DNA of 64,000 bases from Octopus bimaculoides (Eukaryota): assembly GCF_001194135.2 (NCBI RefSeq), contig NC_069003.1:31937463-32001462 (forward strand), read 5' to 3'. The notes under the pieces were generated by a model. That model saw only the letters and a list, made by a program, of their open reading frames with translations. It had not been told where the DNA came from and searched no databases. The translations under genes were made by a program, and so were the position numbers. Numbering within the stretch: position 1 is the stretch's first letter; each line of letters begins with the position of its first letter. Shown in pieces: positions 1 to 64,000 of the stretch.

Positions 1-71
1 AGGCGAATGACTTCTACTTTAGCCTTAGTTTTGGCTGATGCTTTGTGAGAATAATGTGATAGATGACGACT

Positions 72-122
<51 letters not shown>

Positions 123-671
123 NNNNNNNNNNNNNNNNNNNNNNNNNNNNNNNNNNNNNNNNNNNNNNNNNNNNNNNNNNNNNNNNNNNNNNNNNNNNNN
201 NNNNNNNNNNNNNNNNNNNNNNNNNNNNNNNNNNNNNNNNNNNNNNNNNNNNNNNNNNNNNNNNNNNNNNNNNNNNNNNNNNNNNNNNNNNNNNNNNNNN
301 NNNNNNNNNNNNNNNNNNNNNNNNNNNNNNNNNNNNNNNNNNNNNNNNNNNNNNNNNNNNNNNNNNNNNNNNNNNNNNNNNNNNNNNNNNNNNNNNNNNN
401 NNNNNNNNNNNNNNNNNNNNNNNNNNNNNNNNNNNNNNNNNNNNNNNNNNNNNNNNNNNNNNNNNNNNNNNNNNNNNNNNTATATATGGAGCGAACACGT
501 CACAATGAAGTAGAGAAATTTGAAAAGACAACACGAAACCGATTATTTCTCAAAATACAATGTTTATATACCAAAAAGATTTTATAACATTTTTCTAACA
601 TTTTTCTGACATAATTTAAATATATACTTTAACCATGTAACACAAGTCTTCTGTAGTTTTTTCACTCTTAT

Positions 672-702
<31 letters not shown>

Positions 703-1235
703 AAAGTATAAGAAAGAAAAAGAGAAAGAAAACAAAAAGATGACTGCAGGACAGTGTTCTTGCTAGTTCGGTAAATAATATTATAAAAGCAGATATTAGT
801 ATTCAACGTTTTCATTCAGAATTATTGCTAAATTGATTTCTATTTCTACAGACTCATACAATAGTTACAATAGTACACAGAGAGTTCAGCAGTTGGCATT
901 TTGAATAAAAGCATACATACACATACTATGGATATTCTTCTGTTCCATAAAACTGAGAGAACGGAAGTAAAATAAAATAAAATAAAATAAAATAAAATGA
1001 AATAAAATAAAACTATTTAATAATTTTTTTTAAAACTCTGCTAAAAATATGGGTGACTTATTTGGCAGAATTGTTAAGGGTGGTGGACAAACCAAATACC
1101 TTTTGGTATTTTGTGAGGATCCTTTGATCTCCGAGTTCAAACCCCATCCAGGTCAGCTTTACCTTTTATCTATCTGTAGGTAGATGAAATAATTACCTGT
1201 CAAATATTGGGATTAATGTGGCAGACTCTTTAGAG

Positions 1236-1942
1236 TAGTGTTTCTTAACCAGGATCCATATGACCCTTGCGGGGTGGGGTGGGGGCCCCATATAAGATTT
1301 TGTTGTTAAAATTTATGTGCAATAAAATTGGTTATACTTCTACAACACTGTTGCTGATGTGGTGTGTTTATGTCCCTGTAACTTAGCAGTTCAGCAAAAG
1401 AGGCAGATAGAACAAGTACCAGGCTTTAAAAATTTGGCTATGTGGTAAAGCGTGCTTGTGGAACCTTGGGCAAGTGTCTTCTACTATAGCCTCAGGCCAA
1501 CCAAAGCCTTGTGAGTGGATTTGGTAGACAGCAACTGAAAGAAGCCCATCATATATATACATATATATATATACACACACACACATATATATATATGTAT
1601 ATATCTGTGTGTCTGTGCGTGTCTTTGTGTCTGTGTTTGTCTCCCCCATCACCGCTTAACAACTGGTGTTGATGTGTTTACGTTCCCGTTACTTAGTGGT
1701 TCATCAAAAGAGTCCGATAGAATAAGTACTAGGCTTCCAAAGAATAAGTCCTGGGGTCGATTTGCTCGACTAAAGGCGGTGCTCCAGCATGGCCACAGTC
1801 AAATGACTGAAACAAGTAAAAGAGTAAAAAAAACAAAAAAAAACATAATAGGATTTTTTAAACATTGAATGGCTATGAAGGTCCAGTAGAGTAAAACAGG
1901 TATCAGAAGGGTCCATAGGCAGAAAATGGTTGGGAACCCCTG
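1236..1942. mobile_element. hAT MITE of the same family, split by SINE insertion(s) at about 1346-1845
   Basis: Both halves align to 43118-43355; flanks CTTTAGAG and GTTCAGAG. Confidence 0.75.
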
Positions 1943-2549
1943 GTTCAGAGTGACAGAGAAACACCTTGTGGTATTTAGTTATGATGCTCTATGTTCTGAG
2001 TTCAAACTAATCGAGGTCATATTTGCCTTGCAACCATCCAAGGTTGATAAAATAAAGTACCAGTCAAGTCTATTAATATTCCTTCCAGGCATTATAGACA
2101 TGAATAGAATCATTGTAGAGAACAAAACAAGACTAAATCCTTCCTGCTGCTTGCCTTGTGCATTTTAGAAATCAATACAGCCTCAAATATGGATGAAAAT
2201 TAATTCTTCTAAAAAAGAAATCCCAGTATGGAAGCAGACATGTGAAACAGATTTAAGGTCAGTTCAATGAATCAGGATAGATTTGTTAATGATATCTTTC
2301 AAAATAACTAATTGATGCTGGGAAATAGAAGCTATTTATCCAACTGCAAGTAGATCAATATTTAAGATAGGAAGTGGAGTTAGCAGAAACAATGAAACAC
2401 CAGACTAAAAGATGGAATGCTGGATTAGGCAAAAAAAAAAATTGTTTGAATGTCAGACAAAAATGCTTTGCGTTATTTAGCTGTGTACAAGACAGTGAAC
2501 TGGTAGAATTGTTAGCGTACTGGGCAAAATGCATAGCAGCATTTCATCC

Positions 2550-2988
2550 TCTTTTACTCTTTCTTTTACTCTTTTACTTGGTTCAGTCATTTGACTGCGG
2601 CCATGCTGGAGCACCACCTTTAGTTGAGCAAATCGACCCCAGGACTTATTCTTTGGAAGCCTAGTACTTATTCTATCAGTCTCTTTTGCCGAACCGCTAA
2701 GTTACAGGGAAGTAAACACACCACCATCGGTTGTCAAACAATGGTGGGGGGACAAACACAGACACACAAACCCGTAAATAAATAAATAAATACATATATA
2801 TATATATATATAAACATATATACGACGGGCTTCTTTCATCTTCCGTCTACCAAATCCACTCACAAGGCTTTGGTCGGCTCGAGGCTATAGTAGAACACAC
2901 TTGCCCAAGGTGCCACGCAGTGGGACTGAACCCGGAACCATGTGGTTGGTAAGCAAGCTACTTACCACACAGCCACTCCAGCGCCTAT
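2550..2988 (-). mobile_element. SINE family A copy
   Basis: Reverse complement of 12992-13460 along its whole length. Confidence 0.88.
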
Positions 2989-3031
2989 ACATCGTCATAT
3001 GTCAATCTCAAAAAAAAAAAAAAAAAGTTTA

Positions 3032-3560
3032 ACAAGACCGTTACACGTCTGCATCAAAGAACATATGAACATGAGAGCCTCCTCCTTCAGAAAACATCTA
3101 GATAGATGCCGGAACAGTCACAATTGAGGCCAATGAAAGAAATTTGGGTAATTTAAGAATCAAGGAAGCTTTACTCATACACAGACTAGGACCCCAAATT
3201 AACAACAGGATGGAAGTTGGTAATCAATATATTATTTAGCTACATCTGGATGTGTGTAGTTTAATTCTTAATAACATGCTCATATATTGTTTNNNNNNNN
3301 NNAACAAAAAAAAGGAAGGGCAAAAAAAAAAAAGAAAAAAAGAAAAAAGAGAAGCTGCACGTATAACACAACTTAGAAGCAGCGCCACAGATGTTTCAAC
3401 ACAACACACACGAGATTGAAACAGCCGACCTCACACACTTCTCATGAGGAATTCCAGAAGAACAATACACTCCAAAAAAAAAAATAGTTTCAAACATGAC
3501 TTTCCCCAACAAATGATACAGCAGTAGGTAAAACTGCTTTCCGCAGTTAAGGATAATGAA
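3032..3560 (+). mobile_element. Penelope-like retroelement relics (GIY-YIG C-terminus; possible RT C-terminal piece)
   Basis: TRPLHVCIKEH...SSFRKHL, a frameshift, then IEANERNLGNLRIKEALLIHRLGPQINNR. SHEEFQK...FPQQMIQQ near 3440-3530 is weaker. Confidence 0.65.
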
Positions 3561-4319
3561 ACTTTAAGTGGATGTATCTGATTTCCACAGTGAAAGGCTT
3601 CAAATAAGAGTTTTACTAAGTTGGTTGTAATAAAAAAAATTTTAAAATCCGGTGAAAACAGAAAATGAAATCAATGATTATAGTGAAAACAAATAAAATA
3701 TTAAAGAAAACAGGATAAATAGCTTTTTCCTGGAAAAAGGGAAGGAAACAACAATAAATGTTATACAAAATAGTTAAACAAATGACGTAATTATAATATC
3801 ACAGACGCCTACAAATAATTTATTGTTATTAAATAATAGCAATAAAAGAACACATTCTTTTATTCTTTCACTCCTCCTCAAAAGTTAAACAACAATAATG
3901 AAAGAACATTCTATTACTCATTTAATGGTCTCACGCTTCAGATTGTGGCCATGCAACAGCATCGTTTTCAAGGGTTTTAGGTTTTTAATCTATTACATAA
4001 AAACCGGTATTTTATCACCCTCTTACTTCTTTTATTATATGCGTTTAGTGAATGGCTAGATACACCTTAGTATAAGGAGATGTAACTCATACTAAATACT
4101 AAAAGGGTAGGGATTTCTGTATACCAATGCACAGGTCATCCCGTACCAATACGCACATATACATACACACACATACACCAGTTTTGAAAGATCTGAATAA
4201 AATATAAAGTGAAGGATATTGCCCTTCCCTCTATTACTAAACTATTAATATACACAGATAAACATAGACATATAGTGAAAGAGAGACAATATATAATACA
4301 CACATATATATATATCTTT

Positions 4320-4527
4320 TATCTTTTACTTGTTTCAGTCATTAGACTGTGGCCATGGTGGGGCAACGCCTTCAAGAATTTTTAGTTAAATCAACCCAGT
4401 AGACATTTTTAAAGCCTGGTACTTATCCAATTAATCACTTTTGCCAAACCACTAAGTTATAGGGATATAAACAAACCAAAACCGATTATCAAGCGGTGGT
4501 AGGAGACAAACACAGATACAAAGAAAG

Positions 4528-4558
<31 letters not shown>

Positions 4559-4720
4559 GGGCTTCTTTCAGTTTCTGTCTACCAAATCCACTCACATGGC
4601 TTTGGTTGGCTGAGTCTGTAATAGAAGACACTTACTCAAGGTGCCATGCAGCAAGATTGAACCCAGAACAGTGTGGTTGGGAAGCAAACTTCTTACCACA
4701 CAGCTAAGCCTGCACCTATG
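4320..4720 (-). mobile_element. SINE family A, older diverged copy
   Basis: Same module order with many substitutions. Confidence 0.75.
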
Positions 4721-4785
4721 CACATATATCTACACACATATATATGTAAATACATATATATACTTACATACATAAATACATACAT

Positions 4786-4824
<39 letters not shown>

Positions 4825-4899
4825 CACAAACACACATATAGACACACATACACATACATATATACACATATGCATACATCCATACACACACGCACATCC

Positions 4900-4930
<31 letters not shown>

Positions 4931-5942
4931 CACATATGCATACACACTTATGCACTCACACACACACGCACCCATTCGACAGTAAATTGGAAATTCGTAT
5001 TTTTGCTCAATCTAAAGATATCATATACATCATGGTTCTTTCCTGTCATAAACAACAATATGAGTGTTCTGTAATTACTTGTGCTTGATCAACCTGCACA
5101 GATAATTTGTTTACAGTGATCAAGTGTTTGTGCTGCTGCACATTAGTTCATTCTCTCCATCAAATTAAAGTTGCCAAAACAGGTGCACAGTGTATCATAC
5201 ATCAGATGTCGAAATTACCACAGTGCAACAGGAAATGAGATGTTTTTCCCCAAGAACACACTGCACTGCTGGGTCTGGGAATTGAAACCGCAACCTTGCA
5301 ATCATTAGTACAATATCCTAACAAGTAGACCGCACACCTTCACTATATAACTGCTTAAGAGGAACCGTCAAGCCAAGTGCACACCCGTGCTGGTGCTACA
5401 TAAAAAAAAATCAACCTTTGAACATCGGGCCTCATAGGGGCAAGGTAGCTGAGTACCTTTCGAGAGTTAGGCCTCACAGAGGTGGGGTAGCTGAGTTCCT
5501 TTCGAGCGTTGGGCCTCATGGAGGCAAAATGGTCAAGCTCCTGGGTTGCATGGAGGCAAAGTGGCTGAGTTCCTTTTGAGTGTTGGCGTTAGGAAGAGCA
5601 TCCAGCCATAGAAAACCATGCCAAATCAGCCTGGATCCTGATACAGCTTTCTAGCATGCCAGCCCAGTCAAACTGTCCAACCGATGCCAAGATGGACAAC
5701 AGATGATGATGATGATGGTGGTGATGATGATACATGGTGCCATGCAAAAAGTGCTGATGCCATGTAAAAAGCACCCAGTACACTCTGTAAAGTGGTTGGC
5801 ATTAGGAAGGACATCCAGCTGTAGAAACACTATGGAACCTTGGCCTTTCCAGTTTCTGTCAAATTGTCCAACCCATGCCAGCATGGAAAACGGACATTAA
5901 ATGATGATGATGATTATGAAGATAATGCATACATACACACAC

Positions 5943-5980
<38 letters not shown>

Positions 5981-6057
5981 CTCAAGCACAGGATGATGCT
6001 AATAATATAGCCTCAACAGGATAAGCTATCCCTATTTTTGCAGAAAAAAGTATTGGC

Positions 6058-6133
6058 GGCCAGCTATGAGACTCGAACTCACACCTCCGTGATTACGCGT
6101 CGCGGTGCTCTAGACCGATTAAGCTAAACTGCC
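6058..6133 (-). tRNA. tRNA-like cloverleaf (Thr-CGT-like anticodon), probably a pseudogene or SINE-related
   Basis: A box TAGCTTAATCGG and B box GAGTTCGAGTC; acceptor stem 6/7 paired; D and T stems pair; T6 run 8 nt downstream. Non-canonical: 6-bp anticodon stem with one mismatch, and G at the position of U33. Confidence 0.45.
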
Positions 6134-6239
6134 CCCACAACACACTCTTCCACAAATTTAAGATGTATAGAAATCTGGCTTTATGAGACGCTATTATACA
6201 TTAAATTCAAATTACGATGAACGTAAACAAACGAAGTTT

Positions 6240-6512
6240 GCTTTTAGAAGTGTTGAGATGTCTTATGGGAGACCAGCAGTCGCCCATACATACAGGCCTC
6301 CCCTCTCCACACTATTGATGTTATCCAAGGGAAAGGCAAAGGCTGATACAGCCTGGCACCAGTGACTTCACAACTCATTTCTACAGCTGAGTGAACTGGA
6401 GCAACGTGAAATAAAGTGTCTTGCTCAAGAACACAACACACAGCCTTGTCCAGGAATCAAATTCACAACCTCATGATTGTGAGGCCAACGCTCTAACCAC
6501 TGAGCCATGCAT
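6240..6512 (-). mobile_element. tRNA-headed SINE, third family (TGTTCTTGAGCAAGACAC core)
   Basis: A box TGGCTCAGTGG and B-like box; the same core recurs near 11840, 20680, 42410 and 43620. Confidence 0.7.
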
Positions 6513-6942
6513 TTCCATAGAGAGAATTACAGCTCTAAATACTTAGATATAAAAGTTTACATCAATAAACAATGACTGCATACAGATTATCTTTGTGACA
6601 AAAAGATGTATACTCAGATTATAGTTAGTATTCAAACAGTTGAACAAAAGCATAAACTAGAGTAGAGATTTTCTGGTTTTTTCCCCCTGCAGACGATCGG
6701 ACATAAACTTACCTTTTATGTTTCTGTCTACACAGCATTTTAATCAGTCTATCCACCAAACTTCATCTTCTCCTCCCACCTCTCACTCTCTACAACATAT
6801 TCTTTTACTGGTGTCAGTCATTCAGATGTGGCCATTCTGGGACAACGTCTTAAAGGGGTCTTTTAATTAACTGTTTACACCTTTCAATGCAAGGCAACAT
6901 AAATAACACATATGCACACACTTACATACATACATGATGATG

Positions 6943-7225
6943 GTGGAGGCGCAACGGCCCAGTGGTTAGGGTAGCGGACATGCGGTCGTAGGATCACGGT
7001 TTCGATTCCCAGACCGGGCATTGTGAATGTTTATTGAGCAAAAACACCTAAAGCTCCACGAGGCTCCTGCAGAGGGTGGTGGTGAACCCTGCCGTACTCT
7101 TCCACCACAACTTTCTCTCACTCTTTCTTCCTGTTTCTGTTGTACCTGTAATTCAAAGGGCCAGCCTTGTCCACACTCTGTGACATGCTGAATCTCCCCA
7201 AGAACTACATTCTGAAAGATGCCCG

Positions 7226-7264
<39 letters not shown>

Positions 7265-7455
7265 TCCCTCCACCATCGCTTGACAACCGATATTGGTGTG
7301 TTTACGCCGCCGTAACTTAGCGGTTCGCCAAAAGGGACCAATAGACTAAGTACTAAGCTTACAAAGAATAAGTCCTGGGGTCGATTTGCTCGACTAAAGG
7401 CGGTGCTCCAGCATGGCCGCAGTCAAATGACTGAAACAAGTAAAAGAATAAAAGA
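6943..7455 (+). mobile_element. Chimeric SINE: family B 5' part, (GT)n, family A 3' part
   Basis: 6943-7225 aligns to 23069 onward; 7226-7455 aligns to 13245-13445. Confidence 0.8.
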
Positions 7456-8448
7456 ATATATTATTATTATATACTATTATATGTGCATAACAGACAGGAT
7501 GGTCACGGCTGGAATGTGTCTGATCACATGACTGCTCACAGCTGAGTCAGGGCTGAGCTGGAGGAGGTTAGACGACAACCGCAACAACAAGAATAAGTAA
7601 TATCAGTAGTGTATAGAGTGAAACAATAAAAGTGTTTAGTGAAACTAAATACCACAAGAAGACATGCTATGGTGGAATAGAGGCGGGGGAAAAAGAGCGA
7701 TGTATGGATTTTTGTCCTGATAGGAATCCATACATCAAGATAGGAATCTCTTTTTGTAACCTCTGCTGGAATAATTCATCATCACCATCGTCGTCATCGT
7801 CATCATCGATATTGTCGTCATCATTGTCGTTGTAGTAGTTGTTGTGGCCATTACTGCCATTATTGTTCCCATTACCACCACCAGCACCACCACCACCACC
7901 ACCACCACTACCATTGCCACCACCAGCACCACCACCACCTGCGCCGCTATCACCTTAGCCATTATCATTATCATCGGTGTAGTTTCTAGCACTAGACTAC
8001 CATAATCAGTTCCAGCACAACAGCCATCACAATCCTCATCAGCACCACCACTACCACTACGACGATGTGAGAATGAGGGTGTAGGTGGTTGTTCGACCAG
8101 CTAGAGATAGCAGCCAAATCATCTACAAATCACTCCTCACCGTCTTAAAACCTTTTTGATACTAACCTGCCTGAGACTTCCCCTGGTTCTATGATTCAAA
8201 CATCTTGTTTTAAAATAATTTAACCCATTAGGATTTAAACTTGCCACATCCGGCTTAAATATTCTAACTGCTTTATGTCCAAACTAACCGGATCTGATCT
8301 CTCACACCTCTCCTGCAATGTCATTCTAAAAATATAGAATCACATCATTGAAATCTCAAAGCTACAAGATAATCTGAATGGTAAAGGATTAAATTAAAAT
8401 CTCCCATCAAAATTTAATGTTTACTGATGTCCCAAACAACAGGTTTAA

Positions 8449-8673
8449 CCCATTAAGTCCCAGAGTACTTAAATTTCTGAATATTACTTTTAAATTCTTA
8501 CAAATGATTGAAAATAGGTTAAAATGAAAAAATTAATTATTAAAACACCTTTACCTCAAGTAGAAATGGAAATACTCGGTGTCCTATAAATAGGACATTG
8601 AGACAATGTGATATAGCTTATTTAATGTTCTCATTTAGTGTCCTAATTTATAGGACAGTGGGACTTAATGGGG
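8449..8673. mobile_element. piggyBac-type MITE
   Basis: TTAA|CCCATTAAGTCCCA ... TGGGACTTAATGGGG|TTAA. Confidence 0.75.
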
Positions 8674-10211
8674 TTAATAAGGACAAATTCATTTTACTTA
8701 GTTGTTTGTCATTTTGAAAATTTATTACAACAAAGACAGTGTATTTCAACAGAAATATGGTAAGAGAAGGGTTAAATAAAGAATTGACAAAGTAGACAAT
8801 GATATAAAAAAGGAAAGAAATGCATCTAGTACACTCTGTAAAGTGATTGGCATTAGAAAAGACATCCAGCTGTAGAAACCAAACCAAAACAGACTATGGA
8901 ACCTGTTGCAGCTCCTGGCCTTTCCAGCTCCTATCAAGCTGTCCAACCCATGCCAGCATGGCAAATAGACATGAAACAATGATGATGGTGGTGATATCAT
9001 CAAAATCTCAAAGCTATGAAATAATGCATGATCGATTCAAAAACAATGTGAATAAAAAAAAGCAATAAGCATTACATCTGACAAAATAAACCAAACGTTA
9101 AACATTTATGTTATGGTAATTTATGAAAATGATATGAGCTTCAATGTTCTCGACAGCACTGAATAATTAATGGCTTTATTAATTAGAGTATATAAAACGA
9201 AACAAAAATCAATCATATCATTTAAAATTGACTTCGGCGGTGTTCTCTGTGATATGATCTAATCTCAAACAGGTATGAATGCATTAATCTATAATACCTG
9301 TAGATTAGTACACTTAAAGTATTTATAATTCGGCCTGGCAATATTTCCCTTTGATTACACTCAGTGTCAAGTTGATAGCAGTAATGTGAGACATCGTCTC
9401 TGACTGCTCTTTGTTCTCCCGACACATTGTACTATTACACTTCTGGTTACTGCTCTATTACAGTACCACATTGCTGCTCCGATATTGCATTGTCTCTGCA
9501 CTGCTCCCCCCACCATACTCTCTGCATTGTAAATTATTATTATTCTGCTGCTGCTGGAATATTACAGTACTATAGGTTACCACTGCATTTCTGTTGCACA
9601 AGAAATGCACTATTACAAAACAATAAATTGAACAATTATATCATCATCATCATCATCGTCATTTAACATCCGCTTTCCATGCTAGCATGGGTTGGACAAA
9701 AAGCAATCTGCAAGCTTTGTGATTGAATTTGGTAGGCGGAAGTTACTGCCGTGTGTGTATATGTCTGTGTATGTGCTTGTGCCTCTCTCCCAAAGAGAGA
9801 GAGAGAGAGAACAATTATATATATATNNNNNNNNNNNNNNNNNNNNNNNNNNNNNNNNNNNNNNNNNNNNNNNNNNNNNNNNNNNNNNNNNNNNNNNNNN
9901 NNNNNNNNNNNNNNNNNNNNNNNNNNNNNNNNNNNNNNNNNNNNNNNNNNNNNNNNNNNNNNNNNNNNNNNNNNNNNNNNNNNNNNNNNNNNNNNNNNNN
10001 NNNNNNNNNNNNNNNNNNNNNNNNNNNNNNNNNNNNNNNNNNNNNNNNNNNNNNNNNNNNNNNNNNNNNNNNNNNNNNNNNNNNNNNNNNNNNNNNNNNN
10101 NNNNNNNNNNNNNNNNNNNNNNNNNNNNNNNNNCAGTCCAGTATTATCCGCACGGATAATTTTAACACAATACTTATATCCAAACGTCCTTGAATTCAGG
10201 AGAAAACAAAC

Positions 10212-10271
<60 letters not shown>

Positions 10272-11080
10272 TTCTTTCCTCTCTTTCTCACATTCTCTCC
10301 CTCCTTCCCTTTCTTTCTCCCTATTTCTCTCCCTCTCTTTTCCTCCCCTCCTCTCACTTCCTCTCTCCCTCCAACTCTCTCTCCCACCCTCTCCCTCCTT
10401 CTTCCTCTCCACTCTCTCCCCCTCTTATTTCCCCCCATCAAACTTCAACATATCTCATCCTTTATGCGCTCAACTTCCTCATTCACTAGATTTTTCTCAT
10501 TAAATATAATTCCTGACTAAATACTTGTTCCATAACTAACATGGTGGTGGTGGGGGAGGAGGGCCTGGGGGAATGGTTAAAACAATGTGCCTAAAGTATA
10601 TCTAACAATCATGAATATCCATTGACATAGTTCTTATCCGTTTGTCCATCTTCTCATTATTCCGGAACATTGTTACTCGGTATAGCAAAAAAAACACAGC
10701 AGCATATTCTGTGACAGTATTAGCTTAAGTTGGTCACGGAGATAACAACACCCAATATATTAAATTGATAAAACGCACTGAAAATAATCCTGCTTTATAC
10801 CATGATTAAGAAAATAGCTATTCATGGAGTACAGATTATTGTGAGATAAAAAGCTAACAAAGCCAAAAGAAGCATTAAAAGATGAAGGGAAATGATAAGT
10901 AACAAGGGATGTTAGAAAACAATAAGCATGCAAGCACAGATGGATAGAATATCGCATGAAAATTCATCATTTTAGTTTTGAATATCAATGTTCTAAGGGA
11001 GTAAATGAGTTCTTAAGCAACATTATTCTTAGATGATATTCCTTCTGTTTATCTCATGCAACATTATTCCTGGAGGTGTG

Positions 11081-11465
11081 TTGTTGTTGTTGTTGTTGGC
11101 ACTCCGTCGCTTACGACGTCCAGGGTTCCAGTTGATCCCGATCAACGGAAGAGCCCGCTCGTGAAATTAACGTGCAAGTGGATGAGCACTCCACAGACAC
11201 GAGTACCCTTAACGTAGTTCTCAGGGATATTCAGCGTGACACAATGTGACAAGGCTGACCCTTTGAATTACAGGCACAACAGAAACAGGAAGAAAGAGCG
11301 AGAGAAAGTTGTGGTGAAAGAGTACAGCAGGGTTCGCCACCATCCCCTGCTGGAACCTCGTGGAGCTTTAGGTGTTTTCGCTCAATAAACACTCACAACG
11401 AATCGAAACCGCGATCCTATGACCGCGAGTCCGCTGCCCTAACCACTGGGCCATTGCGCCTTCAC
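11081..11465 (-). mobile_element. SINE family B copy with 10-bp TSD, inserted at the head of another SINE
   Basis: Reverse complement of 23069-23456; TGGAGGTGTG at 11071-11080 and 11466-11475. Confidence 0.9.
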
Positions 11466-12913
11466 TGGAGGTGTGTAGCCTAGTGGTAAAAGTATTCAAC
11501 ACATGATCATAAGATTGCAGTTTCAATTCCTTGCCTAGGCGATGCATTATGTTCTGCAGCAAAATACTTCATTTCATGTTGCTTCAAGCTACTCAGCTGG
11601 CAAAAATGAATAATCCTGGATGAATCAGCATCCTATTCAGTGGGTAATTGTATATACGCCACGGAAACCGGGAAACCAGCCCTTATGATTCCATAAACCT
11701 CAAGAAGGATGCTCTAATATTATTCCTGATATCATTCCTGTTTATCTCATACAACGTTATTCTTAGTCGATATTCTTCCTGTTTATCTCATGGAAGGCAT
11801 GTGGTCTAGTGGTTAGGGTGTTCAACTCATGATCATAAGATTACAGTTTCAATTCCTGGACTGGGCGATGCATTGTGCTCTTGAGCAAAACACTTCATTT
11901 CACATTGCTCCTGTGATAAACCAGCATCCCATCCAGGATGGTAAATATATACATATGCCACAGAAACTGGGAAGCCAGCCCTTACGAGTGGAGAAGGATG
12001 CTTTAACATTATTCCTAATTGGTGTTCTTCCTGTTTATCTCCAAGATGAGCTTTGAATGAACAGAATGAAAATATGGATTAGTCCAAAGGAATATGGATT
12101 CAACAAGGAGGAAAAGCATGAACTGATTCATCAAATTGACAACCTGTAACTTAGCAGTTTGGCAAAAGAGACCAATAAAATAAGTACTAGGCTTTAAAAA
12201 AAAAGTAAGTCCTGGCATCAATTTGTTTGACTAAAACCCTTCAAGGTGGTGCTCCAGCATGGCCACAGTCAAATTACTGAAACAAGTAAAAGAATAAAAT
12301 AATATGCTACACCCAATAGAACTACAGAACTACAGAAAACCATAACTCTTTAAGAATACAGTTTTACTGCAACCTAATGCATTTTCGATATAATATAGAA
12401 TTACATGAAATGTTAGTCAGCCAGAATTTTGTATTAACTGCAACGTAATATATCTTCAGCACAATACAGAACTATGTGAAACCAAAGCTAGACATAATTA
12501 ATACATTCGTTGTTGTATTTGTAATGGAATACACTGTCCACGTGTTTCAATTAATTTGGAAAAATAATCAATAATTTAGTGAAATAAATTTTTCATTTGT
12601 AAACTGCTGCGTTGAGCACAACAAAAGGTTTTTAACATGAAATCACGATGAACGGTTATAATTTAAATATAAACACCTTCATATCAGAGGTTTTGAATCA
12701 GAGAATTGGAGTCAGTCTCAGGGAAGATGGTGTCAAAACAGTTAAACTACAATGTTTTATAACAAACTATTATTATCATCATCATCATCTTCATCATTAC
12801 TTAATGTCCACTTTGCCAATCTTGTACAGGTTAAATGGAAATTACGCAGCTTGACATGTCTTCACTATAATAATGTCAAGTAACGTGAAATAATTATAAC
12901 TAGCCAATGGTTA

Positions 12914-13173
12914 TGAGGGGTTGCTGAAAAGTTCCTGGCTTTGGGTAAAAGAAAATACAAGAGGATCAGTTAACTATGATTTTATTCAATGTATAGGAGT
13001 GGCTGTGTGGTAAGTAGCTTGCTTACTAACCACATGGTTCTGGGTTCAGTCCCATTGTGTGGCACCTTGGGCAAGTGTCTTCTACTATAGCCTCGGGCTG
13101 ACCAAAGCCTTGTGAGTGGATTTGGTAGACGGAAACTGAAAGAAGCCTGTCGTATATATGTATATATATATAT

Positions 13174-13225
<52 letters not shown>

Positions 13226-13604
13226 ATGTGTGTGTGTTTGTGTGTCTGTGTGTCTGTGTTTGTGCCCCCAACATCACTTGACAACCAATGTTGGTGTGTT
13301 TATGTCCCCGTAACTTAGCGGTTCGGCAAAAGAGACTGATAGAATAAGTACTAGGCTTCCAAAGAATAAGTCCTGGGGTCGATTTGCTCGACTAAAGGCG
13401 GTGCTCCAGCATGGCCACAGTCAAATGACTGAAACAAGTAAAAGAGTAAAAGAGTAAAAGAGAGTATTCACCTCTCAGATTCACACACTTATAGCAGCGG
13501 TCCTTCAGTTTTTCTAAGCCCTGTAAAAAAAACTCTGAAGATTGAACCCCCAATCAGACCTTTAGTGATACCCTTAAAGCCAGGAATTTTTCAGCACCCC
13601 ATCA
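12914..13604 (-). mobile_element. Mariner-derived MITE with both TIRs and TA TSD, interrupted by a SINE
   Basis: Left TIR TGAGGGGTTGCTGAAAAGTTCCTGGCTTT and right TIR AAAGCCAGGAATTTTTCAGCACCCCATCA; TA on both sides; homologous to 19720-19886. Confidence 0.85.
12992..13460 (+). mobile_element. Full-length tRNA-derived SINE, family A (head, CCTTGGGCAAG box, internal (TA)n/(TG)n, AAAGAGT tail)
   Basis: A box TGGCTGTGTGG and B box GGTTCAGTCCC; near-identical copies elsewhere in the window. Confidence 0.88.
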
Positions 13605-14739
13605 TACAATAAAGTAGATTATTTCAATGACTTATCTCTGCCTTAGCTATAATGTCTATTTTCCCATGCTTGCACAAGTTAAATGGAGTTTGTTGAGGCA
13701 GATTTTCTACAGCTGGATGCCTTTCCTGTTGCTAAACCTTCACTCGCTTCCAATTAAGGTAAAATTTTCCCATGGCCTAACATGTTTTACACAGAAGACT
13801 AGAAACGAACAGCATCCCTTGTATGACAGTAATGCTTAACTGGCTCACAGCTATAATTGGAAACACTTGCCCAAGATGCCATGCAGTGGGACTGAACCCA
13901 AAACACATACGGTTTGGGGAGCAAACTTCTTATCACAGAGCCATGTCTGCGAAATCACACAGCTTGACATATCTTTGGTATAGTAACAAAGTAAATTGCA
14001 ATAATTATAACTAGCCAATAGTTACAATAAAATAGATTATTCCAATGACTTATCTCTGCCTTAGCTGTAATATAATACAGAGTATGAAGATAAAAACTAA
14101 ACATTATATACATCAAATTAGACATATTTCCTGTAATCTACTCCATCTTGAATATATTATTGATGATTTTTCACATAGAATTTCACTTCTATTTCCTACA
14201 ATTGGAAAACAAAATTATTACGTATATTCTAAACAATGAGAGGTTTTATTCAAGCCAGCAACACTGAATCTAATGTATATTCTGGGCAGGGAAATGACTC
14301 ATAATATTCTATTGATTTTTGCCCCTTTTCTAGGGTTTTAGCCTTGTTTTTTTCCTAATTTTTATTTTTATTTTTGCATGTGTAAGGAAATATAGTAGCT
14401 TTATGTTTGTGTGAATGTGTGTGCATCTGTGTGGCAGGGGGCATATATGTGGCAGGGGGCATATATGTGGCAGGGGGCATATATGTGTCTGTCTTTAGCT
14501 GAATAACCTAACCAAATCCTTTTTAACACAAGTGGATGTTATGTTAAATAGTTCATGTTAAAGATATAAAAAAACCCCTTAGTCTTGAATAAAAATCTGC
14601 TTATCCAGATATATTACTGTTTTCGGCAAAACAGTATCTCATCACTTCTACGTTATTTTAAAAAAAGAACTACAATACTGCATCTCATGTTGACTTTACA
14701 ATTACATATCAATTTAGATTCATACCCTTTTTCTCTTGT

Positions 14740-14773
<34 letters not shown>

Positions 14774-14811
14774 CAAAAGCAACATAGGGTAGGGGATGCC
14801 AGAATTATTAA

Positions 14812-15031
14812 CCCTTTAGCCTTCCGATTACTCAGTCAAATGTAATCCTTATTTATTCACATTGTTTTGAATTAATCATGCTTTATCTTGCAGCTTCAAG
14901 ATTTCAAAATGATTGCTTGTTTAGTTTCAGAATGACACCGTAGGGTAAGTGTGAAAGGCTGGATCTGACCAGTTTGAACATAAAACGAGTGGAATATTTG
15001 GGCCGGATGTGGCCAGTTTAAATGCTAAAGG
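14812..15031. mobile_element. piggyBac-type MITE (CCCTTTAGC...GCTAAAGG)
   Basis: TTAA flanks; related copies near 8220-8392, 50235-50457 and 54935-55160. Confidence 0.75.
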
Positions 15032-15335
15032 TTAAAGTATCAAATTCCTTGCACTGCTTGTTCCACCTCTTTACTTCCTCCCTGCAGGGCAAATCCCACT
15101 GGCTTTAACATTTGTTTTCCATCCTTTTAAGCTTTATGAAATAAAGTGCCACTCAAGTACTGGGACCCAATTTCTCTCTCTCTCTCTCTCTCAGAATTGG
15201 ATGCACAATGCTGTAAGAAGAATGCGCAAATGATGGACCAATTAAAATATCATTTCCTTTTAAACAATCACATCTGCTCTACTATAAAGGAAGAATATGG
15301 TCATCACAGTCATGTGGTGGAATATGGTACAGGAT

Positions 15336-15570
15336 GGCAGCGAGCTGACAGAATCGTTAACATTCCGGGCGAAATGCTTAGCGGTATTTCGTCTGCCGCT
15401 ATATTCTGAGTTCAAATTCCGCCGAGGTCGACTTTGCCTTTCATCCTTTTGGGATCGATTAAATAAATACCAGTTACACACTAGGGTTGATATAATCAAC
15501 TTAATCCGTTTGTCTGTCCTTGTTTGTCCCCTCTGTGTGTAGCCCCTTGTGGGCAGTAAAGAAATAAGAA
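15336..15570 (+). mobile_element. SINE family D (GAGCTGxCAGAATCGTTA...GTTCTGAGTTCAAATTCCGCCGAGGTCGACTTTGCC)
   Basis: Related copies near 42700-42900 (-), 52600-52750 (-), 53790-54230 (x2) and 62920-63140. Confidence 0.75.
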
Positions 15571-18500
15571 TATGGTACAGGATGGTTCCAAGTAGTAGGG
15601 TTGATATAATCTGCAATAAACCCTATGAAGCAGTCCCCTAGCAAGGCTAAAGTCCAAGGTTTGAAACTAGGAAAAGAATCATAGAATATTATTTAAATCT
15701 TTCAATGTCGTTTCACAGAATGGAAAACAGACGTTAAATGATGATGATGATAATGATGGCGCAGGTTTGGCTGTGTGGTTAAAAAGTTTGCTTCCCAACC
15801 ACATGGCTATGGGTTCAATCACATCGTGTGACACTTTGGGCAAGTGTCGTCTACCATAACTTCATGTCTGGCCATGTGGAAGTATTACCTTGCTTGGAAA
15901 CAGGTGAGGGTTGATGACAGAAAGGGCCTCTGGCCATAGAAATACCAGTCTCAAAAAACTTCATCTGACCCATGTGAGTATGGAAAAGCGGATGTTAAAC
16001 GATTATGACAACAACGACAATGATGATGAAGACGTATGCATAAGTAAATGTAAACGCTCTAGTGTTTTTATATATAACATTCTCATGAACAGAGACAAGG
16101 TGTTTACATATCTTTATACATAATGTTGGCTAAAACTCTATAGCTAGATTCTATAAAAATAGAGTAGAATATTAAAATAAAAACACTTAATGCTGCAATA
16201 ATTTATAGCTATAAAAATACTGAGTGGCCAAGACTGGAATATCATTCATCATAGATCTGCTAGATTAAGAGTGACTTCAGAGAAACAAAAACGACATATT
16301 TTTTTTTTATGCATTTCCGTATTTTCCAGCATACAAGTTGATGCAATATATACAGTGTAAACAGATAGTGTAAACATTCAAGCATCACAATCTTTCTACA
16401 TCCTGCTGCATTTCACATGGGAAATTTTTGGTTGGCCTACCTTTCTTGGCAGTTAATTTTGGTCTGATAGAAATTTCACTTATATACTGGAAAATATGGC
16501 CGATAAGCGAAACTTGTATGCAGTCAGCTGAACCTGCTAGAAATAATGACTAAATACCTTTTGGAGGACACCCTGATGTCTTGAAAATTAAGCGACAGAG
16601 ATTTGGCTTTTATTTCTAGCAGATTAAGTGACCATGTGATATATTTATATATCACATATATATATATAGGTCAGTCCTCATCCAGCAAACCTATGATCAA
16701 ATGCACCTGTCTGTTACCATCCAGTTTGTTTACAGACATAGTATTACTAGGGTTACATCATCTAGTATGTCTGTTTTTATAAAAAAAAAATTTTTTTAAA
16801 CAGTTGGTGTTTTGGCTGTTATTTCTAGCAAGTGGAGCATCTGCATAGAGACTCCCATGTTGGCTAAAGTGAAATATTGCTTAACGCCAGGTCAGTACTA
16901 ATTCAGATGACCTATGAATAAAGACTTTCCAACCATGAACATTTCATCTGTGACTTATTTATGGCTGCATTATTCAATGTATCCTTAAATTTTCAAGACA
17001 TCAAGGTGTCATCTAAAGGATATTTGGTTGCTACTTCTAGCAGGTCCAGATGACTGCATACAAGTTTTGCTTATCTCTATATCACCAAGTCCATTTGAAA
17101 TCTTTGAGGAAACCATTTACCATAAACATCACCATCATCACAATAGTTACTTGTCAGAGGCCATATCACTGGTTACCAGCAGAGAGAGGTGTATGGATGT
17201 TATCTGTAGCTAAGAAGTGGATAGCTACATATTTGTGTGTGGTGAGAGGTGAGAATTAAGAATGTCTTGTGTACATGCTTGGATAAGCGCATTGTAAATA
17301 AGGAGATAATTTTCCACTCAAGGCCGAGCAGCTGACCAAGAATTCTGTGTTCATGTGTCTTGTTAGAAACCTCTATCAATCTCTTTTGCACTGATTGTCT
17401 CATGCTTCTAATATTTATGAACATAATTTGGCAGGAAAATCATGGAGAATTTCCATTTACCATACATCTGCAACTGAAATACTATTGGTCAAAATTCAGG
17501 GCCAGTTGCCTGATATGCTGTGGCTTATTTCTCATCACTGAACTAATGCGGCTTCAAATCTAAGCTCTGCTACACCCTCTTAACAATTTCTAGGACATGT
17601 GTCAGTGAGGGAACTCACTTACAATTTCTCAATCTGACAGAAACAACAACCTAATCACCCTCAAAAGTTACATCCTATTTTCTGAGATAAGGAAATATAT
17701 TGGCACAATGCAGTTTCTGATATTCAGAAAGACAAGATAGACACAGCCAGAACACCTTTAATTATAGGTCTTTCATTAAAGGATTCAATACATGTGTAGA
17801 GTCAGTTATTTATTTGACTTCATTGATAGTGATTTTTGAAGTTTTACCAGTTAATGGGTTGTTCAAACTGGATGGTGAAAGTTTCATCTTACTGTTTGAA
17901 CAAGCCATCATCACAAAACTTCAAAGTCACTTTCAAGAAAATTATATGTGTGTATATGCACATGTGCATACATATGCTTACAGGAGTTTTTTTTAAAGTT
18001 TTTTTTTTAATTTTTTTTTTTTTTTAGAAAAAGTGTTAACTTAGCCTTCTGATAAATAAAAAGCAATCAAATAAGGACGAGATTGAAATAAGTATTGATG
18101 TCAATATAATTGACTGAAAACCTCGAAGGCAGTGCTCCAGCATGATCGCAGTGCAATGACCGAAACCAGTAAAATAGTGACAGAGCATTTGTCGTCGGTG
18201 ATATTTTCACCTGTTATTCACAGGACGGTTCACTCAAGGTAACATGTAAACCACTGAAATTAACTCAACTGGTCAACATAACACAGTACGAAAATAAAAG
18301 TAGGGCAACAATAGTACAACAGTATTAAAAATGAATATTACGTAGATTGGTGAGTAACAGAAGAAAAGGTAGAGTACTACTGTTACACTTAAATGACTTG
18401 CTAGAATTTATGTCTGTTTGTTCACATTCAAATCTGGTTGGAGTGAGGAGGAGGTGGCGGGGTGCCTTTGCCTAGTTTAATGTTACTGAAATATTTATCA

Positions 18501-18824
18501 ATCACGTACTGAAGTTGTTTTGATCGACTTTTCTCTCCTTCCTTTACAAATCTGTGGCTTCATGCCAAAGTTAAAACCATCGGACTAGCAGAACGAGAAC
18601 AGTTAGAACCATTGAACAAGTAGAACGAGAACAGAACCAGTAGAACAGCAGACAAAGGGCTTTGCTTTTTGTTTTATATTGTTCCTTTATGTTCTGAGTT
18701 CAATACTTTACCCTTCCTGGTTCTAGGGTTGATAATATAAGTGCCTCTCACATTCTGGGGTTGATACAATTGACTTCTCTCCTTCCTTATAAATTTGAGA
18801 CTTTGTGTTGAAGTTATTTATCTA

Positions 18825-18951
18825 CAGGGTGTCCACAAAGTCTGGGTATATAGAGTAAATAAAATCCTAACATAAACAATTTAATATAAGAAATAATAAT
18901 TTCTTAAAGTATGTGTTAATCCCCAAGTACCCAGATTTTGTGGACACCCTG
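18825..18951. mobile_element. 127-bp Tc1/mariner-type MITE, TA TSD
   Basis: TIRs CAGGGTGTCCACAAA(G/A)TCTGGGTA; second copy at 63802-63928. Confidence 0.88.
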
Positions 18952-19719
18952 TACAATAGTATTCTGCTTGTCAGCCATTTATTCAAGTGGAATGAAATTA
19001 AAAACATAAGTGGAAATTTTTAAATAGCAAAGCAAGTTCAACTATTACACTTTAAACACTTTTAACTAAGAAAGTAGTCATCATCATCATTTGACGTCCG
19101 TTTTCCGTGCTGGCATGGGTTGGATGGCTTCACAGGAGCTGGCAAGCCAGAGGACTGCATTAAGCTGTAGTGTCTACTTTGACACTACTTTGTGATGGCG
19201 CATGGCTCAGTGGTTAGAGCGTTGAACTTACAATCATGGGGTTGTGAGTTCGAATTACAGGCTGTACTGAACCGGCAGGTAAATGAATCCTGGTAAAGTA
19301 TTTATTCCTAAAATATTGCTTTAAAACATTAATTAATTGTAACAAATAAGTATTATATAATATCGTGGATTTTGTAATTGGTGAGGTGGGGTACAGTTTT
19401 GTGGCTTGCCCCAGGCATGGTTTACCCTAGCTACATCACTGGTCACCAAATAACTTACAAGGCAAGACCCCCTCAACTAAGGTGGGGAACAGTATTGAAG
19501 AAAATGGCTTTGTGTCAGGAGATGAGAAGTTAGAGTATGAATAGAGGGGCAGAAATAAACGTCTAGCAGTAAAGGAGAAACATGGCTACCTTAATAGGAC
19601 AGAGAAAGAGAGAGAGAGAGAGAGAAAAGGGTGAGGGGTGAGAAAGGGGAGATAGAGACAAGAGAGAGAGGTTAGACAGAAAAAAAAATTGTACTGACAA
19701 TTAAGGGTATCACGAAAAG

Positions 19720-19886
19720 GCCTTGTCAGAGGTCCAGCCGTCCGATTTCTTTTGCAGAGCTTAGAAAAGCTAAAGGACTGCTGTAATAAGTGTGTGATTC
19801 TGAGAGGGGAATATGTTGAATAAAATCACAATTAACTGATCCTCCTTTTTTACTCAAAGCCAGGAACTTTTTAGCACCCACTTGTA
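19720..19886 (+). mobile_element. Mariner 3' end fragment
   Basis: Encodes CNKCVILRGEYVE*, the typical mariner transposase C-terminus, followed by the TIR. Confidence 0.75.
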
Positions 19887-20799
19887 TGTGTGTGTGTGTG
19901 TGTGTGCATAAATATATGAGGTGGGGCACGAGTGTGTATTTATATCATTGTTTTGACATTTTGCAATCGATATAAATGTCATACAAGTGATGTTCTGCAT
20001 TTTCAGTCTTCCAAGGGAACACAATAGGCCATGGAGGAATATTACCTTACTTAGAAACAGGTGAGGTGTGGTAATGGGAAAGGCGGTGAAATTTTATTTA
20101 TTCAAAATCATAACAAAATTTCACACACACACACAGAGAAGGTCTCACCTATATAAATATGTTTTAATATAAACCTATTTTAAAACTCGTGCGCGATTTT
20201 TTTTTCTTTTTTGTCCTCTCTTTCTGTAGTACAAGTACTTTCAGATCTGAATGCACTTTTTGACACGCTAGAGAAAGCAACACCTGCTTGGTCGTATCCT
20301 GTATAGTAAAATGTGAGTAAGAAGAAAAACGTTGAAAACTGAAAATACTATGATCGCCCACAGCGTAAAACATGTTGTTTATGTCTTTGCTCCAAACATA
20401 ATCTGTACTTGTCGAGCATTTCCTGGCTCTGTTTAGGTTAAGTAAAATGCTCAGGACCAGAGACAGAATATTTATAATGAAATGTATCTATATCGTTAGA
20501 TGAGGTATGAGGATTTGGCAATTTCTTGCTGAACAACTACACAGATTATTTATTTATAGTGATCAAATGTTTGTGTACACATAAGTCCACTCCCTCCATC
20601 AAATTGACCTGTACAAGTGCACCATGTGTCACCTGTCAGATGACAAAATGATCATAGAGCAATGTGAAATGAAGTGTCTTGCTCAAGAACACAATGCAAT
20701 GCCTGGTCTGGGAATCAAACCCACGATCTTGCAATCATTAGTGCAACACCCTAACCACTAAGCCATGCACCTTCACACACACACACACACACACATATA

Positions 20800-21240
20800 T
20801 GAGGGGAAGTCAAAAATTATCAGCACTTTCACATTAATATGTCTTTATTATTGACACACTGCCTTCTGCGCACGCGTGCTTATTATTGGTATCATTGTGG
20901 TCACGCGATTGGAGTTTGAGCCTGACCGTGCCATTTCCCTTTCTGGCTTTACAGTGTAAGCATGGCCACTCCACGAGCAATCTGCACCAAAGAAGAACAA
21001 AGATCAGCAATCTGATTTCTCTGGAAAAGGAGTGTGCGATCAAGCGTGTAAGATACAGTACTTTGCTGGTCAACAAACTGAAACCAGCAATTCACACCAA
21101 ACACCGAAGCCAATTGTCAAAGAAAGTTTTGTTGTTGTATGACAATACAGGCCCACACACAGCTGTCCAGACCGCTGAAGCCATTAACCAATTGGGTTTT
21201 GAGGTGCTGGAACACCCTGCCTACAGCTCAAATCTTACTA
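20800..21240 (+). mobile_element. Internally deleted mariner transposon relic
   Basis: TA then TGAGGGGAAGTCAAAAATTATC terminus; LLYDNTGPH...LGFEVLEHPAYSSNL resembles mariner HDNARPH and HPPYSPDL motifs. Confidence 0.85.
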
Positions 21241-22115
21241 TATATATCAGTAAAACATATTATTATTTTTATTTGAAGTCCTTTGTCTGAAATCTTTCAC
21301 CCAGCCTAATGGACTAAACAGGACAGAAGACACGTGGGATGGAGAGTCGCTGAAGAGGTCACAGAATGTGTGACAAAAGATTTCCAGACAAAGGGCACTA
21401 AAATAAGAATAACAATAATAAAGCTGAAGTGAAGAACAAATATATAGTGCTTGTGGTTATTTGGGAAAAAAATAATAATAAATACTATGAAAAAATAACT
21501 GAAAATCTTTCCCCAACCTACCCAATTCAGTATGTTTACTTCCTGACATGTTTACATTCATGGAATACCAGCTCTTGTTCTTCAAGTGCTTTTTATAAAC
21601 CATTGTGATATTAGTGGCAATACTTTACTCAGTGTTACATCTAACATGATCTTTTATCTATTATCATTTACTTTTTTTAATTCCTTTGACTGTGGCCAAG
21701 CTGGGGCACCATCAGAACTTAATTTTTTTTTTTGTCTTTGTTTTTAAAGCTGGTACTTATTCTATTGGTCTCTTCTGTCGAACTACTACATTACAGAGAT
21801 GTAAACAAACCAATATTGGTTGTCAAATTGCAGTAGGGGACAAATATAACATAATAAACACACAAAAAGACACACCCACACACCCACACCCACATTCTTT
21901 TATTCTATTATTTGTTTCAGTCATTTGACTGCAGCCATGCTGGAGCACCGCCTTTTAGTTGAATAAATCAATCCCAGGACTTATTCTTTGTAAACCTGAT
22001 ACTTATACTATCGGTCTCTTTTGCCATAACCGCTAAGTTATGGGAACATAAACACACCAATATTGGTTGTCAAGCGATGGTGGGGGGACAAACACAGACA
22101 CAAAGACACACATAA

Positions 22116-22157
<42 letters not shown>

Positions 22158-23068
22158 GATGGGCTTCTTTCTGTTTCCATCTTTCAATGGTACCTTACAT
22201 TCAAAGTATTTTACGATTATGCACCAGTTTGGCTGTATTAAATTACAGACAAGTATGAACGCGAGCAGGCAATCATAAAGGTACCTGAAAAAATGTGCAT
22301 CTCAGGAACCCGTGTTCCTATTTATGTGAAACTTGTCTTATTCCGTTTGTATTGCTATTTCAGGGGCACCTTAGCTTCAGAGTATTTTCTCATTATGCGC
22401 CAGTTTGGCTGTACTAAATTACAGATAAGCAAGCATGCACACAAAACTATCCAGGTGTTCACAATAAAGGGCAATAACTCCAGGTTTCACTGCTTAAACA
22501 TGTGGAAACAAACCCCGCAAAAAACCACGTATCTCAGGAATCCATGGTCTGATTTACATGAAACTTTTTTTATTCTGTTTGTATTCACATTTCAGGACTA
22601 CCTTACTTTCAGAGTATTATCCCATTGTGCACCATTTTGGCTGCATTAAATTACAGACAAGCGTGCAAGCAAGCAATCACAGACTTTTAGTTTTGTATAG
22701 ATAAAGAAAAATTAAACAGAGAAATGTGTCGTTGAAGAGCGAAACAGGAAGTAAGTAGGATAAAGGTTGTTCATGCAATTATACCTCTATCAGTATAAAT
22801 GTCTTCTGAATGAATTAAATAATTAATATTATAGCTCATAACTATAGGATAATTGATACAGAAATGCTGGAGGAATGCTGTATTAGAAACCTAAAATTGT
22901 ATGTATATAAAGTCCATGTAAAAGATCAAAGTCAGATGTTAATCATTAGGGGAGGCAGGGATCAGGTATTTGTCCTCAACATCTTTATGCTGAGGTACAG
23001 TGAATATCATATCTGTTGAGCAACAGTTTCATGTCACACTATTTTGGGAAGTGGTATACTCTCATATA

Positions 23069-23456
23069 GTGGAGGCGCAATGGCCCAGTGGTTAGGGCAG
23101 AGGACTCGCGGTCATAGGATCGCGGTTTCGATTCTCAGACCGGGCGTTGTGAGTGTTTATTGAGCGAAAATACCTAAAGCTCCACGAGGCTCCGGCAGGG
23201 GATGGTGGCGAACCCTGCTGTACTCTTCCACCACAACTTTCTCTCACTCTTACTTCCTGTTTCTGTTGTGCCTGTAATTCAAAGGGTCAGCCTTGTCACA
23301 CTGTGTCACGCTGAATATCCCCCGAGAACTACATTAAGGGTACACGTGTCTGTGGAGTACTCAGCCACTTGCACGTTAATTTCACGAGCAGGCTGTTCCG
23401 TTGATCGGATCAACTGGAACCCCCAACGTTGTAAGCGACGGAGTGCCAACAACAAC
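23069..23456 (+). mobile_element. Full-length tRNA-derived SINE, family B, (CAA)n tail, 13-bp TSD
   Basis: Head GGCGCAATGGCCCAGTGGTTAGG...GGTTTCGATTC; flanks ATACTCTCATATA (23056-23068) and ATACTCTCGTATA (23457-23469). Confidence 0.92.
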
Positions 23457-24134
23457 ATACTCTCGTATAAATGAAAATCTGAAATGCTTAGATGTGTGTT
23501 GGTTAAGGTTAGGTCCAATGTTACAATCAGAACAAATCAGAAGCTTTATAAATTTTTATCAAGCAATACTTGACAAAGATCAAACATAATCAATTATGAT
23601 CAACGGCAATCCCATCTTTTCATATATCTCGGACTGCACAATCAAATGTCATTTTTTTTGTCTTTAACAATGAAATGTTGTGATTCAGACATTGCAAGTT
23701 CATGCGGCTGTTCAGGTGGCCGAGAAATAAGCTCAAAGTTCAATCCCCACATTTCAAAAAACAACAGGAAGGCACCCAAGAGTGGTATACTATCATATAG
23801 TGTTAGGAAATAACAGGCCAAAACACTTGTTTGAAAGGAGTTCTTCCTCTGAAGATCTCTTCAGCTATCCACTTATGTCGTACTGAGTTTCCACTAACAG
23901 AGCTGAACATCCACGTACAGGCTCTCTCATTGGCTCACCCAACTACACTGATGTCACCAAATATGATTTGATTAATTGTGTCCCAAATATTAATGCCTGT
24001 ATACAGATTAACCAACTTCAAAAAGAGGATCTGTTTCCTCAACACAGGATGCAGTATGTTGCATAGTATTGCATAGCATCTCTGGATTTCTGGAAATTCC
24101 AGACAAGCGGTTCTGTTCCGGATTTAGGACATAC

Positions 24135-24560
24135 ACTTTTACACTTTTACACTTTTACTTTTGCTTGTTTCAGTCATTTGACTGTGGCCATGCTGGAGCA
24201 CCGCCTTTAGTCGAGCACATCGACCCCAGGACTCATTCTTTGAAAGCCTAGTACTTATTCTAGCGGGTCTCTTTTGCCGAACCGCTAAGTTACGGGGACG
24301 TAACCACACCAGCATCGACCGTCAAGCGTTGTTGGGGGGGACAAACACAGACACACAAACACACATACATATATATATATACATATACATATATACGACG
24401 GGCTTCTTTCAGTTTCCGTCTACCAAATCCACTCACAAGGCTTTGGTCGGCCCGAGGCTATGGTAGAAGGCACTTGCCCAAGGTGCCACGCAGTGGGACT
24501 GAACCCGGAAGCATGTGGTTGGTAAGCAAGCTACTTACCATACAGCCACTCCTACGCCTA
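24135..24560 (-). mobile_element. SINE family A copy (CpG-rich, apparently young)
   Basis: Reverse complement of 12992-13460 with CpGs retained. Confidence 0.88.
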
Positions 24561-24992
24561 TATCCAGTATGTCTTTAAATTTTTAAACTTTAAGGTATTA
24601 AGTTGTCGTTTGTGATATTATTTTTAATCTTAGGATATCAAGTTGCACTTTGTTTAGTTGCACTTTGTTTAGTTGCTATTCGTGATGGATCAAACAACTA
24701 CACAAAGACACCCTTTGTCCTACTCACTCAGAACAACACCGTATTTTAGTCTTGAGTCACCTCTGATGCAGCTGACCAATGACTATATTCGTAATCGAAA
24801 CCTGCTTCATCCCAACAACACACACGTGCACACACTTACGGCAACCAGTATCTACTTCCTTGACTCAAGGGTGTTATTCGAGGTTAAAACTAAATCTCAC
24901 ATGCGCCACCAAGAATCGAACTCACGACGTCATGATTGTGAGTCGAGTACCAAAACCCACTAAGCCACGCACATTCGCTGTGCATTTGTATA

Positions 24993-25256
24993 CAGGGTGG
25001 TGCAAAAGTAGGTATACAGTTAAGAAAAAAAAACGTACAATACTCGTTTATCTTGTTCAAAAAAATTAAAAGTTACGATAAAAGTATTATTATAGTTAAA
25101 TAGCTAATTTCTTCTCATTATTATAATTATGACAAATATATTATTATGAATAACAATGAAAATATCAAAAATGAGGCTAATTTAATGTGCTAATAACTTT
25201 AATGAATTAAGTATTAACATTGATGTAATACTTACTGTATATCTATTTTTGCACAC
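24993..25256. mobile_element. Tc1/mariner-type MITE, right end eroded into (CA)n
   Basis: CAGGGTGGTGCAAAAGTAGGTATACAGT pairs with ACTGTATATCTATTTTTGCAC. Confidence 0.6.
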
Positions 25257-25494
25257 ACACACACACACACACATACATATATGCAAAAGTGTGAATCTCA
25301 GATTTTAATTATTATTAAAACTAGTTACAGTTTCTCACACTCCATGACTCCGAAGTTTTTCTTGCGTCTCTTTATTTATGGAGGTAAACGTATACTGGAA
25401 TCTCAAACAAAAAGTACTCAATACTGAAGTAGAGACTAATTAATTATAGAGCACGGAGTATTCCGTAATAGAACTCTGAATTTCACAAAACCAG

Positions 25495-26290
25495 AAAGAG
25501 AGAAAGAGAGAGAGATAAAGAGACAGACAGATAGACTGACAGAGGGATAGACAAATAGACAGACAGACAGACAGACAGATAGATAGATAGATAGATAGAT
25601 AGACAGACAAATAGCCATAAATGGACAGAGATTGACATAAANNNNNNNNNNNNNNNNNNNNNNNNNNNNNNNNNNNNNNNNNNNNNNNNNNNNNNNNNNN
25701 NNNNNNNNNNNNNNNNNNNNNNNNNNNNNNNNNNNNNNNNNNNNNNNNNNNNNNNNNNNNNNNNNNNNNNNNNNNNNNNNNNNNNNNNNNNNNNNNNNNN
25801 NNNNNNNNNNNNNNNNNNNNNNNNNNNNNNNNNNNNNNNNNNNNNNNNNNNNNNNNNNNNNNNNNNNNNNNNNNNNNNNNNNNNNNNNNNNNNNNNNNNN
25901 NNNNNNNNNNNNNNNNNNNNNNNNNNNNNAGAGGGATAGACAAATAGACAGACAGATAGACTGATAGAGGGATAGACAAATAGATAGACAGACAGACAGA
26001 TAGAGGGATAGACAAATAGACAGATAGACAGACAGAGGGATAGACAAATAGATAGATAGACAGACAGATAGATAGACTGACAGAGGGATAGACAAATAGA
26101 CAGACAGATAGACTGATAGAGGGATAGACAAATAGATAGATAGACAGACAGATAGACTGACAGAGGGATAGACAAATAGACAGACAGACAGACAGACAGA
26201 TAGATAGATAGATAGATAGATAGACAGACAAATAGCCATAAATGGACAGAGATTGACATAAACAGACAAGTAGACAGATAGACAGATACT
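25495..26290 (+). repeat. (GACA)/(GATA) compound satellite with a GAGGGATAGACAAATA higher-order unit, spanning an N gap
   Basis: Direct inspection. Confidence 0.85.
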
Positions 26291-26515
26291 CAAAAGTTGT
26301 TTAATAAAAAAAAACTACATTTTAAGAGATATTGAATTCTGTGTTTTGGATGAGACACGAAAATTTCTATCGTGACTACGATCATCCGACCACATTACAT
26401 GTAACTTTATAACACAGCAAACAGTTGTCAATTTAGGAAAGGACACACACACACACGCACACATAAAATAAGCAGGCTTAACCCATCCTACAAGTATGTT
26501 TGTGCGCGCGCGCGC

Positions 26516-26565
<50 letters not shown>

Positions 26566-27157
26566 TATTTTTGTTTTTAATCTACATAAAGTTACAAGAT
26601 ATTCAAAGGCGGAGAGTTTTCGTGAATGATTATATATATATAGGTTAGGTGATACAAACAAGAAAAATAGAACTCAATACATGAATANNNNNNNNNNNNN
26701 NNNNNNNNNNNNNNNNNNNNNNNNNNNNNNNNNNNNNNNNNNNNNNNNNNNNNNNNNNNNNNNNNNNNNNNNNNNNNNNNNNNNNNNNNNNNNNNNNNNN
26801 NNNNNNNNNNNNNNNNNNNNNNNNNNNNNNNNNNNNNNNNNNNNNNNNNNNNNNNNNNNNNNNNNNNNNNNNNNNNNNNNNNNNNNNNNNNNNNNNNNNN
26901 NNNNNNNNNNNNNNNNNNNNNNNNNNNNNNNNNNNNNNNNNNNNNNNNNNNNNNNNNNNNNNNNNNNNNNNNNNNNNNNNNNNNNNNNNNNNNNNNNNNN
27001 NNNNNNNNNNNNNNNNNNNNNNNNNNNNNNNNNNNNNNNNNNNNNNNNNNNNNNNNNNNNNNNNNNNNNNNNNNNNNNNNNNNNNNNNNNNNNNNNNNNN
27101 NNNNNNNNNNNNNNNNNNNNNNNNNNNNNNNNNNNNNNNNNNNNNNNNNNNNTATAA

Positions 27158-27191
<34 letters not shown>

Positions 27192-27769
27192 CGAGTCAAT
27201 GACTGGGGGGTTTCGCAGTAGCTCGACCTAGTTAGAAATAGCAGCCAAATCTTCCACAATCACACTCCCAACACTGCCGTAAATAAGTAAAGGAAACATC
27301 AGCTAACGTAGCCCCGAGATACTTCTAAAAAGACGGAGTGGTAACGACTACGCTGCCCTGATCATGCGACTACTCGATCAGAAACTGGCTGGAGGTTAAA
27401 CAAGAAGAGTTATTAAAAGAAATAGGGGGGAAACAGGAACAAAACACTGAGCCGGGGAAATTATGAATATAAATCCTCTTCAGTTATTTGCCGTCTCTGG
27501 GTAATTAAAAATAACATCGGTCTTACATCACCATACAGCTGTTGGGACGTATGGGTAGGTCTGTACGTTATAGATTTCATGTTTAGGTTTTTCGTGGAAA
27601 TACGTAAACAATACCCATGAAAGAGTTAGAGCGGGTGTGTGTGTTTGGTCATAAATAGAAAAGAACTTGAGGCATAAAGCATTGTCTGCGTGTGAGAGAG
27701 AGAAAAATAGATAGATAGATAGATAGATAGACAGATAGATAACCATATATACATGCATATACATACACA

Positions 27770-27912
27770 CACATACATCCACATACATAATATGCATATA
27801 TACATACATATATACGTATATATACATATATATAGATATGCATATATACATATATATATACATATGCATATATACATATATATACATATGCATATACACA
27901 TATATATACATA

Positions 27913-28002
<90 letters not shown>

Positions 28003-28093
28003 TATGTATACATATTTATACTTACAGATAAACATGTATATATATATATAAACGTACATATACACACAAGGATACTGAGATAGACAGACAGAC

Positions 28094-28153
<60 letters not shown>

Positions 28154-28155
28154 TC
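27770..28155 (+). repeat. (TA)n/(CATATA)n plus (GATA)n microsatellite block, representative of many (e.g. 4730-4960, 40330-40630, 41020-41330, 47130-47490)
   Basis: Direct inspection. Confidence 0.9.
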
Positions 28156-28447
28156 TATCTACTTAGAATTTTCTTAGCAGTAAAGTAATAATTGAACAAA
28201 ACACAAATACTGTTCACTACGCAAATATATTTACTTTATACGAATGATTGACAATTTAATACTAATTCCTTTATTTCTCCTGTTGAGCAAAAACATTGAT
28301 TATGCGCTATATAGTTCTGCATAGGAAGCAACTAACAGTGTATGTGTGTATACATACATACATACATATATATATATACATNNNNNNNNNNNNNNNNNNN
28401 NNNNNNNNNNNNNNNNNNNNNNNNNNNNNNNNNNNNNNNNNNNNNNN

Positions 28448-28499
<52 letters not shown>

Positions 28500-29003
28500 T
28501 AACAGCCGTGTGATAATAGGTATTACTCAAATGTCAAAAGATTTGTCAAATAAATGCATACTATCTTTTATAAACGTAACTACCACCACAAAAAATAGGG
28601 GCAACTATTCTGAAGAAATTTGGTCGCACAAAACCCGCCACCTTCCCTCTATGCACCAGTCTTCGGGTGTAACAGAAGTATCGAACCATTTATCAATGAC
28701 AAGCCAGCCTTCCTTACTTGTGGCAACAACCACAGTTACGCCCTTTACGTTTTGGGTTCATCTTCTGCTGAGGTCAACTTAGCTTTTTTTCATCCCAATT
28801 AGAGTCAATGTAGTAAAGTACCAGTCAAGTACTTACTGGAATGGGAATCGATTTATTCTTATAAAGCATCCTAGACAATTTATGACCTTTCGAACACTTT
28901 AAATAATCTGTTGTGTGTGACACAACTCTGTTTTTGTGTCACAACATATCTAGTTTAATGAACTTAACACAATTTATCAACAGAGAGAGAGAAACAGAAA
29001 GAA

Positions 29004-29037
<34 letters not shown>

Positions 29038-29748
29038 AATATTTGTAAAAATCTTCTCAATTCAATGAGGTCATTTCAGAACTTGACAAATAATTGATAT
29101 TAAGAAAACGAAATAATTCGATTCGACTTCATAGAATTATGAACTTTTTCGTGCTGTTGGACTTTAGGAATTACTGAGAATATACATGACTTGATCCTCT
29201 ATCCAATAATAAACACATTCTCTAAATCTATAATTAGAATTTCGATAAATCTCGCGCTTTATATATATATATATATTTTAATTAATGCAAACCCCAAANN
29301 NNNNNNNNNNNNNNNNNNNNNNNNNNNNNNNNNNNNNNNNNNNNNNNNNNNNNNNNNNNNNNNNNNNNNNNNNNNNNNNNNNNNNNNNNNNNNNNNNNNN
29401 NNNNNNNNNNNNNNNNNNNNNNNNNNNNNNNNNNNNNNNNNNNNNNNNNNNNNNNNNNNNNNNNNNNNNNNATTTTGCTTTTAGTGTAGTGTGTTGTCTG
29501 TCTTTTAAACTGTCTTATGTTGAATGTTTCGAATTATATTCTAAGATTTTACAGAAATCTTTATATAATTCTTTCTACTATATATACACAGGACCTGGAA
29601 TTTGGTGGATGGTTACGTGGTGGACACATGAGGCGTCTGCATTGCATGTAAACATGTTAAGGATAGGATCTCAATTATCGCCGGGTGTCTGATGCATTCA
29701 GGAAAAGATGCTCGGGTGGATGTTTACATGTGTAAAACCTGTAATAAG

Positions 29749-29784
<36 letters not shown>

Positions 29785-30107
29785 AAAATGTGTTTATACA
29801 TACATATCTCTATCTATGTTGTGTGTATATGTGTGTGCTCGTGTTAAATATATGTATGATACACTTGAAAATGGAAAACATGTGATTGAAGTTGTCTCCG
29901 TCCGCCCTTATCTTCAACACAATAGTTCTTAATGGGGGTGTTTTAGAATATTTTCATTATAAGGTGATAAATAAACAAGGAATTTCGGAAACCCTGTCGA
30001 TCATATACATAGATTCCTATCAATAAAATTATGAAAAATGCATATTATATTACATTATATTAGATCATTATTTTAGACTATAATGTAGTATATTTCGCAA
30101 TGCTTAC

Positions 30108-30478
30108 CTGATTTCGAACAGGCCCGGTTTATCCAAATTGCTGGCCTCAAAGTTGAAAGAAGCATTGTAGATATCAATTTCTCCTAAAGGTAGCATGTCG
30201 TGTTGACTCCGGTAATGATAAAGTTTACATGTTTTTTCGGAGAACACGAAATATCTTTGTTTGTTTATCTTAGGCAAAAGCTTGGTGTTGGGCCTCACTG
30301 ACAACCACCCATACAGTCGGTCTCCTTCACAAGCCGTGTCATCATAGGCCCCCGATGTAGACGTATCTCCTCCATTCAGTGTATTGGACACCCCAATATC
30401 CAGATGCTTCACCTCTGCAACACAAGTCACTTCAACTGGTTTCGACTGTCCAGCGATGTTCACTTCCATAATCGACAC
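30108..30478 (-). CDS. TBC1D2B: First coding exon of TBC1 domain family member 2/2B-like protein (N-terminal PH domain)
   Basis: Translation contains LYGWL...KQRYFVFSEKTCKLYHYRSQHDMLPLGEIDIYNASFNF, which matches the TBC1D2/2B PH domain as I recall it (RWFVFDARRCYLYYFKSPQDALPLGHLDIADACFSY). ATG at 30478; exon ends at a strong donor CAG|GTAAGC (phase 2). The TBC1D2 vs TBC1D2B paralog cannot be resolved. Confidence 0.85.
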
Positions 30479-30902
30479 TAACGAGTTTTCCCTCGATCTA
30501 TGTATTATCTTGTATCCACTAATCGCACCGACGAGATCAGCCCTTGAAATGGCTTATCGCTAGTTTCGCTTCATACATAGCTCATAATTACCATTACCCT
30601 CTGTTCCTCCCTCAAACAAGATCTGTCTCAATGGATAAATACTTTACTGTTTCAGAAAATCCGGCTTCCGCCTCACTGGATGGCAGAAACTGAATACTGC
30701 TCATACATCCTTGGCACATGAAACAAACAAAAAATAACGAAGATAATCCTTCTCTCTCTCTTTCACCCCCTCTCTCTCTCTCTCTCTGCATCACTCTTCC
30801 ACTTTCTCTTTGCACCACTTTCTCTCTCTCCCTTATTCTATCTCTATCCTTACTCTCCTCCCCTTCTTTCGCTTTAATTTCTTCCTCCTCCCTGTTTTCT
30901 TT

Positions 30903-30943
<41 letters not shown>

Positions 30944-33143
30944 ACTTTATTTCTTTATATCTTCCTCTCCCGATTCTTTTTCTTTCACTCTCCCACTCCC
31001 TATTCTCTCACTCCGTTTGTGTGTGTGTGTGTGTGTGTACATTTTATTTTACTATCTTCTACTCCGTGTTTTCATCTGTCTCTCTTCACTTAGTCTCTCT
31101 CTCTTTCTCTCTCTCTCTCTCCAATCTGTTGATAATTACGATTTCAGTTCGTCTTTTCTTATCACTCCAAATATTGACAATTTTTGGATCTATTCAATTA
31201 GACGGCCAGATTTTTTAATTAATTTTTTTTAACTAAACACTTTGAAACTTTAGATACTGGTAGAATGTGTCACATAGAACAGGGTTTATTCCAAATTTTT
31301 TTGACAAAATTTTGTATTTTAGAAGTTATTTCATGTTAAAGTTGTCGTATTTTGGTAATTTTAACCAATCAATGACGTTTTATTCAGCCGAAGAAAATTA
31401 CTACTGCTGTTTGCGAACAACTTCCGGGTCCCACATAATTGAACCAATAAAAGAGCCTCTATCTGGTCGCTCGATGGGCTAAAAATAGCAGCCAAAGTAT
31501 CCCTCTGCCTAAATCACACGCCCATTGTATGTAATGTTCTAGATTATCCCAAAAAAGACGGTTTGCTGTATCAGGGTTGATTTGAGGCTAAATGACAACA
31601 AAATTATGGTAAATTTCTATATTAATACCCACACGATTTTCACTAAAAAAAAAATTAAAAACTTGGATTTTTTGCATGGAATCAAACACCATACAGTTCT
31701 TTCTGAGTCACATTAGTAGCAACATGGACTTTTCTCCCTCTTCTTGCTCTATTAGATAATTTGAGTAAAATTATATTAATGTATCCAACTGATTAAAAAA
31801 TTCTATGTATTTATTTATGCAGCTGAGGATAGCTCTGCATTTAAATTGATGTAATGATTGTATTGTTCAATTAAATGGAGCCGCTTGAAACGGTCATACT
31901 GCATCACCTATTGATATCCTGTTGCTTATTTTGGTTATATATACATTTGTGTGTGTGTGTGTGTGTATTATATACATGATGTACGAGATGATAAAGAATC
32001 AAGATGCCTGGCACCTTGCTGTACTCAAGAAAACCCGTACTCCACAGCAGAAATGTCAAGACTGGCTCCTCTGGTGGTGTAAGCAGCCATACAGTGCCAC
32101 ATAAAAGTGGCTGTGCAGAGCCATGGACGAGCACCCAGCACACTCTGCAAAGTGGTTGGCATTAGGAAAGGACGCCAAATCAGACTGAAGTCTGGTGCAG
32201 TTTGCCAGCTCTGGTTAAACCATCCAACCCATGCCAGCATGGACAGCAGATGTTAAATGATGATGATGATAGTGATGATGATGATATACAGTGGGTTTCT
32301 TTTAGTTTCCATCTACCAAATCCGCTCACAAGGCTTTGGTAGACCCAAGGCTACAGCAGAAGACACTTACTTGCCCAAGGTGCCATGCAGTGGGACTGAA
32401 CCTGGAATTATGTGGGGGTAAAACTTAAAAGGACATGAGAGAGAGGGAGGATATAGATAGAGAGGGAGGGAAAGAGTGAAATGACAGAGGGGGGTAGAGC
32501 AGGAGGAGACTGCTAGGGAAAGAGGAAAGAGAACGTTAATGGTTTAAAGAAAGAATGAAAGAATAAGAGATAATATGAGAGGGAGTTAAAAGAGAGAGAA
32601 AGACAAGGAGAAGGTAAACAGTGATAGAGAGAAAGACAGTGTGAGAGAGAGGGCGAGCGTGTATGTGTGTGTGAGAGAGACTGGGAGTGAGATGGTTGAA
32701 AGAAGAAGTAAATGTAAAGAAGGAGTGAGTGTAAATTAAATATATATATATATATATATATATCCCTATATTTTTTGTAGCTCTACGCTATCACATACTT
32801 ATAACCAAAGAATGTTGCAGAATTAGACTGTTCCAACATTTATGTGCTTACTCCTGTATANNNNNNNNNNNNNNNNNNNNNNNNNNNNNNNNNNNNNNNN
32901 NNNNNNNNNNNNNNNNNNNNNNNNNNNNNNNNNNNNNNNNNNNNNNNNNNNNNNATATATATATATATATAATACAAATAATAAATGAGTATATGCATAT
33001 ATATGTACATGCAAGTACATTTCGTTTCGTTTCGTCTCTCCAGTATTAATTATATAGCAACTGTCAGACATACGGGGTTTAAATAACATGTCAGCTCCCA
33101 TGGTTGATTAATTGAAGCGTGTGCTCGAGTTTCCAACAGAATA

Positions 33144-33243
33144 ATGGCAGAAAAAATTGTCAAACATGGACATCTCTTCCGAAAGTCTTTTACATTAGCA
33201 AACAAAAATGTTGCCAAGTGGTTTCCTGGTCACATGCATAAAG
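33144..33243 (+). CDS. MTG1: MTG1 exon 1 (MAEKIVKHGHLFRKSFTLANKNVAKWFPGHMHKG)
   Basis: WFPGHM motif of the RbgA/YlqF/MTG1 family; ATAATGG start context; donor AAG|GTATTG. Confidence 0.93.
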
Positions 33244-35285
33244 GTATTGCTTATGCATCTTATAAGACAAAGTATAGCAATTTGTGATGATGTTTATTTA
33301 TACTTTTTTTTAATTATTATTTACGTTGCCTTGCATGTACTTGCTGATCAATTATATATGTTTCCGGTTTTAATTTTTCAAATCTCTGCCCTCAGAGCCA
33401 GTCTCTAGTTCAGAAACAAGAGTGTTGTTTCTGATCTAGTTTCATTGGAATTTAGACGACATCAGCAAGGTACTACACACGTGCACAGTGCTTTCTTGAG
33501 GCGTGGATATATTAGGTAGTTGTCCGTGGGCCTAACGACTTCTCGAGGCCCGATCCTGATATATGTAGATCGCTGTCGATAAATAAATACTATAGGCCCG
33601 ATGCATTGATTTTTCCGATCAGTTTATAGTGCTGCTAAAATAGCCATGCATCTGCATGCATATTTGTCATTGGGTGTAAGGATGTTTCTCCAATCGTATT
33701 TGTACGTCAAATTGTGTGCTTACTATAATTGTCCGGTGTATTCAATATTGTTGTTTTGATCGAGGCCAGCCCTGATCGTGCAGGCCCATAATCAAAGGCA
33801 TTCCTGTCTTTTTAAGTGATATGTGTCTTTTCTTTACTTGAAGCTGTAAGGAGTAATTTGAAAAAATTCGGCTGCTATTTCTAGCAGGTCAAGCGGCAAT
33901 ATACGGGTTTCGTCATTGGTTTGTGTTTGTTTAATATTTGTCTATGGTAGTGAATACTCTCGGTTTGTCCCTGGTCGAAGCTATTTCAATACACTTTTGT
34001 TAATGTCCTTGAAAAAAAAAAGACAGGGAGTGAATTCCTGTACTTGGAGATAGGCTGTCCATTGAGTAAAACACCAGGTGTTTACACCTTTCGAATGTAC
34101 AGTTAAGATTGCTACTCTTATAAATTCCCCACAAATGGTTTCAATACAGTTTTAAAAGATTTGGAAGAATTAGATGAAAGTTCTCCGGTAATTTTCTTTC
34201 ATGTAAATAAATGTTATTCTTACAGTATGTCTATGTAAGAAATTCTCTCCCTCTCTCTCTCCCCCTCTCTCTCTCCCCCTCTCTCTCTCTAATAGCCGCA
34301 GGCGTGACTGTTTGACAAGAAGTTTGCTCCCCAATCCTATGATCCCGTGTTCAGTCGCACTGCGTGACACCTTCGAAGACAGTCTTCTACTGTTACCTTG
34401 GACTAACCGAAACCTTGTGAATGGATTTGGTAGACGGAAACGTTTGTCCCCCATCACCGCTTACAGCCGGTATTGGTGTGTTTACGTCCCCGTAACTTAG
34501 CGGTTCGGCAAATCGGCAAAAGCGACCNNNNNNNNNNNNNNNNNNNNNNNNNNNNNNNNNNNNNNNNNNNNNNNNNNNNNNNNNNNNNNNNNNNNNNNNN
34601 NNNNNNNNNNNNNNNNNNNNNNNNNNNNNNNNNNNNNNNNNNNNNNNNNNNNNNNNNNNNNNNNNNNNNNNNNNNNNNNNNNNNNNNNNNNNNNNNNNNN
34701 NNNNNNNNNNNNNNNNNNNNNNNNNNNNNNNNNNNNNNNNNNNNNNNNNNNNNNNNNNNNNNNNNNNNNNNNNNNNNNNNNNNNNNNNNNNNNNNNNNNN
34801 NNNNNNNNNNNNNNNNNNNNNNNNNNNNNNNNNNNNNAAACTAGGTGAGAGTCGCCGACAGATCTCAAGAGACCTGTCTTTCCCAATGTGTAAAGTCGGA
34901 CGCCGGCGGTCTGAGCGGAAGAGGTCAACGGGTGGATCCAACAGTCAAGAAGGCGATTTCTGCAAACGAGATTGTACAGAACAGGAATCCCCAACTGCTG
35001 GGCTGTTGGTCATTTAACACCAGGCTGCGCAAAAAGAATAAATTTTTAAAATTTTATTTCTATTTTATTGACTGTCGCAAGCGTCAAACTTTCTCAGTCT
35101 AAATTAGTCTGGCGAGGGTTATTTCCCTTGCTTTAATTTCATGGGATATTTTGATGCGAATTGGATGCTACATCAATCATTTTTGTTCTCATACCAATAT
35201 AATATTACCTTTTCTCTTGTCATACCTGTGTAATATTAATGTTTCGATTGTCACACCTGCATAATATCAATTATGATTATTACAG

Positions 35286-35350
35286 GTATGCAAAAAATGG
35301 TCAGCCGTATCAAAAGTGTTGATTGTATCATAGAAGTAAGAGATGCAAGA
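35286..35350 (+). CDS. MTG1: MTG1 exon 2 (GMQKMVSRIKSVDCIIEVRDAR)
   Basis: Acceptor TTACAG|, phase matches exon 1, conserved VDCIIEVxDAR motif; donor AGA|GTATCCTTT. Confidence 0.93.
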
Positions 35351-36163
35351 GTATCCTTTTCACCTGATAAATAATGACTACTTTTAAGGAAAGGTAAGTT
35401 ATCAAGAGAGTATATAATACAGCAATGATATCAGAAAATATAATATACTTCTCTTCACACTCTTTTTCATATCAAGCAGGTGGTCTATATATGATAAAGT
35501 CAAAAATTTGTATTTGTGTAGGCATAACCTTGTGACTAAGTTTGCTTTATTATTGAGTAGCTGCTAGTTCAGCCCTTCTGCTTTGAGCATAACCTTTTTC
35601 ATGCCTCCTGCATTATTGAGATCACCATGCAGTTTGCAGAACTACAAACCCTGGGAGAGATGGGGGCAGAGGTTTGGCTTCGTGCTAGGGGATGAGAGGA
35701 TTGCTATGAGAGCAGTAGGGGTGGCAGTGTAGGTTTGTGGAGGGATCTGCATGACTACTCGTGTCTAGTAGGGGGGAAAAAGCGAGAACAGAAAGAGAAA
35801 ATGACCAGTAGGAACGGCAAGACATAGATACTGGTGATAAAGTGCTCAGGTGCTCAGGTGTCCCCCCCTACTAGGCACAAGCTGAGTAGAAGTGGATGGG
35901 TGGGCAGTTTGCAAGATTGTATGAGAAAGTGGATGTCTGGTGAGGAGGCAGACTGCCAAGAGATGGGTTGAGTTGAAAGGTGGATGAAACTGGTGAAGAT
36001 AAAGGGATGCCGAAAAGTGGGGGTGGTGATCAGCGGGTGTATTAAAGATGATACAGTTGCTGGGTGTGAGGAAACAAGAAAGATTTGATATGATTGAGTA
36101 GTCTGCAGTCAGGCAAATGCATAAGGGGGGTTCTCATGGATGCTCACTTCATTTCTTTACATT

Positions 36164-36194
<31 letters not shown>

Positions 36195-36332
36195 TTATGA
36201 ATAGAGAGAGATGTATATCTGTATGTGTATATATGTATGCATATATTTTTATAGATATATATATTTAACAGATGCTAAATAATGATGATGATTTATGCTT
36301 GCATTGTATATGTTCCCTTAACATTTGAACAG
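35351..36332 (+). other. U12-type (minor spliceosome) GT-AG intron, MTG1 intron 2
   Basis: 5' site GTATCCTTT; branch box TTCCCTTAAC at 36313-36322, 10 nt before the AG; no polypyrimidine tract. Confidence 0.9.
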
Positions 36333-36527
36333 ATTCCATTGTCAGGGCAGAACCCCAAGTTTTCTGGAATCATCGCTGCCAGACCACATGTGTTACTTTT
36401 GAACAAAGCTGACCTATGTGATATGAGTTTCAAAGATGATGTTGAACGCATGTTAAAGCAAGATGGCATAAAAGAATTGATGTGGATCAACTGCAAGGAA
36501 CAGTTTCCTTCTGTGATAAAGAAAGAT
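36333..36527 (+). CDS. MTG1: MTG1 exon 3 (IPLSGQNPKF...PHVLLLNKADL...INCKEQFPSVIKKD)
   Basis: IPLSG continues the DAR-IP motif; NKxD (G4) motif of a circularly permuted GTPase; donor GAT|GTTTGT. Confidence 0.93.
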
Positions 36528-37738
36528 GTTTGTATCTAGTTTTTTTACTTTCTTGTATTTTTTCTGTGGGTGTCTATACCTAAATCGTCTAATTTGTTTC
36601 CAGGTAGTTTGCTGGCTTGGTTGTGTGCTTAATAGGCTTGCTTCCTAACCATGCAGTTTGGGGTTCAGCTCCACTTTGCAGCACCTTCTGCAAGTGTGTA
36701 CTATTATAGTCTCAGACTGACGAAAGCCTTGTGAGTGAATTTGGTAGATGGAAACTAAATGAAGCCTAGCATATATATATGTGTGTATATCCTTGTCTTG
36801 ACATCTTATGATGGTTGTAAATGACCATCATTGTCTTCATCATTTAGCTTCCCTTTTCCATGCTAGTATGGGTTGGATAGTTTGACTGGAACTGATGAGC
36901 TGGAGCACTGTACCAGGCTCCAGTCTGGTTTAGCTTGCTTTCTACAGCTGGATGCTCTTCCTGATGCTAACCACTCCATAGAGTGTAGTGGGTGCCTTTT
37001 ACATGTCGCCGGTAGGAGTGCCTTTTATGTGTCACCAGCACATAGAAAACATGTCCGACCATGGGAACATATTACCTTGCTTGGAATCAGGTTAGGGTCG
37101 ACAACTGGAAGGGCATCCAGCTGTAGAAACACTGCCAGATCAGATTGGGGCCTGGTGCAGCCTCCTGGCTTCCCAGACCCCAGTCGAACCGTCCAACCCA
37201 TGCCAGCATGGAAAGCGGACGTTAAACGATGATGACGATGATGATTTCAGTCTGGTGCTGATTTTATCACTATTTATTAAATGGCTAAATTAAACCTTTT
37301 GTGTTAAAGGGATACAACTCAGTACACAGGTAGACACAAACGTACATACGTGTGTGTGTGTTGTGTGAAATAATCTTCCATATAGTTTTTGTCTACCAAA
37401 TTCCCGTTACAAGATATTGACCAGCCTGCAGCTACAGTAGAAGACTCTTATTCAATTTGCTATGCAATGACCCCATACATTGTACTACTTGGTTATAAAG
37501 CACACTTCATCATCATCATCATTTAACAACCATCTTCCGTGCTGGCATGAGTTGGACAGGTAAGCCTGGGGACTGTGCCAAGCTCCACTGTCTGCTTTGG
37601 CATGGCTTTTAAAAGTGCACGACCCTCCTAACGCCAACCACTTTACAGAGTGGGCTTGGTGCATTTTATGTAACCCCAGCACTGATGAGGCCTGCTTTAG
37701 CATGTTTTCATCATCATCGTTTAACGTCTGGGCTAATA

Positions 37739-37779
<41 letters not shown>

Positions 37780-37789
37780 NNNNNNNNNN

Positions 37790-37831
<42 letters not shown>

Positions 37832-38282
37832 GGCTTCTTTCAGTTTCAATCTACCAGGTCCACTCACAAGGCTTTGGCTAACTTGGGGCTATAGCAGAAG
37901 ACACTTGCTTAAACTGCCATACAATGGAACTGAACCCAGAACCATATAGTTGGAAAGCAAACATCTTACCACACAACCACACTTCTAAGTGGTAAAAAAA
38001 GAATTGGTAGTTCTTCAAGCCAACAACTGAGTCTCTACATGGTTGCTCAACCGGCTACAAATACCTGTCAAATCAACCTTAAAAGATAAAGTACAAATTG
38101 GATGATATGGACCTTGAGATATTATATTTAAATAGAACAAAACAAGATAATCATGCTTGAAATAGCTTTGATTATAGATCTGTTCAATCAGAAATGACGA
38201 GCTAAACAACAGCGACTGATAATTATTCACTGGGAATCAGTGATGTTTTTCATTTAACTACTTTTTTTTTTTTTTTTTCCAG

Positions 38283-38339
38283 CTGATACCAACTATAATG
38301 AACAGCATTAATTCCTACGAAAGATTTAAACAGACAGAT
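38283..38339 (+). CDS. MTG1: MTG1 exon 4 (LIPTIMNSINSYERFKQTD)
   Basis: Poly-T tract plus CCAG| acceptor; GAT|GTAAGT donor; 57 nt, phase 0-0. Confidence 0.88.
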
Positions 38340-39457
38340 GTAAGTACTATTTTAGTTAACACAAACATCCATAATCTAACCAAAATCTAAAATCTCAGAG
38401 TCGGAACTGTTGTATACAGCATTGTGTGTCTCAAAAATTTCTTAAGCCTGGTGCCATTTGTCTCCTGTCAAGCATTGTTAGCTATTAGTTTAGCTGTGAG
38501 AGGCACTCTTCTGCTCTTTGATAGACATTTATTCTTCACGTTGCTTGATGCCTACACATTCTCCTCACCCAGTAAAGTGCATGGGCAGTTTAGTTGCTGA
38601 CTGCTCACCCACAGGGAAGGCTATACTGAGTTAGATGCTGTCAGTAGTTGGTAGAAATTGACCCAACCTAACGTGTTACCTTTAGGTGACCGAATTAATA
38701 AAATTTTGCTTAAAGCATTGCAAATAACTGTAAATGCCTTCTAAGTTCCTCAAGCAGTCCAACCCATGCCAGCATGGAAAACAGACATTAAAGGATTATG
38801 ATATATAGATATACATATATAGACATATACATAAGACTTCTTTTAGTTTCCAGGTATCAAAGCCACTCACAAAAGCTTTGGTCTGCTCAGGGCTATAGTA
38901 GAAGGTACTTGCCCAAGTTGTTACACAGAGGGACTGAACCCAGAACCATCTGGTTTAAAAGCAAACTTCTTAGCACACAGTTATACCTGTCCACTGGATT
39001 TCCAATAAACTGAGAATAAGCAACAACAGCATTTGAGCAGTGGTGGCGGTGGTGGGGGGTAATCTTGCAACAGACTTGCTTCAGTTTGTATCGGGAGAGA
39101 GCAGTGAGGCAATACTATGGGTGTCCTTTTCAAACCAAGAGGCCCTTGCAAAGTTGTTTGGAAGACCAACAGTTTCCCACACAACCAGCCACTCCTCTTC
39201 ATGCCACTAATGTTGACTAACAGAAGGGTAAGGGCTGACACAGTCCCACCTCAACATCATTGCAGGAATTGCCAGAATGAAGTTGAAGAAAATGTTAGGT
39301 TGCCCTAGAGACTGCAGCTCCTAATTTGTAGTCAAATTAACCCCAATACTTTATTGGCATTGGTACTTTTTTTTTTTGCATTTACTTTAGAAGGCATGTA
39401 TCTTGTAAACCGTATAATATTACTGCTTATTCACCCCTTCCATCTCGTTTCTTTCAG

Positions 39458-39548
39458 TTATCAATATACAATGTGATGGTGATAGGAATACCAAATGTCG
39501 GAAAGTCTTCACTCATAAATACAATACGAAGGGTACTTATACAAAAAG
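39458..39548 (+). CDS. MTG1: MTG1 exon 5 (LSIYNVMVIGIPNVGKSSLINTIRRVLIQKG)
   Basis: G1/P-loop GxPNVGKSSLIN; TTTCAG| acceptor; AAG|GTAAAG donor. Confidence 0.95.
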
Positions 39549-40385
39549 GTAAAGCAGCCATTATTTCTGAAGACATCTTCAATGAATCATTCATTTCTCA
39601 ATTCAAACAACGAATTATATTCAGAAACATCGTCGTCGCTGCAGACTTTTAACTGAACATGCTCCTTTGTCACTTCCATTATAGCTTTGAAAGAAGAACT
39701 GTTAAAATCGAACTGCACTCTTCAAAACTTGCACTAAGAATAAGGACCAAGGTAAAATTATTACCTGCTTTTATACCAAGTTGATGCAGGTAGTTTATCC
39801 TGCACCCCCCCACCTCCAACTTTTAGTTCATGCAATTGAAAAGACTGCACCACCCAGTCCAGGGATTGAAACCATTGTCTTGCGATCATGAGTGCAACAT
39901 CCTACCCACTAGGCCATGTACCCTCAACACATGCCAAAGGCACCAGGCATCTCGGTCCTTTGTCAAAATATATGTGTGTGTGTGTAAGTGTATGTTTGTG
40001 TGTACCCTTGTCTTGATATCATGTGATGGTTATGAACAAGCATCTCTGTCATACAAGCGGTGTTGTTCATTTCCAGTCTTCCATAGGTGAGAGTTGGCAA
40101 CAGGAAGGTCACCCGGCTGTAGAAAATCTGCCTCAACAAAATACGTCTGACTCCTGTACATATGGAAAAATGAATGTTGAAATGATGACAGTAGGTAGGC
40201 AGGCAGTCAGGCATACACATACACACATGTTTTTATTAGAATTTGGGTGGCTTAATTTGACTAAAATTTCAAGCCGATGCCCCACCATGGCTGCTGTCTA
40301 ATGACTGAAACAAGTAAAAGATAAAAGATATATATATGTATGTGTGTGCGTGTGTGTGTATACATATACATATATATATATTCAC

Positions 40386-40426
<41 letters not shown>

Positions 40427-40583
40427 TATCTATATGTATATACATACATATATATGTGTGTATATATACATATATATACATATATATATATGTATGTACA
40501 TATATATATATATATATAAACATATATATACATACATATACACATATACACATATATATATATATACACAGATATGTATACAT

Positions 40584-40618
<35 letters not shown>

Positions 40619-41156
40619 CATACACACATATAAAACTCTATTAAAAGCATGTCAAGCTGTCATTTTCCTGTTTACACTGGTTGTTTTTCTTTGATTTTGG
40701 ATTTTGATTGACTGCTTATTATTTCTTTCTCTCCATTCAATTATTTATTTCTTTGCTTGCTTTCTATCTGTTTTTTTTATTTATATATTTATTTATTTAT
40801 TTATTGCATTCATTTTATCATTCCTTACATCCTTTCAATTTTTTCTTCCTTTTTTTTTTTTTTTTAACCCCCAAAACTCAATGCATTTCCATCCATCATT
40901 CGGTGTGTCAGCCCCTGATGAGAACAAAGCTTCAATGCTATCAGATGTTTCCCAATTACCAACGCATTGTCAATACTCTTGACTCTTTGAAATAGGGATG
41001 AAGTAGTAAGCTGTATTATGTGTGTGTATACACATGTGTGTGTGTGTATACACATGTGTGTGTGTGCACGTGCACATATGTGTAAATATTCATTCACATA
41101 TATATATGTATATATATATACACATACACACATACATGTGTGTGTATATTTCATGT

Positions 41157-41199
<43 letters not shown>

Positions 41200-42153
41200 C
41201 ATGCATATGCATATATATGCACACACACATATATGCATAAATACATATACATACATCCATATAATGTATGTGCATGTGTATATATATATATGTGTGTGTG
41301 TGTGTGTATATATATAAACACACACACACATATAGATAAATAAATAGATAGTTAGATAGATAAACGAAGGCATGGCTATGTCAAGACCTTCAGTTTGCGA
41401 CCACATGGTTTCTGCTTCAATCCTACTGCACAGCACCTTGGGCAAGTATCTTCTACTATAGCCTACCAGACTGAGTAAAATGTCATGAGTGAATCTGCCA
41501 GATGGAAACTAACAAAGAAGCCTGCCATGTATGTGTGTGTCTGTATTTGTGTGTGTGTGTGTGTATCTGTCTGTCTGTCTGTCCTTTTCTTGTCATCAAG
41601 CACTGATTGTAAACAAACTTCACCATCATACAAGAGGTGATGTCCAGATTAGGAGATATATACATTTGGTTGACAAAAAGAAGTGTGTCTTGCTATAGAA
41701 AATTTGCCTCAACAAGTCTCATCTGACCCATGCAGGAATGGAAAAGTTGATGTTAAAACAGACATATCCATATCCCATGTTGGAACAGGTTGGATGGTGT
41801 GTGTGTGTGTGTGTCTGTAACTGTGTATTCATTTGTTTTTACATCATTTTCCCCTGCTTTCATGTATTAGACAAATACGTATTGTTGAAGCATTGTTTTT
41901 ACACAGTTAGCTGCCCTTCCTGATGCTAATTCTTACTTCTAGGTTTTCATTCCACACATCTTTGAGAGCACAGACATTGCTGGCATTGATACCAATGCAG
42001 TCCTTAGACTCATCTTTTGATCTATTGTTTTCACTGATTAATCTCTTATTTGAAAAATATTAAAATTACTGTTCCCCGAATCTGATGTCATTATGGGAAA
42101 AAGAAGATATTGTATATAAATGTTAATTTTATTCCTTTTTTTTTCCATTGCAG

Positions 42154-42215
42154 GTAAAGCCACTCCTGTAGGGGCAAGGGCAGGCATTACAAGATCTGTG
42201 ATGGAGAAAATTAAG
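42154..42215 (+). CDS. MTG1: MTG1 exon 6 (GKATPVGARAGITRSVMEKIK)
   Basis: G2 region (xGITR); TTGCAG| acceptor; AAG|GTAACT donor. Confidence 0.93.
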
Positions 42216-42946
42216 GTAACTTTTTTTTTTGTTTATATAATAAAGCTTTTAAGGAACAAAACATGGCTGTGATAAAATCATAGCTATTTTTCAGGCCAAA
42301 CAAAGCCTTATGAGTGAATATGGTAGACAGAAACTGAAAGTGCCGTATATATAGAGTGTCAGGCTCACAGTCATAAGGTAGTGAGTTCAATTCTTGGACT
42401 GGGCTGTGTGTTGTGTTCTTGAGCAAGACACTTTATTTCATTGCCATGGAGAACAATTCTTGCTTTAGCTTTAGGTTAACGAATGCTTCATGATTTAAAT
42501 TCGATGGACAGAAACTGTACTGAAGCCTGTCATGTGTGTGTGTGTTTGTCTTCTCAAACTATCACATTGACATCATTTGGGAAATGCTGACACAGGACTA
42601 TTTGATCGAGATTAACTTAGGACTAAGAAACAACAAAGTCAATATTTTTAGTATTACAAGTCTGTCTTACCCTAGATACCACTATTTTTAATATTGATTT
42701 CAAATTTTGGCACAAGGCCAGCAATTTTGAGGGCAGGGCTAAGTTATTTACATCAACCCCAGTACCCAACTGGTATTTATTTTATCAACCCCTAAGGGAT
42801 GAAAAATAAAGTCAACCTTAGCGGAATTTGAACTCAGAACATAAAGACAGACAAAATGCTGCTAAGCATTTCATCCAGCAGGCTAACCATTCTGCCACTC
42901 CACTGCCTACATTTACTTTTGATATTGCAATTCTGTTTTACCCCAG

Positions 42947-43043
42947 GTATCAGCTGACCCCAAAATTTATGTCTATGACACTCCAGGAGTATTAGCACCA
43001 GAAGTGAAGAATGTTGATGTTGGGATGAAGTTAGCCCTTTGCG
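42947..43043 (+). CDS. MTG1: MTG1 exon 7 (VSADPKIYVYDTPGVLAPEVKNVDVGMKLALC)
   Basis: G3 DTPG motif and KLAL; CCCCAG| acceptor; GCG|GTAAGT donor. Confidence 0.95.
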
Positions 43044-43117
43044 GTAAGTACCACCACCACCACTACAACATACCACCATGGTAGGTCAGCAATGAACTAA
43101 CAAGGGAACCTGTACAT

Positions 43118-43355
43118 CACTGGTTCTCAACTGGGATCCATATAAGATTTTGTTAAAATTTATCAGCAATAAAATTGGTTATACTTCTACAATGCACAAA
43201 ATATTTTAACAATTCTTTCAATATAATTCTTAATAATATCTAATTACTATAAAAATATATGATTTTTTTAAACATCAAATAGTTATGGGGATCCATTTGA
43301 GTAAAATAGGAATCAAAGAACTCCATAGGTAAAAAAAGATGGTTGAGAAACGCTG
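43118..43355. mobile_element. hAT (Charlie-like) MITE with 8-bp TSD, in MTG1 intron 7
   Basis: CACTGGTTCTCAAC...GTTGAGAAACGCTG; flanks CTGTACAT and CTATACAT. Confidence 0.85.
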
Positions 43356-43866
43356 CTATACATGGTTGCTTCAAGTCTTCAAGGTATACTATGCTGAGAA
43401 TGTAGTAAGATTAATGGTCACTGTTGTTGACTGACATCCTTCAACTTTTTCTGTTCAATAGGGTTTTTTTTTTTTCCAAACCAACATTTACATGTTGTTA
43501 TTTATAGCTTTATATGCTTCAAGATCCACTATTCCAAACAAGGTGGTGGTGCATGGCTTAGTGGTTAGATTGTTGAATTCATGATCCTAAGATTGTGGTT
43601 TCAATTCCTGGGCCAGGTGACGCATTGTGTTCTTGAGCAATGCACTTCATTTCTCATTGCTCCAGTCCACTCGGCTGGTAAAAATGAGTAATCCTACAAC
43701 AGACCAGTATCCTGTCCAGGTGCAGAATATATACACCATGGAAACCAGGAAATCTCTCTATCTCTATCTCTCTCTCTATTTCCCACTTTTCTCCCTCATA
43801 CATATAAACACATGCATACCCACAGCTACAACACATTATCATCTCTCCATTACAATGTCTTTACAG

Positions 43867-43948
43867 CTTGTCTTCAAGACCATCTGGTTGGAGAAGACGT
43901 GATCGTCGACTTTTTACTCTACTGGTTCAACAAGCACAAAAATTTTCG
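43867..43948 (+). CDS. MTG1: MTG1 exon 8 ([28 protein letters not shown])
   Basis: DHLVGE...D(F/Y)LLY matches MTG1; TTACAG| acceptor; TCG|GTAAAT donor; phase consistent. Confidence 0.93.
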
Positions 43949-44108
43949 GTAAATTTCCGTTTATTTAATTCCAAAACTCTTTTAGATATTAATAACGATA
44001 ATTAATTTATACCTTATTATAATCTAAATTCCAATGCCAGCTGCCTTCTACTATAGCCTTGGGCCAACCAAAGCCTTGTGAGCGGATTTGGTTGACAGAA
44101 ACTGAAAG

Positions 44109-44167
<59 letters not shown>

Positions 44168-44490
44168 AAATATATATGTATTTATATATATATATATATA
44201 TATATTGTAGAGAGAGAGGTGTATATAGACATCTATATATATATGTGTGTGTGTGCATGCACACACACATACACACATACTCACATGCACATCTCACATT
44301 TGAGTGTAACTTAGTATCTTGATATACTTCCTATTGTTGTAACCCATGAGTTATCCTTCTTTCTTCCCTATCAACACAGATGAAACAAACTTGAGCTCTG
44401 CTCTTCCTTTTAACCAACCCATTAAATTCTACTCTACAAAAACAAACTGCTAACACAGAAATACTTGGTGTTTTATGTTTATGTTTTTAG

Positions 44491-44606
44491 CTACATGTCA
44501 GTGTTTGAATTGGAAGAACCTTTGGATGATGTCCTAGATTTCCTAAATCATGTGGCCTTGAAGAACAACAAAATAGCACGGGTTACCTCTCTAGATCCTT
44601 CCAAAG
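44491..44606 (+). CDS. MTG1: MTG1 exon 9 (YMSVFELEEPLDDVLDFLNHVALKNNKIARVTSLDPSKG)
   Basis: TTTTAG| acceptor; AAG|GTGACT donor; phase 2 to 1 fits both neighbours. Confidence 0.88.
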
Positions 44607-44703
44607 GTGACTATCAAATTTAAGATGTCTCTAATATGTCTCTTGTTTTTACAGTTTGGTACCTAATCCAATTGATTCCATGTAATTTTTCTTACCTTTC
44701 CAG

Positions 44704-44828
44704 GTCGTACAGTATACAAGCCTGACTTCACTGCTGCAGCTTCACTTGTCTTAAAGAAATTTCGAGCCGGAGAGCTTGGTCCAGTTATGCTTGACAGTAA
44801 TAAAATTAAGCATTTACATAAAGCGTAA
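44704..44828 (+). CDS. MTG1: MTG1 exon 10, terminal (RTVYKPDFTAAASLVLKKFRAGELGPVMLDSNKIKHLHKA*)
   Basis: PDxxAAA...FRxGxLGxVMLD C-terminal motif. The ten exons join to 990 nt = 329 aa plus stop. Candidate AATAAA at 45131. Confidence 0.93.
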
Positions 44829-47101
44829 TGCTTGCTGTAAAATACTGTAAAATATCGTTTTATACTTCCCTGTATATACAACCTTTCTTTTCTCTGCCTT
44901 TGCTGGCTAACAACAGGTTATATTTATTGTTCACAGCTGAATAGTTTGCTGTGAAAAGAGACATTCAACTGTAAATGTAATTATTTCCAACAATATAGAA
45001 ATTTGTAAAATTTACTGCAAAGCAAAAAGAAAAAAACAATGTACTGTTTCCAGATTGTATTGTTTCATGCAGAAATTCAGGAAGAAAGGAAAAAAAAAGA
45101 ACTATGTTGATATTTTTTATTTTTTTGTTGAATAAATTATTTAACTAAAAATACTCTTTTGTTATTCTTTCTGTTGTTGTTTAACCCCAGATCGGTCATG
45201 ATCCAAGAGACATTTGATCAAGAATGTTCCAGCTGTGATCATCTCCTTTATTGTTTTTTTTTTTCATTCACAATGTCCACTTTTATCTCTGTGGGGTGTT
45301 TGGTGTTATGAAGGGCATCCAGCTGTAGAAACACTGCCAAAACAGACAGCGAAGCCTGGTGCAGTCTTCTGCCTAGCCAGCTCCTGTCAAACCAGCCAAC
45401 CCATGCCAGCATGGAAAGCAGATGTTAAATGATGATAATGAATGTATTTTCGATTACATTATCCAATGTTTCCTTCTTGTTGATATTGTATATGTTATTA
45501 GCTACAGGTCAGCAATGATTAAGCAGATCTATAATCAAAGCCACTCCAGCTACGACCATCCCTGTCTTTTTCTGTATCAAGGACTACCTCATCTAAATTG
45601 TCCTTCCCATTTCTAACAAGGTAAGATATTATTCCTGAGAGAACAAGCTTCTATTTTCAACAGGTCAACAGATCACAAGAAACTCTCCAGTTAGCCCCAA
45701 TTCTGCCATGATTAGGGCTTCTCATCTAACCACCTTGTCTTCTTTCAGGTTTAATGTAATGTATAACTACATTACCCAAATTATCCTCTTTTTGTAACCC
45801 TTTGCCTGTCTAAAACATTTTCCTCTGTTGGTTCTAATCATCTGTGCTTTTTTTTTTTCACACTTTTAGTTAACTCTTATTTCATATGTTCTGGATTAAC
45901 ATAAAGTTTTCCTTTCTTAAGTCCTAAGTCCTTTTGGTAGTTGAAACAAAGATGAGGTCATACCCTTGCACTCTTGTGCCAGTGGCCAATTCCCCATACA
46001 AGAGGTCTTTTAGGATCTCCTGTGGTGGTGGTGGTCGTGGCAGTGGCGGCGATGGCGATGATGATGAAGACGACGACGACGACGATGATGATGACGACAA
46101 CAACGATGACAAAGAAGTGGAGGAGATGGTCTATACTGTATTTAGATCAGTTTGATGTCCAAACATCATGTAGAATCTAATTTCTGGACGTGTACACAGT
46201 ATTGTATGAAACTGATCTTGAAGTAGGATCATGTAACAACAACAACAACAACCACAACAACAAAGTCCAGATAACACTCAGACCAATCTAGGCCACTGAA
46301 AACAATGTGGAGGTAAATATTACAAAAGTAAAAAAATTGTTTCCTCTCATCTAAATATGAGGTTAATAGCCTGAAAAATTAAAAACCTTATTAACAAGTC
46401 ATTGCAGACATTTAGACATTTAATTAGAGAAAGCTGTCTAAGAAAACAATTACAACTTGGAGGAGGAGGGGAAAGTGTTAAGGGAAAAGCAGCCGTGACC
46501 TTTTCAAGGTTTCTGTCACTGGTGGTGGTGGGGGCTGAGGTGGTGGTGGAGGTGGAGGCAAAGGTAGTTGAGGTGGTGACAGTGATAACAGTGGCTATGG
46601 TGCTGGTGGGATTGTGATGAGGGTGGTGGTGATGATATTGGCAGTCATGGTGGTGGTGGTGGTAGAAAGGAGGTGAAAGCGTCATGATTCATGAATTGCT
46701 GTGGTAGGAACCAACTCTTCATGATGTTGAATTATTCTCAGAGACCCAAGATCTGGTCTAAACGTTTTGCAATTTGTAAGAATGGAACTTGCATTAAAAA
46801 GTATTCAAGAGTGTTTATCATGTAACATCGCTGTGTGCCTTCTGCCTCATATATGACACAGTTTATCATACGTGCCTGGTCAAGTGGGCAAGCCCCAGGT
46901 GTGCATGATAAACTCCATCATATACGAGGCAAAAGTCACAGCAACATGAAAAATAAAACAGATGCACCACATTCATTTTGTAACATTAAAAAAACTTCAC
47001 ACATCAAGTAATTCACTTAACTTCACTCTGATTAATAATTGACGTTACGTTACAACATTAACTCGACCTCTGCTTCACTAACCAACCTACCTACTACTGA
47101 A

Positions 47102-47133
<32 letters not shown>

Positions 47134-47349
47134 CACCGCAACAACAACATACACACACACTCACATTCATACATACACACACACACACAGACATACATGC
47201 ACACATACACAAACACAAATTCACGTACACAAACTTGCACGCACACACATAAACATGCGCACATACACACTCATTCATACATAAACGCACATACATACAC
47301 ACAGATACTCGCATGCACACACACGCAAACATGTACACACACATGCACA

Positions 47350-47403
<54 letters not shown>

Positions 47404-48829
47404 GTATATGCATATGTGTATATATATATATATACACATATATACACACATATATATACATAAATTAATTATATGTGTGTGTGTGTGTGTATGCATGTAT
47501 ATGTATAAGATAAACAAGGAGAGACCAGTATATTTCAGGTTAATGCAGAAGAAACAAGAAGAGGCCAGTTTTAGGCCAGATATTTTCTATCCAAATATTT
47601 CTCCTGTGTGCCCTATCCACTGTAAATTGTGTTTAGTAACTTAAAATAAGATGTCACATTTGTGTACATTGAAAAAAAAAAAAAAAGTTGGTTATCGAAA
47701 TCAATTGGATGACATATAGCTGCAAAGGTCTGATGTAGGGGTTTGATGTGTATGTCATATAAGGTTGAGGATTAGGTAGCTGGAGATCTGTTGGATTGAT
47801 GATTCAATGGAAAAGAATTTGCAATTAATTGTAGGTGTAGGTGTAGATGTGACTGTATGGTAAGCAGTTTGCTTCCCAATCACACGGTTCCAGGTTGAGT
47901 CCCACTGTATGGCACCTGGCACCTTAGGCAAGTGTCTGAACTTTTGCCTCAGGGAGACAAAAGTCTTGTGAGTGGCTTTGGTAGATGGAAACTAAAAGAA
48001 GCCCATTGCATATGTGTGTGTGTGTATGCGTTTGTGTGTGTGTTTTTGTGTCTGTTTGTCCCCTACCACCACTTCATGTGTGTTTCAAAATTTCATGCCT
48101 TGTGTCCATAGTACAAAGAATTACTATTAGCAATAGTATAATTATTATAAGGTGGTGAGCTAGGAGAATTGTTGGCATGTTGAAAAAATTGCTTAGTGGC
48201 ATTTCTTTCTTCTTTTTACATTCTGAGCCCCAATTCAGTTGGGGTTGACTTCACCTTTCATCCTTTCAGGATCAGTAAAATAACTACCAGTTATGCACTG
48301 GGGTCAATATAATCATCTAGCTCCCTCCTACAAAATTTCAGCCCTGTGATTCTATAGTAGAAAAGATTATCATTATTAGTAACAGTGATGATAGTAGTAG
48401 TAGTAGTAGTAGTAGTAGTGTCAATACTAACAAAGCATGGACACTTTGATTTGCTTGTTCCACAAAGGTAACAACAGCTTCAGTTAATTCCTCCTCCAGG
48501 CATTTTTTTTTAGAATTATTATGATTCATCACATGATAAAAAAAATCTGAGACCTCAAGTGCAAGATGTCAATCCAGACTGGCATTAAATAGTCTTGAGG
48601 TGCAAGAAAGGTTTTAGCACAAAATTGAACAAGGTTTTAAGGCAGATCATTCTTCCTATTACCAACCATTTCACAGTATTTTATTGTGCCACAGGCAGTA
48701 GAAACAATGTCAACATCCGAACTTAATTTTCATTAAAAACAAAACAAGACAAAGCAATAATATACTTCATTAATTTATTGAAAAATAATAAAGAATTTGC
48801 TTAAATCATTAAATATTTTTGTTTCATTA

Positions 48830-48991
48830 TCATCTTTTCTCTTTCTTTTTGGTTTTCTTTGATGGTTTTCCTTGTACTGTTGTGGCTGCATTCTTAGTGA
48901 GCCTGCTTTGGTGCCCTGTGGCCTTCAGATGATCGAATAGTTTGTTCCGTGAAGGATAATCTTTACTACATACATTACAAAAGTGCAATGC
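48830..48991 (-). CDS. DNAJC21: DNAJC21 terminal exon with C2H2 zinc finger (ALHFCNVCSKDYPSRNKLFDHLKATGHQSRLTKNAATTVQGKPSKKTKKKEKR*)
   Basis: PSRNKLFDHLKATGH is the signature of the DNAJC21/Jjj1 C-terminal finger; CTACAG| acceptor; AATAAA at 48774-48779 (minus). Confidence 0.92.
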   Translation of the reverse strand, partial: ALHFCNVCSKDYPSRNKLFDHLKATGHQSRLTKNAATTVQGKPSKKTKKKEKR

Positions 48992-49125
48992 CTGTAGAAA
49001 ACAAGACAGAGAGATTTCTTAGTCAACATATGGCAAATTACATAGCATTTTGTTGCTCTTTTAAGTAAATCTATTAATTAAGTATGACAAGATAGAGATA
49101 TGTGTTAGTTGATTTATTGTATAGG

Positions 49126-49331
49126 CTGGTGCCACATAAAAAGCACCATGCTGGGTGTCGCATAAAAAGCACCCATATTGGTGCCACATAAAAAGCACCC
49201 ATGTTGGTGCCACATAAAAAGCATTCATGTTGGTGCCACATAAAAAGCATTCATGCTGGTGTCACATAGAAAAAAATCTGTGTTGGTGCCATGTAAAAGC
49301 ACTCGTGCTGGTGCCACATAAAAAGCACCCG
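49126..49331 (+). repeat. Minisatellite, about 8 x 26-27 nt (GGTGCCACATAAAAAGCACCCATGCT)
   Basis: Visible tandem units running into a retroposon tail. Confidence 0.85.
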
Positions 49332-49569
49332 ATACACTCTGTAAAGTGGTTGGCCATAGAAACCATGCCAAAACAGAAAATTGGAGCCTAGTACAGCTCT
49401 TGAGCTTGCAAGCTCCTGTTAAAAAACCATCCAACTCATGTCAATATGGAAAATGGACATTAAATGATGATGATGATGCTAGTGAATAAGCCAATTGGGT
49501 GTATAAGATGATACTAGAATTTCCTTTTAGAATGTAAGCTTTAGGTTATACTTGCTGTATAAGACTACT

Positions 49570-49785
49570 TGGCACTATTTCCCCTGACTCGCCTTCATGC
49601 CGGTGGCACGTAAAAGCACCCACTACACTCTCAGAGTGGTTGGCGTTAGGAAGGGCATCCAGCTGTAGAAACTTTGCCAGATCAGATTGGAGCCTGGTGC
49701 AGCAATCTGGTTCACCAGTCCTCAGTCAAATCGTCCAACCCATGCTAGCATGGAAAGCAGACGTTAAACGATGATGATGATGATG
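49570..49785 (+). mobile_element. Retroposon 3' tail ending in (GAT)n (…CCAACCCATGCTAGCATGGAAAGCAGACGTTAAACGATGATG)
   Basis: The tail recurs near 5590-5910, 8820-8990, 32140-32280, 37100-37245 and 45310-45440, and reversed near 19080, 36830, 37510 and 51950. LINE/SINE shared tail; clade not determined. Confidence 0.75.
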
Positions 49786-50624
49786 TAAACTCTATATTAC
49801 TTCATGGGACTATCAGTAGAGCTACATTTGGGTTGTGACACACTGGTAACACCCTAAACCATAGCATGTCAATGTCCGGATTTTACATATGGTGTTCAAG
49901 ATGACCCCTGATTTTGAGGTGACATTTTTAAGATTCAAATTCCAGCCTGTATACTGACATATAGAGTAACACTAATTACAACACATTTCAGTTATCTATT
50001 AATTAAATCTGGCAACAGTTAAATCAATTAATTAAATATGAAGAGATGGAAATAGTCATTAATTAACTACTACCTTATGTTATACCTTAAAGAAAGATGG
50101 GACGATCGTGGTGGGAATGTCTTAGATTATAAGTCTACTCAATCATACCTGAGGTTAAACAACTCTGAGTGAAACTCGGCATGATTACTCAATCTGCTAG
50201 ATATAGCAGTCAAATCTCAATATTGTATATCTTAACCCTTTAGCAAGCAGATTACCCTTTCAAATGTAATGCTTATTTATTCACATTGTTTTGAATTAAC
50301 CAAACATTATCTCACAGCTTCAAGATTCTAATGATGTGATTGTTTGTTTTTAGAATAACATTGTAAGGTGCATGTGAGAGGCCAGATCTGGCCACTTTGA
50401 ACACTAACAGGTAGAGTACTTGGGGCAGATATGGCCAGTTTAAATGCTCAAAGGTTTCATATGGAGAGGACATATTAAATAATGTACTCCACCACCACTC
50501 CTAAATAGACGAGTGAGTCATGGTTGGAACTCTTGCTTATATGACTACTAAATTCGGGCTGACCTGAGACTAAACTACAAAGTATAAACACAAAATAAGG
50601 ACCAACAATATTTCTGCCACATAC

Positions 50625-50763
50625 CGTATCATTTTGCATTGTTTTTTCATCTGTTTCATTTGTTGTACTTTCCTCCGTTATGTTTTCTTTATTCTGTAAT
50701 GTTTTCCCATCAGATTTTTTAGATACGCTCTCCTCCACAAGACTTTCAAAAGTTTTAATCACG
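50625..50763 (-). CDS. DNAJC21: DNAJC21 penultimate exon (VIKTFESLVEESVSKKSDGK...EKTMQNDT)
   Basis: About 70-nt pyrimidine tract then CTAG|; ACG|GTATGT donor; phase 2 to 0. Confidence 0.78.
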
Positions 50764-53603
50764 CTAGAAAGAAGAAAACAGAAGAAACGAAAAAGAAATG
50801 AGAGAAAAAAAAACAAAATAAAGAGAAAAACAATTTTAATTATAACNNNNNNNNNNNNNNNNNNNNNNNNNNNNNNNNNNNNNNNNNNNNNNNNNNNNNN
50901 NNNNNNNNNNNNNNNNNNNNNNNNNNNNNNNNNNNNNNNNNNNNNNNNNNNNNNNNNNNNNNNNNNNNNNNNNNNNNNNNNNNNNNNNNNNNNNNNNNNN
51001 NNNNNNNNNNNNNNNNNNNNNNNNNNNNNNNNNNNNNNNNNNNNNNNNNNNNNNNNNNNNNNNNNNNNNNNNNNNNNNNNNNNNNNNNNNNNNNNNNNNN
51101 NNNNNNNNNNNNNNNNNNATATGACAGTCTTCTGCACAGTTTCCATCTATTAAATTCACTCACAAGGCATTGGTCAGCTCAGAGTCATAGTAGAAGATAC
51201 TTGCTCAAGATGTCATATGGTGGGACTGAACCTGAAGCTACATGGTCGCAAAGCAAGCTTATTAACCATACAGTCATGGGAAAATATTTAATACGGGAAA
51301 AAGACAAAGAAGAGGACAATTTTTTTAAAAGGAATGAAACAAAAACTAAAAGAAACTGTAATTAGATGGAAAAGAAAAAAAAAAAACAGAATAAGAAAAA
51401 GAAAGGTAAGAAATATCCTTTCCAACCCCCAAAAACTGGCCAAAATTGTAATCAGACAGAAAATAAAATGAGGAAAAAAACACACTAAAGAAAAATGAGA
51501 TGAATTTTAAGGTGTAAGGTAAGAAGAGGAACAGAAGCAGCCAATGAAAAGAGGAAACCCAGAAAACAAAAGGGTCCATTTGAAGATATGTTGTAACAGT
51601 CTAGGTTAATGGGTGCAACCAATCAGTTGGTAAATAATAAACCAATCCTTCAATGCCATGAAGACATAGACACACAGACATGGATACAAATGGTTTCCAT
51701 AGAAATGGATTTGGGGAAAGCAATATAGCAATATTCAAGAACATTACTTTGGATTGTAAGTATAAACAATTGCAAATGTGCATCTCTCTCTCTCCGTCTC
51801 TCTCTCTTTGTCGCTTGCTCTTTTAATGTATATTTATTTAAAAGCAGTAACAGATGTACTTCTGGCTTTGGTCCTACTGCACAGCACCTTCAGCAAGAGT
51901 ACTTTGAAAGTGGAATTTGTTTGGCAGAAACAGTGTAGAAGTCTGTTGTTTCATCATCATCATTATTTAACGTCCATTGTCCATGCTGGCATGGGTTGGA
52001 TGGTTTGAACAGGGCTGGCAGCGCTGGAAGGCTGCACCAGACTCCAGTCTGATTTGGCATGGTTTTCTATGGTTGGACGCCCTTCCTAATGCCAACCACT
52101 CTGAGAGTGTAATGGGTGCTTTTACATGCCACTGGCACAGGTGCCATTTGCATATGTCTATATTTACTTAAATGTGAGTGCATGTGTGTATGTATGTGTG
52201 GGTATATGAGTGTATGTATGTTGTGAGCCATGTGGCCTAATGGTTAGGGTGATGCACACATAATCCTAAGACCATGGGTTCAATTTCTGGACTGGGCATT
52301 TTGTTCTAAAGCAAAACACTTCATATGGCTCTACAATCAGTTTGACACCTGAAATGTGGCACACCATGCACCTGCACAGGTAATATCAATTTGATGGACA
52401 AAGTAGACTTATGATCACTACAAACAATTCATCTGTGCAAGTTATTTAGCAAGAAATTCAGAATTGTCTTCCTCAGATCGAGAGATAGCCATTAGTGTAT
52501 GTAGGTATTTAACATATATTTTACCTTGCTTGCATGGGTCAGACGGAATTTGTAAATTCCGTCTGGTACAATGAATGTTAAATACCTAAATAAATCGATT
52601 ACATCAACCCCAGTGCTCAACTGTTGCTTATTTTATCAACCTCAGAAGGATGAACGGCAAAGTTGACCTTCATGGAATTTGAACTCAGAATGTAAAGATG
52701 AAATTCCTCTAAGCATTTTGCCCAGCATGCTAACAATTCTGCCAGCCCACTGCCTTAATTTCTCTCAAAATATTGGATAAATATTTCAAAATTTTTTTAC
52801 AAATATATTTATTCAGTTCAGTTTTCTATCTATTCTGCTGGGTGGACTGTTTTAAAAAAAACCAAGTGCAAGTTAATTATAATTCAAAAGAGCCAGAAGG
52901 TAGTATCATCATCTAGCTGACAGGTTAATCCCTAGAGCTGTATCAGTATAGACAAGTAACAAGCTTAGTCTAGCTAGTGACTGAAGGTGATGTGTCTGTA
53001 TGTGTGCATGTAATATGTGTGAGAGGTGGAAGCGGGGTCTATATCACCCCCCACAACCCCACTACAGCTGAGGTGTTTAACTGTACATCTTTATCTTTTT
53101 TTTCCCCCCTTACGTTGACTAATGCATAGTAGGAGTGGGAGTAGGGGCTGCTAAACTTCCATGTCAATGTGAATCGGGTGAAGGAAGAGGTTACTATAGT
53201 TATATATGTGTATATAACCATCATCATCATTTAAGGTTCACTTTTCCATGCTAGCATGGATCGGACGGAATTTGTTCAGGCAGATTTTTCTATGGTTGGA
53301 TGGCTTTCTGATCACAAACCTTCACCTAGGGTTTTTTTTTCAGTTTCCATCTACTAAATTCACTCTCAAAGCTTTAGTAGGCCCAGACTATCACAGAAGA
53401 CACTTGCCCAAGGTGATGCACAATGGGATTGAACCAGAGATCACATGGTTCGAAAGCAAGCTTTTTAAGCACACACAGCCATACCTGCACATATTCACAG
53501 CCACACCTGTGTCTTTGATAAAAGAGAAAAAGAACACAAGGAAACAAATAACAGACAGTAATGGTTACATCTTTTTCATGAAAAACAACTGTTTTCTCCT
53601 TAC

Positions 53604-53752
53604 TTTTTCTGTTTCTCTGGATGTATGTCGATAATTACATCTTTTTCGTTAACTCTGACTTTTCCTTCAAAATCTTGTGCCAATTTGGAAGCTTCTTCAG
53701 CCTTTTTCTTTTCTTTCTTCTTGTCATCGCCATCACTGTCATCATCATTAAT
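53604..53752 (-). CDS. DNAJC21: DNAJC21 internal exon (INDDDSDGDDKKKEKKKAEEASKLAQDFEGKVRVNEKDVIIDIHPEKQK)
   Basis: TTACAG| acceptor; AAA|GTAAGG donor; phase 0 to 2 links both neighbours; D/E/K-rich linker. Confidence 0.78.
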
Positions 53753-54595
53753 CTGTAACAAAAGATGAGAAAAAGATCAGGTATTATTGCGGTAAATATT
53801 ATGGCAGCAGAACCTTCAGCACTCCACATAAAATGCTTTGTAGCATTTTGTTCCTCTTTACATCCCGAGTTCAATATTCGCCAAGGTTGACTTTACTTTT
53901 CATTCTTTCAGGGTCGATAAAATAAGTACCAGTTGAGCACTGGCTCAATGTCATCGACTTACCCCACAACCCTGAAATTACTGGCCTTGTGCCAAAATTT
54001 GAAACTGTTATTACAATCAATACTTAGGCATTGAGACAGCAGAATTTTTAGCATGCTGGACAAAATGCTCAGCATCATTTCATCCATCTTTATGTTCTAA
54101 GTTCAAATACTGCCGAGGTTGACTTTGCCTTTCATTTTTTCAGAGCCAATAAAATAAGAACCAGTTGAGTACTGGGGCTGATGTAATCAACTTCCCCATC
54201 CCTCAAAATTGCGGGCCTTGTGCCAAAATAAGAAAGGATCATTACACTAAATACTAACCATGAGATTGTAATTCCTCAGACTTAGCAAAGAAACGTTTCC
54301 CCCACCAATATTTATAGTGTCTCAATCAGATTAATCTCCAATTGTTACCAGGTCTTTATTCCTGGATGTAAGCATAGTAGTAACATATCAGACTGGATTT
54401 GAACCAGGAACCCTTATTTTTAAACAGAGTGTTTGGCAATGTTAGCTTTCAGGCCGCATTCCCAGTTAGAGGGCAACTTCTACACACCAGTTGGGAAATA
54501 ACTAAAAAAATAAGAGGACCATAACCAGGAAATACACAAATAGCTAAAATAAAATAAAATAAATAAACAAATAAATAAATAAATATAAATTCCAC

Positions 54596-54647
54596 CTGAG
54601 CAAGAAGTCGCTGTTGTTTCTTCTTTTTCTTCTGTTTTTTTGACATT
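54596..54647 (-). CDS. DNAJC21: DNAJC21 internal exon (MSKKQKKKKKQQRLLAQ)
   Basis: Matches the SKKQKKKKQ segment of DNAJC21; poly-T plus CAG| acceptor; CAG|GTGGAA donor; phase 2 to 0. Confidence 0.82.
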
Positions 54648-56431
54648 CTGAAAAAAAAACAAAAAAAAAAACAAAAAAAAAAACATGATTTATCAATCAC
54701 TGAATGAAATTTAACAGTCAATAAATCAAAACTCCAGACGGTAAGGAATATTACCCTTCTGCTTATTTATTTGCATTCTTTTGCTTTAATCAGGCATTAT
54801 CTTGTAGCTTTGTGACTTAATTAATGTGATTGAATATTTTCAGAATGATATTGTAGGGTAGGTGTGGGAAACCAAATTTAGTTATTTTGAGCACAAATCA
54901 GGTAAGAGTATCTTGGCTAGATAAGGCCAGTTGAACCTTTAGCATTCAGATGACTCTATCAAATGTAAAGCTTATTTATTCACATTGTTTTCAATTAATT
55001 ATGCATTATCTCACAGCTTTGAGATTTCAATAATATGATTATTTATTTTCAGAATGATATTGTAGGATATGTGTGAGAGGCCAGATCTGGCTGGTTTGAA
55101 CATAAAACAGATAGGAATAGTTGAGCCGGAAATGGCAAGTTTAAACGCTAAAGAGTTAAATATGCTATGACTCAGATCTGAATCTTGGAGGACATTTTCA
55201 TGTAATGGTCTCAACCTCATGTTCTTTATTCTGTACCATCAAATCAACGAACAATCCCTGACAAGCACTTTCTGTATGTCAATAACCTTTTTAGAAGAGA
55301 ATAACAAAGAAAGATTTTCTTCTCCCCATTGCTTTCGTTCAGGCAATTTTTACAAGACACAGACAAGTTTGCCTTGCCCCACCTGTCCGATACAGTCACA
55401 AAATAAAAGATCAGAATGTGATTGTTATTTTCAGAATGACATTGTTGAATAGGTGTAAGAGGTTGGATCTGGCAACTTTGAACATATCTATGCTAGATAT
55501 GGCCAATTTAAATGCTAAGTGATTAATATATCAGGTTAGATAGACATAGCCATGATGGGGACGATGTGGTCATTCAACTTGCTAGAAAAAACAGCCATAT
55601 CTCCATCAAATCATTCCTCTACCATTTAAAGAAAATAAGCAAATAATGAATAATGAAATCTGGAGAAATATCACAATATATGAGGAAGGTGGGGATTGTC
55701 ATGGCTGGAAGGCATTTAAGATAAGAGAGAAGGCCAAACAACAATAATAACCACAACAATGAATACATTTTTTAAAAAATACATATTTTAGTGTCATGAT
55801 AAACTTGATTATAATAAAGTAACCTATATAAATCAATGAGAAAGAAAAGCAAAAAATAAATGGGATGGTCAAGGATAGAATGTCTTTTATCATAGGCCTA
55901 CTCGATCAGGGTTTACCTATGACTAAACAACAACAACAACAAAAAAACACCACATAACTACAAAGAAACTGTAACAAAAAAAAAAATCCTAAAATAAAAT
56001 TTAAAAAAAACTACATATTTTAGTGTCAACTAAAAAACTTGGTCATGAAGAAATAAGAAATTCAAAGTGACAAGACAAAAAAAAACTAAAAAATCTTAGC
56101 ACAAAAAAAACAAAAAAACAAAAACAAAAACAAAAGGGAAGCCTCTTAAACTAAACTAAACTATTTAACAGTGTTATTGTAACTTTACAAACATGACTGA
56201 GAGAGTAACAGTGTCAGAATCGTAGCCACAATGACAGGTCTGGCATGAGGCACAGCTGGTGAAAAAATATTCTACTTGTTGTGTAAGTTCCCAGTTAAAC
56301 AAAAGCAGCCAGGTTGATAATGAAGTGTCTGCAGGGTCAAATATATTATTACCAAACTAACGTTAAAATAACTGACATCATTCTAAGCGTGTAATTGGAT
56401 TAGCGATATTCCTAGTGACTTATCAATCTAT

Positions 56432-56463
<32 letters not shown>

Positions 56464-58842
56464 TTATCTATACACACACACACACATATACATATAAAAG
56501 CACTCTGTCAGTTATGATGACGAGGGTTCCAGTTGATCCGATCAACAAAACAGCCCTGCTCATGAAATCAATGTGCAAGTGGCTGAGTGCTCCATAGACA
56601 CATGTACTCTTAACGTAGTTCTCAAAGAGGACATTTTCAGGCAATTTTTACAAGACACAGCTAGACATGGACAAGTTTACCTTGCCATACCTGTTTGATA
56701 TAGTCATAAAATAAAAGATCAGAATGTGATTGTTATTTTCAGAATGACATTGTTGAATAGGTGTAAGAGGTTGGATCTGGCAACCTCGAACACATCTATG
56801 CTAGATATGGCCAATTTAAATGCTAAATGATTAATATATCAAGTTAGATAGACACAGCCATGATGGGGACGATGTGGTCATTCAACTTGCTAGAAAAAAC
56901 AGCCACATCTCCATCAATCTATCCAAACTAAAATCTACAAGAAAGTGCAGCAATATGTGTAGTCATGAACCTCTAGTGGCTTGTTGCCTGGAAGATATCC
57001 AAAAAATTACACATAATTCTGAATGTACAGATTCAACTTTCAACCTACCAATAAATACTCTCCTATCATGATGCCTTTGTAACAAAGGATGGCAGCACAT
57101 CAGTCTATATTCAAATCCTATTACCACCACCATTCTTTATTACCAACCATCATTCCTTTTTCTGAATCTCTCTCTCACTTTCCCATTATTCCCCACCATC
57201 ACTTATTATTTACTCCAATCACTTCCAATTCTTTGGGCCATCAACCATTTTCATTGCTACCCCCACACTCTCTCAAATTACTTCATCCTCTATCACCTGT
57301 TGTCATACATTGCCTCCTTTCTCTTTCTCTCTCTGCCTTCATCACACTACTCATACTGTTTCTATTCAATCCGCTTACCAACAATCATCATGTAGCTGAC
57401 TATCCCTCCCTCTTCTATTCCTCAATATTCTCTCTTCCATCACCCTCTTACTCCAGTTCTTCTGATTCTTCTTTTCTTTTACTCTTCAACCACTCCCCTA
57501 CCCCACTCTCTCTTGCTTTCTTCCCATCCAGCTGCATGAAAAAGAAAAGAATAAATGTACTGAGACAACACAGGGAAAAGAGATTCTCTTTAGTTTTTTG
57601 AGAGAGAAACAGAACAATTCTCAAGGTGGTCCTTTCTTAAAATGCACCCAGTGCCTCTCAGTTGGGTTGTTGGTAGAAAGGCCATCCTGCCTCAGAAACC
57701 ATGCCAAAATGGAACATGCAGGCAAGAAATAACTTCTCAGCTTATCTAGATGGGCAAAAGCTCTGAATAAGGATTGGCTCAAATCATAATGAGCTGTTCA
57801 TTTGTTGATTTCAAAAGAATATTTCCTTTGAGAGAACTCAACAGTCAAGTCGTAAAATAGTCTTTCCAAAGTAAAATGCAATAACACAAAAACAGTAATT
57901 TAAACAGTGATTGCATGTTCATTTTCATTTAAAATCTCTTTTTAATGTTCATAGTAGAAAATAAAATAAAAATTATTGAAAAAGATTTCATATTTTGATA
58001 AATATGAAAGAAAAGAATGAAAGTAAAAAAAAGTTTAAGTGTTCAAACTTAGAAACTAAAATGAACAAAATAAAATAAAATGAGTTTCCTTGCACAATGA
58101 AGATTGCTATATTTTGTAAGTGTCTACTCATAAAATTAGTTGTTAGCAATAGAGATGCAAATGTCAAGTTGGCTAGCTACTTAATAATTTGCATAGTCCA
58201 TGGCAAAACTGTTTGGATATAAGAAAGAACAACACTGAAAACATAATTTTTTGATGCAGGTTAAAAATACAAAGTACAGGGGGAGAAAAAAAAATTATTA
58301 AAAAACCTCCAAAAAAAAAAAAAAGGCAAAGAAAAACCAAGCCCTCATCTTCCACTGATATGATGGGTAGGGGTGGTCGAGGAAATTTTGGCAAACTGTT
58401 TTTGTCTTCAGTTTGATTACATTCTCCCCTCCTGACGTACATAATTGACATGATGTATGCATTAGTAAGGCTGTTTATATTAGATTCGTTTTACTGATTG
58501 CAAATTAATAAATGTAAGGTGTTTTAACATAAGAGAAGAGAAATTGAACAAGAACAATGACGATGACGACAACAACAACAGCAACAACCACGGCAACAAC
58601 AAATCAGTTTTTACAACAAATAAAAGAAGGAATGAACAAGGCAGAAAATAGCAAGGTGGATAAGAAAGTCATTTTCTTCTGAGTTTGACAGAATATGCCA
58701 GACGACAGGGCAATCATTGTTTGTGACAGCAATTATTGTAAGTAAATGTAAATGATACAGGTTAGAATTAGGGTTGAACAAGTTTCACACGATGGGACTT
58801 TTGAAAGGAAGAATAACTGAGCGAGGAACAATAGTAGTGGAG

Positions 58843-59036
58843 AAAAAAAAAAATGAAAGAAGTAAAAAAAAAAAATGAAATAAGTAAAAAAAAAATGAAA
58901 TAAGTAAAAAAAAATGAAATAAGTAAAAAAAAATGAAAGAAGTAAAAAAAAAATGAAATAAGTAAAAGAAAAATTAAATAAGTAAAAAAAAATTAAATAA
59001 GTAAAAAAAAAAATGAAATATGTAAAAAAAAAAAAA
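58843..59036 (+). repeat. A-rich tandem repeat (A8-12 TGAAATAAGT), about 9 units
   Basis: Direct inspection. Confidence 0.85.
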
Positions 59037-59437
59037 GCAACATACCAATGATGGAAAAAATATAAGAGAGAGAGAGAAATGTAAACAAAGATGGAGTAAG
59101 GACAAAATTAAAAAAAAAGAAATGAAGAAAAACAAAGACAGAAAAAGATAAAATTAAAGCAAAAACAAAGCCCTGAGATGTTTTCTATTATTTATAACAA
59201 TATCCGGTGTATCTAATTTCACCTTGAAGTTTTGAAGTCATTTAGTCAGACAAAAGTATATGATGAGATAGTGAAAGGTAGGGGAGAGTAAAATAACAAA
59301 GATATATCCAGATATTTAAGACAGCCCGTCTAGTAACCATGATCAGAGTGCCACTAACTAGAGGGGAAGAAAGAAGCAGGTGGCAGATCTTGTCTAGTAG
59401 TAACTGCTGTACAACATTCCCAGTATTTTTCATTATA

Positions 59438-62400
59438 ATGGAGACAGCGTTCGCTTTGGGATTGATCCTGCTTTTATATAGCGCTGCTACTATAACAGCA
59501 CGGCCGAATGCGGGAGCACGGTCGGCCGAAGAAGAGACCAATTTCGAAACAATGGTTCGGTTTTTGGTCAAGAAGCTCAATTCAAATGAACACCTACTAC
59601 AACTCTTGGAACATAGATTCGAGAAGATGTCTGGAAATGTAAAAGTACATGCCTTGCTATTACAAAGACTCAAGAACGAACTGAAAAGTTACAGAGCAAG
59701 AAAGCAGAAACTAAGTGGAAACCTAACTACTAAGGATAATCCGTTATATTCTGATGGCACAAATAAACGGAGAGTACTGCACAGAGCAAGACGGCAGGCA
59801 GCTTACAGTTTTTTAAGCCCAGAGATTCTTGAAACGCTTGCACAACAAGAAAGAATCGGTGTCAATGACACCCCCATGGTGTTTGCCAGTGATCCACCAC
59901 CTTTATTTCCTCAGGAGCTGATTTTCGTGAGTGCTCCAAATGTGCAGAGCACGCCAGAAGAAAACCTTGGGGAAACTACCGCGACTGTTACGGTTAGCAC
60001 AGCCCCTCCTTCAACAAGTCCCACAGCAGAATTGAGAATTAAACTGCATCATAACGTAGATAGCAATCCAACCAATGCCCAAAGCCAAGGACAACCACAA
60101 CCACAGCCACAACTTCAAGAACAACCTCAACCTCAACAGCAACAACCACCACCTCAACAACAACAACAACAACAACCCCAACAACAACAGCCACAACAGC
60201 AGCAGCAACAACAACAACAACAACAACAACAACAGCAACAATACCGAGGTTCAGACAATCTTGTTTTGCCACAACCAAAAGCAACTCCACAACCAGGTGT
60301 ACTCAAGGAAGCTGATGAAGAATACGAAGCAGGAGATAATTATTCATCGTCAGCAGGTAATTCTTGGAGTAAATTCAATAAATCTGAAAAGAGCTCAGGC
60401 TCGGGACAGCGAACGGAACCGGATGAAATGGAACATGGAACCAAGAAAGGCTCTGGTAGAGATTCAGAGGGAGATGAACACCATAAAACCAGGTTCAATA
60501 CTCATTCACGTCTATTTGGAAAACAGCATGGAAACAAAAGGAACTTCAAAGGCCCTCAAAAGAAAGACAGTGATTATGAGGTCTCCGACAAAGAAGAACG
60601 AGCATTTGTTCGTAGTAGTGAATATGAAAACTCAGAAACAAGTGGATTATCAAGGAAACGGCGATTTCAACCAATGGCCATTCGTGCTCATGATCCAAGA
60701 GTTGATTATACACCTGAAATGAATTATCCTTTACAACCAGACAAAGGCCAGGAAACAGAAGAGAGTCAACCTTCTGAAAATGGAAAATCTAGTAACGCTG
60801 GCATTGTTTGGATTTCAAAAGACAGTCGGAATGAACTGGGTACGATAGAACCAGAAACAAAATCTGGACAACAGAATTCTCAAGACAACTTAACAATTTT
60901 TCAAAGAATTGATGGTTCTTCTCAAGATTATCCAGGGAATAAAGAATCAGGAGCAACCAACAAACAAGATACGGATGAGTCTAAAACGGCACAGAGTGAA
61001 AATGGAGAACAAGCAGGTCAGGAACAACAAGGCCAGCAAGAGGCAGATACGACAGACACGAAGGGAAGTAACTCACAGAATCAGCCAGGAACTGATGATC
61101 ACAAAACACCTTATCTTTACCCAGGAATAGATGAACATGGAATCCCACATGCTTACCCTGGGGTAGACGAACATGGAATCCCACATCTGTACCCAGGAAT
61201 TGACGAGCATGGCATCCCGCATCTTTATTCCGGTATAGATGGATATGGAATTCCGTACGGAGGCCAAGTTGGCGATGAGTACGGGACTCATCTGTTGCCT
61301 ATTGAAGAAAGCAACAATCACAAACACAATGTGCCAACTGGTGTGCAAAATGGCATGATAGACAAGAACAGATATGAAGGGATGTATCCAGGTGACGGTT
61401 TTCTAAACCCTCCGTATGGTGCAGAAAACTACTTGGACTTCCCACTTGATGGCGAAGCTGGTCAGATGAACATTCCGGAGGAAGAAGAAAAAAAAGATGG
61501 ATCTGATGAAAGCAGTGATGAAGATACTAAAGGTGCAGCGTTGTCTCACAGTAAATATGGTGGAGTTAGACACATGGAAAGACTAAGAGCAGGAGATATT
61601 ATATCCTCAGCAGAAAGACCAGCATTTAATATGGATCTTTATCCAGCAGAATCAAACACTTTGGCCGATAACAGTGCACAAGGGGACAAAGATTCAGAAG
61701 AATCTGGAGAAGCACCAACTCACAACGCCAGAAGTTACCATGGTGATTACCACGACCCAGTCAACAGTCAGTTGTTTATGTTTAACAAAGAATATCCTGA
61801 TAAGAATTCGTTGTTACACAAAATCCAAATGGCTGCCAACCAAAGGAATCCAATATATTCAGGAATAGATCCAGACGAAAATCAAAGTACTGACAAGCAG
61901 AACATGAATTATGGCAGACCAAACTACAACATAAATCAAAGGCATGACAGTAATCCTGGCAGGTATTTACCAAATTCAAACAGACAAGGATTTAATAGGG
62001 ATTTTAGACGTCGGAGTTTTGATGGGATGAATAGAGGAATTCATGATACAACATCCAATCGATTTGGATATGGCACAATGTCGGATCACTCGGGTTACGA
62101 CAAAGGCTTTGATCGGTTAAACTACGAGTCTAGATTGTTCGGTAAACCCTTTTACAACACAAATCCAAAGGGATACTATCACAGTCAAAACAGGGGTTAC
62201 AACAACAACCCTTTCTCAAACTACAACAGTCAACCAAACTACAACAGTCAACCAAACTACAACATGGGGTCGAAAAGAAGCAGACATATGATCCAATCTA
62301 ACAGCAGGTCAAATCTCCATTCTATGCAGAGGATGCATAACCTACCATTCAGCAGATATAATACCAAAAGTGGATACAATGCAGAGAACAGTTACAATAA

Positions 62401-62662
62401 CAACCAGTATTACGATATTGGAAGAAACAACCGAGTAGAAAGCAGCTACACATCACACACCAGAGGCACTGCCTATCCAGCTTCAGATGAACAAGATGAG
62501 ATATTTGGCACTGACGCCTATTACAACAATGACAGTGGAGAAGTAAGAGATGAACGAAAGAACAATGCCAATAGCAACACCAACAACAACAATAGCAACA
62601 AAAATAACAACACACATCATGACAGTGCTGAGAGAAGAAACAGCAATAATTTCATGTATTAA
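59438..62662 (+). CDS. Uncharacterised secreted, cysteine-free, low-complexity precursor protein (1074 aa from the likely start Met)
   Basis: 3.2-kb uninterrupted ORF in otherwise stop-rich DNA; ATAATGG start context; signal peptide METAFALGLILLLYSAATITA; RARR and RKRR furin sites; polyQ; internal peptide repeats. An in-frame upstream ATG lies at 59339. Confidence 0.85.
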   Translation: METAFALGLILLLYSAATITARPNAGARSAEEETNFETMVRFLVKKLNSNEHLLQLLEHRFEKMSGNVKVHALLLQRLKNELKSYRARKQKLSGNLTTKDNPLYSDGTNKRRVLHRARRQAAYSFLSPEILETLAQQERIGVNDTPMVFASDPPPLFPQELIFVSAPNVQSTPEENLGETTATVTVSTAPPSTSPTAELRIKLHHNVDSNPTNAQSQGQPQPQPQLQEQPQPQQQQPPPQQQQQQQPQQQQPQQQQQQQQQQQQQQQQYRGSDNLVLPQPKATPQPGVLKEADEEYEAGDNYSSSAGNSWSKFNKSEKSSGSGQRTEPDEMEHGTKKGSGRDSEGDEHHKTRFNTHSRLFGKQHGNKRNFKGPQKKDSDYEVSDKEERAFVRSSEYENSETSGLSRKRRFQPMAIRAHDPRVDYTPEMNYPLQPDKGQETEESQPSENGKSSNAGIVWISKDSRNELGTIEPETKSGQQNSQDNLTIFQRIDGSSQDYPGNKESGATNKQDTDESKTAQSENGEQAGQEQQGQQEADTTDTKGSNSQNQPGTDDHKTPYLYPGIDEHGIPHAYPGVDEHGIPHLYPGIDEHGIPHLYSGIDGYGIPYGGQVGDEYGTHLLPIEESNNHKHNVPTGVQNGMIDKNRYEGMYPGDGFLNPPYGAENYLDFPLDGEAGQMNIPEEEEKKDGSDESSDEDTKGAALSHSKYGGVRHMERLRAGDIISSAERPAFNMDLYPAESNTLADNSAQGDKDSEESGEAPTHNARSYHGDYHDPVNSQLFMFNKEYPDKNSLLHKIQMAANQRNPIYSGIDPDENQSTDKQNMNYGRPNYNINQRHDSNPGRYLPNSNRQGFNRDFRRRSFDGMNRGIHDTTSNRFGYGTMSDHSGYDKGFDRLNYESRLFGKPFYNTNPKGYYHSQNRGYNNNPFSNYNSQPNYNSQPNYNMGSKRSRHMIQSNSRSNLHSMQRMHNLPFSRYNTKSGYNAENSYNNNQYYDIGRNNRVESSYTSHTRGTAYPASDEQDEIFGTDAYYNNDSGEVRDERKNNANSNTNNNNSNKNNNTHHDSAERRNSNNFMY

Positions 62663-63139
62663 GATATTTGCATTCTGATGAGTTAGCTTCTGCCCAGCTG
62701 TTAACATGAACGACCAACACAAGGTATGTTACTGAAGCACACACATACACACATTATTATTATTATTATTATTAACTCCAGTTTCGTTGGAATTTTTGGA
62801 GTCTTGCATGTATAAAGGGCTTGCTATCTGTAGCCTACAGTACCATGCTATCTATTCTTTTCAACTATCTAATACTTGCATGTTTATTTTGTATCATTAT
62901 TATCATTATTACTATTTTTAAGGTGGCAAACTAGCAGAATCGTTAGTATACCAGGCAAAATGCCTAGTGGCATTTCATCTGTCTTTATGTTCTGAGTTCA
63001 AATGCCGCCGAGGTCAACTTTGCCTTTCATCCTTTTGGAGTCAATAAAATAAATATCAATTGAGCACTGGGGTAGGGTGGGGGTCAATGTAATTGACTTA
63101 CCCTCTAGCCCAAAACTGCTTCTCTTGTGCCAAAATTTG

Positions 63140-63160
63140 AAATTATTATTATTATTATTA

Positions 63161-63197
<37 letters not shown>

Positions 63198-63490
63198 TGT
63201 TGTTATTATTACTTTATATACACACAATAGATTAAACTGGTGGAAAAGCAAAATTCCCAGCAATGGGATACAAGTAACCTTAGATGCCAAAAACCTTCCA
63301 AAGTATCCTAGCTGTCCCTAATAACACTGTTTTCTGGAGTTGCACTAAACTAGGTTTTATGCCTATTTCCTCAATCCATCTGTTCAAATCTTCAGGGATA
63401 GTCCCTAATGCCCCTATAACTACAGGGATACATTTTACACACTCTTTCCATAACACTACTTATAGCCTTGAGATAATGCCATTACCTTAT
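63140..63490 (-). mobile_element. 3' end of an R4/Dong-like (RLE) non-LTR retrotransposon next to a (TAA)n tract
   Basis: WKECVKCIPVVIGALGTIPEDLNRWIEEIGIKPSLVQLQKTVLLGTARILWKVFGI* (stop at 63280-63282), then a short 3' UTR and (AAT)n. Confidence 0.75.
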
Positions 63491-63801
63491 TTTAACACTT
63501 TCAATACCAACTCATCTAAGTTCAAATCTAATTCTATTATAGACAATCATATTTTTCAAGTATTCATATTTGAATTAAAAATATCCATTACGATTTTCTC
63601 TAAGACCATTTTCTTGAGTTATGTTGTGAACCAGTTTAATATTGGCAAAAAAAAATTTAAGTATTTTTGTCAATATTAAACTGCAAATTCATGATTATTT
63701 TCAAAATTGAATGGAACGCACAAACATATATTATGACACTAAGAGATATGCAGACATACATCTGTATATGTGTGTTGAGTGTCTGGAGTGGTGTACAGAT
63801 A

Positions 63802-63928
63802 CAGGGTGTCCACAAGATCTGGGTACATGGATTAAATGAAATCATTACATAAACAATTAAATATAAGAAATAATAATTTCTTAAAGTATGTGTTAATCCC
63901 CATGTACCCAGACATTGTGGACACCCTG
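63802..63928. mobile_element. 127-bp Tc1/mariner-type MITE, TA TSD (second copy)
   Basis: Same length, TIRs and interior as 18825-18951. Confidence 0.88.
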
Positions 63929-64000
63929 TATATCAATAAATACAAAGTTAGTAAAAGTTGGAGAAATATGATTTATTTATTAGTTATCACTTCTATTCAC

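What the first reader, a model, noticed from the sequence alone, without database searches (positions are those of the whole stretch)
59438..62662. Orphan Cys-free secreted polyprotein with a propeptide and multiple convertase sites
Seen: signal peptide; an amphipathic helical segment (HLLQLLEHRF...LLLQRLKNELK); a furin site HRARR|Q at 59783-59794 that would expose a Gln able to form pyroglutamate; RKRR at 60653-60664; further basic sites (NKR, RRR, KRSR); no cysteine in 1074 aa. Modules run in order: P/T-rich, polyQ, acidic S/E/D, His/Tyr repeat, acidic, then an N/Y/G/R-rich tail. Known: this layout resembles prohormone/granin-like precursors and molluscan structural or matrix proteins that are processed by convertases. 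Inference: a lineage-specific precursor cut into several functional parts. I do not recognise it as reflectin, suckerin or any named neuropeptide precursor. This is the best candidate for an undescribed system in the window.
Basis: partly seen in the sequence, partly recalled or inferred. Interest (0 to 1): 0.82.

Follow-up and report, generated by a model that had tools for sequence, protein, structure and literature searches.

The report
Cephalopod-only secreted disordered protein precursor
This is a real, transcribed, single-exon gene found so far only in octopuses, argonauts and cuttlefish; it encodes a cysteine-free, almost wholly disordered secreted protein with two conserved furin-type cleavage sites, it matches no known protein family, and its function is untested.

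Summary
Window 59438-62662 (+), in Octopus bimaculoides, is a 1074-codon ORF with 0 Cys.

It is a real gene:
- dN/dS is 0.11 (O. bimaculoides vs O. sinensis) and 0.17 (two Sepia species).
- The Sepia esculenta ortholog assembles full-length and unspliced from at least 10 whole-hatchling RNA-seq runs.
- Orthologs exist in only five coleoid species. Two searches of 5.8 billion proteins and a profile search of 1.84 billion representatives found nothing else. Pfam, PDB sequence and fold searches also found nothing.

All five orthologs are Cys-free. Each has exactly two R-x-[KR]-R motifs, at the same aligned positions. Ser in S-x-E motifs is selectively conserved (9/12 vs 11/87, p=1.5e-5). Two acidic-Tyr motifs are invariant. 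No Gly-dibasic amidation signal exists. AlphaFold predicts disorder except for a basic (pI 10.6) helical pro-region, which is the most constrained part.

Best reading: a coleoid-restricted secretory phosphoprotein precursor, cut by furin-type convertases into a basic pro-piece, a variable linker and an acidic His/Tyr/Asp-rich scaffold. Whether it is a matrix or biomaterial protein or a granin-like granule cargo cannot be decided without tissue data. The NCBI name "GATA zinc finger domain-containing protein 14-like" is wrong.

The parts
58685..58748 (+). Distal conserved noncoding element (TTGACAGAATATG ... ATTGTTTG ... CAATTATT). It is the likely promoter/TSS region.
   Evidence: It is conserved between Octopus and two Sepia species. 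In Sepia it coincides with the 5' ends of the RNA-seq contigs, at L001 1246-1305. The promoter role is inferred.
59187..59291 (+). Proximal conserved noncoding block in the 5' leader. It includes the 24-mer GTATCTAATTTCACCTTGAAGTTT at 59209-59232.
   Evidence: The block is about 88% identical to Sepia. The 24-mer is identical in O. bimaculoides, O. sinensis and two Sepia species, 225-229 nt upstream of the ATG, and is absent within 6 kb in Argonauta. It lies inside the Sepia transcripts. No RNA structure signal was found.
59339..59437 (+). In-frame upstream ATG plus 33 codons (MIRVPL...). This is probably 5' leader rather than coding sequence.
   Evidence: Annotators used it as the start in both Octopus species. 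It is not conserved as coding: indels break the frame relative to Sepia, Sepia has no ATG there, and the Argonauta model starts at MEAAF.
59438..59500 (+). Signal peptide (residues 1-21, METAFALGLILLLYSAATITA), with cleavage predicted before RPN.
   Evidence: The hydrophobic core is conserved in 5 species and has small residues at -1. This is a heuristic call; SignalP was not run.
59501..59794 (+). Basic helical pro-region (residues 22-119), pI about 10.6, net charge +11. It carries a conserved N-glycosylation sequon at N95.
   Evidence: AF2 predicts helices at 30-48, 51-63 and 68-94 with pLDDT about 70-75. It is the most constrained part of the protein: dN/dS is 0.03 for codons 1-100 in the Sepia pair and 0.07 for codons 1-200 in the Octopus pair. 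Charge is and the sequon.
59783..59794 (+). Furin-type site 1: H-R-A-R-R | Q.
   Evidence: The motif is R-A-[RK]-R in 5 of 5 species, once the Argonauta ORF is read from its genome. The P1' residue is Q or E.
59795..60664 (+). Variable middle fragment (residues 120-409). It contains the conserved N-terminus QAAYSFLSPEILE, a P/T-rich mucin-like stretch (59888-60037), an octopod-specific polyQ/P tract (60080-60244), and acidic-Tyr motifs EEYE (within 60308-60337) and D.DYE (within 60563-60589).
   Evidence: See the alignments. PolyQ is absent in Sepia. The acidic-Tyr motifs are conserved in 5 of 5 species. This fragment has the highest dN/dS.
60653..60664 (+). Furin-type site 2: S-R-K-R-R | F.
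   Evidence: The motif is R-[KQ]-R-R in 5 of 5 species. It is followed by the most conserved block of the protein.
60665..62659 (+). Acidic C-terminal fragment (residues 410-1074, about 75 kDa, net charge -31). Its parts are:
- the FQPMAIRAHDP..YTPE block (60665-60745)
- NAGIVWISKD (60794-60823)
- 12-aa YPGIDEHGIPHL repeats (61112-61249)
- GIPYG..EYGTHLLP (61247-61300)
- the EEKKDGSDESSDEDT cluster (61478-61528)
- HMERLRAGD (61571-61597)
- an S-x-E pair (61673-61711)
- an N/Y/G/R tail (61838-62434)
- SDE..FG.D.YY..DSGE (62483-62554)
- the C-terminus ERRNSNNFMY
   Evidence: Conserved blocks are shown. The 36-nt repeat has the same period at the homologous place in Sepia. For S-x-E conservation, Fisher p=1.5e-5. 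AF2 predicts disorder, with pLDDT about 25-40.
62660..62662 (+). Stop codon TAA.
   Evidence: The C-terminal ...F.Y-stop is conserved in 5 species.

Best explanation
This is a single-copy, intronless gene that databases show only in coleoid cephalopods. In octopods it lies antisense inside a DNAJC21-like gene. It encodes a protein of about 119 kDa that enters the secretory pathway.

Proposed mechanism:
1. The signal peptide is removed.
2. In the Golgi, the chain is probably O-glycosylated on its P/T-rich stretch. It is probably tyrosine-sulfated at two invariant acidic-Tyr motifs. It is probably phosphorylated by a Fam20C-type kinase at conserved S-x-E sites.
3. A furin-type proprotein convertase cuts at two invariant R-x-[KR]-R sites. 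This gives a strongly basic helical pro-piece of about 11 kDa, a fast-evolving linker of 25-33 kDa, and an acidic, disordered C-terminal piece of about 75 kDa. That last piece is rich in conserved Tyr, Asp and His and contains 12-residue D-E-H repeats.
4. I infer that the basic pro-piece masks, chaperones or sorts the acidic chain until cleavage.
5. I infer that the released phosphorylated piece binds divalent cations and self-assembles as a scaffold.

Of the possible destinations I lean to an extracellular or lumenal matrix or biomaterial role (about 0.45). A granin-like granule-cargo role is less likely (about 0.25-0.3).

Shown: the gene is real, constrained and transcribed; the motifs are conserved; disorder is predicted. 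Inferred: secretion, every modification, cleavage, and the function.
For: Real gene:
- Chance of the ORF is about 1e-34.
- dN/dS is 0.11 and 0.17.
- Full-length unspliced transcripts come from at least 10 S. esculenta whole-hatchling RNA-seq runs (PMC9538352, PMC11917092, PMC10442824, PMC10466719).

Restricted distribution: only O. sinensis, Argonauta hians and two Sepia species turned up in two word-indexed searches of 5.8 billion proteins and one exhaustive profile search of 1.84 billion representatives. Pfam, PDB sequence and Foldseek searches gave nothing.

Secretory route: the N-terminal hydrophobic core and c-region are conserved, there is no other hydrophobic segment, and N-glycosylation sequons at N95 and N143 are conserved.

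Processing: each of the 5 orthologs has exactly two R-x-[KR]-R motifs, at the same aligned positions. The P1' residue of site 1 is Q or E.

Phosphorylation: Ser in S-x-E is conserved 9/12 against 11/87 for other Ser (p=1.5e-5). Fam20C-type S-x-E phosphorylation of secreted mollusc proteins is documented (PMC4094399, PMC5824888).

Charge: the pro-piece has pI 10.6 (+11), while the remainder is net -38 in Octopus and -57 in Sepia.

Disorder: mean pLDDT is 32. Tyr (49%), Asp (46%) and Trp (2/2) are the most conserved residues, and Q, T, A, S and N the least. That is a sticker-and-spacer pattern.

Repeats: the His/Asp/Tyr repeat has the same 12-aa period at the homologous place in both lineages.
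Against: - No experiment or predictor shows secretion, cleavage or any modification. SignalP and ProP could not be run.
- In Octopus an in-frame ATG 33 codons upstream could put the hydrophobic segment inside the chain.
- The basic clusters could in principle be nuclear localisation signals.
- The count of furin motifs alone is only borderline (p=0.05). Their conservation is not independent of the conserved blocks around them.
- Only five species from three families are available.
- The shallow alignment may inflate the disorder prediction.
- There is no tissue-resolved expression. Whole hatchlings do not separate neurons from secretory epithelia.
- Single copy, slow-evolving motifs and an N-terminal piece under very strong constraint are less typical of structural matrix proteins.
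Confidence: 0.6

Rival explanations
1. Granin-like cargo or prohormone of the regulated secretory pathway. The acidic disordered chain would aggregate with Ca2+ at low pH in the trans-Golgi, help build dense-core granules in neurons or endocrine cells, and be cut into bioactive peptides. Candidates are the piece starting pGlu-AAYSF..., the block FQPMAIRAHDP..., and the C-terminal heptapeptide N...F.Y that follows R[RK].
For: - The chain is acidic, Cys-free and disordered, with conserved termini and divergent spacers.
- The acidic-Tyr and S-x-E motifs are conserved.
- Besides the furin sites, conserved dibasic pairs occur at 858-859 and 1066-1067, with an approximate one at 946-947.
- It is single-copy with strong constraint on the N-terminal helical region, as in granin sorting domains.
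- A molluscan prohormone is known to be cut first at a unique tetrabasic furin site, with the halves sorted separately (PMC2119775).
- Granins aggregate at pH 6.4 in Ca2+ (PMC2289203).
Against: - There is no Pfam Granin match or any similarity.
- There is no Gly-dibasic amidation signal and no repeated peptides.
- Most conserved blocks are not flanked by basic pairs.
- It is about twice the length of known granins.
- Tandem His/Tyr/Asp repeats and an N/Y/G-rich tail are not granin-like.
- There is no evidence of neural expression.
Confidence: 0.27
2. The N-terminal basic helical piece is the active product, for example a secreted ligand or a cationic antimicrobial-type peptide. The long acidic remainder would be a neutralising carrier, which reverses the usual sense of 'propeptide'.
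For: - Codons 1-100 have dN/dS 0.03, far below the rest of the protein. Codons 1-200 of the Octopus pair give 0.07.
- It is the only part predicted to be structured, with pLDDT about 70-75.
- Its +11 charge opposes a strongly acidic partner.
- A furin site releases it precisely.
Against: - The acidic part carries many invariant motifs of its own and is under purifying selection throughout (dN/dS 0.05-0.33). It is therefore not a mere carrier.
- The helices are not significantly amphipathic.
- No fold match was found.
- Argonauta tolerates a 47-residue polyS/polyN insertion inside this region.
Confidence: 0.15
3. It is a non-secreted nuclear or cytoplasmic Q/N-rich prion-like protein, as the automatic name 'GATA zinc finger domain-containing protein 14-like' implies. 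The basic clusters would then be nuclear localisation signals.
For: - It has polyQ and polyN tracts and an N/Y/G/S-rich tail.
- KRRVLHRARR and RKRR resemble monopartite NLSs.
- The in-frame upstream ATG in Octopus would make the hydrophobic segment internal.
Against: - With 0 Cys in all five orthologs, a GATA zinc finger is impossible. No Pfam domain was found.
- The polyQ and polyN tracts are lineage-specific insertions, not conserved features.
- The hydrophobic N-terminus directly follows the only conserved ATG. Sepia has no upstream ATG.
- The sequons, acidic-Tyr motifs and S-x-E motifs are conserved and only make sense in the secretory pathway.
Confidence: 0.04
4. It is not a functional gene: a chance ORF in low-complexity DNA, a pseudogene, or a transposon remnant.
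For: It is intronless and nested in another gene's intron, it contains microsatellite-like tracts, and no known domain was found.
Against: - The chance of the ORF is about 1e-34.
- The ORF is intact in five species of octopods and cuttlefish.
- dN/dS is 0.11-0.17.
- It is transcribed.
- There are no transposon domains and no extra copies in the window.
Confidence: 0.01

Closest known systems
Granins (chromogranin A/B, secretogranin II, VGF)
   Same: They are secreted, acidic, largely disordered and Cys-poor. They carry sulfated Tyr and phospho-Ser, have conserved ends with divergent middles, and are processed at basic sites. From my own knowledge: some have homopolymer Glu/Gln tracts, and the VGF coding sequence also sits in one exon.
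   Different: There is no sequence or Pfam relationship. This protein is about twice as long. Only two canonical furin sites plus a few dibasic pairs are conserved. It has His/Tyr/Asp tandem repeats, an N/Y/G-rich tail and a strongly basic pro-piece. Localisation is unknown.
Vertebrate SIBLING/SCPP acidic phosphoproteins (DMP1, DSPP, MEPE, osteopontin)
   Same: They are secreted disordered acidic proteins with clusters of S-x-E/Ser-Asp sites for Fam20C. They are cut proteolytically into functional fragments, bind cations and mineral, and have most of their coding sequence in one large exon.
   Different: They are not homologous and are vertebrate-only. They are cut by BMP1/tolloid rather than furin. 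They carry RGD, whereas this protein has R-x-G-D. They lie in a tandem gene cluster, whereas this gene is single-copy and nested in another gene.
Molluscan matrix and biomaterial proteins (Pif; N/G/Y-rich shell proteins; squid beak His-rich proteins, suckerins)
   Same: They are lineage-restricted secreted proteins with low-complexity repeats. From my own knowledge: Pif is cut at a furin-type RMKR site into two functional halves. Some are His/Tyr/Gly/Asn-rich modules that cross-link or coacervate.
   Different: This protein has no VWA, chitin-binding or other domain and no similarity to any of them. It is single-copy and much better conserved across about 35-40%-identity distances than such proteins usually are. 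No link to any tissue has been shown.
Aplysia egg-laying hormone prohormone (molluscan prohormone with one tetrabasic furin site)
   Same: A first cut at a unique tetrabasic site splits the precursor into N- and C-terminal intermediates (PMC2119775). Here the conserved S-R-K-R-R site divides the chain in the same way.
   Different: The ELH precursor is small and packed with dibasic-flanked, partly amidated peptides. This protein has none of these.

Membership tests
Granin family (Pfam Granin, chromogranin/secretogranin) | Granin sequence signatures or profile match | tested here: not met
   There was no Pfam family at E<=1. No granin appeared among the hits of any homology search.
Granin family (Pfam Granin, chromogranin/secretogranin) | Acidic, disordered secretory protein with several conserved basic processing sites | tested here: met
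   pI is 5.7 overall, and the 410-857 segment has pI 4.66. Mean pLDDT is 32. Two furin motifs plus dibasic pairs at 858 and 1066 are conserved.
Granin family (Pfam Granin, chromogranin/secretogranin) | Storage in dense-core granules; Ca2+/low-pH aggregation | not testable with these tools
   This needs cell fractionation or imaging and in vitro aggregation assays.
Classical neuropeptide polyprotein | Repeated peptide copies flanked by dibasic sites, often with Gly amidation donors | tested here: not met
   There are 0 G-[KR][KR] motifs against 0.95 expected. The tandem repeats are not flanked by basic pairs.
Furin/proprotein-convertase substrate | R-x-[KR]-R motif in a protein that enters the secretory pathway, conserved in orthologs | tested here: met
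   RARR/RAKR and RKRR/RQRR are present in 5 of 5 species, and these are the only two such motifs in each protein. Actual cleavage is not testable here.
Fam20C (Golgi casein kinase) substrate | S-x-E sites in a secretory protein | tested here: met
   There are 12 S-x-E motifs, 8 identical in all orthologs. Ser in S-x-E is conserved 9/12 against 11/87 for other Ser, p=1.5e-5. Phosphorylation itself is not testable here.
SIBLING/SCPP | Homology, a vertebrate 4q-type gene cluster, and an RGD motif | tested here: not met
   There is no similarity and no paralog nearby. The conserved motif is R-x-G-D, not RGD.
Pif-type shell matrix protein | VWA and chitin-binding domains in a precursor split at a furin site | tested here: not met
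   No Pfam domain was found. Only the furin-split feature is shared.
Reflectin / suckerin / beak His-rich proteins | Family-specific repeat motifs and sequence similarity | tested here: not met
   There was no Pfam hit, and none of these appeared among the homology hits.
GATA zinc finger domain-containing protein (name given by NCBI to the O. sinensis ortholog) | GATA-type Cys4 zinc finger | tested here: not met
   All five orthologs have 0 Cys, and there is no Pfam GATA hit. The name reflects polyN/polyQ similarity only.

The most novel reading that the evidence does not exclude
This is a coleoid-cephalopod innovation: a self-assembling secretory scaffold with a built-in safety catch. A basic helical pro-piece would keep the phosphorylated, His/Tyr/Asp-rich acidic chain soluble until furin removes it. 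The chain would then condense with divalent cations. It would either form the matrix of a cephalopod-specific structure (statolith, beak, radula or shell-sac product) or act as the first granin-type dense-core granule organiser described outside vertebrates. A perfectly conserved 24-nt element in the 5' leader would control it.
Probability: 0.25. Interest if true: 0.65.

Novelty: new variant of a known kind. Interest (0 to 1): 0.45.

Why it matters
Cephalopods have many lineage-restricted genes, and few have any functional hypothesis. This one is unusually tractable. It is single-copy and intronless, it is conserved between octopuses and cuttlefish, and it is transcribed in hatchlings. It also carries precise, testable sites: two furin sites, S-x-E sites, sulfo-Tyr motifs and a His repeat.

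If it is a matrix scaffold, it would point to the molecular basis of a coleoid-specific material. If it is granin-like, it would bear on how invertebrates build dense-core granules without recognisable granins.

The work also corrects a misleading public name and a faulty Argonauta gene model.

Tried and rejected
I replaced it with an alignment of exact sequences in which the polyQ/polyN columns fall in insert states.
- The only new hit, P0005, is a cytochrome P450 model with an artefactual YDTSVGKKV tandem repeat. It matches the Sepia tail repeat; hhalign probability is 6%. Rejected.
- Structure searches: the full-length model is too disordered to search. The N-terminal model gave no Foldseek hit better than E=0.95. 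PDB sequence searches were empty or non-significant.
- The conserved 5' block was tested as an RNA structure. It gave -3.4 kcal/mol and essentially no covariation. Rejected.
- A TATA-box reading of ATATTTAAG at 59311 was dropped because Sepia transcripts start well upstream of it.
- A splice-donor-like AAGGTATGT after the stop is not positionally conserved and is retained in Sepia transcripts. I make no claim of a 3' UTR intron.
- A J-domain probe written from memory found no host-gene exon in the window.
- Literature searches found nothing on this protein. I searched for its peptide strings, its accessions and the automatic name, and for cephalopod granins and statolith matrix proteomes.
- The run accessions only led to whole-hatchling RNA-seq, so there is no tissue information.
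- No paralog exists in the window or the fetched loci.


Full report
**1. The observation**

The window holds one long ORF on the + strand, 59339-62662. It has no Cys and two Trp.

RARR is at 59783-59794 and RKRR at 60653-60664, exactly as stated. NKR, RRR and KRSR are also present. The order of modules is as described: P/T-rich, polyQ/P, acidic, a 12-residue His/Tyr repeat, an acidic Ser cluster, then an N/Y/G/R-rich tail.

It is the only genuine ORF above 200 codons in 64 kb; the others run through N gaps or simple repeats. At this base composition a 1107-codon stop-free run has a probability of about 1e-34.

**2. Where it comes from, and whether it is a gene**

An exact look-up places the 1107-residue version on Octopus bimaculoides chromosome CM046623.1 (GCA_001194135.2). 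There it is annotated as an uninterrupted CDS inside the span of an opposite-strand gene.

The O. sinensis ortholog is 91% identical (XP_036368395/6, named 'GATA zinc finger domain-containing protein 14-like'). The Argonauta hians ortholog is in the same position. In both, the host gene encodes DnaJ + ZUO1-like + zf-C2H2_jaz domains, that is, a DNAJC21-like protein.

dN/dS is 0.11 between the two Octopus species (dS 0.20). It is 0.17 between the two cuttlefish orthologs (dS 0.44), with 0.03 for the first 100 codons.

The more distant relative P0003 is from Sepia esculenta. Contigs encoding it come from runs SRR19578101, SRR20545806/809/813/814, SRR31864754/755 and SRR25114243. The papers that deposited these describe them as RNA-seq of whole larvae (PMC9538352, PMC11917092, PMC10442824, PMC10466719).

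All these contigs are collinear with a 7 kb genomic-looking contig from about 380-424 nt upstream of the ATG to about 419 nt past the stop. The mRNA is therefore unspliced across the whole ORF. The gene is real, constrained and expressed.

**3. Distribution**

Three searches returned only four relatives:
- a search of about 5.8 billion proteins with the full sequence;
- a second search with a profile from which polyQ/polyN had been removed;
- an exhaustive HMM search of 1.84 billion cluster representatives.

The four relatives are O. sinensis, A. hians, S. esculenta and a second Sepia-like species from an ENA assembly. One extra hit is a repeat artefact.

Pfam, PDB sequence and Foldseek searches were empty. 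No paper contains its peptides or accessions. As far as these databases go, it is a coleoid-restricted orphan family. Squid, Nautilus and other molluscs could not be searched at genome level.

**4. Anatomy and conservation**

The Argonauta gene model lacks the region of furin site 1. The genome itself carries one open 1235-codon frame, and the model had spliced out low-complexity coding sequence. With true full-length sequences:
- All five orthologs (1015-1235 residues) have 0 Cys.
- Each has exactly two R-x-[KR]-R motifs, at the same two aligned positions.
- The residue after site 1 is Gln in four species and Glu in one.

Conserved blocks are:
- RSAEEE.N...M.RFLVKK.N.NE
- KMSGNVKVH.LLLQ.LK.EL
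- HRA[RK]R|[QE].YSFLSPEILE
- GLSR[KQ]RR|FQPMAIRA.DP..YTPE
- NAGIVWISKD
- the D-E-H repeats
- GIPYG.Q.G..YG.HLLP
- EEK..GSDESSDEDT
- HMER.R.GD
- FN.DL
- SAQ.D..S.ES.E
- SDE....FG.D..Y...DSGE
- the C-terminus ER[RK]N...F.Y

PolyQ (octopods), polyS/polyN (Argonauta pro-region), NPNP (Argonauta tail) and the 9-residue NDYDLNYG repeat (Sepia tail) are lineage-specific insertions.

Motif statistics:
- Ser within S-x-E is conserved 9/12 against 11/87 for other Ser (Fisher p=1.5e-5).
- The acidic-Tyr motifs EEYE and D.DY[ED] are invariant.
- Sequons at N95 and N143 are conserved.
- There is no Gly-dibasic amidation signal.
- NKR is not conserved. RRR keeps an RR pair in four of the five species; Argonauta has R-H-R. 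The pair before the C-terminal heptapeptide is conserved in all.
- Tyr (49%), Asp (46%) and both Trp are the most conserved residues. Gln, Thr, Ala, Ser and Asn are the least.
- The pro-region has pI 10.6 (+11). The rest is net -38 in Octopus and -57 in Sepia.

Structure:
- AlphaFold gives mean pLDDT 32 for the whole chain.
- Run alone, the first 160 residues give pLDDT 60. Helices are predicted at 30-48, 51-63, 68-94, 107-122 and 128-140.
- The helices' hydrophobic moments are not above shuffled controls.

**5. Flanks**

Two noncoding elements upstream are conserved between Octopus and Sepia.
- Distal element, 58685-58748 (TTGACAGAATATG, ATTGTTTG, CAATTATT). It coincides with the 5' ends of the Sepia transcripts and is probably the promoter/TSS region.
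- Proximal block, 59187-59291. Its 24-mer GTATCTAATTTCACCTTGAAGTTT is identical in four species, 225-229 nt before the ATG. It lies in the Sepia 5' leader, has no RNA-structure signal, and is missing near the Argonauta gene.

In Octopus a 19-20-nt A-rich minisatellite (58844-59033) lies between the two elements.

The in-frame ATG at 59339 that annotators used is not conserved as coding sequence. METAF at 59438 is the likely start.

**6. Mechanism**

The evidence fits a secretory-pathway precursor:
1. The signal peptide is removed before RPN.
2. Golgi modification follows. O-glycans would be added on the P/T stretch, sulfate on the two acidic Tyr, and phosphate on S-x-E sites by a Fam20C-type kinase. 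That kinase and its site preference are documented for mollusc secreted proteins (PMC4094399, PMC5824888).
3. A furin-type convertase cuts at two sites.

The products would be a basic helical piece of about 11 kDa, a fast-evolving linker, and an acidic scaffold of about 75 kDa whose conserved residues are aromatic and acidic 'stickers' plus His.

I infer two further points. The basic pro-piece masks or sorts the acidic chain until cleavage. The released piece binds divalent cations and self-assembles.

All steps after 'the motifs are conserved' are inference.

**7. Which biological role**

Features favouring a matrix or biomaterial scaffold:
- large size;
- tandem His/Tyr/Asp repeats;
- an N/Y/G tail and a mucin-like stretch;
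- no peptide-precursor features.

Features favouring a granin-like cargo or prohormone:
- single copy;
- strongly constrained termini and short motifs;
- a furin-released N-terminal domain;
- the molluscan precedent of a first cut at a tetrabasic site (PMC2119775);
- the granin habit of Ca2+/low-pH aggregation (PMC2289203).

I lean to the matrix reading (about 0.45 against 0.27). Only expression data can decide, because whole-hatchling RNA-seq gives no tissue resolution.

A third reading is that the basic N-terminal piece is the active product. Its dN/dS of 0.03 suggests this, but the many invariant motifs in the acidic part weaken it.

A nuclear Q/N-rich protein, as the NCBI name implies, is very unlikely. 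There is no Cys for a zinc finger, the homopolymers are lineage-specific, and the conserved motifs belong to the secretory pathway.

**8. Comparison and novelty**

It works like known convertase-processed, Fam20C-type secreted disordered phosphoproteins (granins, SIBLINGs, Pif). It is a member of none of them: every sequence-based membership test failed, while the functional-motif tests were met.

I rate it a new variant of a known kind. It is an uncharacterised, coleoid-restricted family with its own architecture. Interest is moderate. Orphan secreted disordered proteins are common in cephalopods, but this one has unusually clear, conserved and testable sites.

Noticed in passing
window 59438-62662; O. 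sinensis XP_036368395.1/XP_036368396.1: The public name 'GATA zinc finger domain-containing protein 14-like' is a misnomer. It comes from polyN/polyQ similarity. The protein has no Cys and no GATA domain.
   Followed up: yes
L013 6001-9708 (Argonauta hians BAAFZT010000050.1): The annotated 925-aa model (GAB1606299.1) removes about 930 nt of low-complexity coding sequence as 'introns'. The genome has one open 1235-codon frame that includes furin site 1 and a 47-residue polyS/polyN insertion in the pro-region.
   Followed up: yes
window about 53500-63700; L005, L012, L013: The gene is nested antisense within the span of a DNAJC21-like gene (DnaJ + ZUO1-like + zf-C2H2_jaz) in O. sinensis and Argonauta. 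In O. bimaculoides it sits in a 549-aa opposite-strand gene. No J-domain exon was found in the window itself.
   Followed up: partly
window 59209-59232 (within 59187-59291): The 24-nt element GTATCTAATTTCACCTTGAAGTTT is identical in two Octopus and two Sepia species at a fixed 225-229 nt upstream of the ATG. It lies inside the Sepia 5' leader, shows no RNA structure signal, and is absent within 6 kb in Argonauta. Its function is unknown.
   Followed up: partly
window 58685-58748: A second Octopus-Sepia conserved noncoding element has Sox-like (ATTGTTTG), Meis-like (TGACAG) and homeodomain-like (CAATTA) cores. It sits at the 5' ends of the Sepia RNA contigs. The motif readings come from memory and were not tested.
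   Followed up: partly
window 58844-59033: An A-rich minisatellite (unit AAAAAAAAAATGAAATAAGT, about 9.5 copies) lies between the two conserved upstream elements. If transcribed, it would put a series of Met-Lys-stop mini-uORFs in the 5' leader. It is absent in Sepia.
   Followed up: no
window 59339-59437: An in-frame ATG 33 codons upstream is present in both Octopus species and is used by the annotators as the start. It would bury the signal-peptide core. It is not conserved in Sepia or in the Argonauta model.
   Followed up: partly
window 62933-63155, 54037-54255, 42687-42895 and others: A repeat of about 220 nt (possibly a SINE) occurs in several copies. One copy lies just downstream of the gene. 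Other dispersed repeats are shared with the O. sinensis locus.
   Followed up: no
window 6054-6134 (-): tRNA-Thr (CGT), found by both ARAGORN and Rfam. It is the only Rfam hit at gathering score in the window.
   Followed up: no
window 123-480, 9827-10133, 25642-25929, 26688-27152, 29299-29471, 34528-34837, 50847-51118 and smaller: There are eleven runs of N (2353 nt in all), which are assembly gaps. They produce the spurious long 'ORFs' elsewhere in the window.
   Followed up: yes
P0005 (database protein, not in the window): This is a cytochrome P450 gene model with about 60 tandem copies of YDTSVGKKV inserted in the middle. It is probably an assembly or annotation artefact. It gave a spurious E=1e-26 match to the Sepia tail repeat.
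   Followed up: yes
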